Positions 1 through 64,000 of a stretch of DNA of 64,000 nucleotides are shown in pieces. The position numbers and the translations under genes were made by a program. A model generated the notes under the pieces. The model was not told the DNA's origin. It was given only the letters and a program-made list of their open reading frames with translations, and did no database searches. Location of the stretch: the IMG/VR virus record IMGVR_UViG_3300028844_006119, positions 78,187 to 142,186 of that record; one strand, written 5' to 3'. The first letter of the stretch is position 1, and each line of letters opens with the position of its first letter. The stretch is from a virus.

Positions 1-76
1 TTCCCTTGAATGTGACTCTTCGGTAGGAACAGGGACCTCGCAATATAGGCGGAGCCCTCCTTCATCGGCAGTAGTT

Positions 77-493
77 TCATTCCTTCTTTCCTCTCCCGAA
101 GATGTTGCCCGTGTACCTCTTGCGGGGGATATGAGATACTGCATCTGAGATCGTATCCACGAAGCCCTGCAGGGCATTAAGGCTACTGTTGTGTAGCGCA
201 ACTTCCCCGAAGGTATCGCCCGGTTCCGGGTCTACCTCTGATAGGGAGTGGCTTCCGATTTTGGTCCTCTTGGTGGGTGTTTTTCCTCCTGTGGGTGAAT
301 TTCGTCTAGCTATCGGGGCGGAATTTTCCTCCCGCTTCTGCTTTCTGCGGATTACTAGCCCGCAGGTGGTGACCGAGGGACATGCTCGGCATGTTCGGTC
401 ATCCCGGTCGTAGTAATCTTCGTCTCCGTAGCACTCCGGCTTACTTGAGGTATTGGCCGTCGTGCTATATCTTTTGCTGAACTCGTCAGACAT
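77..493 (-). CDS. Hypothetical protein with Cys cluster (possible Zn-binding)
   Basis: AGGAGG RBS upstream; PECYG...CRAC...C; preceded by the GTCATAA motif. Confidence 0.75.
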   Translation of the reverse strand: MSDEFSKRYSTTANTSSKPECYGDEDYYDRDDRTCRACPSVTTCGLVIRRKQKREENSAPIARRNSPTGGKTPTKRTKIGSHSLSEVDPEPGDTFGEVALHNSSLNALQGFVDTISDAVSHIPRKRYTGNIFGRGKKE

Positions 494-524
494 GGGCTAT
501 GCCTCCTATTAAGTGCCAAATTTG

Positions 525-550
525 TTATGACGCGGTATGGTAAGATCTAC
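525..550 (-). promoter_or_regulatory. Phage promoter-like motif (GTCATAA) for gene 77..493
   Basis: Minus strand gtagat-N13-GTCATAA, 32 nt upstream of ATG; motif recurs before other non-structural genes. Confidence 0.6.
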
Positions 551-571
551 ATGCTCGTCCGGAGTTTCCAC

Positions 572-1750
572 ATGTCTGTAATCGACCACCATGACGACCT
601 ATGCGAGTCCTTCCTGGCCTCTGTAGACCCCAATCAGGTGTCTGAGATCATGAAGACCTCTTCCTGGAGGGAGTCCTCGGACCTCCTGGACCGGGACTTT
701 GCGCTCATCCTGGTGGACGAGGTCGGCAAGGAGCACAGGAAGTTTGCCTGTTTCGACTCCGGCAATGCGCTGATGTCGGAGTGGTACCTTTTGCACGCTG
801 AGCACGGCCTAGACAGCGACTCCGTCAAGACCGCCGCCGCCAACATCGTAGACTCCCTGGAGCACTACGGACTGACCCCTGCACCCGCTTCCGTTTACCT
901 GGCAGACCGTACTTCCGGGGCAGATTCTCGGAGGGTTAAGGTAGCTGGGGCTCCAATGTCTGACTCCCACAGCTCTATTCGCGCCGCAAAGGGTGGGGCG
1001 ATTGGGGGAGCAGCTCTGGGAGCGATTTCTGGAGCTAAGGGAGGGGGGACTCCTCTTCAGATCGCCGGTCGGATGCTAGGCAGAGGCGCCGCAGTGGGCA
1101 CCGCTGGCGCGCTGGGAGTGGGCGGTATGGACTACACAGCCAAGAACGCCTCGGCGTTTGACTACGTAGCAGACGCTGCCGCTTCGTGGGACGACCTCGA
1201 TCCGTACGACAGACACGAAGTTGCTGTAAATCTGGTGAAGGTCGCCTCCGCAGGCGGAGCAACCGTTCCTGGCCACATTCGCGCCTACAGCGGCACTTCC
1301 TTGAGCCCGAACTTCAAGAAGATCGCAGAGGCCCGCAGGGACTTCACCTCCCAGCAAGACACCCAGGACGGGTACACGCGGTTGTCGAAGATGGCCGCGG
1401 CCATGGACCCTGATGATGTCGTCGAGGCCATGTACCTCCTAGACGAGCAGGCCCAGATCAACCACCGCTACGGAAGTCGCATCCCCGACCCAGTTCTGTC
1501 CGTCTATGGCACCACCAAGGAGGCAGAGTTCTCCTGGACCCACGGCGGCGACTATGTGAACGAGAGGATGCTAAAGAGGTACGCGGGCAGCGATTCCTCC
1601 CAGAAGATGGAAGATGTCTTCACCGATGATCTCAAGGATCTCTTTCGGAGAGACCCCATCTCTGTGTTCAAGCGGATGCCCGACGAGCAGAAGATCCTCC
1701 TCGCTAGAATGGCCTCCCAGTCCCGAGATAACAATAACGGCGGATACTGA
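572..1750 (+). CDS. Putative head-associated protein with multiple K-x-A sites and an internal Gly-zipper cassette
   Basis: GGAG RBS favours ATG 572 over 527; KTAA, KVAG, KNAS, KVAS, KIAE, KMAA, KEAE; GGAIGGAALGAISG segment. Confidence 0.75.
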   Translation: MSVIDHHDDLCESFLASVDPNQVSEIMKTSSWRESSDLLDRDFALILVDEVGKEHRKFACFDSGNALMSEWYLLHAEHGLDSDSVKTAAANIVDSLEHYGLTPAPASVYLADRTSGADSRRVKVAGAPMSDSHSSIRAAKGGAIGGAALGAISGAKGGGTPLQIAGRMLGRGAAVGTAGALGVGGMDYTAKNASAFDYVADAAASWDDLDPYDRHEVAVNLVKVASAGGATVPGHIRAYSGTSLSPNFKKIAEARRDFTSQQDTQDGYTRLSKMAAAMDPDDVVEAMYLLDEQAQINHRYGSRIPDPVLSVYGTTKEAEFSWTHGGDYVNERMLKRYAGSDSSQKMEDVFTDDLKDLFRRDPISVFKRMPDEQKILLARMASQSRDNNNGGY

Positions 1751-2541
1751 TGTCCTTGTTCAAGGACGAGCAGGCTCATCCATTGATCCTCCTCAGGAAG
1801 TACCTGGGGATGTTCGGCATTGACGCCCTGGAGTGGGAGCCGCCCGTGATCAAGAGCTCGGTAGAGGATGAGACGGGGACTTCAATCGCCCGGATCAACC
1901 TGCTGAAGCTCATGGCCGCCATCGCCGTGGCCAATCACGATTCGTTCTGGAAGGACTGGCAGACGTTCCACTTCCTTACCGCTGCCTTGAACAACAACAT
2001 CCCATCCGCCGCAGTCCTGTCGGATCAGACCGTGGGACAGATGATGACCGCGGTAGACATCGCGAACACCATACGTAAAGACTTGGGGAAGGCCACGTCA
2101 GTGCCTTCCTTTGGGGAGAAAGTCGCTCGGTACATCGCAGCGCAGGCCCTCGAGTCTGGAATTTGGTACCTGCCGTCCCCTCTAGGCTTCGCAAACAAGT
2201 ACTGTGCCGGGCTCATGCAGCGGTGCGGGAGATGCAGTAATGAGGAGGAGCGTCAGGATGACGGGCTCTGTAGTTATTGTACGGAGAGGTACAGCATGGA
2301 CTCCCTGCAGAAGATGGAGCCAGATCCCGACCTGGCAGGGCAATGGGACGCATCTAAGGTGAAGCCTTTTACCCTGCACCCATACGAGGGAGTAAGTCAG
2401 CGCCTGACCGAAGCTCTCACCCATAAGGACGTGGTCCTGGGGGAGACTCAGGATGACATCTGCGCCGCTAAACTGCTGACCGGACTGGAGTACATGAGCT
2501 ATAGAAGGGCTCAACTCAGGTCTCAAGGGGCGACTCAGTGA
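1750..2541 (+). CDS. Hypothetical protein upstream of portal, with CxxC...CxxC
   Basis: TGATG-coupled to previous ORF; CGRC...CSYC. Confidence 0.75.
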   Translation: MSLFKDEQAHPLILLRKYLGMFGIDALEWEPPVIKSSVEDETGTSIARINLLKLMAAIAVANHDSFWKDWQTFHFLTAALNNNIPSAAVLSDQTVGQMMTAVDIANTIRKDLGKATSVPSFGEKVARYIAAQALESGIWYLPSPLGFANKYCAGLMQRCGRCSNEEERQDDGLCSYCTERYSMDSLQKMEPDPDLAGQWDASKVKPFTLHPYEGVSQRLTEALTHKDVVLGETQDDICAAKLLTGLEYMSYRRAQLRSQGATQ

Positions 2542-3503
2542 TTTCCAGCGGCTCCCTCTTTTTCTTCAGCGACGAAATACAAAAGTGTGCAGGCATGCCT
2601 GCGCCTCAGCAAGCGCAGCAACCTGAGAAGAAACAGAGCTTTCTCTCCAGGAACAAGATGACTTTGGGAGCCGGCGCTCTTGCCGCAGGGATGATCCTAA
2701 AGAACCCCCAGGCAGCCTCCAAGTACCTGGGCCAAGTGAAGCAGATGGTCACTAACCCTAAGGCAGCCCTTCAGCGTGGCTGGAGATCTGGCTCATCCAA
2801 CATCACCGGCAAGGTCCCCGGGGCCTCCGAGTCGGCGTCCAAGAGAGTCAGACTGTACAAGGACGTCTTAAGCTCGGCCGAGCAAGGCAAGCTTCAGTCC
2901 GTCAAATCCCTCGACACTATTGGCGCGGGGGGAACTTCTGCGAGAGCTTCGGGCTGGGGAAGCGCGGGTAGGTCGTTCAGTAGAGCAGGACAAGAGCTAA
3001 AGATGTCCCCCGATCTCACTAAGAGAGTGGGAGACATGCAAGCCAAGCTCAAGGCCGGAGAAGAAGTCTCAGAGCAAGCCTTGAAGGGCCTTTATGCTGA
3101 GATTCAGGGTGCTGGAAAGGGCCTTAAGATGAGGAAGGGCCTGTCGTACTATGCCCCTGGAGAGCGTACGATGATGACAGGTCTGGGCACAGGTCTGGGG
3201 GCAACGGCGGGCCTTGAGACCCACGATGCGGAAACAGGACGCAAGAGGGGCGTGGCGGAGCGAGTTGCTCGCGGGACTGTCGGTGCTGCGACTGGCACCG
3301 CGATGTCCTCCCTATTCATGGGACGAGGCGCAAGGCTCAGCAGCAAGAACTTATTCACAGGAAATAGAGGCTCTCTGCTCAGCCAAAAGGGACTTCTGCC
3401 AGTCGCGGCAACGACTCCCCTACTGGTGGGTACTGAGGCCGCTGGGGAGGTCGCGGGGAAGGGCGGAGAGCTGGCCGACAGAGCCTTTGGACAGAAATCA
3501 TGA
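2538..3503 (+). CDS. Leader-bearing (FFSDEIQKCA) basic Gly-rich protein with hydrophobic segments
   Basis: Overlapping GTGA start; leader at aa 9-18; LGAGALAAGMIL and GLGTGLGATAG segments. Confidence 0.75.
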   Translation: MISSGSLFFFSDEIQKCAGMPAPQQAQQPEKKQSFLSRNKMTLGAGALAAGMILKNPQAASKYLGQVKQMVTNPKAALQRGWRSGSSNITGKVPGASESASKRVRLYKDVLSSAEQGKLQSVKSLDTIGAGGTSARASGWGSAGRSFSRAGQELKMSPDLTKRVGDMQAKLKAGEEVSEQALKGLYAEIQGAGKGLKMRKGLSYYAPGERTMMTGLGTGLGATAGLETHDAETGRKRGVAERVARGTVGAATGTAMSSLFMGRGARLSSKNLFTGNRGSLLSQKGLLPVAATTPLLVGTEAAGEVAGKGGELADRAFGQKS

Positions 3504-5602
3504 ACGTAGTTTCTAGCGAATCAAACCGATTCAACCCGCGCCCTGTCGACTATGAGGGTGGCCGGGGCTTCGGCATTCGCTACCCGTCCCCCTTCTTCGA
3601 TGTCGCGCAGCAGTTTCTTCCGTCCGACGTACACCAGCTCCATCACTGGTGTCGGTACTACTTTCTGACCAACCCGGTTATCAACGCTGCCTGCTCCAAG
3701 ATGGCGGAGTACCCCGTCACTCCTCTCGTCTTTGAGACGGAAGACCCCAAGCTGGTAGAGCTGGGCAAGTCCCTAGAAGATCAGCTAAAGCTGCGATCTT
3801 TTCAGGTTGAAGTCGGACTAGACTACTTTGTCTACGGAAATGCGTTCATCTCGCTGTTCTTCCCGTTTGAGAAGTACCTCCTCTGCCCGAAGTGCAAGGA
3901 GCGTTACCGCGCCAGCAAGAACCGCTTCAGATACAAGTGGCGGAGCGGTCGCTTCTATCTGAAGGAGTGCAAGTGCGGGTACCAGGGGTACGCGAAGCAG
4001 CAGGATGTCTACATCCGCAGCGCGCGCGACATTCGCCTGGTTCGGTGGAATCCAGAGAACGTCAACATCAAGTACAACGAGATCACAGGTAAGGCGAAGT
4101 ACTACTTCAAGCTGCCTCGAGCGATCGCCAACGATATCAAGTTGGGCGACGCGGACACGATCGAGACGCTACCCCTTGAGTTCCTAGAGGCTGCCCGTAA
4201 GAAGAAGTCCCTCCTGTTTACTCAGGACAACCTCTATCACTTGAAGCGTCCGACGATTGCCCAGAAGGATCAGGGCTGGGGCACTCCCCTGATCTACCCC
4301 TTGCTGAAGGACGCGTTCTACCTGCAGGTCATGAAGAAGGCGAACGAGGCGGTCCTCATGGAACACATCGTTCCTATGAGGATACTCTTCCCTGGGCAGA
4401 GCACGGGCGGGAATGAGGGTCCATACGGATCCTATAACCTGAGCAACTGGAAAAAGAAGGTAGACGCTGAGATCAACATGTGGCGTCGGGACCACAACTA
4501 CATCCCAGTTCTGCCCGTGAACGTCGGGTTCCAGCAGATCGGCGGACAGGGCCGAGCCCTTCTGATGTACCAGGAGATGCGTCTTCTTTCGGAGCAGATG
4601 CTCGCGGGCGCAGGAATCCCTGTCGAGTTCATCTTCGGCGGGCTTCAGTGGAGCGGGTCCAGCACCTCCCTCCGGGCTCTGGAGAACATGTTCCTGGGGT
4701 ACAACAAGCAGCGCCATGAGCTCGTAAACAAGTTCATCGTGGAGAAGGTTTGCTCCTTCATGCGTTGGCCCAAGATCTCGGTGCGCTTTGACAAGTTCAA
4801 GATGGCCGACGATCTGCAGAGAAGCATGTTCTACCTGCAGCTCAACCAGGCGCAGAAGGTCAGTGACCGCAGGCTGCTTGAGGAGATCGGAGAGAACTTC
4901 GATCTCGAGAACGATCGCATGATGTCCGAGCTAAAGAAGAACCTTCAGACGCAGCGCACCATGCAGGTCGCCGGTGCTGACGTTCAGGGAGAGATCCAGC
5001 TTCGCACTTCCCGGTACCAGGCTAAGTCTCAGTCCCTAATGGCGAAGGCACAGGCCGAAGTCCAGATGGAGATGCAGAAGAAGCAGCTGGAGATGCAGCA
5101 GCAGATGCAGCAGCAGGTGCAGCAGGGTGCAAACCCTCAACAGGTTCAGGCGGCGCAGCAGGCGGCGCAGCAACAACAAGGCGCAGCAGCACAGGCCGCC
5201 CCGCAAGGTCAGGCTCAGCAGGGCGGAGGTCAGGCTCAGCAGACTCCCGGTATGCCGGACGGGGCCACCGCGTACGATGAGAACGCGAAGTCTCCTAACG
5301 ACACGGGGATGCCCGCAGCTATGGCGGGTATGACTTCTCAGATCCAGCAGGGAGCTGGAGGAGTAGACCTTCGATACATCGCCCAGAGAGCCGCGGCGTT
5401 CTTGAAAACGGTCAAGAAGGAGCAGGGCCCTGAGGCCATGTACAAGTCTTTGGCCGAGATGCAAACCGGCAATCCGAATCTCTATCAGCTGGTTGTCCAG
5501 CTATTGAACGATACAGGATCTAAGGAAAATCCCCAGAACGCCCAGGCGGCCCCCAAGCCTAACGGGAATCCGCAAGCGGATATTTCCCGTCAGGTGGGGT
5601 AG
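3500..5602 (+). CDS. Portal protein (with Zn-ribbon-like insert and Gln-rich C-terminal extension)
   Basis: Portal-like motif series: INAACSKMAEYP, LDYFVYGNAFI, RWNPENVNI, YHLKRP...GWGTPLI, LAGAGIPVEFI; CPKC...CKC insert. Confidence 0.75.
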   Translation: MNVVSSESNRFNPRPVDYEGGRGFGIRYPSPFFDVAQQFLPSDVHQLHHWCRYYFLTNPVINAACSKMAEYPVTPLVFETEDPKLVELGKSLEDQLKLRSFQVEVGLDYFVYGNAFISLFFPFEKYLLCPKCKERYRASKNRFRYKWRSGRFYLKECKCGYQGYAKQQDVYIRSARDIRLVRWNPENVNIKYNEITGKAKYYFKLPRAIANDIKLGDADTIETLPLEFLEAARKKKSLLFTQDNLYHLKRPTIAQKDQGWGTPLIYPLLKDAFYLQVMKKANEAVLMEHIVPMRILFPGQSTGGNEGPYGSYNLSNWKKKVDAEINMWRRDHNYIPVLPVNVGFQQIGGQGRALLMYQEMRLLSEQMLAGAGIPVEFIFGGLQWSGSSTSLRALENMFLGYNKQRHELVNKFIVEKVCSFMRWPKISVRFDKFKMADDLQRSMFYLQLNQAQKVSDRRLLEEIGENFDLENDRMMSELKKNLQTQRTMQVAGADVQGEIQLRTSRYQAKSQSLMAKAQAEVQMEMQKKQLEMQQQMQQQVQQGANPQQVQAAQQAAQQQQGAAAQAAPQGQAQQGGGQAQQTPGMPDGATAYDENAKSPNDTGMPAAMAGMTSQIQQGAGGVDLRYIAQRAAAFLKTVKKEQGPEAMYKSLAEMQTGNPNLYQLVVQLLNDTGSKENPQNAQAAPKPNGNPQADISRQVG

Positions 5603-5862
5603 CGCAGCATGGGGAGATCTATGCCCGCAGGGAACTTCAGCGGATCCCCGGCCCCTGAGGGGTACAGGTACGCAAGGATTTCCCTGGAGTTGTCTATTAG
5701 GCATCTTTCGTGGAAGATCGGCTCTTGGTCTCCTGAGTCGAAGTAGGTCTCCGATACGGTGTACCTCTTTGGCCTCCTCCCCACCTCATACCTGGACAGG
5801 CTGACCATCTTCTCATTCTCTACGATCTGGGCCGTGCACCAGTCGCACTTGAATCTATCCAT
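5590..5862 (-). CDS. Small hypothetical Zn-finger-like protein
   Basis: CDWC...HERC; coupled to upstream ORF. Confidence 0.65.
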   Translation of the reverse strand: MDRFKCDWCTAQIVENEKMVSLSRYEVGRRPKRYTVSETYFDSGDQEPIFHERCLIDNSREILAYLYPSGAGDPLKFPAGIDLPMLRYPT

Positions 5863-6166
5863 CGACGATGGCCAGCATCAGTACTCCGCTCTCATACCCG
5901 CAGATTTCGCATTTACCGTTGCCGTAGTAAGGCTGTAGGATGAGACCCTCGGTGCAGGTCGAGCAGACCCACAAGTAGTCCCCAAACGCATTATCGATAA
6001 GAGAGCATGTCTCACACGCCACATCACTACAGAGGCTTTCGGCCAAGGGACAGTACGCCGTATGTATCGGCTCGTCCCTCTGCTTCTTCTCTGTCGGGAC
6101 CGCCGGGGCATCTAAAGAGAAGCCGGAGGGCCGGGCAAAAAGCCCGGCCCTCCTCTTCTTACTCAC
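5855..6166 (-). CDS. Cys-rich hypothetical protein
   Basis: CETC, CSTC, CEIC pairs. Confidence 0.65.
   Translation of the reverse strand: MSKKRRAGLFARPSGFSLDAPAVPTEKKQRDEPIHTAYCPLAESLCSDVACETCSLIDNAFGDYLWVCSTCTEGLILQPYYGNGKCEICGYESGVLMLAIVDG
6125..6160 (+). terminator. GC-rich hairpin, possible terminator of + strand (portal) transcripts
   Basis: ggagggccgggc-aaaaa-gcccggccctcc, perfect 12-bp stem followed by tcttctt. Confidence 0.4.
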
Positions 6167-6266
6167 CGTCGAGCTCGTCTAGCTCAGCGAGCGCGTCCTT
6201 CAGGACGCGCTCGCTCTGCTGCATCAGCCCCACCACGAAGGCGAGGCCGAATAGCCCCACGACCAC
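6159..6266 (-). CDS. Small membrane peptide, 35 aa (MVVGLFGLAFVVGLMQQSERVLKDALAELDELDGE); not in the ORF track
   Basis: GGAGG upstream; start overlaps upstream TAG (TAGTG); stop overlaps start of 5855..6166. Confidence 0.5.
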   Translation of the reverse strand: MVVGLFGLAFVVGLMQQSERVLKDALAELDELDGE

Positions 6267-6349
6267 TACGCCTCCCGAAAGAGGCGGTCAACCTCTTCTT
6301 GTGGGGTCTCGGGGGTCGGGGTCTCAGTCTCGTCAGCTGTATAGATCAT
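6266..6349 (-). CDS. Small acidic peptide, 27 aa (MIYTADETETPTPETPQEEVDRLFREA); not in the ORF track
   Basis: AAGGAG RBS before ATG 6349; first ORF after the GTCATAA motif at 6392. Confidence 0.45.
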   Translation of the reverse strand: MIYTADETETPTPETPQEEVDRLFREA

Positions 6350-6391
6350 TCTTCACTCCTTTTTGGTCGGGCTATGTCCCGACCAAAAGAG

Positions 6392-6418
6392 TTATGACTC
6401 GTAAACAATAAGGATTCA
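6392..6418 (-). promoter_or_regulatory. Phage promoter-like motif (GTCATAA), divergent from the RNAP gene
   Basis: tgaat-N15-GTCATAA, 43 nt upstream of ATG 6349. Confidence 0.55.
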
Positions 6419-6419
6419 C

Positions 6420-9400
6420 ATGGCAAACCTGGCTCCAGGGGACGCATACCGCCTCCTCGAAGAAAGAACCAAAGAAGCCATCAAGAGTCACTTCCCGGTC
6501 GAAGGCCGAGAAAACAGACTCGAGTTGGTAGATATTTCCACGGATGAGGATGCCTCCTCTGCGTCTGGAAAGCACCACAGCTACAACCACACGTCTCAGA
6601 CGGACGCAAAGCTCCATGACAGAACATGGGGTCCCAACATCGTAGGGACGTTCCGGCTCGTAAACATGGAGACGGGTAAGGTCGTAGACCAGGGGAAGCG
6701 CACCCTGGGCCAGCTGCCTAAGATCACCAGTCGGTACAGCTACATCGTTGAGGGGAACGAACGTCAAGTCGACAGCGTCTTCCGCCTTAACCCCGGCGCC
6801 TATCACGTAGAGGCCGACAACGGAGATCTTCTTGCGAAGTGGAACGTCGCCGCAGGATCCAAGGTTGGTTCGTTCAAGATCTCCATTGAGCGTAAGCATC
6901 CCAAGAAACTGGGGGCCATGTACCTGATTGTGAAGAGTGGCACGCAGTCTACTCGCAAGATCCCGGCGTACGGAATCCTCTCCGCCCTGGGAGTATCCGA
7001 CCCTGCTATGCGCAAGGCGTGGGGAGAATCCGTATTCGAGGTAAACCGCAGGATCTCCAAGCCCAACGACCTTCTAAACTTTCACGAAGCGGTGGAGAAG
7101 CGCCGAGCGGGCAAGGATAAGTACGAGACGCCTACCCTCTCCGAGGCCCGCAAGTTTGCGAAGGAAGTCTTCGAGGGCGCAGAAGTAAACCCCGATACGA
7201 TGCTTGCTACGCTGGGCAAGAAGTTCACCAACATCTCTGGGGACGCTCTCCTGGCCTCCTCGGCCAAGGTGGTGGGAATTAGCAAGGGGACCGCGGAGCC
7301 TGACGACAGACAGTCTCTCTCCAACAAGCGCCTCTTCGGGATGGAAGATTTCATCCACGAGGAGATCTCTAAGGGATCGTCTCGGTTCGAGATGCAGAAG
7401 AAGATCCGGAACAACCTCGATCGTAAGGGCAAGATCTCAGACATTCTTCCGGCTGCGTCCGTGGGGTATGGGAGGCTGATCACGCGCAAGTTCAAGGCTG
7501 CCCAACTTCCGACCCAGACAAATCCCCTTCAGTTCGTGTCTAACCACACGAAGACGACCATTCTCGGTCAGGCGTTTGGCGGAATTAAGGGAGACAATGT
7601 CAACCTTGATCGAGACAAGCTGATCAATCCCTCTCACTTGGGGCTGCTTGATCCTCTGCAGACACCAGAGAACACCTCTACCGGCGTCTCGCTGCACATC
7701 CCAATCGGGGCCAATAAGAAAGGTCAGCAGCTTTACACAAAAGTCCTGAACGTAAAGACCGGGAAGTTCGAGAATAAAAACGCAGCGGAGATGGAGAAGG
7801 CCGTCGTTGCATACCCCGACCAGGTGAAAATCACCCGCACGAAGACCGGAGCCACAGTCCGGCCCCTGCACCCCGACGTTGTCGTCTATGACTCAGACCG
7901 CAGCACGGCCAAGAGGCCCTGGAAGGACGTCCAGTACGTTCTTCCCAACGCAAAGACACTATTCTCGGTTAGCGCAAACATGATCCCGTTCGTTCAGAAC
8001 GACAACGGGAACCGAGCCATGATGGCCGCTAAGCACCAGGAGCAAGCAGTCTCTCTGAAAGACCGAGAAGCCCCGCTGGTTCAGGCTGAATTTGCGGGAG
8101 GGGTCTCATTCGACCAGATGATCGGCAAGTTGAACTCTACTACCGCTAGTGTGGCCGGAACTGTGTCGAGAATCACCAAGGATTCTGTTTACATAAAGGG
8201 CGCGGCAGGAAAAGCGGTGTCCCACCCGATCTACAACCACCATCCCCTCAACGGCACGAAGCACATGATGCATTCGACTCCGGTTGTGAAGGTGGGAGAC
8301 AAGGTAAAGGTTGGACAGCTCATCGCCGACTCTAACTTCACCAAGGACGGCACCCTATCCTTGGGTACGAATCTTCGCGTCGGGTATCTGCCGTACAAGG
8401 GCTACAACTTTGAGGACGGGACCGTCATCTCGGAGACTGCCGCCAAGAAGTTGGTGTCCACCCATCTCCACATCGAAGAAGCGGAGATGTTCGCCAACGT
8501 AGTCGTAAACAGGAAGCTGTGGAGAAACTTCGCTGGGGCCAACAAGGCCACGGCAGAAGTGATGAGCAAGCTGGACGAGGATGGCGTCATCAAGGAGGGA
8601 GCCAAGGTAGTTCCCGACGATGTGTTGATCACTCGGCTGGTCAAGGCGGAGATGACTCGAGAGAACCAGGACGTCAAGAGGTCCCTGAAGAAGGCTATCC
8701 GGGACTACAAAGACGCCGCAGTGGTCTGGAAGCATGAGTACGGCGGCACTGTCGTTCGAGTCGTCAAGACTGCGAAGAAGATCCAGGTTCATATCCGCAC
8801 TGAGCAGACAATGGAGCCCGGAGATAAGCTGTCGGGGCGTCACGGTAACAAGGGAATCATCACCAAGATCCTGCCTGACGATATGATGCCCAAGGATAAG
8901 AGCGGGAAGCCCGTCCATGTCCTGATGAGCCCCGCAGGCGTCCCATCCCGTATGAATGTCGGGCAGGTCCTGGAGACGGCTGCAAGTAAGATTGCCCGCA
9001 AGACGGGAAAGTCGTACAAGATCGAGAACTTCGATGCCTCCGTTGATTACTCCCAGAAGATTAAGGATGAGCTCAAGAAGCACAATCTTTCCGATACGGA
9101 GGAGCTTTTCGATCCCGAAACCGGAGAGTCTCTCGGGCAGATCTTTACGGGTGAGCAGTACATGCTCAAGCTGGACCACCAGGCCGAAAAGAAGGTGTCT
9201 GCCCGATCTGGAGGATCTGGGTATGCCTATCGGCCCACCGGCGAGGCAATCTCCGGTTCGGGCATCGGGAAGGGCGGGCAACGAATTGGTGGCCTAGACA
9301 CCTACGCTCTGCTGGCACACGGAGCCAAGAGAAATCTGATGGAGATGCAGACCTACAAGTCTGACTCCGAGCAGGCCCGGGATGTCTGGATTCGGGTGAT

Positions 9401-12400
9401 GCAGGGACAGCGTCCGCCTCCCCCCAAGGTCCCTACCTCGATGGAGCACTTCAAGAAGTACCTACGGGCTACGGGGGTCTATGCCGAGGAGACTGGCGGT
9501 GTGTACTCCCTGTCTCCCATGACGGATGCTCAGACCCTAGGGCAGAGTAAAGGCGCGCTCGTAGCGGCGGATAAGACGCTGGTGGCAAAGGGGATGCTCA
9601 CCAAGGAAGAAAAGGGCGGCCTGTTTGATAGGGGCAAGACCGGAGGCATGGAGGGCAAATTCTGGTCCCACATCGACATGAAGACCCGGATGCCCAACCC
9701 AATGTTTGAGACCGCAATCCAGTCTCTGCTCGGCCTAAAAAAGGCGGAGTTTGAAAAGCTGGTCTCCGAAAACGGAGCCGTGGGGAAGAAGTCCGGGTTC
9801 CAGATCATTGAGGAGCGTCTGCGCGCCATCAAGGTTCCCTCCGAGCTAAAGAAGGCGGAAGAGGAGCTGAAGACCGCTAAGAAGGCGGACCTCAACAAGA
9901 AGTACAAGAAGGTCCGGTATCTTCGCGCGCTGAAGGAGCTCAAGACCTCTCCGGTAGACGCCTATACGAACCAGCATCTCCCAGTGCTGCCTCCCATCTT
10001 GAGGCCGGTAAAGATTGGATACGACGGCACACAGATGATTGATGCCGCGAATCAGTACTACGCCATGATCGGCCAGATGACCAAGCAGGTAGAGCAGGGG
10101 AAGAAGGAGGGGCTGCCGAAGGCCGACATCTTCAAGAGAGAAGCGCAGCTATACGACCTGGTCCGTGCGTTGCGCCTGAATGGCATGACTCAGGAAGGCA
10201 GGGAGCTTCCCAGTCTGATGGACAAGATGACGGGCTCGAAGCCCAAACACTCATTCTTTCAGCAGGGTGTTCTGTCGAAGCGGCAGGACTTGTCGGGCCG
10301 GACGGTCGTTACCCCAGAGCCCGCATTGAAGATGGACCAGGTGGGCATCCCTGTCGATATGGCGATGGAGACGTACAAGCCGTTCGTCATCAGAGAGCTG
10401 TGGCGTCGTATGGGAATCGCCAAGAGCCCTGGCGAAGCAAGACGCATGATCAAGAAGAACCACCCCTCCGCCAAGAAAGCGTTGGAGAGGGTGATTACTC
10501 AGCGTCCAGTAATCATGAAGAGAGACCCTGCGCTTCATATGTTTTCTACTATGGCCTTCAAGCCAGTTCTTGTGCCGGGGAAGTCGATCAAGATCCACCC
10601 ACTTGTGTGCGGCGGCTTCAACGCGGACTTCGATGGCGACACCATGGCCATGTATGTGCCCGTGACTGAGGAAGCTGCGGAGGAGGCCCTGGAGAAGATG
10701 CTCCCGTCTAAGAACCTGTTTTCCCCCACACACGGGGGCCTCATGTTGACCCCCAGCCAGGATGCCGTTCTCGGCATCTACCAGGCTACAAAGTGGGGCA
10801 AGAAGGTTCCTGGAATCCTTACGGAGGAGCAGGCGCTTCAGCAGCTGAAGAACGGAAAGTTGAAGTCTGACAACGTCATCACGGTCAAGGGCCACAAGAA
10901 GCCTACGACTGCGGGAAGACTGCGGATCAACAAGACCCTGCCCGGCAGCGTAAAGAATGATCCCGAGCTTCTATACGATCCCAAATTCCGCATGGCCAAG
11001 GGCGCTATGAAGGGATTCGCAACTCGAGTAGCCCAATCCGATCCGGATGAGTTCTCCGGCATGATCGACGGATGGAAGGAGTTGGGGTTCACGCTGTCAT
11101 ATAAGAACGGTAGTTCGTTCAGCCTGAATGATTTTCACGACGGTAAGACCATCCGAGACAACGTCCTGAAGAAGTACAAGAAGGAAGAGAATGTGATTCG
11201 CAAGTCTGGTATTTCTCGTAAAAAGAAGGACCAGAAGATTATCGCCCTGTACCAAAAAGCAGGCGAGGAACTCAAGGTTATCGGGCAGGCCCACTACAAG
11301 GCTAAAAAAGACAACCGTATGTGGGAGTGGGCTGAAAGCGGTGCGCGAAGCAACTGGGGCCAGTTCGGTCAGTTGGTCATGGGGCCCATGCTTGTGCAGA
11401 ACCCCTCCAAGGAGTTTGTGCCTGTACCGCTCACTACCTCGTTTGGGGAGGGGCTCCCGATCTCTCAGTACTGGGCAGCGCTGCATGGCGCCCGAAAGGG
11501 AACCCTGGATCGCGCAGCAGGAACTAGAGACCCCGGAGCGCTCACCAAGGAGTTGATCAACACAGTCATTGCGTACTCTGTGACCGACAAGGACTGTGGT
11601 ACTTCCAAGGGCACTCTGATGTCCGTCATGGCGAAGGACATCGAGGGCAGGTACCTGGCGCGCGAGGTGCCCCTGAAGAGCGGGGACAAACTGACCCGTG
11701 GAACCCTGGTCAGCTCGGCATTGTTGACCAGGATGAAGAACTCCGGCCCCCAGAAGGTCCTGGTGCGCTCCCCTCTTCACTGCCAGCAGGCAACGGGCAT
11801 TTGCGCCACTTGCTATGGGCTTAACGAGAGAGGAACTCTCTACAAAAAGGGAACCAACGTTGGCATCATTGCCGGCCATGCCCTCGGAGAGCCAGTCACT
11901 CAGATGCAGATGCGGACGTTCCACACGGGCGGCGCCGGAACCGACGGGCTGACGGATTACTTCCAGCAGGCAAAGGACCTCTTCAAGGTGCCCGAGAAGC
12001 TACGAGGTGCCGCTACGTTGGCGGAGGTCACCGGCAGGGTAGATAAAATCGAGACGGATGCCCTTGGCGGTAAGAAGGTCACGATTGGCGGAAAGCTGCA
12101 CGTTGTCCCCCACTCGACCCCACTCCTCCCGAAGATTAGGGTCGGGGCGGACGTGAAGAAGACAGACGCGCTCTCTGTTGGTCGGAAAAATCCGCACGAC
12201 ATCCTTCGGATCTCCAACAACATCCATGCTGTCCGCAATCACCTCACGACAGAGCTAGACTCTCTGTACGTAGAGACTACGGGGAACGAGAGGCGGAGGA
12301 ACATCGAGACGGTGATCCGTGCGATGACCGATGTTGCGCAGGTGACCGAAAGCTCTGAGCACGAGAACCTGCTCAATGGGCAGATGATGTCTCTTTCCCG

Positions 12401-12758
12401 GATTGAGAACAGGAACAAAGAGCTGAAGAAGTTGGGACTCCCCACCATCCAGCACAAGCCTCTGCTGAAGCCTATGGACAAAGTCCCGCTTTCCGGTAAA
12501 GAAGACTGGATGGCGCGACTAAACTTCCAGAGGCTTAAGGACACCCTTATCGAGGGCGGGGCACAGAACTGGAAGTCAGATATCCAGGGTCACCCCATCC
12601 CAGGCCTGGCGCATGGTGCGGCGTTTGGACTGCAAGCCCCAAAGACCGCAGCCATAAGCTCCCCTTTCCCCAAGCCCCCCAAACCTGTTAAACTTCCGGC
12701 ACCTGTGCCTGCCGCCCCGCAGGGCATCTTCGGGTCCTTCTTTGGAGCAAAGTCATGA
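6420..12758 (+). CDS. rpoBC: DNA-directed RNA polymerase, fused beta-beta' subunit (phage-encoded)
   Basis: Beta motifs in order: NPLQF..H, HLGLLDPLQTPE, GYNFED, GDKLSGRHGNKG, GVPSRMNVGQ, YMLKL, GGQRIG. Then beta' motifs: LPVLPP.LRP, KRQDLSGR, catalytic NADFDGD (10620..10640), GARKG bridge helix, GEPVTQMQMRTFHTGG trigger loop. Confidence 0.97.
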   Translation: MANLAPGDAYRLLEERTKEAIKSHFPVEGRENRLELVDISTDEDASSASGKHHSYNHTSQTDAKLHDRTWGPNIVGTFRLVNMETGKVVDQGKRTLGQLPKITSRYSYIVEGNERQVDSVFRLNPGAYHVEADNGDLLAKWNVAAGSKVGSFKISIERKHPKKLGAMYLIVKSGTQSTRKIPAYGILSALGVSDPAMRKAWGESVFEVNRRISKPNDLLNFHEAVEKRRAGKDKYETPTLSEARKFAKEVFEGAEVNPDTMLATLGKKFTNISGDALLASSAKVVGISKGTAEPDDRQSLSNKRLFGMEDFIHEEISKGSSRFEMQKKIRNNLDRKGKISDILPAASVGYGRLITRKFKAAQLPTQTNPLQFVSNHTKTTILGQAFGGIKGDNVNLDRDKLINPSHLGLLDPLQTPENTSTGVSLHIPIGANKKGQQLYTKVLNVKTGKFENKNAAEMEKAVVAYPDQVKITRTKTGATVRPLHPDVVVYDSDRSTAKRPWKDVQYVLPNAKTLFSVSANMIPFVQNDNGNRAMMAAKHQEQAVSLKDREAPLVQAEFAGGVSFDQMIGKLNSTTASVAGTVSRITKDSVYIKGAAGKAVSHPIYNHHPLNGTKHMMHSTPVVKVGDKVKVGQLIADSNFTKDGTLSLGTNLRVGYLPYKGYNFEDGTVISETAAKKLVSTHLHIEEAEMFANVVVNRKLWRNFAGANKATAEVMSKLDEDGVIKEGAKVVPDDVLITRLVKAEMTRENQDVKRSLKKAIRDYKDAAVVWKHEYGGTVVRVVKTAKKIQVHIRTEQTMEPGDKLSGRHGNKGIITKILPDDMMPKDKSGKPVHVLMSPAGVPSRMNVGQVLETAASKIARKTGKSYKIENFDASVDYSQKIKDELKKHNLSDTEELFDPETGESLGQIFTGEQYMLKLDHQAEKKVSARSGGSGYAYRPTGEAISGSGIGKGGQRIGGLDTYALLAHGAKRNLMEMQTYKSDSEQARDVWIRVMQGQRPPPPKVPTSMEHFKKYLRATGVYAEETGGVYSLSPMTDAQTLGQSKGALVAADKTLVAKGMLTKEEKGGLFDRGKTGGMEGKFWSHIDMKTRMPNPMFETAIQSLLGLKKAEFEKLVSENGAVGKKSGFQIIEERLRAIKVPSELKKAEEELKTAKKADLNKKYKKVRYLRALKELKTSPVDAYTNQHLPVLPPILRPVKIGYDGTQMIDAANQYYAMIGQMTKQVEQGKKEGLPKADIFKREAQLYDLVRALRLNGMTQEGRELPSLMDKMTGSKPKHSFFQQGVLSKRQDLSGRTVVTPEPALKMDQVGIPVDMAMETYKPFVIRELWRRMGIAKSPGEARRMIKKNHPSAKKALERVITQRPVIMKRDPALHMFSTMAFKPVLVPGKSIKIHPLVCGGFNADFDGDTMAMYVPVTEEAAEEALEKMLPSKNLFSPTHGGLMLTPSQDAVLGIYQATKWGKKVPGILTEEQALQQLKNGKLKSDNVITVKGHKKPTTAGRLRINKTLPGSVKNDPELLYDPKFRMAKGAMKGFATRVAQSDPDEFSGMIDGWKELGFTLSYKNGSSFSLNDFHDGKTIRDNVLKKYKKEENVIRKSGISRKKKDQKIIALYQKAGEELKVIGQAHYKAKKDNRMWEWAESGARSNWGQFGQLVMGPMLVQNPSKEFVPVPLTTSFGEGLPISQYWAALHGARKGTLDRAAGTRDPGALTKELINTVIAYSVTDKDCGTSKGTLMSVMAKDIEGRYLAREVPLKSGDKLTRGTLVSSALLTRMKNSGPQKVLVRSPLHCQQATGICATCYGLNERGTLYKKGTNVGIIAGHALGEPVTQMQMRTFHTGGAGTDGLTDYFQQAKDLFKVPEKLRGAATLAEVTGRVDKIETDALGGKKVTIGGKLHVVPHSTPLLPKIRVGADVKKTDALSVGRKNPHDILRISNNIHAVRNHLTTELDSLYVETTGNERRRNIETVIRAMTDVAQVTESSEHENLLNGQMMSLSRIENRNKELKKLGLPTIQHKPLLKPMDKVPLSGKEDWMARLNFQRLKDTLIEGGAQNWKSDIQGHPIPGLAHGAAFGLQAPKTAAISSPFPKPPKPVKLPAPVPAAPQGIFGSFFGAKS

Positions 12759-13177
12759 ACAAGATCGCCGCATACGAAATCGCACTCGAGAGAATCGAAC
12801 TTGAGAAGCGGGCTGACTCCCTGGTGGAGGCCTACGGCACCAGTGAGGGCTACATGCCGGGTGCCTACCTTCAGGCGTTTGATCAGATCGAGAAGGAAGC
12901 CGGAATCCAGGCTATCGCAAATATCGGGAGCCGCCTCTCAACAGCGGCGCGAGGCACCATTAAAGGGATGATGGGGAGCGGCGGGGCAGTAGTCCGAAAG
13001 GGCGGGAAGATGCAGCTTAGCAGGGGAGCCGGACTTGGGGACACGGCTAAGTACTACGGAGCTCGAGGCGTGCAGCGCGCGGGAAGATTCGCCATGCAGA
13101 ATCCCGGCGCGACTGCAGCTGTTGGCGGGGTCGGAGGTGTCGGAGCTGCCGGCCTCGGGTACAAGGCTCTGAAGTAG
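12755..13177 (+). CDS. Leader-bearing (MNKIAAYE...FDQIEKEA) basic Gly-rich peptide precursor
   Basis: ATGA-coupled to RNAP; acidic N-half, cationic C-half ending in AVGGVGGVGAAGLGYK. Confidence 0.75.
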   Translation: MNKIAAYEIALERIELEKRADSLVEAYGTSEGYMPGAYLQAFDQIEKEAGIQAIANIGSRLSTAARGTIKGMMGSGGAVVRKGGKMQLSRGAGLGDTAKYYGARGVQRAGRFAMQNPGATAAVGGVGGVGAAGLGYKALK

Positions 13178-13178
13178 A

Positions 13179-14378
13179 ATGCCCGCACCCGTCTCCCCAG
13201 CAGCGCCTTCTCCGGCATTGATCCTCCAAGGGCGCATCTCTGAAGTAGATGCGCCCCGGTGGCTATGCAAGGTGCGGGTTGACGGGAGAGACGATGATGT
13301 GACCACGACCATCCCATCTGTGTACTCTCATCCGATGAACGGGGAGGGGATCCACTTCTTGCCGGAGGTTGGAGCGTTTTGCTACGTCTGCTTTAGCTCC
13401 GACAAGAAGACCATCCCCTTCCTGCTTTCTGCTGGAGCCGCAACGGTGCCGAAGGATCGGTCTTCATCCGAAGGCCTTCCCGGGTCGATGGATATGTTCC
13501 GTCCCCTCCTGACCGCAGGGGACATTGCCCTTCTCACTAGAGACGGCAACGGCCTTACCCTGCGCAGAGGAGGAGTGACGGAACTCAAGGGCACGTCCCT
13601 GGCTAAGATCGTGTTCAACCCGACGATGAACCAGGTGTTCACCATCGCTGAGAACTACCGGGTCCAGACGTTTGGAGGATCTACTGAGTGGAAGAACCTC
13701 CGACGCGAGGAAAACCCAGATGGCCAGGTCAGGACGCGGCTCTCTACTGTGGTCAAGGAGTACGCCACCTCCAAGGGCTACAGTGTCCGTCTCCAGATGG
13801 GTGCCACTGAGGGAGCGCCTGTTGCGCTTCAGGGCGACGATTCGGCAGAGAAAGCGCCGGACAAGGTGGTGGAAGAGTCGGAAGCTGTGACGCTCTCCGG
13901 TACAGGAGATACATACACGGTCACGGTGCCCAAGTCTGTTCCGCTGCTGGACAGCACTAGGGTTGTGGACTTCAGGATCTACGAGGACGAGACGGTCGCT
14001 GAAGATGCGCTAGAGGTAGTGATGAATCTCGGCATGGACCGAGAAGGAGACATCCAACTCGAGACCGATGGCGCTATGAAGATCGACGTGCCCAAGAAGT
14101 GGGTGGAGATTGTCGTTGGAGGCAGCACTCCGTTTATCAATACGGAAGCGGCAGGGGCGCAGAAGGTACTGGTAACTACTGGGACACAGGGCAACACTGA
14201 GCCGGTGATCAAGGGATTCGCATTCCTGTCAGATCTTGCGGCCTCTCTGACCGAGATTAAGACGGCCCTGAACGGGCTCGGCATTCCGACTGTCTCGACG
14301 GATGCCCTATTGGCAAACATCCTTACTTCTGTGGCGGACGGAGCTCCATATCTGTCTACTACTCTGGAGAGTGAATAA
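13179..14378 (+). CDS. Baseplate central spike / gpV-Gp5-like protein
   Basis: N-terminal OB-fold-like GRISEVD...CKVRV...GIHFLPEVGAFCYVCF followed by beta-strand-rich region. Confidence 0.55.
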   Translation: MPAPVSPAAPSPALILQGRISEVDAPRWLCKVRVDGRDDDVTTTIPSVYSHPMNGEGIHFLPEVGAFCYVCFSSDKKTIPFLLSAGAATVPKDRSSSEGLPGSMDMFRPLLTAGDIALLTRDGNGLTLRRGGVTELKGTSLAKIVFNPTMNQVFTIAENYRVQTFGGSTEWKNLRREENPDGQVRTRLSTVVKEYATSKGYSVRLQMGATEGAPVALQGDDSAEKAPDKVVEESEAVTLSGTGDTYTVTVPKSVPLLDSTRVVDFRIYEDETVAEDALEVVMNLGMDREGDIQLETDGAMKIDVPKKWVEIVVGGSTPFINTEAAGAQKVLVTTGTQGNTEPVIKGFAFLSDLAASLTEIKTALNGLGIPTVSTDALLANILTSVADGAPYLSTTLESE

Positions 14379-14611
14379 TGCCCCTCACCGGCACCGAAGA
14401 TGCTCTCTCTGCTGCGATTAAGGCTAAGGTCCAGACTAATAACCCTGACTTTGCCAGTAAGATCGGGGATGATTGGGATTGGCTGTTTGACTCTATCGCC
14501 AAGGCGGTTGTAGATCACGTCAGAGACAATATTTTGGTCGCCGGCACTACGGTTACGACGTGTGGTGCTGGTGCCGGTTCCGGTGTCTTCACCCACGTTT
14601 CCACTTCTTGA
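14378..14611 (+). CDS. Small baseplate/spike-associated hypothetical protein
   Basis: TAATG-coupled to the spike-like gene. Confidence 0.6.
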   Translation: MPLTGTEDALSAAIKAKVQTNNPDFASKIGDDWDWLFDSIAKAVVDHVRDNILVAGTTVTTCGAGAGSGVFTHVSTS

Positions 14612-14619
14612 GGACTAAA

Positions 14620-15960
14620 ATGGCACAACTCCTATTTCTGCCTGATGTCGACCCGAATTCCTTTTTCGAGAAGGAGGCGTCGATCTCGAAGATGCCCGAG
14701 GACGAGAAGGATTGGCCCAGCCACATCCTGAGCATGCTGTACGAGCAGCTGCCCTTCCTCAGCAAGTTCTCGGTCAACATCATGATCCAGAGAATGGAGC
14801 CGGAGGCAGGATTTGCGTTTGGTTACGCCCTGGTTCTGTCTAAGAGCGATCCGCGGGTCTCCACTGAGTCCAAGAACGTTGAGAACGGGATCCGCATTCC
14901 TCTCATCGTGGCAGATCGGCAGCTCCAGCCGTTCCATACCTTTGAGCTGAAGGGACAGGTCCGGCCCCTTACTCCTGAACGAGTCGCGGCTGCCATGATG
15001 AACCCCGCGATGTTCGACGGCCCGGCCACAAAGCCCGAGACTCAGAAGTCTCTCGTCGATCAGATGTACCCGCCCTACCAGCAGCGCCAGGGCTTCGGCA
15101 TGACCAGCAGTGGAAATGCAGGAGGCATGGGTAAGGTCAGTTCTATGCCCCTCTCTGCTATGACGGCCCCACAGCTAAAGCAGCACGCCCGACTGAAGGA
15201 AACTGAGAGGGGAGATGCCGCTGCGGCATCCATGACCAGCGGTCAGCGGCTGGAGCAGGCAGGAAGAGCTGCCATTGTCCCCACTGCTGCGGGTGCGTTG
15301 ATCTCGGCAGGCAGAGGTGCCATGAAAGGCGGCGGGACTTGGAAAAACAGACTTGCCCGTGGGGCGGCTGGGGTCACTACCGGAGCCCTAACGGGTGCGG
15401 GAATCTCTGCAGTAAATACCGGAGTTCAGGAGTCCGCTAGAGTGGCACGGGATGCTCAGAGGGCTAAGTTGGCCTCCCGGATTAAGAAGGGTCTGCCTCC
15501 TGCGCTCGCCCGCAACGCAGCAAAGGTAAAAGCAGTGCAGAATCCGGAGGCGGGCGCAGAGGTCCCTGCGGGGCTGCGGAAGAAGGGTTCGGTAAGGGAA
15601 GCCCACGTAAAGGAAGCACTGGCCCGCCTGGACTTCAATCCCAGCCGTAGGATTCCTTCAAACATGGTTATGAAGGGCTCTAAGGTCAAGGTGATGCCGG
15701 GCGTTACCGCCATGTCCCTGCGCTTCTTCCCCGTCATGGGAACAAAATTTGTAATAGGCGTGGATACCAAGCTGGCGAAGAAGCTCGGGAAGATGAAGGA
15801 TCAGAATCAGATCCGGCAAGCACTAATGGGGCCCATGAAGGCGGAGATCCGGGCTGCGCGCGGTAAGCGCCCCTCCCCCGGAATGTTCATGCTCTTCTCC
15901 AAGACGAAGACGGGATACGCGTACCAGGTTCCCACCCCCATCCCCGGGATGGCCGCGTGA
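14620..15960 (+). CDS. Putative head protein: N-terminal globular part followed by cationic Gly-zipper cargo
   Basis: GAGGA RBS favours ATG 14620; FFEKEAS near N-terminus; composition switches after GMGKVSS. Confidence 0.7.
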   Translation: MAQLLFLPDVDPNSFFEKEASISKMPEDEKDWPSHILSMLYEQLPFLSKFSVNIMIQRMEPEAGFAFGYALVLSKSDPRVSTESKNVENGIRIPLIVADRQLQPFHTFELKGQVRPLTPERVAAAMMNPAMFDGPATKPETQKSLVDQMYPPYQQRQGFGMTSSGNAGGMGKVSSMPLSAMTAPQLKQHARLKETERGDAAAASMTSGQRLEQAGRAAIVPTAAGALISAGRGAMKGGGTWKNRLARGAAGVTTGALTGAGISAVNTGVQESARVARDAQRAKLASRIKKGLPPALARNAAKVKAVQNPEAGAEVPAGLRKKGSVREAHVKEALARLDFNPSRRIPSNMVMKGSKVKVMPGVTAMSLRFFPVMGTKFVIGVDTKLAKKLGKMKDQNQIRQALMGPMKAEIRAARGKRPSPGMFMLFSKTKTGYAYQVPTPIPGMAA

Positions 15961-16775
15961 TTCCCTTCTACCCCAAGTTTGGAAGCCAGGAGGATGCTCC
16001 AGGGTATGGCCCTGCTGCGTCCGAGGATAAGTGCGAGAACTGCGCGCATTATCGTAACTTGGGGAACCAAGGGCACTGCGAGAAGTTCTCGTTTATGTGC
16101 CAGCCTGAGTACGCCTGTGACGACTTCCGGCCTTCGGGAGTAATCAAGGAGTCCAGCGTGGTTGCGGAGGCTGCGGCCCTCCCCCGGAAGAAGGTCGAGG
16201 CGGTACAGGACACTGCGCGTGCCCTAAAAGAGAGAAACATCTCTCGAGCCCTGAACTCTGCCCAAAAAGACCTGATGCCGGGGAGATACGACAAGGCCAT
16301 TGAGAACCTAAAGCATCTATACCCCAAAGAGGCTGCTTCTCCTTTCATGCAGGGACTCGATCCTCTTGCAGGGGAGGTCGCCCGGGGAGCTATCCGGGAT
16401 CGGCTGAATCCCGACGTCTCTTCGGAGGAAATGACCCGCAGACGGAGACTCGCGACGCTGGGCGGAGTAGTCGGAGGCGGAGTCCTGGTCCCTGGCGCAG
16501 TCTCCGCTGTCCTAGGGGCCGGTGTTGGAGCTATGGGGAATAGAGGGTTGGGGAGAGTTACGGGAGCCGCGCGCCAGGCAGGGCGGGCTCTGCGAGGAAC
16601 CTTTACCCGGGCAGGAAGTCCTGCTCTTATTGCCGGGGCAGGGATCGGAGCAATGGGGGCTCGCTCCCAATACGATTTAGGGGCGGGGCTTGCCGAGCTT
16701 GCCGCCGAGAAGCACGCCTCTACCGACCACAGCTTGCGGTCTTTTCTTAGGAAGAATCATGAACAAGAACGCTAA
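15957..16775 (+). CDS. Multi-cassette protein: Cys mini-domain plus Gly-zipper segment, separated by K-x-A/S sites
   Basis: KFGS, KESS, KEAA, KHAS; CENC...C...C; LGGVVGGGVLVPGAVSAVLGAGVGAMG. Confidence 0.65.
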   Translation: MIPFYPKFGSQEDAPGYGPAASEDKCENCAHYRNLGNQGHCEKFSFMCQPEYACDDFRPSGVIKESSVVAEAAALPRKKVEAVQDTARALKERNISRALNSAQKDLMPGRYDKAIENLKHLYPKEAASPFMQGLDPLAGEVARGAIRDRLNPDVSSEEMTRRRRLATLGGVVGGGVLVPGAVSAVLGAGVGAMGNRGLGRVTGAARQAGRALRGTFTRAGSPALIAGAGIGAMGARSQYDLGAGLAELAAEKHASTDHSLRSFLRKNHEQER

Positions 16776-18747
16776 GGTCTTTGGGGCCACCCACGACTCC
16801 GACAGAGCGAACAATGCGGCCATCCCCTACTCTGGTAGGCGGCGGGAATATGTTCTCTACCTCAATGCGAAGTCTAAGGAATCCCCCACCAAGCTGGTTA
16901 CGGCGCTCCTAACTGGGGCAGGTCTCGGAGGACTGGCGGGAGGACTTGCCGGCCTTGGTGGGGGCGCGAAAGGTGCCCTAGTTGGTATCCTTGCTGGGGC
17001 CCTTGGTGGCTCCCTCTTCGGCGCCCTGGCTAAGGCCATCGATGATGGGAACATTCAAGAGGCTAAGCGCATCCTCCGTAAGGGCCACATCGACCAGGGG
17101 CTTGGGGAAGCCATCATGCGAAACCAGCGAGCCAAGGAACAGGTGGCCCGGAGCAGACACTCCGAGACCCAACGCCGTCTCTCTGGAATCGAGAGAGGTA
17201 TGAGTCGAGCCAGCAGCTACCCACACCGTAGTCGTAGGGTCACTGTGAAGGTCGGATCTCTTTGTTCCAAGATCGCAGGTACCTTGAACGAGTCCGACTT
17301 CGAGCGCTTCAATGAGGTGTTTTCCGACGCCAATACTCGACGAATGATTGAGAAGAACGCCTCCGTCATGGAGTGCCTCACCCTCCTGACTGACTCGGAG
17401 ATTCACAGCACCGACAAGATGGCTTCGGCGGCGGCCTCGGCATTCACGATGGGCTACGACGTGGTCCAGGTGAGACCTTCCGGCTACGGCTACACAGTCA
17501 AGGTGTCCGCTGCTCCGCAGGGCGTGGCCCCGCAAGAAACCCAGATGACTCAGCAGCAGGCTCAGCAGGCTCTTCCTCCTGAGATGCTTCAGGCTGCAGA
17601 CCAGCAGGGCGCTGGCACGGTCACCAACGTGCAGGCAGACCCCGATCCGCTCGCGGAGAAGATGGCGCCGGCTACCGGGTTCGGCCTCTACAAGGTCACC
17701 GATGCTACTTCAGGCAAGCAGGTCGTTGGCTATGTCATTCCCGGACTGTTTGATCCGGTCTCGGGACAGCCCTCGCAGGTGAGCCTGTTCACCAACGGCT
17801 CCGCATACTGCGTGCAGCCGGTCATCAGCGGCTCCCTGTTGGGCGTGAACTTCAATCTTCCCATCCCGGAGAGCCCGGAAGTTCGCGGTTTGGGCGTGTT
17901 CGTCAAGAACAACGAGAAGGCCATCATCGCGACCATGCCGTACAACATCATCACTAAGGTGTCGGTTGAAGGTAAGGGCTACTTCGCCGCGCAGGACATG
18001 CAGGGCAACGACATCCGCATCATCCCTTCTGAGGGCATTGCAAAGCCGGTTGCGACCTCTGCCACCGAGATTGTGATTCCCGCAGACTACAAGTTCATGC
18101 CTCTCGAGAACCCCATCCAGCTTGCTGGCGGGGAAGAGCTGATGAAGTCCGCTCAGGCCAACGCGTTCCATACGATGATGGAGCTCCGGGCCTGGAGTGG
18201 AGGATGTCGCCTCGATGGTCCCGTCTTCGAGAAGGTGGGATCGGGTGAGCACGACTGGGCCGACGGTGTCTTCTGGATGGCCGCTGCCGGTGTCCCCCAG
18301 AACGTAGGCTCTGCACTTCTGGAGAAGGCAGCTTCCACAGGAGAGCCTCTCCGTCTGTTTGGTCTTGCGCCGCTTTCTACTCGAGAGGAGTACGTGGTCG
18401 AGGCAGAGAAGGAAGCCATGGCGGAAATGGCAGACATCGAGATTCCCCAGAGAGTCAACCTCCTTAAGGAGATCGCAGCGGTGACCTTCTCCAAGGAAGC
18501 ATCGGCACTTGTGGACACTACGTCTGTGGATGCCGTGCTTGCCCTCAACTTCCTCAACCCCGAGAATGTTGAGACCTTTGTAGAGCACCTGCCGCAGCTT
18601 GAGCACGCTTCCGAGAAGCTTGCCAATATCGTTCTGGCGTCTCAGCTGGGGCTTCAGTCCATCTCTAAGACCGCAGCCGTCCGTGCGATGTTTGCACTTG
18701 AAGATGTCATCTCAGGACTCAAGAGCCTCAAGACGTACTCGGTGTAA
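16759..18747 (+). CDS. Putative head protein: N-terminal Gly-zipper cassette, then a K-x-A-rich globular part
   Basis: AGGAAG RBS before ATG 16759; GAGLGGLAGGLAGLGGG; KVGS, KIAG, KMAS, KSAQ, KAAS, KEAS, KTAA. Confidence 0.75.
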   Translation: MNKNAKVFGATHDSDRANNAAIPYSGRRREYVLYLNAKSKESPTKLVTALLTGAGLGGLAGGLAGLGGGAKGALVGILAGALGGSLFGALAKAIDDGNIQEAKRILRKGHIDQGLGEAIMRNQRAKEQVARSRHSETQRRLSGIERGMSRASSYPHRSRRVTVKVGSLCSKIAGTLNESDFERFNEVFSDANTRRMIEKNASVMECLTLLTDSEIHSTDKMASAAASAFTMGYDVVQVRPSGYGYTVKVSAAPQGVAPQETQMTQQQAQQALPPEMLQAADQQGAGTVTNVQADPDPLAEKMAPATGFGLYKVTDATSGKQVVGYVIPGLFDPVSGQPSQVSLFTNGSAYCVQPVISGSLLGVNFNLPIPESPEVRGLGVFVKNNEKAIIATMPYNIITKVSVEGKGYFAAQDMQGNDIRIIPSEGIAKPVATSATEIVIPADYKFMPLENPIQLAGGEELMKSAQANAFHTMMELRAWSGGCRLDGPVFEKVGSGEHDWADGVFWMAAAGVPQNVGSALLEKAASTGEPLRLFGLAPLSTREEYVVEAEKEAMAEMADIEIPQRVNLLKEIAAVTFSKEASALVDTTSVDAVLALNFLNPENVETFVEHLPQLEHASEKLANIVLASQLGLQSISKTAAVRAMFALEDVISGLKSLKTYSV

Positions 18748-18748
18748 A

Positions 18749-19615
18749 ATGGCACATCCTGCAGAGTTCTTCATTAAGTACCTATTGGTAGCCGACGAGG
18801 GTATCTCGTTGGACTCCATCAATAGTACGTTGGAGCTCCACGGGATCTCATCGATTGAGGGCTCTGACCTAAAGATCATTCGAGAGGATCTTGGGCAGAG
18901 ACCCTCTGACTTTCAGCCGTGGGACAGGTCTCATAGGGCTACAAATAGCTGGCTAAAAAAGAAGCGCATCTTCTCGCTTGTGCATCCTGATGTCAGCACG
19001 TTGGAGATGAAGAAGACTATCCTCTCCAGTGGCCGGACTCGGGAGAAGGTGGACCGACTTCTCTTGGGGAACGTCTCGTACTTGGAGGCTTCCCACAGGG
19101 TCACCAAGCTTGGGATGCGCGTCTCCGATGCTGCGATCTCCGAGTACTGTCACTACTTCTGGAACACCCAGACGATGGGCGTGAGTGATTGGGCGGCGTA
19201 CCTGGAGCGAGATTCTTCGGAGAGAACCTCTGCTGTGCGGAGCGCCTACTCCCTGGCGATGATGGCAGGCCCGGATGCCGCGATGTACCGCATCGGCGTC
19301 AAGAAGCAGCTGGACGGCAAGAAGATCATGATGGAGGTGCAGGCAGAGCTGTACCACACCTTCTTGGAGACCAGAACACTGCCGCTATCCACGAAGAAGG
19401 TGGAGATGCTCTCGGCATTGGCTCGCGGACTTGCTAGAATCGACGAGCGCGTTCAGGCGGGGGACTCTGCACTGCAGGAAACCCTGAAGAAGTTCGAGAA
19501 GTTCAAGGTCCTACATAACGAGGCCAAGCCTCCCAGCCTTCTAGAGCTTGCACCTGCGGGATCTGTTAGCAATAGGTCTCGCGACGAAATCCTTACCTCC
19601 GGGGCACAAAAATGA
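18749..19615 (+). CDS. Hypothetical protein
   Basis: ATG 18749 immediately after upstream TAA; phage-like codon usage. Confidence 0.7.
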   Translation: MAHPAEFFIKYLLVADEGISLDSINSTLELHGISSIEGSDLKIIREDLGQRPSDFQPWDRSHRATNSWLKKKRIFSLVHPDVSTLEMKKTILSSGRTREKVDRLLLGNVSYLEASHRVTKLGMRVSDAAISEYCHYFWNTQTMGVSDWAAYLERDSSERTSAVRSAYSLAMMAGPDAAMYRIGVKKQLDGKKIMMEVQAELYHTFLETRTLPLSTKKVEMLSALARGLARIDERVQAGDSALQETLKKFEKFKVLHNEAKPPSLLELAPAGSVSNRSRDEILTSGAQK

Positions 19616-20559
19616 CCATCAAAGCAAGAACTACTCGGACGGAGAACGATCTCGTTGCCTTCGCCAATGCCAACAACATCCCCCTGTCCACGCTAGACCA
19701 CACGGTCAACAGCTCTGGGATGTTCACGGTGTTCCATTCGGATGCAACGGTGGACCATGGCGCGGTAGTCTACGGCACGGACGGTACTACGGGGGCTGCG
19801 CCTGGCGTCACCAATATCGCCACGGCCATTGCTTCGGGATCGTACACGCAGCCCATCAACGTAGCAAACTCTGGGTCTCTTACCCTTTGGCTCACGGTAG
19901 TGGCGAGTAACAACTCCAAGCTAGATATCTACGTTCGGGAGTCTCGGCTTGGCGAGCCCGACGCGGCCGTAGCTACAAATTGGCATCTCCCTCGGTTCGA
20001 GACGCGAGCAAGCGGATCGGGAACTGTTGTTCTCAAGGAGCACAAGACTGAGCTACAGAGCTCGGACATGAATGTCGCCGGCGGCAAGTACGTGTTCAGC
20101 ATTCCAGTTGACCACGCGAACTGGGTCTCCCTAGTATTCGTCGGAAATGCCGTTCACAGAATCACCGTCATTGCAGAGGTACCGAACTGTACCGAACTGA
20201 TGAGTACGCCTGACTTTATGCAAGATCCCGATCGCTCAAAGCCGGGACATGAGGTTGCCTTCAACGTTCCCCCTCGTATGCTGTACGAGGGCCGAAACTT
20301 CAAGGCAGAGATCGTCACTCGAGGAGATGATCTCATCTACCAGTTCTTTCGTACGCGCCACACGGACTTCCGAAGCCTGGTAGCAGAGATCATCGAAGAC
20401 CACTTCGGGGACTCCTCTAAGTTCTCCGCAGCCACTGTCCCGGAGCTCAAGTCTCTGGGTGTTCGTGCTCGGGGCGTTCTGGACGCTCCATTTTTCAATC
20501 TAGACCACTACACGTCCTCCTTTTTGGGCCTGGTCGATGCTTGCCTCGACGAAGGCTAA
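19612..20559 (+). CDS. Hypothetical protein; apparent fusion of a beta-rich structural protein and a separate ~119-aa protein starting at 20200
   Basis: 10-bp tandem duplication at 20179..20198 removes a TGATG stop/start junction. Confidence 0.65.
   Translation: MTIKARTTRTENDLVAFANANNIPLSTLDHTVNSSGMFTVFHSDATVDHGAVVYGTDGTTGAAPGVTNIATAIASGSYTQPINVANSGSLTLWLTVVASNNSKLDIYVRESRLGEPDAAVATNWHLPRFETRASGSGTVVLKEHKTELQSSDMNVAGGKYVFSIPVDHANWVSLVFVGNAVHRITVIAEVPNCTELMSTPDFMQDPDRSKPGHEVAFNVPPRMLYEGRNFKAEIVTRGDDLIYQFFRTRHTDFRSLVAEIIEDHFGDSSKFSAATVPELKSLGVRARGVLDAPFFNLDHYTSSFLGLVDACLDEG
20179..20198 (+). repeat. Perfect 10-bp tandem duplication (GTACCGAACT x2)
   Basis: gtaccgaact gtaccgaact g atg. Confidence 0.9.
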
Positions 20560-20575
20560 GATGGAGAGACTTAAG

Positions 20576-20992
20576 ATGGATCCAGTTACTGCAATTGTTA
20601 TTGCCATCCTTGTTGGGGTTGGTGCGGGCATTGGTACTGGCGTGGGCATTAGCGGTGCCGCGCATTCAAAGGCTACTGCCAAGGCGATTGAAGCGCAGGC
20701 AGACAACATCGAGGCGCTGCAGTCGGGCCAGGCAGTCATTCTAGAGAATGCCACCAAGCCGATTGTGATTGATGCGGAGATCCGCAGCACGCTGGCAGAT
20801 GTCCCAGTCCAGTGCCGCACAGAAGTTGGCGGAGACCCTACGACGGTAGAGTGTCAGTGGGCTACCTGCATTCAGTACGGGCAAAGCAGCGCGAACCGAC
20901 CGGAGTGCCGGGAAGTCGAAAAGCTGATGATCGCAAAGCTGCAGGAAGTGGCCTGCCCTGAGCCCGCTATTGGCGACGACGAGGGCGAGTAG
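20576..20992 (+). CDS. Membrane-anchored coiled-coil protein with Cys-rich C-terminus (spanin-like architecture, uncertain)
   Basis: GGAGAG RBS; N-terminal TM (VTAIVIAILVGVGAGIG), coiled coil, 5 Cys. Confidence 0.55.
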   Translation: MDPVTAIVIAILVGVGAGIGTGVGISGAAHSKATAKAIEAQADNIEALQSGQAVILENATKPIVIDAEIRSTLADVPVQCRTEVGGDPTTVECQWATCIQYGQSSANRPECREVEKLMIAKLQEVACPEPAIGDDEGE

Positions 20993-21302
20993 CGTCCTTC
21001 TTGAAGGGCGTGTTGTCCTGCACTGGACCGAGTCCTTTGATCAAAATCAGCGCCTTAAAGTCCCACTTACTCCAGTGGGACTTTTTGTATACGGCGTCAT
21101 TGGCCTCGCACCACTCCTTCAATAGGGACCTAAAAAAAGCGACCTCCTCTTTGCGCACTCTCCGGTGAAGCCGCAAGTGGAACACCCAACGAAGGGGGTC
21201 CACTTGCGGCTTCAAGTCCCAGGCGTAGAGATCACCGAGCAGGGCTCGCTGAAAGCTCTCCACCGCTCTGGGTACCCATTTGAGGGAGAGGGGTGTACTC
21301 AC
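20967..21302 (-). CDS. Hypothetical protein
   Basis: GGAGG upstream; downstream of 21232..21795. Confidence 0.6.
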   Translation of the reverse strand: MSTPLSLKWVPRAVESFQRALLGDLYAWDLKPQVDPLRWVFHLRLHRRVRKEEVAFFRSLLKEWCEANDAVYKKSHWSKWDFKALILIKGLGPVQDNTPFKKDATRPRRRQ

Positions 21303-21795
21303 CGAGTCCCTCCTTTAGGGTGTGTTTCTTCTTCCTAGCATCCCACTCTACCTCGATCATGAGACCGAGTGGGTATTCCGAGACGAGGTCTCGGAAGGTG
21401 GAATTCCACACACTCCTCACTTGCTCTTTGTTGTAGAGCCGCATCTTAGCCTCCACAGCGAGGACCGCGATGTTTCGCGGCCCCTGTGGAGTCTTGATCT
21501 CGCAGTGGAGCCAACACTGCATTCCGAACCATTTATGGAACGTGATCGTGTGGCCCCTTACGGGAAGGATCCCCTCGTCCTGGCAGCGCCAGGAGTAGAA
21601 GCGCTTACAGCGCCTCTTGATCTCCTCGGCGGACTCGTCGTATGTCTTTCCTACATCCGAGGCCAAATCCTCCTCGTCCAGAATGGAAAAGGTATGGACC
21701 CGGAGAAGAGGATCCTGGAGATGGACGAGAGTAAACTCTCGGCCTCTCATCATCCTCTTCTCTACTCCGCACAGCAAAAATTCTGATTCTGACAT
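21232..21795 (-). CDS. Hypothetical protein
   Basis: AGGAGG RBS; preceded by GGCATAA motif. Confidence 0.7.
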   Translation of the reverse strand: MSESEFLLCGVEKRMMRGREFTLVHLQDPLLRVHTFSILDEEDLASDVGKTYDESAEEIKRRCKRFYSWRCQDEGILPVRGHTITFHKWFGMQCWLHCEIKTPQGPRNIAVLAVEAKMRLYNKEQVRSVWNSTFRDLVSEYPLGLMIEVEWDARKKKHTLKEGLGEYTPLPQMGTQSGGELSASPAR

Positions 21796-21824
21796 TAGTG
21801 CCTCCTTTTTTGTTAGCAGAGGAC

Positions 21825-21852
21825 TTATGCCTTACAATGGTCCAAACTTTAG
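21825..21852 (-). promoter_or_regulatory. Phage promoter-like motif (ctaaag-N15-GGCATAA), divergent from terminase
   Basis: 30 nt upstream of ATG 21795. Confidence 0.6.
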
Positions 21853-21860
21853 GAGGCCAG

Positions 21861-23585
21861 ATGGATAACTCTGAGCCCTGGGATTATGCTCCTCCCTCAG
21901 TCGACCCGGACTTGGAGCAGGCATACGAAGAGGAAACCGCGGACATCCGCCTCCCCGTGTTGCCGTCCCAGTTCATTGAGACTTCCGTCTTGATGCCAGA
22001 TCCGCACACGCGGAGCCTCACCAACTTTTCCTTTGGCGAGAGAAAGTATCTTCGGGAGATCTACGACATCCGGGCTCCGAGAGTCCTTCTTATGTGCGGC
22101 AGGCAGGTTGAGAAAAGTACTACGCTGGGCAACAAGGCCCTTGCCTACTCGTGCCTCATTCCGCACTTCAAGATTCTCTATGTCTCTCCGTCTAGTACGC
22201 AGACCAAGGAGTTCTCCAAGACGAGACTGAAGGAGCCCCTCGAGACGTGCCCGGACCTGAAGACCTGGTTCCCGTCTCATTTGACGGACAACGTCTTCGA
22301 GAAGAAGGCCATCAACCGGAGTCAGATCACTCTCCGGTATGCGTTCCTGAACGCCGATAGATGCCGTGGCCTCTCGGCAGACCTCATCTGCATGGACGAG
22401 TTTCAGGATCTGCTCCTGGACAACATTCCGGTCATCGAAGAGGCCGCCTCGCACAGCCCCTTCAAGTGGTTCATCTACAGTGGGACGCCTAAGTCCCTGG
22501 ACAACCCCATCCAGCACTACTGGGATACCTACTCCACGCAGAACGAGTGGGTGGTTCCGTGTGATAGGCACGGCACCCCAAACAACCCAGGGTCGTGGCA
22601 CTGGAACATCCTTGGGGAAAAGAACATCGGCATCAATGGGCTGATCTGCGACAAGTGCGGAAACCTCATCAAGCCCGACCACCCCATGTCTCAATGGGTG
22701 AAAACCGGAAATCCCAACCCCAAGTACGACACGTTTGAGGGGTACCGCATCCCCCAGCTGATGGTGCCCTGGATTGAGTGGTCGAACATCCTCACCAAGT
22801 ACAACCAGTACCCCAGAGGTAAGTTCTACAATGAGGTTTTAGGCGCAAGCTTCGACTCTGGGCAGCGCCCACTGACTCGTCAGGATGTCTACGACAACTG
22901 CGACCCAGAGATGAGCATGTCTGTGGAGGGCGTTCAGAAGAACAAGACCGGAGCCACGCAGCTCTACGCCGGGATCGACTGGGGACAGGACAGCACAAAC
23001 TCCTACACCATCGTCACCATCGGCGGATACATCGGCGGCAAGTTCAAGATTATCTTCGCGCACAGGTTCAGCGGCGCGGAATCTGAGCCCAAAGTCCAGA
23101 TCGAGAAGATCAAGAAGCTCCTGGTCAGCTTCAATGTCGTTCGGGTAGGAGTTGACTATGGTGGAGGTTATTGGCCGAATGACGAGCTGCTGAGAAGCTT
23201 TGGCTCTCAGAGGATTGTCAGGTACCAGTACTCCACCCCAAAGACGATGATGAAGTACGACTCGAACAAGGGCCGGTTCTTGATCCACCGGTCTGAAGTG
23301 ATGAGTGCTGTGTTCAATGCGATCAAGCGTCGGTCGGTCTTTCGGTTCCCCAAGTGGCCTGAGTGGGGAACTCCTTTCGGGTCCGACATGCTGGCCATCT
23401 TCAGCGAGTACAATGAGCGAAGTCGGAACACCGAGTACAAGAAGTCCCCTAATACGACGGATGATACGTTTCACGCGCTGGTGCTGTGCTTCTTGGCGTC
23501 GATGATAGACAACCCTCGACCCGACATCCTGGTTCCAAACCAGGCTATTGACCGCAGGCTAAACGATCTCGAAGATTACAGCTAA
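21861..23585 (+). CDS. terL: Terminase large subunit
   Basis: AGGAGG RBS; Walker A-like CGRQVEKST, Walker B ICMDEFQD, coupling motif YSGTP, nuclease YAGIDWG and DDTFHA. Confidence 0.9.
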   Translation: MDNSEPWDYAPPSVDPDLEQAYEEETADIRLPVLPSQFIETSVLMPDPHTRSLTNFSFGERKYLREIYDIRAPRVLLMCGRQVEKSTTLGNKALAYSCLIPHFKILYVSPSSTQTKEFSKTRLKEPLETCPDLKTWFPSHLTDNVFEKKAINRSQITLRYAFLNADRCRGLSADLICMDEFQDLLLDNIPVIEEAASHSPFKWFIYSGTPKSLDNPIQHYWDTYSTQNEWVVPCDRHGTPNNPGSWHWNILGEKNIGINGLICDKCGNLIKPDHPMSQWVKTGNPNPKYDTFEGYRIPQLMVPWIEWSNILTKYNQYPRGKFYNEVLGASFDSGQRPLTRQDVYDNCDPEMSMSVEGVQKNKTGATQLYAGIDWGQDSTNSYTIVTIGGYIGGKFKIIFAHRFSGAESEPKVQIEKIKKLLVSFNVVRVGVDYGGGYWPNDELLRSFGSQRIVRYQYSTPKTMMKYDSNKGRFLIHRSEVMSAVFNAIKRRSVFRFPKWPEWGTPFGSDMLAIFSEYNERSRNTEYKKSPNTTDDTFHALVLCFLASMIDNPRPDILVPNQAIDRRLNDLEDYS

Positions 23586-23604
23586 AGTGTGCCGGTAGGG
23601 CACA

Positions 23605-23635
23605 GCCCGGCCCCCGAAGGGGCCGGGCCTATTTT
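23605..23635. terminator. Intrinsic terminator between convergent genes
   Basis: gcccggcccc-cgaa-ggggccgggc followed by ctatttt. Confidence 0.75.
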
Positions 23636-23647
23636 CTGCTGGCCAGC

Positions 23648-24025
23648 TTAGATGGCCCCGACGACCTCGCGGGCGCCGGGAGCCTTGTTCTCGGCATCTT
23701 TGACCTCCGCGAGGAGACGGCGGATCTCCTTCTTGGTCTTGTCGTTGATGCGGCCGGCCTTGAGCTCGCGCTCGACACTTGCCGCGATCAACTGGGACGA
23801 GACCCCCTCGTCAACGAGCAGCTTGCGGGCTGTCATGGACAGCCCCAGTCCAGCGAAGGCACCCGCAAAGGGCGCCCACCAGTTGTTTGCGATCATCTCG
23901 ACCCCGGCGTACTTGCCGACGGCGAAGGTCCCAGCGCCCGCGGCTCCGGCGTGAACGGCGTGCGTGCCGTTCTTGCCCAATCCGAGAGAACCTTCCATGA
24001 AGTTGTAGTAACCGTATGCACTCAT
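23648..24025 (-). CDS. Small membrane protein
   Basis: GGAG RBS; hydrophobic WWAPFAGAFAGLGLSM; own promoter motif; strong codon bias. Confidence 0.7.
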   Translation of the reverse strand: MSAYGYYNFMEGSLGLGKNGTHAVHAGAAGAGTFAVGKYAGVEMIANNWWAPFAGAFAGLGLSMTARKLLVDEGVSSQLIAASVERELKAGRINDKTKKEIRRLLAEVKDAENKAPGAREVVGAI

Positions 24026-24069
24026 GATATCTCTCCATGCAGAGGAGTTAGATCCCCTCTGCTCAATGT

Positions 24070-24097
24070 TTATGACCCATTTTTTGGGCCTTTTTAG
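24070..24097 (-). promoter_or_regulatory. Phage promoter-like motif (ctaaaa-N15-GTCATAA)
   Basis: 45 nt upstream of ATG 24025. Confidence 0.6.
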
Positions 24098-24098
24098 A

Positions 24099-24563
24099 CT
24101 AAGCCAGGTACCGCTTGTACTTGACTCTTAGCTTCTGGATCAGAGCCTCGTGCTCCTGCACGAGCGCCTCTTGAACCCCCATCCAGGGAGCGACTACGTC
24201 GCGCAGCCTGGTGACTCGTTCATTGACCGACGCCACAGATAGGGGAGCATTCTCCCCGACGTTCCCCGCCCGGTAGGTCTCGACCAAGCCGTCGACCCGT
24301 CCCTCTAGCGCCGCAACCTGCTTGCGGAGCTTCGTGTTCTCGCCCTTGAGGGCGGCGACCTGCTTCGCCGTGGGAGGCGTGAGGTTCTTGATCGCCTCCT
24401 TCTCTTCTTCGAGAGCCTGCGAGAAGCTCTCACCCGCCTCCTCCATCCTCTTGTCAAGCCGAGCCATGAGCTCGGCCTCAAGGGCCGGCAGGCCCTTCTT
24501 CAATTCTGCAGTCAGAATTGACAGGGACTCTCGCCCCTCCCTGGTGATCGCTTGCACGGCCAT
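24099..24563 (-). CDS. Coiled-coil hypothetical protein
   Basis: AGGAG RBS; heptad-like LKGENTKLRKQVAALEGRV. Confidence 0.7.
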   Translation of the reverse strand: MAVQAITREGRESLSILTAELKKGLPALEAELMARLDKRMEEAGESFSQALEEEKEAIKNLTPPTAKQVAALKGENTKLRKQVAALEGRVDGLVETYRAGNVGENAPLSVASVNERVTRLRDVVAPWMGVQEALVQEHEALIQKLRVKYKRYLA

Positions 24564-24600
24564 GTGTTCTCCTTCGCTAAGGTAGTCCTCAACGAAAGTC

Positions 24601-24627
24601 TTATGCCGTGTTTTCTCCCCTTTTTAA
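24601..24627 (-). promoter_or_regulatory. Phage promoter-like motif (ttaaaa-N14-GGCATAA)
   Basis: 38 nt upstream of ATG 24563; TAA of the motif is the upstream gene's stop codon. Confidence 0.55.
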
Positions 24628-25308
24628 GATCTTACGGAATAGGGCATCTGAGGTCGTAGAGGTCCCTACGTGCTGCCCCTCCAACTCCGGGGCGACGGCC
24701 CCCGCAAGCTCTCCGTAGATAAACGCGCTGATCCGCAACTTTCTTCGGGAGGATGCCAATATTTTGTGGAGCCCCTGCAGCTCCAGGGAAGCCGCATACT
24801 CTGGCCGAGTAACGACAAACCCCATCATCATGGTGCAGAGCCGCAAGAATGTTCTCCAGGGGTGGATATCGGAGGTCTGCCCTGCCATCACTACGAAGTC
24901 ATCCTCGGAGAGCCTGTCGAAGATCTCTACCCACGGAGCGATCTCCGTCGTCTCCCAGGCTCCTCTCTTCGTGTGGGCCACCGCAAACGTATACAGCTCT
25001 GAAGAGTAGGAGGGGCTCAGCCCCAGTGCCGCATCCTTCGCGTCTAAGATTCTAAGGACGACCTCCATGTGCGACTCCAGCCGGCGCACCTTAGAGCGCA
25101 GGCGAATCAGCTCCTGCCTGGAGACGACAGGGGACGCGGAGTCCATGTCTTCTTTCAGGTCCTGGACCTCCTCCGGGCGAAGGTATACGCTCCGGCCCTT
25201 CTTCTCCTTGGACAGCAAGCCTTTTTTGATATAGTTTCTGACGGTCCTGTCGGTTACTGAGAGGAACCTAGCTGCGTCCTGTAGCGTCATCATGTTATCG
25301 TGACTCAT
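24601..25308 (-). CDS. Helix-turn-helix (MerR/excisionase-like) DNA-binding protein
   Basis: MTLQDAARFLSVTDRTVRNYIKKGLL followed by coiled coil. Confidence 0.8.
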   Translation of the reverse strand: MSHDNMMTLQDAARFLSVTDRTVRNYIKKGLLSKEKKGRSVYLRPEEVQDLKEDMDSASPVVSRQELIRLRSKVRRLESHMEVVLRILDAKDAALGLSPSYSSELYTFAVAHTKRGAWETTEIAPWVEIFDRLSEDDFVVMAGQTSDIHPWRTFLRLCTMMMGFVVTRPEYAASLELQGLHKILASSRRKLRISAFIYGELAGAVAPELEGQHVGTSTTSDALFRKILKRGENTA

Positions 25309-25326
25309 CCCTACTCCGGGCGGTTC

Positions 25327-26208
25327 ATGTTTGGTTTAAGCATCACTAAAGACGATCTGAGAGAGCTGGCCTCCTGTGCCGCTACAGATTTTCTTGAGAC
25401 TAAGACCCCGCTCACCGAAGCGGTAGTCAAGGTCGCAAGTGGCTGCGAGAGGGATCTTACCTCAGAACACGTTCGCCGCATCTGTGAGATGACCTATCAC
25501 GACGCGTATGAGAGACTGCACAAGTCTGCCTCGGCTGCCGACAGGTACATTACTTTCGACCCGCCGGACGCGCCTACAGCAATTGGCATGCTTCGGGCTA
25601 AGAAGGTAGAATCCATGCACAAGGCGGCCAGCTTTGCAGGAGCCGGAACCATGATCGATAAGACCGCAAGCGCCCCACACCGGACCAAGTTTCAGGCTGC
25701 GAATGCCTTTGACGCTCTGATGAAGACCGCCTCTGTCGAGGAAGAGGGTGTCGACCATCGATACTTGCACCGTATCCGTCAGGATCTCAAGGAGGCAGTG
25801 GCCTCGGTAAGCTCTGAGCACGCTGGCGTTGTGGTTGCGGCCGACCTGGAGATGGGCTCCCTGATCAAGGAGGCGTACTCCTCCTACCGAGATGGGTACT
25901 CCGTGGAGGAGATCCTGCACGCGTGCTTCTCCGGGGCGGACCTGTCCGAGATCCCTAGATCTGCCTCCGTCAAGGTGGCCTCCATCCTCTCTGCTGAGCT
26001 GGCAAGAAAGGCCGTGAAGACCGCAGGTCTCGGAATCAACAAGACTGCCTCTCTCGGGGAAGTCGATCCTACACACCCGCTGCCCTCCCGCTTTACGAAG
26101 GCGGCGCAGCTAGAGACTGAGCGGGCACATCTGGAGCTTACTCTGTCGGACCTCAAGCGGGACCGGGACGGTTTCCGTAAAAAGGTCGAGTCTCTGTATG
26201 ACCGATAG
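25327..26208 (+). CDS. Head-module protein, very rich in K-x-A-S sites
   Basis: KVAS, KSAS, KAAS, KTAS x3, KEAY, KVAS, KTAG, KAAQ; start codon uncertain. Confidence 0.7.
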   Translation: MFGLSITKDDLRELASCAATDFLETKTPLTEAVVKVASGCERDLTSEHVRRICEMTYHDAYERLHKSASAADRYITFDPPDAPTAIGMLRAKKVESMHKAASFAGAGTMIDKTASAPHRTKFQAANAFDALMKTASVEEEGVDHRYLHRIRQDLKEAVASVSSEHAGVVVAADLEMGSLIKEAYSSYRDGYSVEEILHACFSGADLSEIPRSASVKVASILSAELARKAVKTAGLGINKTASLGEVDPTHPLPSRFTKAAQLETERAHLELTLSDLKRDRDGFRKKVESLYDR

Positions 26209-26491
26209 CCTGCTAACTCCCCAAGTCATGACGGCGTTCTCCGACGAGATCGAGAAGCTCGCCTTCTCCGTAATTGGCCGGGCGGCTAAGGGAGCTGCGG
26301 ACATGGGGTTTAAGGGCGTCGGTTCCGTGGCTAAGGCAGCGGTAAACAACCCCAAAGCGGCTCTCATGGGAACCGCAGCACTCGGCGCAACCGGCCTCGG
26401 GGGAGCCCACGTACTTAAGAAGTCCAGGCAGGGCTTTGAGGCCCAGAGTATGGGCTCTCTTCCTGGCCGGCATGGTACTTTAACCACATAG
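26198..26491 (+). CDS. Leader-bearing (AFSDEIEKLA) cationic Gly-rich peptide precursor
   Basis: Leader aa 13-22; ALMGTAALGATGLGGAHVLKK. Confidence 0.75.
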   Translation: MTDSLLTPQVMTAFSDEIEKLAFSVIGRAAKGAADMGFKGVGSVAKAAVNNPKAALMGTAALGATGLGGAHVLKKSRQGFEAQSMGSLPGRHGTLTT

Positions 26492-26501
26492 GAGTCTAAT
26501 C

Positions 26502-27023
26502 ATGGAAATTCCCGCAGAAGCATACGAGCTTTACGCTCGAGGCGAGATCACTGACCGGGAGATGCACGAGCTTGAGAAGTTCGCAGAGGCTCTCGAGAAG
26601 ACCGCCTTCGATTATGGGAAGGCGGGGCTGATGATGGGCGGAATGGCGCTGGCTGCTCCGGCGCTGGCGTATGCCGCAAACCAGGTCCCTAAGACCTTGC
26701 AGGGTATGGCGAACTCCATGCGCTTCGAGTCCGGCCTAAACAAGGCTCTCGAGATCAACCCGCAGCTCGGTAGTGCTAAGGACCCGAACTTGCGCATGGC
26801 GTACAAGACGCTCCAGACGACCAACCCGGACTACGCCAAGGATCCTCTGATCGCCGGTACCATTCTGGACATGGTCATGTCGAACCGCATGGACCCTGAT
26901 GATCCCGGCAGCGCACCTCGTTTCGACCCGACACTTCTCAATGAGATTCAGAAGAGCGCTCCCAGATCGCCTGACATGACCCAAACCATGGGAAGCGCGG
27001 CAATGACCGCCGCCAAGGGATAG
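26502..27023 (+). CDS. Head-module protein with ELEKFA/LEKTA sites followed by a hydrophobic segment
   Basis: AGGAG RBS; AGLMMGGMALAAPALAYAA. Confidence 0.75.
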   Translation: MEIPAEAYELYARGEITDREMHELEKFAEALEKTAFDYGKAGLMMGGMALAAPALAYAANQVPKTLQGMANSMRFESGLNKALEINPQLGSAKDPNLRMAYKTLQTTNPDYAKDPLIAGTILDMVMSNRMDPDDPGSAPRFDPTLLNEIQKSAPRSPDMTQTMGSAAMTAAKG

Positions 27024-27032
27024 AGGTCTGAT

Positions 27033-29006
27033 TTGGACAAGTACGCGCTATACCCCGGAAAGGCTGCTGACGGCCGGCCCAGAGTTCACCTGGTTGAGCC
27101 GGGTACTGGGTATGGTATGGCCAGTACTGACGGAGTCACCAAGACCGCGTCGGGAGAGCACCTTCCGGAAGTCATGGAGCTTATTGAGTCGATCGAGGCG
27201 CAGCCCGGAAGGCTGTACTTGGTCAACTCAGCTCTGGGTGCTGGGGAGAACGTTGGGTTCAATCTTCGAGGTGACTGGTTCACTGAGAAGGGCCTGAATC
27301 ACACTCCTCCCGGATTCGAGCAGATCCCGGTGTGGGATATCGAAGCGCGGAGAAAAGCCGCAAACATCACAGAGGCTGTGCCTCGGTGGGGGTCTTTGGC
27401 GTGGGGCTACCCTACGTTCTACAACGCGCATAGATTCCGGCACCACGTCAACAAGGACCCAAACAAAGCCTACGGATTCATTCTGGGGGCTTTTTGGGAT
27501 GACCGTATGAAGCGGGTCATCCTGGTGTCTGAGCTGATTAAGACCATGTGCGCCAAGATGGGGGCTCTTGATCTGTACAACCGGATCCAGGGTGGGGACT
27601 TTCCAGACTCCAGCATGGGCAGCAAGGTCCCGTACGACCGATGCGCTATTTGTAACCACCATGCCCGCACACCAATGCAGTATTGTGAGCATGTCCGTAA
27701 GGGAGCTTCTCCTCCCTATGGAATGAAGTCCATGCTCCCGGACGGGCGTATCTGCGGTGTTTACAACGACTACCCGAGATTCTTCGACGATTCATTTGTG
27801 TTTGTCGGGGCCGAGCGATCTGCGAAGGTGATGTCGGATGTCACGAATCAGGTCTCGGGGAGAAACGCGTACTCCCAGAAGATCTACCCGTTCTCGCGCC
27901 CCATCCAGAAGATTGCTTCTGCAGCCGGGGTAGCGGATGTAACTCCTATCTCTGATGCTCCGTCTCCGCAGACGCAGAAGCCGAACATCCCGGACTTTGT
28001 TTTAGAGGAAAAACTTACTCGGGCTGTCCAGCTGATTCCCGTAAGCACCTCTGCTGAGCGAGAGACGCTTAGATTCTTCATGCAAGAGCGCCTAGCGGAG
28101 GAAAGAGTCCGTGCGGGGACAATGTCCTCCACTGAGATGCAGATGTGGAAGGACCTCTCGCGGAACGTATTACTGAGGCAGTACGGGGTCTCCCCAGAGC
28201 AGATGGTCCACCTAAAGGTACTGTTCAACACCCGAGCAAATCAGGTACTTGGGATTACTAAGGTTGCGGAGATGCCCAAGTGGGCAGAGATTCTGAAGAG
28301 AATCCCCGCCCCCTCTCCGGAGCACATGAGCATCGTGCGTAGAGAGGAGAAGTGCCTCCCCGAGATTCCTAGAGAAATCCTGGACGAAATCGCAGATGCT
28401 CCTGGGCCAAATCTCCGTGCTGCAGCACGGATGGGCATCGTGGCCCGTCCCAATGAGTTCCAGTACATCATGCTGCGGCAAAGAGACCCGGACTTAGCGA
28501 GTAGACTCCACACGAATAGAGTGGTATTTCGCCCTACTTCCCTTCGTAGGGAGACATCAGCGTTCAATACGGGCTATGTCCCTCGCGACACTATGCACTC
28601 CATCATCCATAAGTTGGCACCTCTTATAGCCTCACGCTCCTTTGCGCCTTCGGCTATTAGAGCGCGGATCATTAAGATCACGCCCATGCCTAAGATCGCA
28701 GAGTTCTCAGAGACCGAGAACTTGGATGAGGTCTCAGAGCTATACAATCAGTATCGCCTGGGGCTTATGCTATCTCCTACAGACCTCACGGCAGTGACCG
28801 TGCCCTCTGTTTTCTCCGATAGAATCGATGACGATGTGAAAATTGCCGGTGATTCTGTTAGTCTTTCTGCCCTAATGACGAGCCTTGCCTATTGGCCCGG
28901 TTTACAGTTAGGATTAAACTCGGCTGAGGGGTCCTCCTCCGAAGACGCCACCCACTCTCAACCCCATATTGGAGAAATCCATCATGTCACTCCTTACGGA
29001 GCTTGA
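27033..29006 (+). CDS. Putative prohead (maturation) protease with Zn-finger insert
   Basis: Position upstream of scaffold-like and capsid genes; candidate catalytic His (HRFRHH) and Ser (DSSMG) followed by CAIC...C..H; TTG start with GAGG RBS. Confidence 0.5.
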   Translation: MDKYALYPGKAADGRPRVHLVEPGTGYGMASTDGVTKTASGEHLPEVMELIESIEAQPGRLYLVNSALGAGENVGFNLRGDWFTEKGLNHTPPGFEQIPVWDIEARRKAANITEAVPRWGSLAWGYPTFYNAHRFRHHVNKDPNKAYGFILGAFWDDRMKRVILVSELIKTMCAKMGALDLYNRIQGGDFPDSSMGSKVPYDRCAICNHHARTPMQYCEHVRKGASPPYGMKSMLPDGRICGVYNDYPRFFDDSFVFVGAERSAKVMSDVTNQVSGRNAYSQKIYPFSRPIQKIASAAGVADVTPISDAPSPQTQKPNIPDFVLEEKLTRAVQLIPVSTSAERETLRFFMQERLAEERVRAGTMSSTEMQMWKDLSRNVLLRQYGVSPEQMVHLKVLFNTRANQVLGITKVAEMPKWAEILKRIPAPSPEHMSIVRREEKCLPEIPREILDEIADAPGPNLRAAARMGIVARPNEFQYIMLRQRDPDLASRLHTNRVVFRPTSLRRETSAFNTGYVPRDTMHSIIHKLAPLIASRSFAPSAIRARIIKITPMPKIAEFSETENLDEVSELYNQYRLGLMLSPTDLTAVTVPSVFSDRIDDDVKIAGDSVSLSALMTSLAYWPGLQLGLNSAEGSSSEDATHSQPHIGEIHHVTPYGA

Positions 29007-29937
29007 ATCACGGGGCGTCACAGCTGAGGATCTTGAGAAAGCGGCATCTGTCCGTTTATTTGAGAAGGCTGCTGCCGCCGAAGACGTGGATCTCGGCTCA
29101 CTTGATGAAAATCAGGTAGAAGACCTCTACGTCACATTCCTTTCCAACCAGTCCAATGATGACTACACAAAAGAGGCTTCCGCCATGAACGACGAAATCG
29201 TTGACCTTTTCGAAAAGACCGCTGCAGCCGAGGGCATTGACCTCGACGACATGGCGGACCACGAGCTTGCTGAGCTCTACAACCACTACGTTGAGAACGT
29301 TCTGCCCGAGCAGGTCGAAGAGTACGAGAAGGGTGCTTCGTACGAGGTCGACGAGGCCACCGAGAAGCTCGCTGAGGCCGAGATTCTCGGTCGCCACATG
29401 GCGCGTGCCTACATGGATGAGTTCGACAAGGAGGCTGCGAGCGCAGCAGCGGCCGGTGCCAGACTGGACGCTGCTGCGGCCGAGGCCGGACGATGGGGCC
29501 AGTCGGGCAAGGTCGAGGCGCAGAACGCCGCGAACCGTGCCAAGGAATCGATTGGACGAGGCTACGAGTCTGCCAAGGCGAAGGGCAAGGCTGGCTATGA
29601 AGCTGGTGTCCGTGGTGCTAAGGCCACTGGTGCCGCAGTTGCTTCCGGTGCTCGGTCCTACGGCAATGCTATGACTGGTAAGCAGTTGCGAGAGGCTGTC
29701 TCCACCATGCGTAAGCAGAAGGGTGGATATCGATCTTCCGCAATGGGCCGCGGTAAGGCCCTTCGTGGCGGTGCCAAGACGCTAGCCGCATGGGGCGCAA
29801 CCGGTGCAGCTGGCTACGGCGCCAAGAAGGGCTACGACAGGATGACCAAGAAGTCCTCGATTGACGAGATCATTGAGGACCGCGCCAACGAGCTTCTCGG
29901 AGAGTTCCTCTTCGAGAGCGGTGTCGAGCTGGACTGA
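28984..29937 (+). CDS. Acidic scaffold-like protein with internal repeat and inserted cationic cassette
   Basis: GGAG RBS; repeats LFEKAAAAEDVDL...LY / LFEKTAAAEGIDL...LY; basic block between FDKEA and KKSS. Confidence 0.7.
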   Translation: MSLLTELESRGVTAEDLEKAASVRLFEKAAAAEDVDLGSLDENQVEDLYVTFLSNQSNDDYTKEASAMNDEIVDLFEKTAAAEGIDLDDMADHELAELYNHYVENVLPEQVEEYEKGASYEVDEATEKLAEAEILGRHMARAYMDEFDKEAASAAAAGARLDAAAAEAGRWGQSGKVEAQNAANRAKESIGRGYESAKAKGKAGYEAGVRGAKATGAAVASGARSYGNAMTGKQLREAVSTMRKQKGGYRSSAMGRGKALRGGAKTLAAWGATGAAGYGAKKGYDRMTKKSSIDEIIEDRANELLGEFLFESGVELD

Positions 29938-29945
29938 GAGTGGAA

Positions 29946-30227
29946 ATGCCTGCCAACACAGACATCATGAGATTCTTCTCAGACGAGATCTGTAAGTTGG
30001 CAGGCATGCCCGCACTCAAGGTTCCGGGCATGGGCAGTAAGGGACAACTATCTTCATTGATGGCCCGACCTGCCCATGCCCAGGCCGGTAACTTCGCAAA
30101 AGCACAAAAAGCACTGAAAACACCCACCACAGGAAGCGCCCCGAAAGGGATTAATCATGCTTCGTTAAAGGCGGTGGGCTCCACGGGATCTGTATCTTTA
30201 CCGCCACCTCCCGTGAAAACCGTCTAA
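29946..30227 (+). CDS. Leader-bearing (FFSDEICKLA) basic low-complexity peptide precursor
   Basis: No D/E after the leader; start 29940 or 29946. Confidence 0.7.
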   Translation: MPANTDIMRFFSDEICKLAGMPALKVPGMGSKGQLSSLMARPAHAQAGNFAKAQKALKTPTTGSAPKGINHASLKAVGSTGSVSLPPPPVKTV

Positions 30228-30251
30228 ACTTCCCACTTTTAGGGTGACCCA

Positions 30252-30992
30252 ATGAGCAACTACCGAAGCATGATTGATGACGCACTCCAGAGTGCAAGAG
30301 CCCGTATCGATGGCGGCAGCGCAGATCTGATGAAGACCGCTTCTGCCCCCGAGAACAGCATGGTCAAGGAGGCGTCCGAACTCGCAGACGCCCTTGAGTA
30401 TGTTGCCCACGCCTCTACGAACACTGGCTCCGCCGCTGACGCTGTTCGTGGCGAAATGGTTCGTTCCTTCTTTAAGAGCGCGGCAGGCGCTCCTGCCCAG
30501 AGCAGCACATCTGTTCAGGGCACCCAGGCACACGCCCCCACTGGAAAGAAGATCCAGGCAAAGGGCCAGTCTGTCGGAGGCTCGGCTCCTCAGTCGGAGA
30601 CCACTCCCGCCCCCGCAGATGGCCAGAAGCCGCTGCTCGAGTCCTTCAAGCAGGCAGAGGGTCAGTCTCTCTACGACATCCTGATGGCCAGTAAGACCGC
30701 AGGCAAGGGTGGCCCCTCCGAGAGCACGGCTACTGAGTCTGCTCAGGGCATTCCTTCTGGTAACGAGAACTCCAACCGTCAGGCGATTCTCGAGAGCAAC
30801 GAGGCTCCGGTCAACGCGACCCGCCGTCAGGCTAAGGCTCCCGTCCGTAAGCGCCTCGCGGAGGCGTTTGCCCACACGAACAGCACCACTGGCGACTCCA
30901 CGCTGAATGCAATGTTCCCTCAGGCCGCAGGTAAGGGATCCCACAAGATCGCCTCCGTGAAAGATCGGCTGAGCGCAATGGCTGGTGAGTAA
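30252..30992 (+). CDS. Head-module (scaffold/core-like) protein, K-x-A rich
   Basis: KTAS, KEAS, KSAA, KQAE, KTAG, KIAS. Confidence 0.75.
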   Translation: MSNYRSMIDDALQSARARIDGGSADLMKTASAPENSMVKEASELADALEYVAHASTNTGSAADAVRGEMVRSFFKSAAGAPAQSSTSVQGTQAHAPTGKKIQAKGQSVGGSAPQSETTPAPADGQKPLLESFKQAEGQSLYDILMASKTAGKGGPSESTATESAQGIPSGNENSNRQAILESNEAPVNATRRQAKAPVRKRLAEAFAHTNSTTGDSTLNAMFPQAAGKGSHKIASVKDRLSAMAGE

Positions 30993-31299
30993 TATGTCCT
31001 CTATTAGAGACAGGCTTGAGAAGATCGCTGCTGCCAAGGACGATAAGGGTGACCTCGCCCTTTATGTCTCTAAGAAGCTCTCGGAGAAAAGAGCATCCGT
31101 TGCGGAGTACTCTGTGCTCTTCGATAAGGTTGCCTCCGGTGACCTAGGAGAGCACACCCGTCAGGCCCTACTCGGCATCTGCGACACGATCCCAGAACCC
31201 ACTACTCTTTCGGAAAAGACAGCATCTGTGTATGATGTTATGGACTTTTCTGAGAATGACGCAAGAAGAGCTAGACTAGATCAGCTCCTAAAGCGTTAA
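30985..31299 (+). CDS. Small head-module protein, K-x-A rich
   Basis: EKIAA, EKRAS, DKVAS, EKTAS; start 30985 or 30994. Confidence 0.7.
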   Translation: MSNMSSIRDRLEKIAAAKDDKGDLALYVSKKLSEKRASVAEYSVLFDKVASGDLGEHTRQALLGICDTIPEPTTLSEKTASVYDVMDFSENDARRARLDQLLKR

Positions 31300-31323
31300 A
31301 CTTCCTTCCGCCGGAGAATTAAC

Positions 31324-31689
31324 ATGATGAAGATCGGGAATGCACAGCTTGCTGCTGTCTCCGCAAAGGGGGCGGCGACTATCCGTACTCTGGTGGAGAA
31401 AGTCGCTAGCTTGGAGACGGAGAACGTCTCCCTCCGAACAAAACTAGCTTCTATTGCGCGCGACTCTCAGATCTCTGAGCTTGCACGCGAGATGGAAGAC
31501 AAGAGCCTTAATGTTGACATGACTTTCGAAGAAAAGGTTGCACACCTGCGGGGTCAGGCAAACCTAGAGAACGTCACTGAAGCAGTAAAGATGGCGAGCG
31601 CGGGCCATGTCCGACTTGCCGATGTTTCCGACCATCCCGGGACGGGAGCGATCGACCCACTCACCTCTTTCTGCCTTTCCGGCGAATAA
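31324..31689 (+). CDS. Coiled-coil head-module (scaffold-like) protein
   Basis: GGAG RBS; EKVAS, TKLAS, EKVAH, VKMAS. Confidence 0.75.
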   Translation: MMKIGNAQLAAVSAKGAATIRTLVEKVASLETENVSLRTKLASIARDSQISELAREMEDKSLNVDMTFEEKVAHLRGQANLENVTEAVKMASAGHVRLADVSDHPGTGAIDPLTSFCLSGE

Positions 31690-31707
31690 TCAACTAGGAG
31701 ATACGTC

Positions 31708-32322
31708 ATGGCTGGCACTTTCGTCACGCTCGTTAATCCCGGGTATTCCTCTCTGTTTACCCGAGACCTTTCCACTGCTACGACGGCTAACGTCGAGGGC
31801 AGTACTTCCCTGAATCTGTTTGATCCCGATTCGACCCATCCTCTTCAGGAGGGTGAGTGGCTCGGCATCAACAGTAGCTACAAGTTCTCTCGTCCTTCGG
31901 GCGGAGACGTCACGGGATCTTCCAACTCGACCGGAGTCCTGGAGATCGTCGAGGACGCGCAGAACACGGCCGCTACCGGCCTGTGCTACATGTACTTCCA
32001 GGAGCGCGGTCGTTACGACGCCCAAGTCACCAAGAAGGCTCACTGCATCGTCGGACCGGGGAACTTCGAGTTCCGCACCAAGATGATCGTCTGCGCAGCC
32101 GGGGACGAAGGCGAAAAGGTCTTCGTGTATGTCTGCCAGGACTCCAGCAACCGTCTAGTCTCGGCTTTGGTCTCCGCTAGCGCGGCCATCGCTGCGACTA
32201 CGGCTGTCGCTCCCGCCGTGGGTACCGCCGCCACCACTGACGGCTCTTGGTACGCTGGTGTTATTTCCCGTGTTCACGGGACCAACGACGCTACCGTGCT
32301 GTTCCAGCCCGGCTTCCTCTAA
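31708..32322 (+). CDS. Putative capsid decoration/cement protein
   Basis: AGGAG RBS; directly upstream of the MCP; beta-rich; strong codon bias. Confidence 0.5.
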   Translation: MAGTFVTLVNPGYSSLFTRDLSTATTANVEGSTSLNLFDPDSTHPLQEGEWLGINSSYKFSRPSGGDVTGSSNSTGVLEIVEDAQNTAATGLCYMYFQERGRYDAQVTKKAHCIVGPGNFEFRTKMIVCAAGDEGEKVFVYVCQDSSNRLVSALVSASAAIAATTAVAPAVGTAATTDGSWYAGVISRVHGTNDATVLFQPGFL

Positions 32323-32345
32323 ACCCCCAGTCCTAGGAGAACATC

Positions 32346-33482
32346 ATGGATTATTCCGCTGAAATGGTGAATTCGGGCTTCATTGAGCGCCTCGAGACTG
32401 AGGGTTCCACGAAGACCGCCGCCGCCTCTCTCAACTACATCAAGGATCGCCTGCGCGAGTCCAGCTTTGCCGACATGATCGTTCCGAACGAGCGTGTTGT
32501 GCGTGGCGACTTGCAGCGCAGCACCCAGCACGACACCCTCGTGAAGATCGTCGACATCGAGCCGGGTTCCCGCGCGATGGCCGTCAACTTCCGTGGTCAG
32601 CCTACCGCTGAGTACGTGTCTGGTAAGCGCTACGCAATCGGCTTCTTCACCATCTCGAGCCTCAAGTTCGAAATCGTGGAGCAGGAGCTGATGGCATACG
32701 AGATGCCCGTCACCCGCATCATCGAGGAGAACAGCCTCAAGGACATGGTCGAGGTCAAGGATCGCGAGTTCCTGAACCACGTCGAGTCCTGCATCGATGC
32801 AATGCAGAGCGAGGGTGGTATCACCACCTTCAACACCTCGACTTGGACAGCTGGTTCCCAGTTCTCGAAGATCAAGGGCTCTCTGGCTCTGCAGCAGACC
32901 ACCGACAACTTCAACGTCCAGGCAATCCAGCGGACTGACATTGTGGAGCTCAAGAAGCTTCTCAAGCGTCAGGTGCTTGATAGCTCCGGTAACGTGGTTC
33001 GTCAGGGTCGTCTTCGTCCCGCGCTGATGCTCATGACTGAGTCCGACGCTGACGACTTCGATCAGTGGACTCACGAGGACTACGGTGATCGTCTCCAGAG
33101 CGAAACCGCTCTCGACGGCTACACCTACAACAAGGTCCTCGGTCTGCGCATCGTCCGTACCATCAAGAACGACATCCTGCGTGAGGGCAACGTTTACGTG
33201 TTCACCGCACCGGAGTTCTTCGGCCGGAACTACACGCTGAACGATGTCAAGTTCTACATCGATAAGATTGCGAACCGCATCTTCTGGCAGGCATGGATGG
33301 ACGTGGGCATGGGCTTCGGCAACATCGCCTCGGTCGTCAAGCTTGAGCTCTACTCCGGTAGTGTCAGTGGCACGCCGGATTCCGGCTTTGCTGCAGCGAT
33401 GCCGACTGACGAAGAGAACCTGGGTGGCCAGAACAACAAGGCCGCTGATGGTCTGACCTACCCGAGCCTCAACATCTTCTAG
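32346..33482 (+). CDS. Major capsid protein
   Basis: 378 aa, strongest codon bias in the window, AGGAG RBS, followed by strong terminator; position after protease/scaffold/decoration genes; HK97-like pattern (IEENSLKDMVEVKDREFL ... GLRIVRT ... VYVF). Confidence 0.75.
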   Translation: MDYSAEMVNSGFIERLETEGSTKTAAASLNYIKDRLRESSFADMIVPNERVVRGDLQRSTQHDTLVKIVDIEPGSRAMAVNFRGQPTAEYVSGKRYAIGFFTISSLKFEIVEQELMAYEMPVTRIIEENSLKDMVEVKDREFLNHVESCIDAMQSEGGITTFNTSTWTAGSQFSKIKGSLALQQTTDNFNVQAIQRTDIVELKKLLKRQVLDSSGNVVRQGRLRPALMLMTESDADDFDQWTHEDYGDRLQSETALDGYTYNKVLGLRIVRTIKNDILREGNVYVFTAPEFFGRNYTLNDVKFYIDKIANRIFWQAWMDVGMGFGNIASVVKLELYSGSVSGTPDSGFAAAMPTDEENLGGQNNKAADGLTYPSLNIF

Positions 33483-33511
33483 TCTATCGCTAGAAAGAGT
33501 TGACTCTTTTC

Positions 33512-33553
33512 AGGGCCCCGGTTCCCATAAGGGGGCTGGGGCCCTTTCGTTTT
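33512..33553 (+). terminator. Intrinsic terminator after MCP
   Basis: agggccccggttccc...gggggctggggccct followed by ttcgtttt. Confidence 0.75.
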
Positions 33554-33572
33554 CTCAGAGGAATTCATCGCT

Positions 33573-34139
33573 ATGAAACTGATGATCAGAAACACATCTA
33601 GGGATAAGACGACCGCTGCCATGCGAAAAGCGCGGCCTGGAGATGTCCAGCCAAACCCTACGATCAAGAAGGTCAGACTTCCTCCCGGCGGATCCCTTAC
33701 CGTTGATTCCAATGATCTGAGCAGCCTCGACGCACGGCTGATTCAGAAGCTTATGGGCTGTGGATGCCTCCGCACATTTGCGATGACATCCTCGGGGCCT
33801 ATGCGCGCTATCGATGCCGATGAGATCGGAGAGCTGTGTGATCTTTCGATCCCTGTTCCCCCTCCGGCGCCTGCGCCCGCACCCACGATTCCTGAGCCCG
33901 AGCCCGCAGTCGAAGAGATTGTGGCGGCCCCCGAGCCTGAACCGGAACCCGAACCGGAACCCGAACCGGAGCCAGAGGAAGACCTCGGCCCCGAAGAGGC
34001 TCCATACCTAGAAGCGGAGCTAAAGGCGATGAAAAACGTTGACCTTCGCTCCATCCTTTCTGACATGGACTTCGGCCGGACTACCGGCATGAACAAGTCC
34101 TCCCTAGTCAACGCAATCCTCGAGATGCAGGAGTCTTAA
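33573..34139 (+). CDS. Protein with PE-repeat linker and C-terminal Rho-N/HeH-like domain
   Basis: (PE)n tract; LKAMKNVDLRSIL...MNKSSLVNAILE. Confidence 0.65.
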   Translation: MKLMIRNTSRDKTTAAMRKARPGDVQPNPTIKKVRLPPGGSLTVDSNDLSSLDARLIQKLMGCGCLRTFAMTSSGPMRAIDADEIGELCDLSIPVPPPAPAPAPTIPEPEPAVEEIVAAPEPEPEPEPEPEPEPEEDLGPEEAPYLEAELKAMKNVDLRSILSDMDFGRTTGMNKSSLVNAILEMQES

Positions 34140-34140
34140 A

Positions 34141-34617
34141 ATGCCGCAGGTTCGCATTCACAACATCACCGATCGTCCCAATGTCGATACCCCTGCGTAC
34201 GCAGTCAAGGTTGCGGGTCAGCGGGTTCGCCCCGGCAAGTCTATTTCCGTGGATGATGGCCTGCTGTCTCCTAAGTTTCGTAAGCTGCACGGCACGGACA
34301 TTTGGATTGGGGCACAGGTCCCCGCCAAGTACAAGGCCACCAGCAAGGCGGCTCTCCGGGCCCTCAACGAGAACACCCCTCCGATGACGGCAGACCAGGC
34401 ACGCGAGTACTTGGCGACCCTTCCGAAGAGCGATCTTCTCCAGCTGTGTGATCATATGAGCCCCTCGCTCTCCTTCGCCAAGGAGCCTTCCAGCCGGATG
34501 CTCGTGGTCAAGGTCGCACGCGCTGCCTTCTCCGATTCTCGAGTTCTGAGCCCAGAGCACTTCTTCTGGCTCCGGCGATGGAACAAGCAGGGCAATACCT
34601 TCGTTGAGCGCGACTGA
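34141..34617 (+). CDS. Hypothetical virion-module protein
   Basis: AGGAG RBS; in operon. Confidence 0.7.
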   Translation: MPQVRIHNITDRPNVDTPAYAVKVAGQRVRPGKSISVDDGLLSPKFRKLHGTDIWIGAQVPAKYKATSKAALRALNENTPPMTADQAREYLATLPKSDLLQLCDHMSPSLSFAKEPSSRMLVVKVARAAFSDSRVLSPEHFFWLRRWNKQGNTFVERD

Positions 34618-35114
34618 TGTTCTCCACCACCACTCAGATCCCGGCAGCAAGCAAAAGAATGAACCAGATGGTGGCGATGATTCGCCTCTATCTTCGGGAC
34701 TTTCCCGAGCTGAACCGGCTGATTAGTGGTGAGGAGACCAGTGACCGTATGATCGCCTGGTCGATCATCGATGCCCTCGACGACTACAACACGACTCCTC
34801 CGTTCATCGGGGCGGCTAGTCTCACCAGCTTCCCCTCCACCTCGCTATTGCGCGAGGGGGCTGTAATCCGAATTCTCGAGTCCGTCGGACTCTTGCAGGT
34901 TCGGAATCAGATGAACTACTCGGACGGAGGGGTCTCTGTTTCGGTCTCCGATAAGGCACCTCTGTTGATGGGCTGGATTCAGATGTTCCGGCAATCCTAT
35001 GAGCAGAAGAAAGTCCGCATCAAATCGTCTATGAACGTAGAGATGGCGTTCGAGGGAGACGGAATTCACTCCGAATACTTCGTCGTCAACGGCATCTACT
35101 TCTCTGGCTTTTAG
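34617..35114 (+). CDS. Putative head-tail adaptor (neck) protein
   Basis: Helical gp6/gp15-like pattern IRLYLRD...ALDDYN...YSDGGVSVSV; position after MCP. Confidence 0.5.
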   Translation: MFSTTTQIPAASKRMNQMVAMIRLYLRDFPELNRLISGEETSDRMIAWSIIDALDDYNTTPPFIGAASLTSFPSTSLLREGAVIRILESVGLLQVRNQMNYSDGGVSVSVSDKAPLLMGWIQMFRQSYEQKKVRIKSSMNVEMAFEGDGIHSEYFVVNGIYFSGF

Positions 35115-35123
35115 GAGCTCTAA

Positions 35124-35972
35124 ATGTCTGACTGGTTCAAGAATCCCGCCTCTGAAATCCCCGATGAGATGTGGAGAGCTCCTGCCCCCATGCAGCGCCA
35201 GGCGGACGCCGTGGTGATGTGGGCTGAGCTCACGGGCAAGCACGCTTCCTTCGACGGCGTCAAGGCGTTTGGGCAAACCCTTCGGCTAAACCCGCGAAGT
35301 GATGATCTAGAGAATGCCTTTGCTCACTATGAGAAAAAGACGGGCAAACGTAGGAACCAGATGTCCCAGAGAGACGTCTACAACTCTTTGCGGGCTACGG
35401 GCATGGGAAAGTCCGCCGCATTCAAGCCCCTCTGGGAGCAACAGGGCGTCAAATCGTGGGCACAGGAAGATGCTTTGATGGCGGCCATCAAAGCCGAGGC
35501 TACTCCTGCAAGAAAGGCAAAGCTTATTCAGAGGCTCCGTAAGTTAGAGAGCTCCAACCTAGAAGGGGATTACGGCATTAAAAGTGCCTCCCTTGCTGAG
35601 ATGGTGGGGCACAAAGAAGCCGCCTGGAAGCCTGGAGTCAAAAAGGCCATTCACATGGCTGGGGACAACATCGAGCTCACGGGTGCTGCAATCGGAGCGC
35701 CACTTGGCGGCCTAAAGGCATACACGGACTATCGTGAGGGGAAGGGTGGGATTAGCAAGGCCGAGGCAACCCTTAAGGGGGAGATCACCAAGGCGCAGTC
35801 TCAGAAGGCGGACAAGAAGCGGATCGCTAAGCTGAGGCAGAAGCTCCAGACCGCCAAGTCCCGCAGAGAGAACATCGGCGCAACGACCGCAAAGGGGATC
35901 GGCCTCGGGGCGACGACTGGAGCCCTCGGCATGCACGCAATTAAGCGGATGCGCGGGGCAGGGCCGAAGTGA
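35124..35972 (+). CDS. Multi-cassette K-x-A protein with basic Gly-zipper C-terminal cargo
   Basis: KHAS, KSAA, KSAS, KEAA; GAAIGAPLGG and GIGLGATTGALG. Confidence 0.7.
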   Translation: MSDWFKNPASEIPDEMWRAPAPMQRQADAVVMWAELTGKHASFDGVKAFGQTLRLNPRSDDLENAFAHYEKKTGKRRNQMSQRDVYNSLRATGMGKSAAFKPLWEQQGVKSWAQEDALMAAIKAEATPARKAKLIQRLRKLESSNLEGDYGIKSASLAEMVGHKEAAWKPGVKKAIHMAGDNIELTGAAIGAPLGGLKAYTDYREGKGGISKAEATLKGEITKAQSQKADKKRIAKLRQKLQTAKSRRENIGATTAKGIGLGATTGALGMHAIKRMRGAGPK

Positions 35973-36847
35973 TCAAGTTTTGCAATGAAAGAGTGCTCTC
36001 TTTTGAGCTGGATTACCTGGACGTCATGTGGGAAATCGAGCCCACAACTGAGGACGTTCAGGAGTACCAGTTCTTTGTAGAGCGCTCTGAGGCGGAGGCA
36101 GGGCCTTGGCTTCAGATTGCAGGACCCCTCGTCGATGTCTACCGATTCCGGGACAACGCTACTCCCCAGATTACGACCAATGCCCGGACTCTCTTCTACC
36201 GAGTAAAGGCACTTCATTCCCCTACCGGAAGGATTGTCTACTCTCCTCTTTTCGACCAAGAGGGGCCTATTTCTTTACACGCTAAAGAAATGGTGAGACT
36301 GGAGAGAGTGCTGTTTGAGGAATTCGTCGCAATCCACTGTTGGATTTTCCCTCGCCGCACGTTTGGGCAGAGATGCCCGAACTGCTATGACGACGTCCTG
36401 GACAAAGTCATTGATGACTCCTGCCCTACCTGCTGGAGTACCGGATTCAGTGGCGGTTACCACCACCCCATCTCTTTTTGGGCCCAGATTGATGCCCCAG
36501 AGCAAACGGAGCAGGTGTCTCTTGAGGACCACCGAAGGGTGCTGTATTACCAGATTCGGTGTGGCCCAAGCCCCGCGCTGAAGCCTATGGACCTAATCAT
36601 CGATCACCAAAACAGAAGGTACCGGGTGGTGACGGTCTCCGGCACTGCCCGACTGGGGGTAACTGTTCGGCAGGAGGCACGTCTGGTCCAGATCCAGAGG
36701 GGCTCCATCGAGGACAAGATCCCGCTGAAGGTAGATACTGCTACAGTAAAGAGATTCCCAGAAAAGGTCTTTACCAACCCCCACTCGTTAGAGGCCGCAG
36801 AGCCTGACATCTCTAGCATCTTCGGTGCCTACGGATACACCCCATGA
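35969..36847 (+). CDS. Putative head-closure/neck protein with CxxC pairs
   Basis: FN3-like N-terminus; CPNC...CPTC..TGF.GGY; position in neck region. Confidence 0.5.
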   Translation: MIKFCNERVLSFELDYLDVMWEIEPTTEDVQEYQFFVERSEAEAGPWLQIAGPLVDVYRFRDNATPQITTNARTLFYRVKALHSPTGRIVYSPLFDQEGPISLHAKEMVRLERVLFEEFVAIHCWIFPRRTFGQRCPNCYDDVLDKVIDDSCPTCWSTGFSGGYHHPISFWAQIDAPEQTEQVSLEDHRRVLYYQIRCGPSPALKPMDLIIDHQNRRYRVVTVSGTARLGVTVRQEARLVQIQRGSIEDKIPLKVDTATVKRFPEKVFTNPHSLEAAEPDISSIFGAYGYTP

Positions 36848-37200
36848 CGAATCGCAAGACGGACAACGGAAGGCCCTTCACTCGAGGGATGCTTCTTCCG
36901 GCTGCAGCAACCGGCGCTGGGATGTTTGCCGGAGGCATGATGGGTGCCGCCGGAGCACGGGCCATTCTCCGCTCCCCCGGTATGGCAGAAAAGCTCCGCA
37001 GAATGAGCCCGGCACAAAGAAAGGTCTTCGGCGAGCGAGCCCTTCTGGTGACTAATACCGCAGGCAACATGGCTGGGGCTGGGGCCGGGTACCTCGCCCA
37101 CTCGCTCTTTCAGGACGAGATGGACAAGAGAAAGAAGAGCAGGGAGAAGACTGCCTCCGCGTTTCTCTACTGCTTGGAGTACCTAAACAGCTATGAGTAG
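36844..37200 (+). CDS. Small basic Gly-rich membrane-like protein with C-terminal EKTAS
   Basis: AAATGAGMFAGGMMGAAG; AGAGAGYLAH; FQDEMDK...EKTASAF. Confidence 0.7.
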   Translation: MTNRKTDNGRPFTRGMLLPAAATGAGMFAGGMMGAAGARAILRSPGMAEKLRRMSPAQRKVFGERALLVTNTAGNMAGAGAGYLAHSLFQDEMDKRKKSREKTASAFLYCLEYLNSYE

Positions 37201-38032
37201 CCCCACTATCAGACGATCTGCGCTTGAGTTGGGCCGGGGAGACGACCCAGTTGTCTACTCCCTGCGTCTATACGTGCAGTATCTTCAGGGGCTTTTTAAC
37301 TTCATGCCTAAGGGCTCCTTTTATTGGGACCCAGACAAGGAAGTCTCTGAGATCGTCATTAGGGCGCAGGCTCCTTTAGATCTCAAGACGGTAGGGAAAC
37401 GCCCCGCGATCACTGTGGTGATGGGCCCATATAACTTCTCCAATATCGGCCTCGACAATCTTTTATCGTATAATCCTCGGACGGGGGCTCGGGTCCGAAC
37501 GGATCTGATCAGCGGCCACTTGGTGGTATACTGTATAGCGAATTCGGACATCCTGGCGATGAGGCTGTCCCACCTGGTCGCGCACCACACTCGAGTCAAC
37601 CAGCGCCTACTGGAGAGCCCGGGAGGATTTCATTCTATCGCTCGACCTGCCCCTCAGGTAAACTCCCCCAGCCCTCCGGGACAGCTGGTGATGGGTGACC
37701 CAGGACAGCTGATCATGACTCAGGTCAATATCCCCTTTCAGATGCAATGGACGTGGGAAACTACCCCAAAGCAGTCCGCTCAGTTAAGGTCGCTTAGCAT
37801 GATCACCGATAACCGCCGCCCCTCAGAGGTTGAATATCAGGAGCCTACGCAGGTAGAATCAATTACTCTTGCTATGTCGACTTCTGATGTGCGGGTGCGT
37901 CGATTAAACAATAGAAGTATCATCACCCAAAGTGACGGACTTCCCACCAGTTCAAAGCCCTCGGTAGTCAAGATCCACGATGGTATTGATGACTTCCAAA
38001 CTTCCGGCCTAGAATCTTTTCAGGAGAATTAA
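37193..38032 (+). CDS. Putative tail terminator/completion protein
   Basis: Directly upstream of sheath; RPAITVV motif typical of this position. Confidence 0.45.
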   Translation: MSSPTIRRSALELGRGDDPVVYSLRLYVQYLQGLFNFMPKGSFYWDPDKEVSEIVIRAQAPLDLKTVGKRPAITVVMGPYNFSNIGLDNLLSYNPRTGARVRTDLISGHLVVYCIANSDILAMRLSHLVAHHTRVNQRLLESPGGFHSIARPAPQVNSPSPPGQLVMGDPGQLIMTQVNIPFQMQWTWETTPKQSAQLRSLSMITDNRRPSEVEYQEPTQVESITLAMSTSDVRVRRLNNRSIITQSDGLPTSSKPSVVKIHDGIDDFQTSGLESFQEN

Positions 38033-38035
38033 TCA

Positions 38036-41000
38036 ATGGCTTCCGAGACCCGCCCTGGCGTTATCGTTGTGCAGGAGCTTTCAGAGACGCCCGCGGCTGT
38101 CTCGGCCCCTACACTTGTTCCTGTTGTTGTCGGCCCTTGCTATCAGATCGTCGAGGCTCTTGAGAGCGACGGCTCTCTGAATGCAGACGCACAGTATGCC
38201 GACGAGCAGTACAACCAGGTGGCACTTGCCATCCCGCAGGCAGATCTGCCTGACCCCCGCAGCAACATCACCGAAGTCAATATCGATGAGTCGCAGGTGG
38301 GCCTGAGTCTGTACTTCGGTGGCCTGCTGGCCACGGTTGCGCGGGGCTCCAACAGCAGCACTGGGTCTTCCTTCCTTAAGGGAGTCAACCTCTGCGCGAA
38401 GCCCGCAATCTTCACGGACGAAGTCAGCGGCACCTACGATTTCACCAGCTACGGCGATGCCGGTGCGCTGCTGACTCTGGCCTTTGATCTTCCCAGCTCC
38501 TCCGTCACCTCCAACGACGTGACGATTACGTTCACTGGTTCGATGACGGCAACCGAGGTTGCGGACGCGATCAATGGCGCTGTGGGCGCAGATGTCGCCG
38601 AAGTCGTCGACAGCACCAACAGCTACGGGATCTCCAGCTTTACTAGCGCCGCTTACGAGCTGGTTCTGATCTACACAGCAGGGTTCGGCGCGACCTCGAA
38701 CATCACTGTTCGGGCCAACGGCTCGGCTCTCGCAGTCCTCTTCACCGGACTGTCCACCTCCGTGGACCACCGCATCGAAGGTGCTGGCTTCCGCGGAGAG
38801 GATGATGATGACGGAGACCTCACTACGCCTTGGATCGAGTGGCACCGCGGGGCGTACAAGTTTGGTACCCCCGGTACCGCGCTGACAGGCAACGCCTCCG
38901 CAGATGACGCGTTCAACACTTCCGGCGGCCCCGGCCCCTCTGCTGCAGACTTTGTGGGGCTCATTGACCTGAATGGTGCGTACACCGGCTCCAAGGCCAC
39001 GGATGTCACCTTTACCGGAAGTGCTCCGGTCGTTCCTCTTTCGGCAGCCACGACCACCCTCGAAGGGGATGAGTTCTGGGGCGATGGCTCTCAGGTCGGA
39101 GACGGCGTAATCACTGTCGTAGAGCAGCGACGGTTTAAGGTCGGCGTCCTGGACAACGCACTGTCTACCTTTGACGGTAACGGTGACCCCACTTCGGCGG
39201 TCTACACTACCCTCGAGGTCAACACCCCCTCCCACGGAACCCCGTTTTCTCCGAAGTACTCGTACTTCGTTGCGAACAACTTGGTCTACGGGGAGGTCAC
39301 TCCCGAGGGAACTGCAGCCGCAGTCACGGGCTCGATCACTGGCCTCGCTCCGCAGTCGGCCACGGTTTATACCTCGACGGTTTCTTCTTCCTGGCTCACG
39401 GCTATGCCGGCCACCGACGTACTCCTGTCTGGGGGCACTCTGACCATCCAGATCACGGAGGACGGAGTTCAGGGTGACGAAGTTACCTTTAACTTTGCCG
39501 AAGGTGCCGCGCACGCTGGTGCGTATGCGACCGTCGCAGAGATTGCGGCCGATCTGACCTCCGGGTTTGACGGTGTCACAGTTACTGCGTTTGATTCTGA
39601 TGGCGACGGAGAGGATGACTCCCTGGTCTTCCAGACCACTAAGACTGGCTCCGACCAGAGCATCAGCGTGAAGACGACGGGCACCAACAGCATCGCGTCT
39701 AGCTTGGGCATCACCTCTACCCTTACCGGTACCGGTAAGGACTACGAGTTCGCAGAGCAGGCGATCATCACGGGCGATTACATCACCGTGCCGCTGCCCT
39801 CCGACCAGAGCGCTGCCATTGAGTTCACCGTCGTTGACTCCTTTGGTACGCATACCTTCGACGCAGGGGCTGCCGCTACCACAGCACTGGCGGACCTGGA
39901 TGCTCTCGGACAGGCAATCTCGGGAGACACCTCGCACGCCAGTGGCGTCTACAGCGTCAACCTGAACGCGACCTCTGGCGGCTTTGAAGTCGCGACTCTG
40001 TACTTCATCGACGAAGACGGAGATGTCATCACCAACCCTGTCGGCGCCCTCAATGGTCGCATGGTCATCAAGACCACGCAGGGCGGTAGCAGCGTCGACG
40101 TGTCCGTGGATTCTACGGACGACACGGATCTGATCCTTCTCGGCTTCACGGACACCGGCTTCGCTGCGGAGCTCAGCGGTGACGTCGTGGATGGAAGTAG
40201 CATCCTTGTAAACACCGCTGGCGATACTCTCACGGTGTACGACGGCACTACGACTTGGACGTTCACCGCTTCCGGGGACATTACTACGGCGGCTGCGCTA
40301 GTCGCTGCGCTGAACGATGATGCTGAGGCACAGTGGGGCGGAGATGCTGCTGCGGTAACTGCGGCGGCTCACTTCTTTGTGGTTCCCCAGTCTGTTGTGG
40401 GAACGAACCAGATCGGGGTCCGGCTAATCAACGGCGGAACTCTAACTCTAGGCGGCACCCAGACTCAGAGCCTTACCGGCGGAGCCGACGACTCGGTTGC
40501 AGCGGCCAGCAACACCGATACCGGAGTGGATGAGCTCTCGGGCACGCGCCTGGCGTTCACCCTCGATGAGAACCCTTACGTCTACGAGATCGACTTCACG
40601 TCGAACTCGCTCGACGACGGTGTCACTCTCATCAACACCACTATCGGCGGCTCTTCCGACATCGCCTCTGAGAGCGGCGGTGCCTTGGCACTGACCTCCA
40701 GCTTTGCTGGTGCGGCTTCTCGGGTCACGATTGACGACACAACGACTGCTGAGGTCACCAACGACAACGCCGAGGACGCAGGTACGGTCCTGGGAGTTAC
40801 CAGTGGTGATTCGACAGGCTCTGGCCGCCCCAACCCTGATTTCTACCAGGACGGTTCCGGCACGGTGTACGTCGGCGCGAACATCCTGCGAAACCGAAGC
40901 ACTGGCGTTCCGTACAGCCTGGCTTCCGCCCTTGCAGACATCTACTTTGACTATGTCGGCCTCCGGCTGGATGTCTCGCCTGCTGCTGCCGACCCGGCGC

Positions 41001-42349
41001 TGCTGAGCTTCAACGATGTGACCACGATGATTGCGGCCATTGGCCCGGTCAGCACGGACAACCCGTTGGCTCTTGCCTGCTTCCTGCAGCTCTCGAACGC
41101 TCCCAGTCAGTCGGTCTCGGCTCTGGGCCTCAGCGAGACTTCCGCCGCCGCACCCCTGGGTTCGGTGACGGCACATGCAGAGGCTCTGGACTTCCTGGAG
41201 GCTAAGGAGGTCTACGCAATCGCTCCTCTGACGGATGATGGATTCGTTCATCAGCTGTACGCGACGCACGTAGAGTCCATGTCCGCTCCTTCCGAGCGGG
41301 GTGAGCGCATCGCCATCGTGTGGGCTCCGCAGCCTACCCGTGACACGGATGACTCCATCCAGTCCGGCACAGACGCGGAGACCAACGGCACCGACAGCTC
41401 AGTGACTCTGGGAAGCAACCCAGTCAGTGCCATCATCGGTGCGGGCGCCTCGGATGTTTCCGCTCTCACCGTGGCGGACGGCATCTACATGGAGGTGGTC
41501 ATCGTCAGCCTCGGGTCTACCGAGGTCCGAAACTACAGCCTCTCGTCTCAGACCGGCGTGATCAGTGCCTTCCGCACTTCTTTCGCCTCGGGCGAGAATG
41601 ACGATGGCTTCTACTCGACCACCGCATTGGATGGAGATGCTGGGTACACCAGCATGACCTACGCTATTCGTAAGCGTGGGGAACTCCTGTTGGTGACGGG
41701 AACGACCATCCCCGACTATGGGGCGATTGCAACCGCCGCCGCCGCGACTGGAGCTTCTTACGCCAGCCGTCGTGTCTTCCATGTCTACTGTGACTCGGTC
41801 GATACTTCGATCGACGGTGTTGTGACCAACGTGCCCGGCTACTACACCTGCGCTGCGATCACCGGCATGATTGCTGAGCAGCCTCCGCAGCAGCCCTTTA
41901 CTCGCCTGTCCATGACCGGTTTCTCCAAGGTGTACGGCTCTGACGACACCTTCAGCGAGAACCAGATGGACACTATCGCTGATGGGGGTCGGTACATCCT
42001 CATCAACCAGGGTGGTCGGATCGCATCCCGCCACCAGAGGTCTACCGCGAGTACCAGTATCGAGGCTCGTGAGCTCTCGATTACTAAGGCGATTGACTAC
42101 CTGGCCAAGGGTCTTCGGGCCACGAACCGGGTGTACATCGGTCGTTACGTCATCAACCCCGGATTTATCGACCAGCTGGTCATGTCGAACGAGGGTTTCC
42201 TCGCTCGCACCGTCCAGTCGGGCGTGGTGAACTCCGCCGCACTTAAGAGCGTGCTCCAGGATGAGAGTGCGCCCGATACAGTCCTCATTGAGGTCGAGGT
42301 TGCCCCGGCCTACCCCTGCAACAAGATTCGAATCACCATCGTTTCGTAA
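38036..42349 (+). CDS. Contractile tail sheath protein with very large inserted domain array
   Basis: N-terminal RPGVIVVQE...PVVVG; C-terminal RELSITKAIDYLAK..R...YIG...IEVEVAPAYPCNKIRITI. Confidence 0.85.
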   Translation: MASETRPGVIVVQELSETPAAVSAPTLVPVVVGPCYQIVEALESDGSLNADAQYADEQYNQVALAIPQADLPDPRSNITEVNIDESQVGLSLYFGGLLATVARGSNSSTGSSFLKGVNLCAKPAIFTDEVSGTYDFTSYGDAGALLTLAFDLPSSSVTSNDVTITFTGSMTATEVADAINGAVGADVAEVVDSTNSYGISSFTSAAYELVLIYTAGFGATSNITVRANGSALAVLFTGLSTSVDHRIEGAGFRGEDDDDGDLTTPWIEWHRGAYKFGTPGTALTGNASADDAFNTSGGPGPSAADFVGLIDLNGAYTGSKATDVTFTGSAPVVPLSAATTTLEGDEFWGDGSQVGDGVITVVEQRRFKVGVLDNALSTFDGNGDPTSAVYTTLEVNTPSHGTPFSPKYSYFVANNLVYGEVTPEGTAAAVTGSITGLAPQSATVYTSTVSSSWLTAMPATDVLLSGGTLTIQITEDGVQGDEVTFNFAEGAAHAGAYATVAEIAADLTSGFDGVTVTAFDSDGDGEDDSLVFQTTKTGSDQSISVKTTGTNSIASSLGITSTLTGTGKDYEFAEQAIITGDYITVPLPSDQSAAIEFTVVDSFGTHTFDAGAAATTALADLDALGQAISGDTSHASGVYSVNLNATSGGFEVATLYFIDEDGDVITNPVGALNGRMVIKTTQGGSSVDVSVDSTDDTDLILLGFTDTGFAAELSGDVVDGSSILVNTAGDTLTVYDGTTTWTFTASGDITTAAALVAALNDDAEAQWGGDAAAVTAAAHFFVVPQSVVGTNQIGVRLINGGTLTLGGTQTQSLTGGADDSVAAASNTDTGVDELSGTRLAFTLDENPYVYEIDFTSNSLDDGVTLINTTIGGSSDIASESGGALALTSSFAGAASRVTIDDTTTAEVTNDNAEDAGTVLGVTSGDSTGSGRPNPDFYQDGSGTVYVGANILRNRSTGVPYSLASALADIYFDYVGLRLDVSPAAADPALLSFNDVTTMIAAIGPVSTDNPLALACFLQLSNAPSQSVSALGLSETSAAAPLGSVTAHAEALDFLEAKEVYAIAPLTDDGFVHQLYATHVESMSAPSERGERIAIVWAPQPTRDTDDSIQSGTDAETNGTDSSVTLGSNPVSAIIGAGASDVSALTVADGIYMEVVIVSLGSTEVRNYSLSSQTGVISAFRTSFASGENDDGFYSTTALDGDAGYTSMTYAIRKRGELLLVTGTTIPDYGAIATAAAATGASYASRRVFHVYCDSVDTSIDGVVTNVPGYYTCAAITGMIAEQPPQQPFTRLSMTGFSKVYGSDDTFSENQMDTIADGGRYILINQGGRIASRHQRSTASTSIEARELSITKAIDYLAKGLRATNRVYIGRYVINPGFIDQLVMSNEGFLARTVQSGVVNSAALKSVLQDESAPDTVLIEVEVAPAYPCNKIRITIVS

Positions 42350-42361
42350 TAGGAGAACAAA

Positions 42362-42808
42362 ATGGCCGTTTCCGCAACAGCTAAGTCCCTCATCAACGCC
42401 GACAGCTACAGCACCAAGTGGCATCAGAAGCGCATTCACCGCAAGCTGGATGACCGCGATGATGTCCTGGACGAGGCTCTTCAGATCATCGAGTCCCATG
42501 ACGCAAGTGCGCTTCCCCGCATGACCGGCATGACCGGCTTCGGTCTTTCTCAGGCCAGCCCCGGCTCGTCCTCCGCGACTCTGACTGTCGGAGGAGCCGG
42601 CTGCACGGCTGCCTCTACGGTCACGCTTGTCCTGGGCGCTACTTCCATCGATGTCACTGCCGGCGTCAACGAGGTCACGGTCGACACCGACGGCGACGTA
42701 GACACCGTTATTGCGGCTACTACCGCAGGCGGTAAGGACGTAGTCCCGGTCTACCTGACGGTGGATGGTGTGCTTTGCCCCGTCATCACCCTGATTACTC
42801 TGGCCTAA
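42362..42808 (+). CDS. Virion accessory protein (paralogous N-terminus with next gene)
   Basis: AGGAG RBS; YSTKW..RIHRKLDDRDDVLDEAL. Confidence 0.7.
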   Translation: MAVSATAKSLINADSYSTKWHQKRIHRKLDDRDDVLDEALQIIESHDASALPRMTGMTGFGLSQASPGSSSATLTVGGAGCTAASTVTLVLGATSIDVTAGVNEVTVDTDGDVDTVIAATTAGGKDVVPVYLTVDGVLCPVITLITLA

Positions 42809-42817
42809 GATAAGTAA

Positions 42818-43426
42818 ATGCCAGTCTCTAAAGCCCTAGAAAGCGCTACCAACTACGCTACTCGCTGGACCAGCGAGCGCGTGGAGCGCCGTTTGGACGA
42901 TAGAGACGACCTACTTAGCGAAGGCCTCTACAACCTCGAGAACCGTACCGTCACTCTCTCGGGAGACGCTACGGGGACCGGAACCGTAGACAGTAGTGGT
43001 GATCTAGACATTGCGGTCTCCCTAGCAAGCTCGTCCTTCGCGGGACTTGCTTCTACGGGAGATCTTGATGTCGACGGCGACACTACGATGGGTGGCGATC
43101 TAACATTCGATAGCACCGTCTCCCAATCCATCACCGGACCGGTGACCGCATCTCTTTCGCTATCGCCCGGAGCTGCGGATCAGTCCCTACTTCTGTCTAT
43201 TCCTACCTACGGGAATATGGTGGAGATGAACGGCCCCAACATGGGGTTTTTCAGAGCAAGTCCTGTCGGGCAGCCCTCGAGCACCGGGGAGACCTCCGGC
43301 GTCACTGCAGGATTGGGCACTGCCCTTAATGATGATTCTACTTTCACTGGTGGAGTCGGTACGACTGCATACACCATTAGTGATATTGTGAAGCATCTCA
43401 AAAACCTAGGCCTGCTCGCGCAGTGA
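42818..43426 (+). CDS. Virion accessory/fiber-like protein
   Basis: YATRW..RVERRLDDRDDLLSEGL; TLSGDATGTG fiber-like segment. Confidence 0.65.
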   Translation: MPVSKALESATNYATRWTSERVERRLDDRDDLLSEGLYNLENRTVTLSGDATGTGTVDSSGDLDIAVSLASSSFAGLASTGDLDVDGDTTMGGDLTFDSTVSQSITGPVTASLSLSPGAADQSLLLSIPTYGNMVEMNGPNMGFFRASPVGQPSSTGETSGVTAGLGTALNDDSTFTGGVGTTAYTISDIVKHLKNLGLLAQ

Positions 43427-43449
43427 TCTCCATCCTTTAGGAGCCTAAA

Positions 43450-44148
43450 ATGGCATCTCTTTCTCAGTGGTCTCCGTACGAGGACAACGTCCAGGGCGGC
43501 ATGTCCGACGGGCGCTTCATGAACGCCGCATACACGGTCGTGTGTGCAGGCCCTCCTCGCCTCTCCCAGGTCGGCGGTCCCGAGTTCCTCGGCGCTGCCC
43601 TGGCTGCCGGCTCCGGTACCGAGGACATGCTCGCGTACCCGATTGGCGTGATTCAGAACTTCAATCTGAGCCACAACATGCAGCTGAGCCGGATCTTTGA
43701 GCTCGGCTCTGTCCGGTCGTACTTCATCCCCGGTCGGGTGATGGGTCAGATTGGTCTTGGTCGCGTGCTGTACCACGGCCCGTCGCTTCTGCGCGTGCTG
43801 TACGCGTACTACACCGACATCATCCCGCCCACGTTTGTGGATCCGGTCTTCTCGAACATTGGCGCTGCTACGGTCGCCAACCCGCACGATGTCATCATCC
43901 CGCCGGGCTACGAGAACATCTTCCTCAACCTGGCTTCGGACCTCTTTACTCAGCCTGTCGGTCTGCTTCTCCTCATGAAGGACAGCAACGAGGACACTCT
44001 GGGTGCTGGTTACTTCGAGTCGTGCTACATCCCCAACCACAGCATCTCTACTGACGCCATGGGCACGCTCATCCAGGAGCAGGCCGGTGTGCAGTTTGAG
44101 CGCATGGTTCCCGTCAACACCGAGGTTGTCGGCCTAATCACCGGATAA
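43450..44148 (+). CDS. Tail tube protein
   Basis: Downstream of sheath; IGVIQNFNLS...RIFELGS...YFIPG...YFESCYI...EQAGVQFERM. Confidence 0.7.
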   Translation: MASLSQWSPYEDNVQGGMSDGRFMNAAYTVVCAGPPRLSQVGGPEFLGAALAAGSGTEDMLAYPIGVIQNFNLSHNMQLSRIFELGSVRSYFIPGRVMGQIGLGRVLYHGPSLLRVLYAYYTDIIPPTFVDPVFSNIGAATVANPHDVIIPPGYENIFLNLASDLFTQPVGLLLLMKDSNEDTLGAGYFESCYIPNHSISTDAMGTLIQEQAGVQFERMVPVNTEVVGLITG

Positions 44149-44158
44149 AGGAAGAGAC

Positions 44159-44401
44159 ATGAATAAGATCGCAATGTACGAAGAGCTGCTCGAAAATCAC
44201 CCTCTCTGGAGCAAAGAAGGAGGCATTAGTTCGGGGCTGAAGGCCCTGAAGGCCTCCGGTCTGAAGGCCTCCGGTCTGAAGGCGGGGACGGCTAAGAAGA
44301 TGCTTGCAGCACGACCGATGTCGCAGGGGGGGTCGCAGAGATGGATGATGAAGAGCACACCATCGCTGAGGCAGAATGTCGGGTCTCTTTTCAAGAGGTA
44401 G
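44159..44401 (+). CDS. Leader-bearing (MNKIAMYE...KEG) small basic peptide precursor
   Basis: AAGGAAG RBS; same N-terminus as 12755..13177; 15-nt tandem repeat gives (LKASG)2. Confidence 0.7.
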   Translation: MNKIAMYEELLENHPLWSKEGGISSGLKALKASGLKASGLKAGTAKKMLAARPMSQGGSQRWMMKSTPSLRQNVGSLFKR

Positions 44402-44408
44402 GTAAGCG

Positions 44409-44696
44409 GTGGATCTTGAAGTCCTACATTTCTTCTCTGATGAGGTGGAGAAGACTGCGTCTGGCCCGTGGAATCAGAACGCTGGCGCGTTCGCAAGTGT
44501 CGCCGGGGAGCTGGACGATGGCGGCGGGTTCACTGTCTCTGATCTTCGGAAGTACCTGCGCTACCCACAGTCGCGATCCTCAGTTCAGCGACCTACTAAG
44601 CCTACGGTGATGTGGACCTCCTCGGATGCAGAGGACTGGCTCATCTTCAGCCCAAACAAGCACCGGGCGTTTGTTCGCTGGGCTAGAGGCAAATGA
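44409..44696 (+). CDS. Leader-bearing (LHFFSDEVEKTA) small protein
   Basis: GTG start with AGGT RBS; leader nearly identical to next gene. Confidence 0.7.
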   Translation: MDLEVLHFFSDEVEKTASGPWNQNAGAFASVAGELDDGGGFTVSDLRKYLRYPQSRSSVQRPTKPTVMWTSSDAEDWLIFSPNKHRAFVRWARGK

Positions 44697-44740
44697 TGGA
44701 TCTCGAAGTCTTACATTTCTTTTCTGATGAGGTGGAGAAG
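44409..44740 (+). repeat. 45-nt direct repeat encoding the shared leader (44409..44453 and 44696..44740)
   Basis: 41/45 identical; differences are the start codon and three synonymous positions. Confidence 0.9.
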
Positions 44741-44941
44741 CTCGCAGCGAAGAGTCGGCACAACTACTACATGCGGAATCGTAATCAGATTCTGCAGAAG
44801 CAGCGTCAGTACCGAGCCAAGAACAAGGCCGGTATTGCACGCAGGCAGAAGATGTACCGGCGGAAGGTAAAGATGGGCGCGCATAGACAGCGTAAGCGCA
44901 TCTCTACGGGCCACTCCTACACCTACGGCGGGTACAGATAG
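44693..44941 (+). CDS. Leader-bearing (LHFFSDEVEKLA) protamine-like Arg/Lys-rich peptide precursor
   Basis: 64 aa after the leader: 21 K/R, no D/E. Confidence 0.75.
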   Translation: MMDLEVLHFFSDEVEKLAAKSRHNYYMRNRNQILQKQRQYRAKNKAGIARRQKMYRRKVKMGAHRQRKRISTGHSYTYGGYR

Positions 44942-45876
44942 TGGATGTCCCTGACCTATTCGACCAGAAGAGGAAGAAGGTCTCTGGGCTAAAGATGCCC
45001 AGGCAGTTTACTCCGCGGTTACCCGGCGCATCCACTAAGGGGCAGGCTCCCATAAACCCGTTCTCAGGAAATAAGATGAAGGTCGCATCCCTGTCTTCTT
45101 TCCGAGAAGCTCAGCTCATAAAGACTGCCTCTGCGGAAGACGCTCATCTCTACTTTGAGATGTGCAAGCTTGCGGATACTGGGGATGAGCTTAAGATTCG
45201 CATGTTCCTAGCGCAGCATCCTGAGATGGAGAAAGACGCTGGGATCATCGGCCACGGCTTCAGGCTGCTGAGTAAGGCCCTGGGAGGGGCAGGTAAGACT
45301 TTCAACAGTAGCCGCTTGACTGCCGCCGCAGGCAAAGCTGAATACGCAGCAGCAAAAAGGTTCAGCGGGGCGGCGGTAAATCCTAGAAACCTAGGGCAGG
45401 CCGCTAAGGAAACCCAGTACGCCTCTCTAGCGGGAGCTTCTGGTAAGCGGGGAGGGGAGCTCACCGCTGCCGCAAAAAACATCCGAGAAGCCAAAGCCGT
45501 CAAATCTCAGGTAAATGCTGGGCAGTTTGCTGCACCTGCTGCGGCTCCTGCTCCCTCTAACGTCGTCCCTGGCGCCCCTTCCGCGTTTAAGGGACAGCCG
45601 GACAAATATGTAAAGGCATATGCGGACGTCGGGGATGAGACAGCTAAGAGGACCCTGGCCGGCAGAGTAAGTGAGAAGCAGCTCGAAGCTGTCGCGAAGA
45701 CCGCTCCTACTCCTAAGACGGAGCTGCTCTCGAACAGTACTCTCGGCAAGGCCATCGTGGGCACGGCCGCCGTAGGCGGGGTCGGGGCTGTGGGCTACGG
45801 AGGCTACAAGGGCGTTCAGCGCGGAAAGGCGCAGAACCTGCAGCAGCAGGCTCGCGGGTTCAACTACGGGATGTAG
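44941..45876 (+). CDS. K-x-A protein with cationic amphipathic/Gly-zipper cargo
   Basis: KVAS, KTAS, KLAD, MEKDA|GIIGHGFRLLSKALGG; C-terminal GTAAVGGVGAVGYGGYK. Confidence 0.75.
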   Translation: MDVPDLFDQKRKKVSGLKMPRQFTPRLPGASTKGQAPINPFSGNKMKVASLSSFREAQLIKTASAEDAHLYFEMCKLADTGDELKIRMFLAQHPEMEKDAGIIGHGFRLLSKALGGAGKTFNSSRLTAAAGKAEYAAAKRFSGAAVNPRNLGQAAKETQYASLAGASGKRGGELTAAAKNIREAKAVKSQVNAGQFAAPAAAPAPSNVVPGAPSAFKGQPDKYVKAYADVGDETAKRTLAGRVSEKQLEAVAKTAPTPKTELLSNSTLGKAIVGTAAVGGVGAVGYGGYKGVQRGKAQNLQQQARGFNYGM

Positions 45877-46132
45877 ACACGGCTCTTAGGAGCCCTTCAG
45901 TGTCGAAGCTGGTAGACCTGCCTTTCTTCTCCGCCTGGCATACCTTCTTGCGCAGAGGGTCCATAGGCTCTGATGTCTGAGGGTCATAGATCCCCTCGTC
46001 CTCGATGGCCGTGTCGATAAGCGCGTACAGCACTTCCTTCTTGCTGACTTTCCTGTCCAGTCTCTCAGACAGGGTCCTGGCAGTTCGCTCCAGGTAGGCA
46101 GATTGGTGCTGATTAATCGTCATGGTCGGCAT
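45860..46132 (-). CDS. Small ribbon-helix-helix-like DNA-binding protein
   Basis: MTINQHQSAYLER...VSKKEVLYALID pattern. Confidence 0.5.
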   Translation of the reverse strand: MPTMTINQHQSAYLERTARTLSERLDRKVSKKEVLYALIDTAIEDEGIYDPQTSEPMDPLRKKVCQAEKKGRSTSFDTEGLLRAVSTSRS

Positions 46133-46145
46133 AAAAGTTCCACCT

Positions 46146-46173
46146 AAAAGACAGTGGGGTTTCCCCCACTGTC
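46146..46173 (-). terminator. Intrinsic terminator after VWA gene
   Basis: Minus strand gacagtgggg-gaaa-ccccactgtc-tttt. Confidence 0.8.
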
Positions 46174-46178
46174 AGACC

Positions 46179-48029
46179 TCATCGGCCCATGTGTGACTCA
46201 ATCATAACCCGAGCGCTCTCTTCGAGGGCCTTGGGCAGATCGGGTACGGTTGCTACAAGCCCGTAGCGCCCCACACCAAAGGCATTGTCGTAGTAGTCAG
46301 AGTTCTGAGATCCAATGCCCAGAATCGATACCACGATCCCATCTACTCGCATCTCCCGAAGGACTGCGTGAAGGTCTTCTACGGCGTTCCCGGTGCTTCT
46401 CCGCCCTCGGCAGCTAGTCGGGAACCCGTCTGTAATCATCAAGACGGCCCTATCTGTCTTGGCCGTCTTGGCCCATTCCCAGGCGGCATCCAAGGCCTGG
46501 ACCATAGAGGTCATCCCCATTGTAAGTCCGGGGACGTTCTTTGGGCTGCCCACCTTGGAGAAGAAGAAGAGCTCGGAAGAGAACCCCCAGAGCTGAAGTC
46601 GGACATTCACTCCCTTGCAGGCAAAGTCGATATTAGCGACTGCCTGGTCCAGGAGGTCCATGCCCCACCCAGCCATGGACCCGGACACGTCCATCAGGAC
46701 CAACAGGTCCATGCCTCCGTACTTACGAGTCTCCTTAAAGAGCTTGGTCGTAGAAAACGAGTTCGAGATCTTTGCGTTGATCACGGACTCAATGTCCAGG
46801 TCTTGCCCTGTCCAGGCCCTACGCATCTCCTTCTTCATCTTCACGTTCTCGAGATGCCTGCGCATGCGGGCCGCCCGAGGCGTGGGACTAGGAAGTCTCT
46901 GGGAGGGGGTGACCATAGATCCCCGAATGCCGGAGACCTTGGCTGCAGACAGGAGGATGTCCTCTTGCCCACGCTTTCGGCTCTTCTTAGCCTTCCCCAG
47001 CTCCTTCTTGGCTACCTGAATTCGGGAGAACATCTTCTCAGTCCCGCTCTTTAGGAGCTTCTCCAGGGAAGAGTCTTCCTTCGAGCCGTCCTTTCCGGTC
47101 TTGCTGTCATCGTCCTTGGCTGTCATCAGCTTCTGGATCTCAAGCAGCTTCTTGGCGGAGACCTTCTTCTTCCTCTTCCTGCCAGTAGGGTCATTCTCGG
47201 GCTGGAGGTCTTTCCCTCCAAGTGGATTGTCCTCGTTATCCCCGTGGCCTTTTCCCGAATCTCCCATGTTGGAGATGGCCTTGTTCAGCAGGTCCAGCTT
47301 CATCTGCTGCTGTTGCTGTCGGGTGCTGTTTTGCTGCGGATCTGGCGGGAACTGCTTCAACAGCTCATCGGCGATGTCGTCGACTAGGCGGGACGTAAGG
47401 GCAATACACGCCTTGTTGTCTACAAGCTCTACTCTCGAGCGAGCAATCTTCATATGCTTGGCACATGCCTTGAACTCATCGGGAGCGCCAGGGGTCTCCA
47501 CCCCGGCAGCGATTCTTCCCAGGTAGGAGATCAAGTCCTTCTCAGCCTGATCCTCCATGTCGTTTGCCGCAATGTCATGCCATCTCTGCCGAAGAAGGTC
47601 TGCACCTCCAGCGTACAGTTCTCCCCACACCGAACAGCACCGCCAGTCCTCCAGGACGTTCCACAGGTGATGAACCAGGCCCTCCAGCTTAGCTGTATAG
47701 GGAATGGCGTCCGGGTGGGTCTTGGGAATGCTGGCTTTCTTCAGTAGCCGCTCTACCGCCTTCTCACGGAAAGCCTCCGTCAGCTCGAGGTCTGTGCCCC
47801 CGAATGGGTGGCTGATCTCATGCTCCAGGATGAGGTATGCCTCCGGGTCTTGGAGAGGCACCCGGAAGAATGTGGCGCAGTCTGTGCTTCCAGACGGGGC
47901 ATTGACCAGGTCAAAGTCCTTCCCCATCATCTTAGAGAAGGTGGCCGTGAGGATCTGCATACGTTCCAGCAGTTCCCCAGGCGTCCCTCCCATTGCCCCC
48001 AGGTCGAGGGGGGTTCGATTACCAGTCAT
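46179..48029 (-). CDS. VWA-domain protein with N-terminal HExxH metallopeptidase-like motif (CobT/MoxR-partner type)
   Basis: HEISH...NVLEDWR; MIDAS DVSGSM; MITDGFP; ILGIG. Confidence 0.85.
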   Translation of the reverse strand: MTGNRTPLDLGAMGGTPGELLERMQILTATFSKMMGKDFDLVNAPSGSTDCATFFRVPLQDPEAYLILEHEISHPFGGTDLELTEAFREKAVERLLKKASIPKTHPDAIPYTAKLEGLVHHLWNVLEDWRCCSVWGELYAGGADLLRQRWHDIAANDMEDQAEKDLISYLGRIAAGVETPGAPDEFKACAKHMKIARSRVELVDNKACIALTSRLVDDIADELLKQFPPDPQQNSTRQQQQQMKLDLLNKAISNMGDSGKGHGDNEDNPLGGKDLQPENDPTGRKRKKKVSAKKLLEIQKLMTAKDDDSKTGKDGSKEDSSLEKLLKSGTEKMFSRIQVAKKELGKAKKSRKRGQEDILLSAAKVSGIRGSMVTPSQRLPSPTPRAARMRRHLENVKMKKEMRRAWTGQDLDIESVINAKISNSFSTTKLFKETRKYGGMDLLVLMDVSGSMAGWGMDLLDQAVANIDFACKGVNVRLQLWGFSSELFFFSKVGSPKNVPGLTMGMTSMVQALDAAWEWAKTAKTDRAVLMITDGFPTSCRGRRSTGNAVEDLHAVLREMRVDGIVVSILGIGSQNSDYYDNAFGVGRYGLVATVPDLPKALEESARVMIESHMGR

Positions 48030-48372
48030 TTTCTTTCTTCATCCTCTCCTTAATTGCCCCAGCGATTGCCCAGGCCTTTGGCTTGCGCCGGTAGCTGATG
48101 ACGGTCCAGTGCCCCATGGGGGCATCGGACTCGAGCATGGACGTCACATCCTCCGTGTACTGCTCCTGGGCCTCCGCCTCGCACTGTCGGAGTAGCTTAC
48201 TGCTCCTTCGAGACCGCTCCATTCTGCGAAGTTCGCCCTCCAAGAGATACTCCGCTTCCTCCTCTACGCAGGTGTTGAGATACTGAAGGACCGAGTCCAT
48301 GTCGGCCTTCCTTGCCCGGTTGGTGAACCACCCGGTCAGCTCTTCGAAAGTACCGAACATGCGGGCTCCCAT
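48019..48372 (-). CDS. Hypothetical protein between AAA and VWA genes
   Basis: Overlaps both neighbours in an operon arrangement. Confidence 0.6.
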   Translation of the reverse strand: MGARMFGTFEELTGWFTNRARKADMDSVLQYLNTCVEEEAEYLLEGELRRMERSRRSSKLLRQCEAEAQEQYTEDVTSMLESDAPMGHWTVISYRRKPKAWAIAGAIKERMKKENDW

Positions 48373-49229
48373 AGCTTCACGTTAGCGATGTTGACGGAGA
48401 AGATGCTCTGAATTCGAGCTCGAATCTTGTCCCTATGGTCCGGCTCGAACTTGGCCTCCAGGATGCGAAACATCCTCTCCTTCCCGATTCGCTCTGTAAG
48501 GCGGACCAGGTAGCAGAGGTCACGAGTGGAGAGGGCGTAGTCCCATTCCCCGGTACGAGATTCTCCCGCCAGGGTCAGTAGACGGCTGACGAGTCTCCGC
48601 TCATTGACCGCTGCGGGAGAAGAGAACTGCGCCTCCAGTAGCCGGGACTCGTCCTTTTCGTCCATGTACGAGACTTCCGCGAAGTTAAAGCGCGACTGCA
48701 ACGCCTCGTTCAAGGAGTAAGTGCCGCCATAGCCCGGGTTCATCGTACCGACGATCCAGAACTGACAGCCCTTGTTCACCTTGAAGGTCTTGCCCAGGAA
48801 CGGGGCTTCTACTGCACGCCGGAAGTCAGCGACGCTGAACAGGGCGGAGTGCATCTCTGGGCGGAGGGTGTTGATCTCCTCCAAGATCAGAACGCATGCG
48901 CCAGTCTCATTCGCCACCTCGATGGCAGTAGTCAGGGTGCCCAGCGTAAAGAAAACGCTGTCTCCCTGCATGCCGAAGGTGCCGATCAGGTCCCGCGTGT
49001 CTGTCTCGCTGTTGCAGTTCTGCCGGACACGGGACGCGCCAATCTCCGAGCAGAACTCTTCGATGGCCAAGGTCTTGCCCGTGCCCTTGGGGCCCTTCAG
49101 GATTAGAGGATCTCCCCAGGCCAACTCCTCCAGGGTCCCCACAATTCCAGTATCCACGAACAGGTCGTCGTGGTCAGGTACCAGGTCTTCGGCGCTAAGC
49201 CGTACGAATGGAATATCTCCCATTTTCAT
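48336..49229 (-). CDS. MoxR/CbbQ-like AAA+ ATPase
   Basis: Walker A GPKGTGKT; DLIG; Walker B variant LILEEIN; GTMNPGYGG..LNEALQSRF; STR. Confidence 0.88.
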   Translation of the reverse strand: MKMGDIPFVRLSAEDLVPDHDDLFVDTGIVGTLEELAWGDPLILKGPKGTGKTLAIEEFCSEIGASRVRQNCNSETDTRDLIGTFGMQGDSVFFTLGTLTTAIEVANETGACVLILEEINTLRPEMHSALFSVADFRRAVEAPFLGKTFKVNKGCQFWIVGTMNPGYGGTYSLNEALQSRFNFAEVSYMDEKDESRLLEAQFSSPAAVNERRLVSRLLTLAGESRTGEWDYALSTRDLCYLVRLTERIGKERMFRILEAKFEPDHRDKIRARIQSIFSVNIANVKLWEPACSVLSKS

Positions 49230-49263
49230 CTCCGAGTGCTATGTGGTTCGTTCCACAAAACTC

Positions 49264-49289
49264 TTATGACGCGCATCTTCGATTTTTGT
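49264..49289 (-). promoter_or_regulatory. Phage promoter-like motif (acaaaa-N13-GTCATAA)
   Basis: 35 nt upstream of the AAA ATG. Confidence 0.6.
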
Positions 49290-49335
49290 GCTAACAAATA
49301 TTGCGCTGTGCTCACACTCTGGATACCCTGACCCC

Positions 49336-49593
49336 ATGGAAGATCCCAAAGACGACGACATCGACCTCTCTGCGATGAGCAAGGAGCAGGTCCTCGCGGG
49401 TGTCGGGGACCTGCTCATGACTATGCTGGGCTCGAACAGGCTTGCAGTCGTAGCAATGAGCGGGAAGGGGGCCGTCACCTTCCTCAATCCCCTGCTCGCC
49501 CTACACATCCCCCCGGAAGAGCTGGCGCGAGTTCTCCTGGAGTCCTGGGATGACACCGAGGTGGAGGAGCTTCTCGCACATGTCTACGAATAA
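49336..49593 (+). CDS. Hypothetical protein
   Basis: Acidic small ORF; start at ATG 49336 inferred. Confidence 0.55.
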   Translation: MEDPKDDDIDLSAMSKEQVLAGVGDLLMTMLGSNRLAVVAMSGKGAVTFLNPLLALHIPPEELARVLLESWDDTEVEELLAHVYE

Positions 49594-49906
49594 TGTCTTC
49601 CCCCTGTGGAAGAAGACGGGCTGCATCCCGGCCCCTAAGATGGAAGGAGACCGAGTCTCTCTCGGCCTTCTCCAGTCCATGCTTGCCCGGCAGGTGGGCA
49701 GACACGAGACCTTCTCCGATGAACTATTGGAGGAGATGGAGATGACCATTCAGAAGGTCATCACAGACGAGACATCTATTGATTTCTCCGAGAGCGAGAA
49801 ACACCTCTGCGTGGATATCCTCTCGGAATGTGCCCGCGGTGTCTTTGGCTACACCCTGTACTTGCCCAAGAAGTGGCTGGGGCACCTGCGTAAAAAGGAC
49901 GAGTAA
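49580..49906 (+). CDS. Hypothetical protein
   Basis: GGAGG RBS before ATG 49580. Confidence 0.6.
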   Translation: MSTNNVFPLWKKTGCIPAPKMEGDRVSLGLLQSMLARQVGRHETFSDELLEEMEMTIQKVITDETSIDFSESEKHLCVDILSECARGVFGYTLYLPKKWLGHLRKKDE

Positions 49907-49917
49907 CGCGGTCACAA
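49890..49917 (+). promoter_or_regulatory. Variant of the phage promoter motif (gtaaaa-N15-GTCACAA) before the ParB-like gene
   Basis: One mismatch to GTCATAA; 42 nt upstream of ATG 49959. Confidence 0.45.
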
Positions 49918-49958
49918 TACTATTGCCCGGCAACTTAACCCCTGGAGCAAGAGGAAAA

Positions 49959-50783
49959 ATGAGCCTGTTTGATACCAATACGACAGAGATTCCTGCAGAA
50001 GAAATCCAAATCGGAGCATCGATCTCCAACATCAGGACGTACTTCGATCGAGAGAGGATCGAAGAGTTGGCAGAGGCCATCAAGCGTGATGGCCTTATGG
50101 TCCCTCTGATCGTGATGCCCGGAGAAGATGAAGACGGAGAGCCCATCGTAGAGCTTGTCGCGGGAGAGCGACGTCTTCAGGCCATCAGAATGATTCGTCG
50201 AGAGGACGATGAGTTCCTGGAGAACGGCATTCCCTGCGTCACCTTCGCAGGCACCGTTCACGAGGCTCGGTACGTAAATGCGAGTGAGAACATCGACCGC
50301 GAGGATGTCGATGAGGTGGACATCTCGGCGTGGATCTACGGCTGCACGCAGGACGGAGTGATCCAGTCTGAGATTGCAGATCGTCTACATCGGTCTGCTA
50401 GCTGGGTTTCTCAGCGAGTCACCTTCCACGACCAGGCCAGTGACGAAGTCAAGCAGGCCCTCCGAGAAGGATGGATTGGCTTCATCGCAGCGTATGAGCT
50501 GGCAAAGAACCTGAGCAAGGAAGACCAGGTCAAGTGGCTCGAGAAGGCACGCAAGCACAACGAAAAGATCACGGTCGAGGATGCGCGCAACTCTGCGGAC
50601 AAGGACAAGGAGAAGAAGCCCGGCAAGAAGGCCCGGCGCAAGATCCTTCAGCGTGCCGATAAGTGCGCAGACGAGAAGGGCTCAGAAGTCGCCCGAGGCC
50701 TCGCCCACTCCCTTCGTTGGGTAGACGGGGACATCAGTGATGATGAGGTCGATGAGATCCTCTCCTTCGAGGAGTCTAAGTGA
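49959..50783 (+). CDS. parB: ParB/Spo0J-like protein
   Basis: IEELAEAIKRDGLMVPLIV...LVAGERRLQA; ENIDRED; HTH IQSEIADRLHRSASWVSQR. Confidence 0.85.
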   Translation: MSLFDTNTTEIPAEEIQIGASISNIRTYFDRERIEELAEAIKRDGLMVPLIVMPGEDEDGEPIVELVAGERRLQAIRMIRREDDEFLENGIPCVTFAGTVHEARYVNASENIDREDVDEVDISAWIYGCTQDGVIQSEIADRLHRSASWVSQRVTFHDQASDEVKQALREGWIGFIAAYELAKNLSKEDQVKWLEKARKHNEKITVEDARNSADKDKEKKPGKKARRKILQRADKCADEKGSEVARGLAHSLRWVDGDISDDEVDEILSFEESK

Positions 50784-50938
50784 GTCTGCTAGAGCGCTTC
50801 CCTACGGCAGGACTCCCCGTCCTCGCCTACTGGAAGATCGGTCCATCGTCCATCGGGATCTTTGAGATCTTGAATATGGGAAACCACATGCGAGCGGTGA
50901 GAATCGGGATCCTGTAGGGATCCGATAGACCAAAGAAG

Positions 50939-50978
50939 AATGCCCCCAGGACTGTAAGGTCCTGGGGGCATTGCTTTT
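50939..50978. terminator. Bidirectional terminator
   Basis: aatgcccccaggac-tgtaag-gtcctgggggcatt between convergent genes, A/T-rich flanks. Confidence 0.75.
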
Positions 50979-50997
50979 GGGGATTCTTTAGCTGGAG

Positions 50998-53058
50998 TTA
51001 TGCGGGCCAGTTGGCTCCGGCACCTGCTGCGACAGCGAGGCCAGGGAAGCTGTTGATCCATGCCCCAGTAATCACAAGCTCTACGTTGTGGAAACTACTG
51101 TGCGCTCCGCCAGTGCCCAACACGAACCCACAGTTGACCTCAATCAGGGAGTCGTCGGGGGTCTGCATTGCTACGGCGTTTGATCCGTGCGACCCGGCGG
51201 GGAGAGCAACTGGGCGATTTCCGCCCAGATCCCACCCCAGAATCCCAGTAGACAGGTCTACGTTGGACGCGGGATCACTACTGGTGATGTTTGCCCTTCC
51301 CGAAGGAATTAGATAGCGCTTGGTCACGCCGTCGATGGGATCGTCTGCGACGAATACAGACAGGTGCACCATGAAGTGGAGATGCTCATCCGAAGACATG
51401 GAGGAATCTGCGCCCCTCTTCGTGGCGAAGCACACCTTGTTGGTACTTCCGTCGCTGAACATCACTGCGGGATGCCAGGACGATGGGATAGTGCCTGTGG
51501 TGTTATCCAGGAACCCTGCGAAGGAGATGTCGTAGCGATACCCCGGTTCCATAGAGAGGTCGGTCTTCAGATCTGTTATGAAGAACTCAGTCCCTCCTCC
51601 CGCGGTGCTGATCTCATCCGAGAAGACTGCCTGACCGCCTCCACCGACTGCTGCCCATACGGAGCCGCTGCCGTCCTCCGTAGTAACTGCGCCGGTCAGG
51701 CCTAGAGTGGCCTCTCCCTCTACGGCAGCAATAGCGTCGGCGTTGGAGTAGCCTGCTACGGGGATCCACATTGAGGTGGCATTGTCCCAAGACAGCAGCT
51801 GAGTATCCGCCGGACTGGGAGCGTTGACGTCTGTCAGCGCATTGAGAGTCGTTGCCCCCAGAGCAAGAGTAGTAGGCTGCCACTCCGTGGACCCATTCAC
51901 CCAGGTGAGTACCTGGGCATCGGTAGGGGCAGGAGAGTTTACGTCGCTCAAGTCGTTCAGCGCCCCGTGTCCCAGAATGGTGGACACGCTGGAAACTTCA
52001 AACTCCCCGGAGCTCTGGTCGTAGATCAGAACGTTGTTATCTGCCACTCCAGAGGTATCGCCAACGTCGCTCAGGTCGCTGAGCTGAGACGCGCCACCAC
52101 CGCCGGACCCTGCAGCCCAAACGGCCTTGGCACCGTCCCACTGTAGGTAGTGACTGGTGGTGTGAGTAGACTGGCCGATCTTCGTAACATGCCCGTCCCC
52201 GTCGAAGCTGAGGGCGGCAGTGCCTCCGCCTTCCTTTAGCGATCCTCCGTCGTTCAGAACGATGTCGTTGTCGAAGGTTGCCTCTCCAGTAAAGACGGAG
52301 GTTCCGGTGACTGCCAGAGTTCCAGGAACGAGAACCTCTCGGACATCCAAGCTCAGGTCCTGATCCGCAAAGGCCGCCACATCTCCAATAGTGATGTTGT
52401 TCGAGGAGGCGAAATCCGTGGCGAAGAGTGTGTGCCCGGACTGCGTCTGCACCGTAAGCTCTGCACCGTCCTTGACTGTCAGAGCAAGTCCCGTAGAGGA
52501 CAGGGTGACCTTTGAGTCGGCGCCCCACAATCGGGTCTCGACGGCAGTGACGCTGCCGACGTAGACATTGCGGGCACCAGAAGTTGCCACGTAAACGGGG
52601 TCGACGGATGAGGGCTCTCCCAGGTAGACGGAGCTGCCCTTGATGGTGGTGTTCCCGCCAGAGCTGTCAATCTCTACGTTTCCTACGCCAGTCAGGGAGA
52701 CTGTAGAGTCCGAGGCAACGTCAATCGCTCCACCCTTTACCTGGGTAGTCTGGGTGGCCATGCCCGTCAGGCCGAGGGTCAGGAACTCTGCGCCATCGGT
52801 AGTATCCGCGCGCATGTAGTAGTTAGCTCCCTCGTACACGGCGAAGGCGTACGCAGGTACTCCCCCAGAGCCATAATTATCGCTGATTGCGATGTGCGTC
52901 TGAGTGGCTCCACCGCCCAAGGCGGTGGTTACATCGGATGAGTCCGTGAAGTAGAAGCTGGTGCCGTCCGTCCACAGAGACAGGGTGCTTGCCCCTACTC
53001 CCGTGGGAGTGACGGTGGACTTAAATACGAACTGATGGGCGAGAACTTTTCCTGCCAT
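50998..53058 (-). CDS. Tail fiber-like protein
   Basis: Ser/Thr/Gly-rich beta repeats; three L[SN]xL[ST]DV...VL.[WY] fiber repeats. Confidence 0.65.
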   Translation of the reverse strand: MAGKVLAHQFVFKSTVTPTGVGASTLSLWTDGTSFYFTDSSDVTTALGGGATQTHIAISDNYGSGGVPAYAFAVYEGANYYMRADTTDGAEFLTLGLTGMATQTTQVKGGAIDVASDSTVSLTGVGNVEIDSSGGNTTIKGSSVYLGEPSSVDPVYVATSGARNVYVGSVTAVETRLWGADSKVTLSSTGLALTVKDGAELTVQTQSGHTLFATDFASSNNITIGDVAAFADQDLSLDVREVLVPGTLAVTGTSVFTGEATFDNDIVLNDGGSLKEGGGTAALSFDGDGHVTKIGQSTHTTSHYLQWDGAKAVWAAGSGGGGASQLSDLSDVGDTSGVADNNVLIYDQSSGEFEVSSVSTILGHGALNDLSDVNSPAPTDAQVLTWVNGSTEWQPTTLALGATTLNALTDVNAPSPADTQLLSWDNATSMWIPVAGYSNADAIAAVEGEATLGLTGAVTTEDGSGSVWAAVGGGGQAVFSDEISTAGGGTEFFITDLKTDLSMEPGYRYDISFAGFLDNTTGTIPSSWHPAVMFSDGSTNKVCFATKRGADSSMSSDEHLHFMVHLSVFVADDPIDGVTKRYLIPSGRANITSSDPASNVDLSTGILGWDLGGNRPVALPAGSHGSNAVAMQTPDDSLIEVNCGFVLGTGGAHSSFHNVELVITGAWINSFPGLAVAAGAGANWPA

Positions 53059-53124
53059 GAGAGACCTCGAGCGAAAGTTAGAAGGTTCGGTACTGCGAGA
53101 TCTTCACAGCAAGCGTAAGAAACA

Positions 53125-54066
53125 TCAGGCCGATACCTCAAACTGCAGCTCTACTCTAACGCCTTCCGCATCGCTAGCGCCAGACGCGGTTAGGTCGATA
53201 GACCAGGTCTCCAGGTCCGAGAACTGCAGCAACGAGGCAGTGCCCGTCAAAGGCACGTTCAGCACAGTATTTGCTGTCAGGGTATTCATGTCTACCGCCC
53301 CACTCAACACGGAAGCAGTTGTGGAGTCTTTGATGTCTAACTCAAGAGTACCCACGGTGTTTTGAGTGCTGCAGATGACCCGTACCTTAGTGAGAACGGT
53401 ATTGTCGGAGTTTACCCAGCCATTGTAGGTCTTTACGGCCGACGGAGTTGGGTCTCCCAGATCGACTCGGTGAGTGTCGATCCGAGGAGATCTGCTTTCC
53501 CATGAGGGGTACGCCCCAGGACCATTGGTCTGTAAGACCTTCCCTGCCGTACCTGCCGCAAGACGGACCCAAGAGCTACCGTCAAAGTACAGGACGTCGC
53601 CCTGAGTCTGCCCAGAGATCTCTAGAGGGTAATCGCCCGACAGAACGTACCCATCTACTACATCTAAGACGCCGTCCACGTCGATGGTGTCGCGTCTTAC
53701 TTCCTGAGGCCAATCACTTGCCAGGGAGACGTCGACCGTGATCGTCTCTGACGAGGTGATCTTGGTGACATCAATCCACTTGTCTGCGGTACCGGAGGTA
53801 GCAGAGCTTGTGCCCCCGAACCCGATCTGAAGCCACCGACCAACTGCCGTAGCGGGAGTGATCACGGTCAGCCCGTCATCGACCGCAACGGACTCTAGGT
53901 CGTATGCGTAAATGCCATTCAGGTCTCTGACGTGGATCAGGGTGCCGTCCCAGATATCATTGGGGGCCAGAGCCGCCAGCTGAGTCAGATCGTCCACGCC
54001 AGGCCGGAAGATGTCTGCGCTGACCAGGCCCGTTCGGTGTGCGCGTCTGTGGATGCTCCGGCTCAT
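53125..54066 (-). CDS. Tail fiber/tailspike-associated protein
   Basis: DDGLTVITP...GRWL domain and GDVLYFDGSSWVRLAAGTAGKVLQTNG repeat typical of fiber proteins. Confidence 0.55.
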   Translation of the reverse strand: MSRSIHRRAHRTGLVSADIFRPGVDDLTQLAALAPNDIWDGTLIHVRDLNGIYAYDLESVAVDDGLTVITPATAVGRWLQIGFGGTSSATSGTADKWIDVTKITSSETITVDVSLASDWPQEVRRDTIDVDGVLDVVDGYVLSGDYPLEISGQTQGDVLYFDGSSWVRLAAGTAGKVLQTNGPGAYPSWESRSPRIDTHRVDLGDPTPSAVKTYNGWVNSDNTVLTKVRVICSTQNTVGTLELDIKDSTTASVLSGAVDMNTLTANTVLNVPLTGTASLLQFSDLETWSIDLTASGASDAEGVRVELQFEVSA

Positions 54067-54482
54067 ACCGGTACCACCAAGCCAAGCCACGCCTCGAGAG
54101 TGGTAGCTGTGTCCGCCCCATAGCTGACATTGGTCACCTGCACGTAGATGCGATCCATGCCCTGCACTTCGATAGTGGAAACATCGTCAGCGTTGATCGT
54201 CAGCGTCTCGCCTTTGTGCCACCGGCCGCTGATGGGGGAATACCACCAGATCTGGAGCGTGTAGTACGCTGTGGGCTCAGTGGAGGTCAGGTTGAAGAAC
54301 AGATGCAGGAACTCGTTTCGCTGCAGCAAGATGCCATCGCCCGAGGCCGAGGGCTCATCGGTAAGTCTAGTAGAGGAGGGGATGTCCCCCAGGTAGGGCT
54401 GATCAGTCCCAACATTCAGGAGCCTGCGGTCGGCCGCCGTGTCACCGGCAATCCCCGTGCGGGTGTAAACTTTCTTGGGCAT
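54063..54482 (-). CDS. Hypothetical beta-rich virion protein
   Basis: AGGAG RBS; coupled to fiber genes. Confidence 0.65.
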   Translation of the reverse strand: MPKKVYTRTGIAGDTAADRRLLNVGTDQPYLGDIPSSTRLTDEPSASGDGILLQRNEFLHLFFNLTSTEPTAYYTLQIWWYSPISGRWHKGETLTINADDVSTIEVQGMDRIYVQVTNVSYGADTATTLEAWLGLVVPV

Positions 54483-54558
54483 CGTGTAAGCTCCTAAGAT
54501 TTCGCAGGCCTAATCATATCTCATTGAAGTAAATGGTGCAGTCTGCTTACGGCGTGGG

Positions 54559-54984
54559 TCACAGCCCGAGAATGTGGGTAGCCGCAGGCCCTGCGGTGTC
54601 CTTTACCTTGCCGTACCACTCCCCGAATAGGTGGCTCGGCACATTCTGTTCCCAGTACGTGGCCATATCCGCCACTCTGGGGTTCTTTTTGATTGCCGGG
54701 ATAAGGGATTTTGCTGCTTCTGCCTTACCTAGGCCCTTAGCGGTCGCCATGGCGAACTCCGGCCCCATCGCTAAGACTTCTGGTCGGGCAGCATTGTGGG
54801 CTGCCGTGTTCAATCTGTTCACTCTCTCTGGGTTCAGCGCCCCGCCGGGGCCGAACAGCTTCCCGTATCCCCTAGCCGTGCTGCCTCGGATACCTGGAGA
54901 GTTCCAGTGTTTTACGGCAAAGCCTGGGCTGATGGCCTGCTTCTCAAGCTCGTCCCTAAAGAAGTGAAGGACATCGGGGTGCAT
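54559..54984 (-). CDS. Leader-bearing (VLHFFRDELEKQA) protein; start may be further upstream (ORF open to 55164)
   Basis: Leader matches 44409/44693 at VLHFF.DE.EK.A; AAGGAAGG before ATG 54984. Confidence 0.65.
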   Translation of the reverse strand: MHPDVLHFFRDELEKQAISPGFAVKHWNSPGIRGSTARGYGKLFGPGGALNPERVNRLNTAAHNAARPEVLAMGPEFAMATAKGLGKAEAAKSLIPAIKKNPRVADMATYWEQNVPSHLFGEWYGKVKDTAGPAATHILGL

Positions 54985-55173
54985 CCCTTCCTTGTCGAAG
55001 AGGACCAGCTCATCCTTCACGATGGTCCCGTTCTTCTCCTTCTGTACCCGCGCAGCGCCTTTGCCGTTCACTTGGGACCTGCCTGCACGCAAAGACTTTC
55101 TGCCTCTGGGGGTTGCGACCTCTGAGAAGGAGGAGCTGGAAGATTGGTACATGCCGGTCCTCAAGTTTTAGCT

Positions 55174-55205
55174 AAAAAGGGGGCGACAGATAAGTGTCGC
55201 CCCCT
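55174..55205 (-). terminator. Intrinsic terminator after gyrB
   Basis: Minus strand agggggcgaca-cttatc-tgtcgccccct-tttt. Confidence 0.8.
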
Positions 55206-55210
55206 GAGGC

Positions 55211-57103
55211 CTATAAATCTAGCCCAGGATGGGCAATGCCGCTCTGGATGAGAGTGGTCAGTATCTCATATCTCGCCGAGGGATCTTTACCCATCATCGC
55301 AGAGATTACCGCTTCCGTCTCCAATGCTGCTCCGTCCGGGATCTCTACTCGGTTAAGAGTCCTGCCCTCTGGGTCCATTGTGGTCATCTTCAAGATGGAG
55401 GGAGGCATCTCCCCCAGCCCCTTAAACCGGGTGATCTCGGGGGTCCCCTTCTTCTTCTTAAGGAGCCTCTTCAGTGATGCGTCATCGTCAATCCAGAAGG
55501 ACTCTGTCCGGTACGTCACTCGGTATAGCGGAGGGACGGCCAGGTAGACCTTCCCCTCCTCTATGAGCTCCGGCAGGTGCCGGTAGAAGAACGTGAGCGC
55601 CAGAACGGAGATGTGGTGCCCGTCGCTATCCGCGTCCATCAGTAGGACGATCTTCCCGTATCTCAACGAGTTCAGATTGAATGAGTCGCCAATGCCGCAC
55701 CCCATGGCAGTCACAATGTTTCTCAGCTCCTCGTTCTTCATGACCTTGGAGAGCGGAGCACTCTCCGAGTTCAAGATCTTGCCTCGAAGGGGCAGGATGG
55801 CCTGGGTCTTTCTATCCCGGGCCATCTTCGCAGACCCCCCGGCGGAGTCTCCCTCCACCAGGAACAGCTCCGTCTTATCCCGGTCTGTAGAGCTGCAGTC
55901 GGCTAGCTTTCCGGGAAGGATTAGCCTAGACGTGGGCGTGGCCCGTTTGACCTTGACCTTGGCGTCCCTTGCGGCAAGACGGGCCTTTGCAGACTGGATC
56001 ACCCGCAGGACTATGGTGTCCGTCTGACGCTGATTGTCCCGCAGCCACATCTCGAACGGGGCAGACAGGGCCTCATGGACCCGCTTCTTTATCTCCGGAT
56101 TGTTAAGCCTGTCCTTGGTTTGACCCTGGAACTGGGGCTCTTCGACGAATACAGAGATGAACGCCAGCAATCCCTCTCTGATGTCATCCGGGACAACTTT
56201 CAATCGCTTGGGAACACTTGGGTGCTCTCGCATTACGTCTCGGATCTTAGAGACGATGAGGTGATCCAGCCCCTTCTCATGGGTTCCGCCGTCCTGAGTA
56301 GGAATACCATTGGCGAAAGACAGTACGTCGCTTCTGGCCGAGTCGGTCCACACCAGAGAGACCTGAATCCGAGGATCGTCGATGGAAACGGAGAACGGGA
56401 ACTCCGTGACCATCTCATCCTCGGTCTCCTCCAGGGTATGACTTAGGTAATCTCGCAGACCTCCCACAAAGCAGAAGGACTCCTCCTGTCCCTTGTACCG
56501 GAGAGAGAACGTCACGCCCGGAGTTAGGTACGCCTTGACTCGGAGCCTTTCCAGGACCACAGGCATCTTGAACGACAGCTTCCCGAAGATCTCTTCGTCG
56601 GGCACAAAGCGTACAAATGTCCCATGGGCCCTCTTTGGCGCGGACTCCTTCTTCAGTCTCCCCTTCGTCTTGCCTCGCGCGAACCTACGCGTCGCCGTAT
56701 GGCCCCCACGGGTGCTAGCAACTTCCAGTTCCGAGCTGAGCGCATTGACTACGCTCGAGCCTACCCCGTGCAGGCCGCCGGAGGTCTTGTACGCCCCTCC
56801 ACCGAACTTGCCTCCTGCGTGCAGCTTAGTGAAGATGACATCCAAGGCGGACTGCCCCGTCTTGGGATGCTTTCCGTAAGGAATGCCGCGTCCGTTGTCT
56901 GTGACGGACGCCTCTCGCTCCTGCAAGTCGATCTCGATCTTCGTAGCGTGGCCTGCGATGGCCTCATCCACGCTGTTATCCACGATCTCCCACAGTAGGT
57001 GATGGAAGCCGTGGGTGTCTGTGCCTCCGATGTACATACCGGGGCGCTTCCGGACAGCCTCAAGCCCCTCTAGGACTTGGATGTCACTTGCGTCGTAGCT
57101 CAT
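55211..57103 (-). CDS. gyrB: Type IIA topoisomerase B subunit (GyrB/ParE)
   Basis: LEGLEAVRKRPGMYIG, EIVDNSVDE, DNGRGIP, GGLHGVG, EGDSAGG, PLRGKILN, DADSDG, RFKGLGEM; GGAGG RBS before ATG 57103. GyrB vs ParE not resolved. Confidence 0.93.
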   Translation of the reverse strand: MSYDASDIQVLEGLEAVRKRPGMYIGGTDTHGFHHLLWEIVDNSVDEAIAGHATKIEIDLQEREASVTDNGRGIPYGKHPKTGQSALDVIFTKLHAGGKFGGGAYKTSGGLHGVGSSVVNALSSELEVASTRGGHTATRRFARGKTKGRLKKESAPKRAHGTFVRFVPDEEIFGKLSFKMPVVLERLRVKAYLTPGVTFSLRYKGQEESFCFVGGLRDYLSHTLEETEDEMVTEFPFSVSIDDPRIQVSLVWTDSARSDVLSFANGIPTQDGGTHEKGLDHLIVSKIRDVMREHPSVPKRLKVVPDDIREGLLAFISVFVEEPQFQGQTKDRLNNPEIKKRVHEALSAPFEMWLRDNQRQTDTIVLRVIQSAKARLAARDAKVKVKRATPTSRLILPGKLADCSSTDRDKTELFLVEGDSAGGSAKMARDRKTQAILPLRGKILNSESAPLSKVMKNEELRNIVTAMGCGIGDSFNLNSLRYGKIVLLMDADSDGHHISVLALTFFYRHLPELIEEGKVYLAVPPLYRVTYRTESFWIDDDASLKRLLKKKKGTPEITRFKGLGEMPPSILKMTTMDPEGRTLNRVEIPDGAALETEAVISAMMGKDPSARYEILTTLIQSGIAHPGLDL

Positions 57104-57495
57104 CTTGATTCCTCCTTCCAGGATAGGACCAGCCATCCGTGCCTGTCGGACAGCCAGTCAGAGATCCGGACGTCCTCAATGTGGGCGGGGACCAGGATTA
57201 GCTCTGGTAGCTCTACCTCCTCATCATCTGTGTCCCACTCGACCCGGACCAGGGTGTGCTTCTCCAGCACGGCCTCGGTCGTGCGGACCTCGCGGATGAC
57301 TAAAAAGGGCCCATCCTCTCGTAGATTTCGAAGGATGAACTTCTGAGGGCACTCGCCCCCAACCTTCTCGTGCAGGGAGTCCATCTTCATAGCCCCCGCC
57401 GGGGAGGCAGTCAGCTGGAAGGTGTTGCAGTTCTCGACGAAGTTCAACAGAGACTCTGCGTCTGGAAAGTCCACGCACAAACGGTACGTGTCCAT
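57100..57495 (-). CDS. Hypothetical protein
   Basis: AGGAGG RBS; coupled operon. Confidence 0.7.
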   Translation of the reverse strand: MDTYRLCVDFPDAESLLNFVENCNTFQLTASPAGAMKMDSLHEKVGGECPQKFILRNLREDGPFLVIREVRTTEAVLEKHTLVRVEWDTDDEEVELPELILVPAHIEDVRISDWLSDRHGWLVLSWKEESR

Positions 57496-57725
57496 TAGTC
57501 GTCCTCCTTTCGTTCCAGGTCGTCGATCATATTCGCGAGGTCGATTGACCGACCGCCGACCGCGTCTAACGCATCGTGAAGCGCCTTCTTCACGATCTCG
57601 TCTTCCTTGCTTCCTGAGAGGATCTCCAGGCTCTTTGCGATCTTTGCCAGACTCTTTGCGATGCTGGGCATCGTGTGGTCGTAGTGGCGGGCGCCCCTTA
57701 TGGAATGTCCGAATTCTGTAGCCAT
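57495..57725 (-). CDS. Hypothetical protein
   Basis: AGGAGG RBS; first gene after the promoter motif. Confidence 0.7.
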   Translation of the reverse strand: MATEFGHSIRGARHYDHTMPSIAKSLAKIAKSLEILSGSKEDEIVKKALHDALDAVGGRSIDLANMIDDLERKEDD

Positions 57726-57752
57726 TTTAATCCTCCTTTAGGTTCGAAATGG

Positions 57753-57779
57753 TTATGCCTCGGTTTCCGCCGTATTTGA
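57753..57779 (-). promoter_or_regulatory. Phage promoter-like motif (tcaaat-N14-GGCATAA) for the gyrB operon
   Basis: 28 nt upstream of ATG 57725. Confidence 0.6.
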
Positions 57780-57874
57780 CCGCCCCCTACTTTCGGTTTA
57801 TTGTCCGAAGTCCTCGTTAAATGTTCGAGGCTTCAAGCATCTGCGAAGATGCCCAATCCTAAATAGGAGGAAGC

Positions 57875-58105
57875 ATGTCAGTTGTTTCTGACTTTCTAAA
57901 GAAGCACAAGATCACCCTGGGTGTTGTCGGGACCACTTTGGTTATCGGAACCGCTTACGGTTCTTGCCAGATGACCCCTTCCCTTCCCGCAGAGGACGCG
58001 CCCGCTGAGCAGACTGCTCAGGAAGAAGCTCCCGCAGAGGAAGAGGCTACAGAAGCTCCCGCAGAGGAAGCAGCTCCCGCCGTGCCCTCGGAGGAGAGCG
58101 AGTAG
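57875..58105 (+). CDS. Small membrane-anchored/lipoprotein-like protein with acidic EEAPA repeats
   Basis: AGGAGG RBS; KKHK + hydrophobic helix + GSC; followed by hairpin. Confidence 0.75.
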   Translation: MSVVSDFLKKHKITLGVVGTTLVIGTAYGSCQMTPSLPAEDAPAEQTAQEEAPAEEEATEAPAEEAAPAVPSEESE

Positions 58106-58120
58106 CACCTAAAGAGAAGT

Positions 58121-58146
58121 AGGGTGGGGCCAAGTGGCCCCACCCT
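58121..58146. terminator. Hairpin terminator between convergent genes
   Basis: agggtggggcca-ag-tggccccaccct. Confidence 0.7.
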
Positions 58147-58150
58147 TGTC

Positions 58151-58450
58151 TCATTCTTCCCCAAGGGAGGCCTTCTCCACGAGGACCAGGCGATCCCACT
58201 CCGCAAGCAACTCCGTCAGATCGGCGGAGTCCGTAGTGTTGAGAGCATGCTCCAGCGCCTGCGTAGCGTGTCGGTTGAACTCGAAGTCATTCTTGATCCC
58301 GGAGATCACCAACGCGGCAGGGTTCTCGCCCTTGGTGTCAAGCCACCAGCTCAAAGCGCTCAGCAGACGCTCCATTCCGTCCTGTCTGTCTCGCCAGCGC
58401 ATGTCTAGGCACGCGCTGACGAGTTCTTTCTCTACGTCTATTTTAGGCAC
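58151..58450 (-). CDS. Hypothetical protein (start GTG 58450)
   Basis: Overlaps stop of 58443..58667; GAGGAG upstream. Confidence 0.55.
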   Translation of the reverse strand: MPKIDVEKELVSACLDMRWRDRQDGMERLLSALSWWLDTKGENPAALVISGIKNDFEFNRHATQALEHALNTTDSADLTELLAEWDRLVLVEKASLGEE

Positions 58451-58667
58451 ACTCACACTCCTCGAAGGCGCAGCCACAGTCGTGGCATGCGCCCTGAATC
58501 CCTCCTCCAGAGAAGAAGAGGTCTGATTTTGGAAGGATGCCTGCCTCGGATGTGGAGACCCACATGCTGACAGGCGCACTCTCGGAGGGGTGATGAAAGG
58601 ACACTCGTGCCCTGTCCCCCCGCACCTCATGTACTGAGGCGAGAAACTTTCCCCACAGCAGATGCAT
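58443..58667 (-). CDS. Small protein with C-terminal Cys cluster
   Basis: AGGAG RBS; CHDCGC...CEC. Confidence 0.6.
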   Translation of the reverse strand: MHLLWGKFLASVHEVRGDRARVSFHHPSESAPVSMWVSTSEAGILPKSDLFFSGGGIQGACHDCGCAFEECECA

Positions 58668-58675
58668 GTGTTCTC

Positions 58676-59122
58676 CTAGTTCATTTCGTTGATCATGGCG
58701 GCAGCTCGGACTAGTCCTGCCTCCCTGGCTATTGCAAACTTCTGAGACGCGGCGCGGACCTCTTTGAGGCCCATCACTGCCTTCTCAATCTCTTCCCTGC
58801 TGGAGTCCACGCTATTGAGGACGGACTCGCACTCTAGAACCTTGGCCTTCATGTCTATCAACCCTTTGTGGATGAAGCCGTTCTTCTCTAGCCATTCGGC
58901 GTAGGTAGGATCGTCCTGGGCAAGCATCTGGGCCACGGCCTTTGCCACGGACTCGACCCCCTGGGCAAACTCCGGGTCCTCGGCCATACGGACCTCTACC
59001 TCCATCACCTTCCCGTAGCCGTCCGCAAGTTCTCCGTGGCCGTTCATGGCCCGCCACACATCGAAAAGGCCAGGCCAGCGCTTATCTAGAGCTTCTAGGT
59101 CTGCGATTGGATCATTCTTCAT
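58676..59122 (-). CDS. Hypothetical protein
   Basis: AAGGAG RBS before ATG 59122. Confidence 0.65.
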   Translation of the reverse strand: MKNDPIADLEALDKRWPGLFDVWRAMNGHGELADGYGKVMEVEVRMAEDPEFAQGVESVAKAVAQMLAQDDPTYAEWLEKNGFIHKGLIDMKAKVLECESVLNSVDSSREEIEKAVMGLKEVRAASQKFAIAREAGLVRAAAMINEMN

Positions 59123-59465
59123 CGCTTTTCTCCTTGGGCGTAAAGCCCTCACAGGTTGATTCACAGGGTCCGAGGATCTGCAGGTCCGCGCACCCATAGG
59201 TGCTGCTGGGCAGCACCATGAGGAAGCACCCGTGGGTGCAATCCATACAGAGTTGGGAGGATGGCCACATGACCAGGGTCATTTCCCCCAAGGCCGGTAG
59301 ACCGGCACCGCTCAGGCCATCCTGGATGTCCCGCAGAGCCATCTTCCCGTACATCTTGGTGATCTCCCGAAGGGAGAGCTCATATAGGGACTCTACGTCC
59401 TCGATCCCATCTCGAGCCAGCCTCTCTGTGAGCTCAGGCCCCGCAACAGCCATCATGGTCATCAT
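59112..59465 (-). CDS. RNA polymerase alpha-CTD-like (HhH) domain fused to a Cys-rich domain
   Basis: LARDGIEDVESLYELSLREITKMYGKMALRDIQDGLSGAGL resembles alphaCTD L...GI..IGDL......L.K...GKKSL.EI...L...GL. Confidence 0.55.
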   Translation of the reverse strand: MMTMMAVAGPELTERLARDGIEDVESLYELSLREITKMYGKMALRDIQDGLSGAGLPALGEMTLVMWPSSQLCMDCTHGCFLMVLPSSTYGCADLQILGPCESTCEGFTPKEKSDEE

Positions 59466-59983
59466 GGTCGCATCCTCATAATGAATATCTCCGCCACAAC
59501 CAGGGTTCCGTCCCGACTCTCCCCTTCGACGAAGATCGCCATAGCCACCTCAACATTTTCGGGGGCAGACATATGGATGTTTACGTTCTCCTTGAACAGT
59601 GCCCGAAGGGCCAAGTTCGTCTCTGTCCAGAACTTCAGCTGCATCAGAGAGTCACAAAACTCATCGTCCTGCCTTATCTCCCTGGCACGCTCCACTGCCT
59701 TCGTGATGTCGGGCAGTCGAGCTTCTGTTTCTTCTGGGTACTCGCCTGTCTTCATCCACCCCTTGAGGGCGCCAAGCTCATAGGCGATGACGAAGTCATC
59801 CAGTTCAAACTCCTGGTTGTTCATTGTAATTTGGATGGCCGTGTGCCCGTTCGTGGCCTCCATTACCAGCGACGGGGAGCCGCTCTCGGATCGGACCTGT
59901 ATCAGGCTCAGATCTTCTCTGTCCTTTCCTCCGCAGAAGTGCGTGCATGCCTTTACTGCGCAGGGGAGTAGTAGTTCGTCCAT
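59462..59983 (-). CDS. Hypothetical protein, weak similarity to a sliding-clamp domain
   Basis: REDLSLIQV...VMEATNGHTAIQI resembles the beta-clamp ATDGHRL element. Confidence 0.45.
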   Translation of the reverse strand: MDELLLPCAVKACTHFCGGKDREDLSLIQVRSESGSPSLVMEATNGHTAIQITMNNQEFELDDFVIAYELGALKGWMKTGEYPEETEARLPDITKAVERAREIRQDDEFCDSLMQLKFWTETNLALRALFKENVNIHMSAPENVEVAMAIFVEGESRDGTLVVAEIFIMRMRP

Positions 59984-59986
59984 CTT

Positions 59987-60385
59987 TTACTTTCTTGTTG
60001 GTGTGATTGTGTAGAAGTCAGAGTGATCCGATTCCTCGTACCGGGACTCCACGACGGTCTCGGATTCGATCATGTGCGGAAGGATGTTTTCGCAGAATGT
60101 GCGAATCTCATCCTGGTAGTTCTTGAGGGAGCACAGCACCTCCCAGGAGGCTCCCTTGAGTCTGGAGTACTGCTCTTCCTCCCCGGCCCATCCTCCGAGA
60201 TAGCAGAGAGAGCCCCAGGGAATGAAGTCGCAGCGGCCAACTCGTACCCAGTCCGCGAGCCAGGGGACATCGAACTTCTCGGCCGCTTCGTGCCACCCTC
60301 GACTCTGCCTGTCTTCCTGGCACCAAGAGATGACCTCTCGGGCTTCTTCTGTTACTTGTGCTTGAAACCGCACTCCGGTGTACAT
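59987..60385 (-). CDS. Hypothetical protein
   Basis: First gene after the promoter motif; MGMYT/MYTG...SLKNY..EI..F-type phage ORF. Confidence 0.7.
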   Translation of the reverse strand: MYTGVRFQAQVTEEAREVISWCQEDRQSRGWHEAAEKFDVPWLADWVRVGRCDFIPWGSLCYLGGWAGEEEQYSRLKGASWEVLCSLKNYQDEIRTFCENILPHMIESETVVESRYEESDHSDFYTITPTRK

Positions 60386-60430
60386 TCCGATGGGAGACTC
60401 CCAGTTAGTTAGAGTTTACGTTCAATATCC

Positions 60431-60456
60431 TTATGACCCAAAAAGAGCCCTTTTGG
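60431..60456 (-). promoter_or_regulatory. Phage promoter-like motif (ccaaaa-N13-GTCATAA)
   Basis: 46 nt upstream of ATG 60385. Confidence 0.55.
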
Positions 60457-60463
60457 AGTAGAA

Positions 60464-61009
60464 ATGGCCGAGTCACTAGACGACCTAATTAATGCGATTC
60501 AGCACGCCGTCATTGAGGCACAGGAGATCGCGGAAGATCACCACATTGACCTAGTGGGGCGGTTCTTCGAGGAAGATGAAGAAACGGGAAAGACCCGCGC
60601 CGTTACGCAGGATGTGTGGGTTCCCAGCCCTGGCGGAGAGGACATTATGATCAAAGTGCCCCTCATGACTTTGGCGTCACTGGGAGCAATGAAGATTAAA
60701 GAATTGAAAGTGGAGTTCGAGGCCAAGCTTTCTTCCTTGGATACGGACGAGGCAGATGAGCCCCAGGAGAGGGAATCTAAGCCCCAAAAGAAGGCAGAGA
60801 GGGCCCCACTCGCCCAAAGAGCGAGGAAGGGAGCGTTCTCCCAGAAGATCGGAAGGCGCCGAGGGCGGCGCATGGCGTTAGACTTCAAGCGCGGCGCTGC
60901 CCCCGCAGACGACGCCACAGTTGCTAAGATAAGCATCACCTTCGAAGGAACAGAGCCACCAGAAGGTGTGATCCGGCTCAACAATCAAGTCTTAAAGACA
61001 ATTCCATAG
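60464..61009 (+). CDS. DUF2589-like protein
   Basis: LINAIQHAV..AQ; KVPLMTL...IKELKVEFE; PPEGVIRL. Confidence 0.7.
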   Translation: MAESLDDLINAIQHAVIEAQEIAEDHHIDLVGRFFEEDEETGKTRAVTQDVWVPSPGGEDIMIKVPLMTLASLGAMKIKELKVEFEAKLSSLDTDEADEPQERESKPQKKAERAPLAQRARKGAFSQKIGRRRGRRMALDFKRGAAPADDATVAKISITFEGTEPPEGVIRLNNQVLKTIP

Positions 61010-61018
61010 GGCATACAA

Positions 61019-61657
61019 ATGGCTAACGAAATCGTGAATATGGGAGATCAATTCTCCGGACTTCCAATGGCGGACCTCATCGGTGCTCCCCTGCTGGCAG
61101 CGTGCGACGCGCAGGTGATCCTGGCGAAGGCTGCAGCAGACTTCATCGACCAGGTCGGCCTGAACTCTGAGGATGGATCGGAGAATAAGGTTGCCCGTAC
61201 TGTCGATTTCAGTATGAGCCGTCCGGCCCAGAACCCTGATGGATCCTCTACTCAAGAGGACATTTCCATCCAGGCCCCTCTTCTCGCTCTCGTCAACGTG
61301 CCTTCCCTCTCAGTGAAGGAGGTCTCCATTGATTTCGAGATGGAGGTCAAGTCTTCCTTCCAGGAGAAGAGCTCTAAGGACGTAAAGGCTGGAGTAGAGG
61401 CTTCCGCTTCTGCGGGATGGGGATGGGGTAAGGCCAGTGTGCGAGTGACGGGCTCTGTGGCCAGCCACAAGGAGAGTGCCCGCAGCTCAGACAACAGTGC
61501 TAAGTACACAGTCCACGTCGCAGCGCGCGATGACGGGCCTCCTGAGGGATTGAGCCGTCTGCTGGACATCATGGCAACAGCTGTTGCTCCGGTGCAGAAG
61601 TCTCTTCCTGCCGAGCCTGCTCCGGTCACCACATCGACTACTAAAAAGAAGAACTAA
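61019..61657 (+). CDS. DUF2589-like protein
   Basis: FSGLPMADLIGAPLLAACDAQ..LA; APLLALVNVPSL.V.EV.IDFEMEVK; DNSAKY.VHV.A...PPEGLSRLLDI. Confidence 0.8.
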   Translation: MANEIVNMGDQFSGLPMADLIGAPLLAACDAQVILAKAAADFIDQVGLNSEDGSENKVARTVDFSMSRPAQNPDGSSTQEDISIQAPLLALVNVPSLSVKEVSIDFEMEVKSSFQEKSSKDVKAGVEASASAGWGWGKASVRVTGSVASHKESARSSDNSAKYTVHVAARDDGPPEGLSRLLDIMATAVAPVQKSLPAEPAPVTTSTTKKKN

Positions 61658-61666
61658 AAGCTTCAA

Positions 61667-61697
61667 AGAAGACGGCCCCCGAAAGGGGCCGTCTTCT
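61667..61697. terminator. Bidirectional terminator
   Basis: agaagacggcccc-cgaaa-ggggccgtcttct between convergent genes. Confidence 0.75.
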
Positions 61698-61703
61698 CGT
61701 CTC

Positions 61704-62585
61704 TCAGCTTTCTTCCTCTCCCATGGCGTCCCAATCAGGACTTCCTGGGAACATCGGAAGCCGGTACTTGGGGGAGAGCCTACGAAGCTTCTTCCCTCGG
61801 ATCTCTGCCTTCCATGCGTAGGCCAGCCACGTCATGAACTCATCATGCGTGATCCGGAAGCCCTTGTGCCGGTACTGTAGGATCCTCTCTCGTAGCGCCA
61901 GGGCCGGAGAACCCTCCTCGAGGCCGATTCCTGTCAGGTACTTCTCGAAGAAGGTGTCTGCCTTCTCCTTGTTCCAGCTGCGCATGTAGACGTACATGGC
62001 GATGGAGGGCCCGGAATGGCACCGAACCCCACTCTGGCTCTTGTGCGAAAAGTACGCAGCCAGGCATTCCTGAATAGCAGGCACTTCTTCGAGAAGGTCG
62101 TACACTTCCGAGTTGGAAGGGCTTGATGCCCGAGTGAGGATCCTTCGCCTTCCTCCTTCCATCCGCCAGTAGGCGGAGCACGCCGCGGCGAGGTCACGTC
62201 CCCTCTTGTACCCCAGGATGTTGAGTTGACTGCCCCGCGTCCTTCCCATTCCCTGGTCCATGACCAGTTGGGCCCCCTCCTCTACTCCCGTAAACACCAC
62301 ACTCTGGAACGGAGTTTCCGATTCAATGCAGGCCCGGAGGCGGTGCTGGCCGTCCAGCAGCTTCCCACTCTTTGCGAAGCGAATGGCGTCGCCCGTAACC
62401 TTCCAGTTCCCTGCAGCCATGTCCTTCGCGTATCTGGAGATTCTGTGGTTGTTGATCGTACGGTTGTTGAGGTTCTTGTCCAACCAAGACGTGGCCATTT
62501 CTGGAGTTACCCAGATGGCCTTTGCAACCGAGGCTCCTGCCCCCGTTGGTGTCTTCGGTGTCTTCTTTGTCTTCTTTGCGGGCAT
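61704..62585 (-). CDS. ParB/Srx-fold (DGQHR) protein
   Basis: VTPEMATSWL..N.NNR...YAKDMAAG.W...GDAIRF...LLDGQHRL.A. Confidence 0.8.
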   Translation of the reverse strand: MPAKKTKKTPKTPTGAGASVAKAIWVTPEMATSWLDKNLNNRTINNHRISRYAKDMAAGNWKVTGDAIRFAKSGKLLDGQHRLRACIESETPFQSVVFTGVEEGAQLVMDQGMGRTRGSQLNILGYKRGRDLAAACSAYWRMEGGRRRILTRASSPSNSEVYDLLEEVPAIQECLAAYFSHKSQSGVRCHSGPSIAMYVYMRSWNKEKADTFFEKYLTGIGLEEGSPALALRERILQYRHKGFRITHDEFMTWLAYAWKAEIRGKKLRRLSPKYRLPMFPGSPDWDAMGEEES

Positions 62586-62634
62586 GAAAAGCTCCTCTCG
62601 GTAGTTGTAGAGTTACTTTTCTCTACTAAATGCC

Positions 62635-62662
62635 TTATTACTTATTTTCCTCTTCCTTTTCG
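62635..62662 (-). promoter_or_regulatory. Variant of the promoter motif (cgaaaa-N15-GTAATAA)
   Basis: 50 nt upstream of ATG 62585; one mismatch. Confidence 0.45.
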
Positions 62663-63039
62663 GACACAGTTAGTCCGGACTCTTCCGCAGACAGGAGGTC
62701 GGCCCAGTCCCACCACACATCTGCCCGCGCGGCGTCCTCGTCTGAGTTGACCCAGAGGGCGACACTGATTCCGTCGTCGTTGTGCAGGAGCCCAACATCA
62801 AGTCCGTGAGGGAGCCCCAGCCAATAGCGGGTGTCGCCTTCCTTGGCGTCCATCTCGTAGGGGGTGGGCGGCCCCTCAATCTTTGCGCGCTCCCACACGG
62901 TGTGCGCTCGGTCCAGCAGCTCGTTGATGTCCTTCACTTCAAGGTCCATCGACTTTGCCGCGTCTGTGACGTTGTAGTCACTGGCGATCAGTTCGCACAG
63001 AAGACGTGCGAACTGAACTTCATTGTTACCCCAGCTCAT
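62638..63039 (-). CDS. Hypothetical protein
   Basis: GGAGGAGG RBS; coupled operon. Confidence 0.7.
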   Translation of the reverse strand: MSWGNNEVQFARLLCELIASDYNVTDAAKSMDLEVKDINELLDRAHTVWERAKIEGPPTPYEMDAKEGDTRYWLGLPHGLDVGLLHNDDGISVALWVNSDEDAARADVWWDWADLLSAEESGLTVSEKEEENK

Positions 63040-63278
63040 TCCTCCTCCCAGTCGTACGGAGTAAGGTACTCAGGGTCTGAGCTCTGCTCCTCCAGGAGCA
63101 CCTTCATCTCTTCGTGGGTGACCTCTACGGACTCCATGTCGGTCACATTGCCGGAAGCGTGCCCGTGGATGGTCATGTGGATGATGTCGCTCAACCCCAT
63201 GTCATCCGGTAGCGGGCTGGTAGGGTCCTCCGTCAACACCTCGAAGACGATTGTCGTCTTCCAGAACTTGGTCTTCAT
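63036..63278 (-). CDS. Small acidic hypothetical protein
   Basis: ATGA coupling at 63275..63278. Confidence 0.65.
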   Translation of the reverse strand: MKTKFWKTTIVFEVLTEDPTSPLPDDMGLSDIIHMTIHGHASGNVTDMESVEVTHEEMKVLLEEQSSDPEYLTPYDWEEE

Positions 63279-63712
63279 TTCCTGCTCCAATGGTTTCGGT
63301 AGATCATGTTGGTCTTGCTGATCCTCATCATGAGTCGCCAGCAGCCCTCCTCTATTGCTCGGGCCCGGTGTTCATAGGCCCCGCTGTACTCCCACACCGT
63401 TCCGGCATGAAGGACTGTCCCGTCTCTGCCGAGGGTGGGGACTCCTCCAATCGTCAGAAGACGGTGGATCTCATCGGGCTCTTCGCGCCCATCACAATGC
63501 CACCGACCGTGCCCAAACCGACCTTCTGGCTCTAAGAACCGGAAGTGGTAGGTCAGTCGCGGCCCTTCTATGCCCTCGGACATCCTCTCGAACAGCTCAA
63601 CCATGTGCGCAGGAAGGTTCCTACGCACGAAGGCCTGACTTGCGTAACGAAAAGAGCCGATAGGCAGCCCTTCCAGACTCGGGTGAGTCTGGAAGAGCGC
63701 CTTTGCGGTCAT
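63275..63712 (-). CDS. Putative 2OG-Fe(II) oxygenase-fold protein
   Basis: WHCDG (HxD) ... YEHRA (distal H) ... WRLMMR (R). Confidence 0.5.
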   Translation of the reverse strand: MTAKALFQTHPSLEGLPIGSFRYASQAFVRRNLPAHMVELFERMSEGIEGPRLTYHFRFLEPEGRFGHGRWHCDGREEPDEIHRLLTIGGVPTLGRDGTVLHAGTVWEYSGAYEHRARAIEEGCWRLMMRISKTNMIYRNHWSRK

Positions 63713-63969
63713 CGGGTGCATGCCTGGTCGCCGGTGTCGATGTAGTTCTGGCTACAAGCACTGTGCCCGCATCTGATGCGGTCCCACGGAGTCATTAGGC
63801 GCTCTGGGTCGAGCAGTGACCGACCCTTGTGGTGGTAGATACCACCAACACACTCCATGTTCTCATTCTCATCGGGATGTGTCGAGAACACTCGATCCTC
63901 GTTGTGCCCGAATGGGATGATCCTGCCATCCTCGAGGATGATTCCATCTGAGAACATGTCCCAGCTCAA
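63709..63969 (-). CDS. Hypothetical protein (start uncertain, near window edge)
   Basis: ATGA-coupled to downstream gene; CGHSACSQ. Confidence 0.55.
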   Translation of the reverse strand: MSWDMFSDGIILEDGRIIPFGHNEDRVFSTHPDENENMECVGGIYHHKGRSLLDPERLMTPWDRIRCGHSACSQNYIDTGDQACTR

Positions 63970-64000
63970 GACCTTTCTGCCATCAAAATCTACGAAGTAC

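Follow-up and report, generated by a model that had tools for sequence, protein, structure and literature searches.

Near-identical leaders on two adjacent phage genes with unrelated bodies, and a 287-bp insertion at the leader/body boundary

Genomic setting of the leader-bearing genes

The DNA analyzed here, referred to as the window, comprises the right-hand 64,000 nucleotides (positions 78,187 to 142,186) of an uncultured tailed phage, which is represented by one viral contig (142,186 bp, 57% GC) and deposited as IMG/VR record IMGVR_UViG_3300028844_006119. Its relevant features, which include a terminase, a single-chain RNA polymerase and genes for head, sheath and tube, are collected in Table 1. 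The genes of main interest, p95 and p82, follow a tail-tube-like gene in the order tube gene, p80, p95, p82 and p311.

By employing the tube-like gene as an anchor, we found the region in 11 IMG/VR loci, 7 of which had a leader-bearing p82 orthologue downstream. The gene is 86-91% identical in seven loci (L001-L006 and L010) and 66-69% identical in three more. In the relatives, the interval between the tube gene and p82 ranges from 0-3 nt to approximately 1 kb, filled with differing small genes, which marks the region as variable. GenBank phages were of no help, as the tube gene gave only matches of 27-28% identity there (Salmonella phage Arash and three Vibrio phages); the distant tblastn match in Arash is to an annotated structural protein. 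To the right, p311 is itself variable, with orthologues of 112 to 645 aa, and its residues 56-120 match a gene in L001 and L003 that bears the second leader type described below.

Table 1. Positions of the leader copies and of other features in the window (position 1 is the first nucleotide of the window).
Feature	Position	Strand	Details
Leader on 321-aa basic ORF (2538-3503)	2538..2591	+	HMM 26 bits; body pI 10.4
Single-chain beta-beta' RNA polymerase	6420-12758		2112 aa
Terminase	21798-23585		Pfam GpA_ATPase
Head block	25300..31689	+	scaffold-like proteins rich in K-x-A-[A/S/G]
Leader on 97-aa basic ORF (26198-26491)	26198..26263	+	head module; HMM 25 bits; body pI 11.2
Predicted prohead maturation protease	27033..29006	+	657 aa; assemblin/gp21-fold N-domain (residues ~42-288), long C-terminal extension
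Leader on ~93-aa basic ORF (ending 30227)	29946..30002	+	head module; HMM 15 bits in round 1, 26 in round 2; body pI 11.5
Major capsid protein	32346-33482		weak match
Sheath-like protein	38036-42349		1437 aa; weak Phage_sheath_1C match
Tail-tube-like gene	43450..44148	+	232 aa; conserved left anchor of variable small-gene region
p80	44159..44401	+	small basic gene with second leader type
p95	44409..44696	+	leader copy 1, K-T-A-S, ORFan body of 78-80 aa, pI 10
Leader copy 1	44409..44453	+	GTG start, 15 codons to Lys15; ancestral leader position
Insertion relative to L016	44454..44740	+	287 bp; p95 body (243 nt) plus leader copy 2
p82	44696..44941	+	leader, K-L-A, 64-aa body, charge +21, pI 11.8
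Leader copy 2	44696..44740	+	ATG start
p311	44941..45876	+	right neighbor; mosaic Gly/Ala-rich protein with internal helix and K-x-A units
Leader in minus-strand ORF (54559-55164)	54934..54984	-	HMM 26 bits

Of the two genes, p82 is the conserved one. A protein search gave 19 orthologues at 60-91% identity, and in their alignment indels are confined to the linker right after K-L-A-x, while the basic body is conserved to the C-terminus. In the AF2 model (pLDDT 74) a helix at residues 3-16 is followed by a break at 17-20, over the K-L-A, and by a basic helical hairpin at 21-71. No match to p82 was found in GenBank phages by tblastn, and both p82 and p95 gave only sub-threshold noise against Pfam and PHROGs. 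We predict that p82 is probably a DNA-associated internal virion protein.

The repeated 5' ends

Direct comparison of the stretches 44409-44453 and 44696-44740 gave 41 identical nucleotides out of 45, the differences being the start codon (GTG or ATG) and three third-codon positions, and translation of both yields the same 15 residues. The original prediction had reported this match, together with unrelated bodies and an end of the similarity at the K-x-A site, and all of this was reproduced, with the refinement that the DNA similarity breaks off directly past the AAG codon for Lys. Over the 65 nt beyond that codon the two genes match at chance level, and the Ala two codons past the Lys is common to them as protein only, not as DNA. 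In a gapped local alignment the repeat spans 44 nt (44410-44453 and 44697-44740, 41/44 identical), and a repeat search lengthens it to 54 nt at 87% once an SD-like A-G-G upstream is taken in. Judged by composition, approximately 5e-12 such pairs would be expected by chance in the whole window. When the entire 142,186-bp genome was compared with itself by blastn, the leader pair was the top internal DNA repeat (E 7e-11), the second best having an E-value of 0.009.

Distant homology between the bodies and an assembly artefact had been named in advance as threats to this observation. Either a tandem duplication of a whole gene with later divergence of the bodies, or an artefact, would fit the fact that p95 and p82 lie next to each other on one strand and are similar in size. 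Homology along the bodies was undetectable at the protein or DNA level in any frame: BLASTP of the p95 body against the p82 body returned zero alignments at E <= 100, and the p95 body matched only itself in the genome by blastn and tblastx. As the flanks are also ~95% identical to those of the closest relative (L016, see below), and the p95 body has no likeness to that of p82, a whole-gene duplication was ruled out. Furthermore, the Logan assembly of SRR5204267 (L012) is 100% identical to the window across 6288 nt, both leader copies included, and the longest exact run inside the repeat is 18 nt, which is too short to mislead an assembler. An artefact behind the leader pair is thus very unlikely, as judged from assembled sequence. 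Taken together, duplication of a whole gene and misassembly are scarcely credible as explanations of the pair.

An insertion at the leader/body boundary

The contig with the closest p82 orthologue, L016, is also the closest relative found. Here the tube gene is followed by a p80 orthologue (87 aa), a single GTG-started gene in which the leader is joined to the p82 body, and the p311 orthologue. A three-way DNA comparison, of the window with L016, L017 and L019, was used to define the insertion. The p95 gene matches L016 upstream of its start (57/60) and in the leader (43/45), and no longer does so over the next 65 nt (17/65). For p82 the agreement lies on the other side, with 19/60 upstream, 41/45 in the leader and 62/65 over the next 65 nt. 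The difference amounts to the 287 bp listed in Table 1, the boundaries of which may equally be drawn as 44410-44696 owing to the repeat. The junction is situated exactly past the Lys codon of the leader, i.e. at the boundary between leader and body.

Codon 13 of the leader provides a further marker. A derived GTG (Val13) is found on both window copies, while L016 and most of the 19 orthologues have Leu, and it follows that the copy arose, or was homogenized, within the window lineage. The two window leaders would therefore be each other's closest relatives, either by duplication in the lineage or by later conversion.

These comparisons show an L016-like ancestor, in which p80 preceded a single gene whose p82 body came straight after the leader. 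In the window lineage a segment of 287 bp was then added exactly at the leader/body boundary. As a consequence, the resident leader, with its GTG start and upstream junction, now heads a novel ORFan body of 80 codons (p95), and the second leader copy, whose ATG overlaps the p95 stop, heads the old p82 body. The segment may have been formed by duplication of the leader within the lineage together with capture of new sequence, or it may have entered by a double crossover within the leaders of a donor bearing tandem leader genes. The shared Val13 favors an origin within the lineage or conversion at a later time. A search for a donor of the p95 body was negative in the genome, in all of the fetched loci and among 5.8 billion proteins, where p95 retrieved only itself, and tblastn, tblastx and blastn detected no p95 homologue in the 11 tube-anchored loci or in L016-L019.

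The polarity could also be the opposite, i.e. the two-gene order could be ancestral, with the leaders kept alike by gene conversion and p95 lost from the relatives by recombination between the leader repeats. Recombination of the 44-nt direct repeats would indeed excise exactly the p95 body and one leader and leave an L016-like locus, and the synonymous divergence within the leader pair (see below) is not lower than that between the window and L016. We nevertheless regard this as very improbable, for p95 is missing from every relative examined, over a range of 60-91% p82 identity and several local arrangements, and from the protein search as well. Moreover, a deletion product such as L016 should have kept Val13, and L016 and the outgroups have Leu. 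Deletion in the relatives would thus need repeated losses as well as a reversion at codon 13.

An insertion in the window lineage is therefore the history adopted here. The comparison across related phages that the original prediction called for accordingly showed an empty site in L016, with the leader retained and the cargo differing. The claim that the leader moves as a module onto new cargo stands in part: the leader is a module, and the picture of a leader hopping onto an existing gene was not borne out. As read from the aligned loci, the event is better described as the insertion of new cargo behind the leader already in place, the old cargo receiving a copy of that leader.

Age of the pair and selection on the leader

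Within the leader pair, 3 of 8.0 synonymous and 0 of 34 non-synonymous sites differ (Nei-Gojobori), which gives a pS of 0.38. A comparison of the p82 body in the window with that in L016 gives a similar synonymous divergence (0.32), and the event is consequently roughly as old as the split of these two. Leader DNA outside the p95/p82 pair has diverged further (32/51 identical or less). Judged from these substitutions, the pair is the youngest leader duplication in the genome, but it is not fresh, and the word "recent" in the original prediction was an overstatement in any other than this relative sense.

The same prediction took the purely synonymous divergence as a sign of selection on the peptide and proposed dN/dS on leader copies as a check. 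The probability that three random changes are all silent is ~0.006. When polarized by L016, however, two of the silent changes, as well as the change of start codon, fall in the p82 copy, and only one falls in the p95 copy. The silent changes mostly restate the constraint on the p82 leader, and they offer no independent evidence of selection on the leader of p95, for which the claim was overstated. For the leader in general it holds. Among the orthologues the leader has a pN/pS of ~0.3, like the body, with synonymous sites near saturation, which rules out a DNA- or RNA-level cause of the conservation, and residues F8, F9, D11, E12 and K15 are invariant across 20 sequences. At the level of these comparisons, the orthologues show selection on the leader peptide as such.

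Coding status of p95

The organization around p95 resembles that of a gene. Its stop overlaps the p82 start (T-G-A-T-G), and the overlap and the gap-free packing make the two look like translationally coupled genes. The ancestral start, the SD region and the leader are all intact in p95, and the body is basic, as are those of all five other cargos. In terms of codon usage the annotated frame is the best of six (score 0.25), and only 4% of wrong-frame windows score higher. In our main reading p95 would be a newly recruited, possibly newborn, cargo.

Several of its properties would also fit a real insertion with a non-functional p95, i.e. a body that is foreign or scrambled DNA with a fortuitous frame, or a transient proto-gene. 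Tolerance of such an insert would be due solely to its having supplied, or restored, a leader and a start for the essential p82. The body is an ORFan that finds only itself among 5.8 billion proteins; its codon score lies only at the 10th percentile of true 80-codon windows; and the ESM Atlas model has a pLDDT of 0.41, with zero look-alikes and zero feature hits in that resource. By our own estimate from base composition, an 80-codon frame would be open by chance in ~5% of cases at this GC content, and the first leader copy carries the single polarized silent change mentioned above. In view of the coupled arrangement and the codon usage of the frame we think a non-functional p95 unlikely, although it is the most serious of the alternatives, and p95 is treated as a putative cargo gene in what follows.

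Leader copies in other genes and in relatives

An HMM built from the leader copies identified six clear copies in the window (Table 1), and no copy in the other 78 kb of the genome. The consensus, h-h-x-F-F-x-D-E-h-x-K-x-A, describes an acidic, helical segment of 15-17 residues. The six bodies behind it are mutually unrelated and yet all basic (pI 10.0-11.8, net charge +4 to +23), and the leaders themselves are acidic, with charges of -1 to -4. Basic proteins of this kind are rare in the genome, a pI of at least 10 being found in only 17 out of 153 predicted proteins. A short N-terminal leader is hence common to proteins with otherwise unrelated bodies. The minus-strand gene has an orthologue in L013 whose leader is internal, with a K-T-A ahead of it.

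Leader copies were also found in L001-L006, L008 and L013, before differing bodies. Three tandem genes with this first leader type occur in L008. A second leader type (M-N/D-K-I-A-x-Y-E ... H-P-L-W) likewise heads different bodies, namely those of p80, of the window gene at 12755-13177 and of genes in L001, L003 and L019. In the last of these, the two genes flanking p82 share the second leader type at 44 out of 54 nt and have unrelated bodies. The L008 and L019 arrangements are independent repeats of the phenomenon, which shows that reassortment of leaders and cargos is habitual in this clade.

A scan of IMG/VR for the exact coding pattern F-F-S-D-E-h-E-K-x-A returned two stretches only, in L013 and L014. 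The L014 match was judged coincidental, since the motif lies inside an unrelated pair of small proteins.

The K-x-A motif and the prohead protease

Every leader ends in K-x-A. The form K-x-A-[A/S/G] is strongly enriched in the nine proteins of the head block, with 33 occurrences against 5.7 expected (~6-fold) and a maximum of 12 in 300 shuffles. The sheath and tube proteins have none, and elsewhere there is a mild excess (78 versus 55). The enriched form does not cover two of the six leaders, which end in K-L-A-F and K-Q-A-I. In addition, a K-x-A-A is conserved near the N-terminus of the major capsid protein in five phages, i.e. that of the window and four relatives.

The head block also contains the predicted prohead protease. 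By sequence its annotation is modest: the ORF has a weak match to a head-protease family (phrog_18299, E 9.6e-5), and Pfam as well as a profile search of PDB sequences gave nothing. Structurally, the AF2 model of the N-domain (27033-27932, pLDDT 82, first 41 residues disordered) has T4 gp21 (5jbl_A) as its best VIA-align match, with a Z of 9.1 and an rmsd of 2.9 A over 133 residues. It is followed by 34 herpesvirus protease entries (Z 8.6-5.2), with unrelated folds starting from Z 4.3. Foldseek alone was weak (best E 0.012) and pointed in the same direction. Structural alignment of the model thus indicates that the phage encodes a prohead protease of the gp21/assemblin fold. The family comprises 2279 representative sequences. 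An alignment of 25 members (33-78% identity) shows no variation at His138 and Ser194, the candidate catalytic residues, and their spacing of 56 is close to that of T4 gp21. Within the same 25 sequences a K-x-A occurs before the domain in 19 and after it in 18, in positions where autoprocessing sites would be, which makes these candidate self-cleavage sites. In herpesvirus assemblins the cut follows the Ala of x-x-A|S/T sites (PMC4498786), and a cut after the Ala of K-x-A is thus a reasonable guess.

A putative capsid-targeting propeptide

On balance, we consider it probable that the leader is a capsid-targeting propeptide that is cut off by the prohead protease, and that p95 is the cargo recruited in the 287-bp event. 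The leader would steer basic internal proteins, DNA-associated and probably ejected, into the prohead core. The gp21/assemblin-fold protease would then remove it at K-x-A, with the cut probably behind the Ala as in assemblins. An ORF situated behind the leader would thus be delivered into the virion, whatever its sequence, and the leader would serve both as an address tag and as a stretch of homology at which cassettes can be exchanged. In this proposal we infer packaging and cleavage, as well as the bond that is cut and the partner on which the leader docks.

Targeting and cleavage are suggested by the enrichment of K-x-A beside the protease, in combination with the gp21 fold and the conserved K-x-A on either side of the protease domain. 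Also in line with targeting are the six basic cargos behind acidic leaders, the K-x-A-A near the N-terminus of the capsid protein and the model of p82, in which the leader forms its own helix, set off by a break at K-L-A. Taken together, the motif distribution and the models support, and do not prove, a targeting propeptide removed by the prohead protease.

The same features can be arranged around a different role, in which the leader is a shared module for loading of the tube lumen, for chaperone binding, or for masking of basic bodies by an acidic pro-segment. Genes p80, p95, p82 and p311 do lie directly downstream of the sheath and tube genes, and charge masking would suit basic bodies with acidic leaders. 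The head module, however, has three other copies, of which two lie within the block of protease and scaffold-like genes; the motif at which the leader ends flanks the protease domain and is enriched in head proteins alone; and basic, DNA-binding-like cargo suits the interior of a capsid. A role outside the capsid therefore seems rather improbable to us.

Some observations touch on the proposed targeting from either side. The p95/p82 pair lies beside the sheath and tube genes, outside the head module. The internal leader in L013 and the endings K-L-A-F and K-Q-A-I also count against targeting. A location of the cargo inside the capsid, with ejection along with the DNA, finds only indirect support, in the six basic cargos and in the several leader genes that belong to the head module.

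Relation to known delivery signals

The closest parallel is the capsid targeting sequence (CTS) of T4. The internal proteins of T-even phages are described as highly diverse, with only the CTS conserved, by which they are taken up into the scaffolding core (PMC3012670, citing Repoila et al. 1994). According to the same source, the CTS is carried by IPI, IPII and IPIII, at a locus that is polymorphic among T-even phages (Mullaney & Black 1996; Repoila et al. 1994, via PMC3012670). As in T4, a short N-terminal leader is here the sole conserved part of unrelated small, mostly basic proteins; it ends at a prohead protease motif, the site here being a putative one, for a protease of the gp21/assemblin fold; and the locus varies between close relatives, with new ORFs appearing behind the same leader. 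In contrast, the leader lacks sequence likeness to the CTS and has 15-17 residues rather than about 10, and L/I-x-E is replaced by a putative K-x-A site, with the cut probably behind the Ala. Here there are at least two types of leader, and the genes are scattered (head module, tube side and minus strand) rather than collected in one IP locus. The leader consensus shows neither homology to the T4 CTS nor the L/I-x-E terminus, and no PHROG or Pfam family scored above threshold. As read from the genes alone, the leader is thus an apparent functional analogue of the CTS, not a homologue of it. The combination of leader and cargo is not a new principle, since the logic is already known from T4.

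Giant phages of the phiKZ and SPN3US type have propeptides on inner-body and ejection proteins, which are removed by the prohead protease at S/A/G-x-E. They share with the present phage the removable (here putative) N-terminal propeptides on many head or internal proteins, one short motif and a gp21-like protease (here predicted), as well as paralogous cargo families and an RNA polymerase gene among structural genes. They differ in motif and leader sequence. The genome studied here is also smaller (142 kb), and its RNA polymerase is a single beta-beta' chain rather than split subunits.

The herpesvirus assemblin (pUL26) resembles the predicted protease in fold (Z 5.2-8.6), in its C-terminal extension and in having candidate self-cleavage sites that flank the domain. 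Its cleavage at x-x-A|S/T (PMC4498786) parallels a K-x-A followed by S, A or G. Lys at P3 is, on the other hand, not known as a herpesvirus feature, and herpesviruses are not known to have a set of leader-tagged cargo of this kind.

Here the arrangement occurs in uncultured phages of a clade unrelated in sequence, with another leader and an apparently different protease specificity (K-x-A). As both the filled and the empty site are available, the limits of the unit of exchange can be given to the exact nucleotide. To our knowledge, the growth of an injected-protein repertoire is known mainly from T4. The locus furthermore offers a candidate tag with which foreign proteins might be packaged into capsids, a cleavage rule predicted for a family of proteases with over 2000 representative sequences, and a putative case from nature in which an ORFan has gained a signal for delivery.

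Proteins that phages inject along with their DNA serve to disarm the defences of the host. A more far-reaching reading, which we put forward as speculation and hold to be quite unlikely as it stands, is that the leaders act as portable landing pads. Any sequence recombining between two copies would then be expressed, packaged and delivered to the next host, and the clade would in this way test new, even de novo, peptides as injected effectors, e.g. anti-defence factors. In that case p95 may have been caught at birth, with the empty site preserved in a sister genome.

Lastly, the payload signals of extracellular contractile injection systems (PVC/eCIS) also consist of an N-terminal tag on diverse payload genes downstream of sheath and tube genes. 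These signals are longer, unlinked to a head protease motif and load the lumen of the tube, whereas the copies and the motif described here are tied to the head module. In this comparison, four genes follow the tube gene, while other leader copies are found in the head module and the tag ends in a head-enriched motif.

Leader modules in other gene contexts

A second leader type, with the pattern M-N/D-K-I-A-x-Y-E ... H-P-L-W usually followed by K-x-A, was found at the start of genes in the window and in the related loci L019, L001 and L003, and the bodies behind it differ from copy to copy. The two copies in L019 lie on either side of p82, in the window the right-hand gene of the p95/p82 pair with near-identical leaders, and are identical at 44/54 nt and 16/17 aa while their bodies are unrelated. 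This is a leader duplication independent of p95/p82.

The first leader type, read as a capsid-targeting propeptide, also recurs. Each gene of a trio in L008 begins with an F-x-S-E-L-E-K-h-A leader in front of a different body; two of the three have 12 identical leader residues in common, yet differ at many silent sites. On the minus strand of the window, a further leader is immediately preceded by a good RBS and an ATG. In the L013 orthologue of this gene no start codon lies close to the leader, and some 45-60 residues ending in K-T-A come before it. The leader can therefore also act within a protein, as a module with a K-x-A site on either side. An internal F-F-T-D-E-L-E-K-F-A stretch in two paralogous small proteins of L014, an unrelated IMG/VR contig (3304-3360 and 4457-4510), was judged a coincidental motif match.

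Features of the window and related loci
Feature	Position	Strand	Details
Second leader type, window	44159-44224; 12755-12820		N-terminal pattern
Second leader type, L019	435-488; 1002-1055		N-terminal pattern
Second leader type, L001 and L003	L001 6709, 7495; L003 6709		N-terminal pattern
Leader-headed gene trio, L008	4362-5396		70, 149 and 131 aa, consecutive
Minus-strand leader gene	window 54559-55164; L013 around 5578	-	
p311	window 44941-45876	+	orthologues in L001-L006, L016, L017
Prohead protease	window 27033-29006	+	alignment A2
Single-ORF RNA polymerase	window 6420-12758	+	2112 aa, Pfam
Sheath candidate	window 38036-42349	+	1437 aa, weak C-terminal match
vWA-domain protein	window 46179-48029	-	D-x-S-x-S MIDAS-like motif; weak VWA_CoxE match
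MoxR/CobS-like AAA ATPase	window 48336-49229	-	phrog_249, 7e-26

Mosaic, structural and other proteins

Orthologues of p311, the right neighbor of p82, are mosaics of 112 to 645 aa, in which a conserved N-terminal segment (G-L-K-M-P-R ... N-P-F) is followed by helix plus K-x-A units and then by Gly/Ala-rich segments. The L001/L003 gene carrying the second leader type matches residues 56-120 of the window p311.

In the prohead protease family (2279 representatives, 138 to 1497 aa), conserved K-x-A sites flank the catalytic domain on both sides and the C-terminal extension is long and variable. An invariant cluster of C204, C207 and C218 suggests a metal site.

The RNA polymerase ORF, located among structural genes, has strong Pfam matches to beta (Rpb2_6, 1e-65) and beta' (Rpb1 domains 2, 3 and 5) modules in cellular order, and may encode a packaged single-chain polymerase of the multisubunit type. 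The sheath candidate shows a weak match between its last ~90 residues and the phage sheath C-terminal domain; were it the sheath, insertions rich in Thr/Ser/Gly/Asp would account for ~1000 of its residues. The vWA protein and the adjoining AAA ATPase, a pair kept in all close relatives, border the variable small-gene region.
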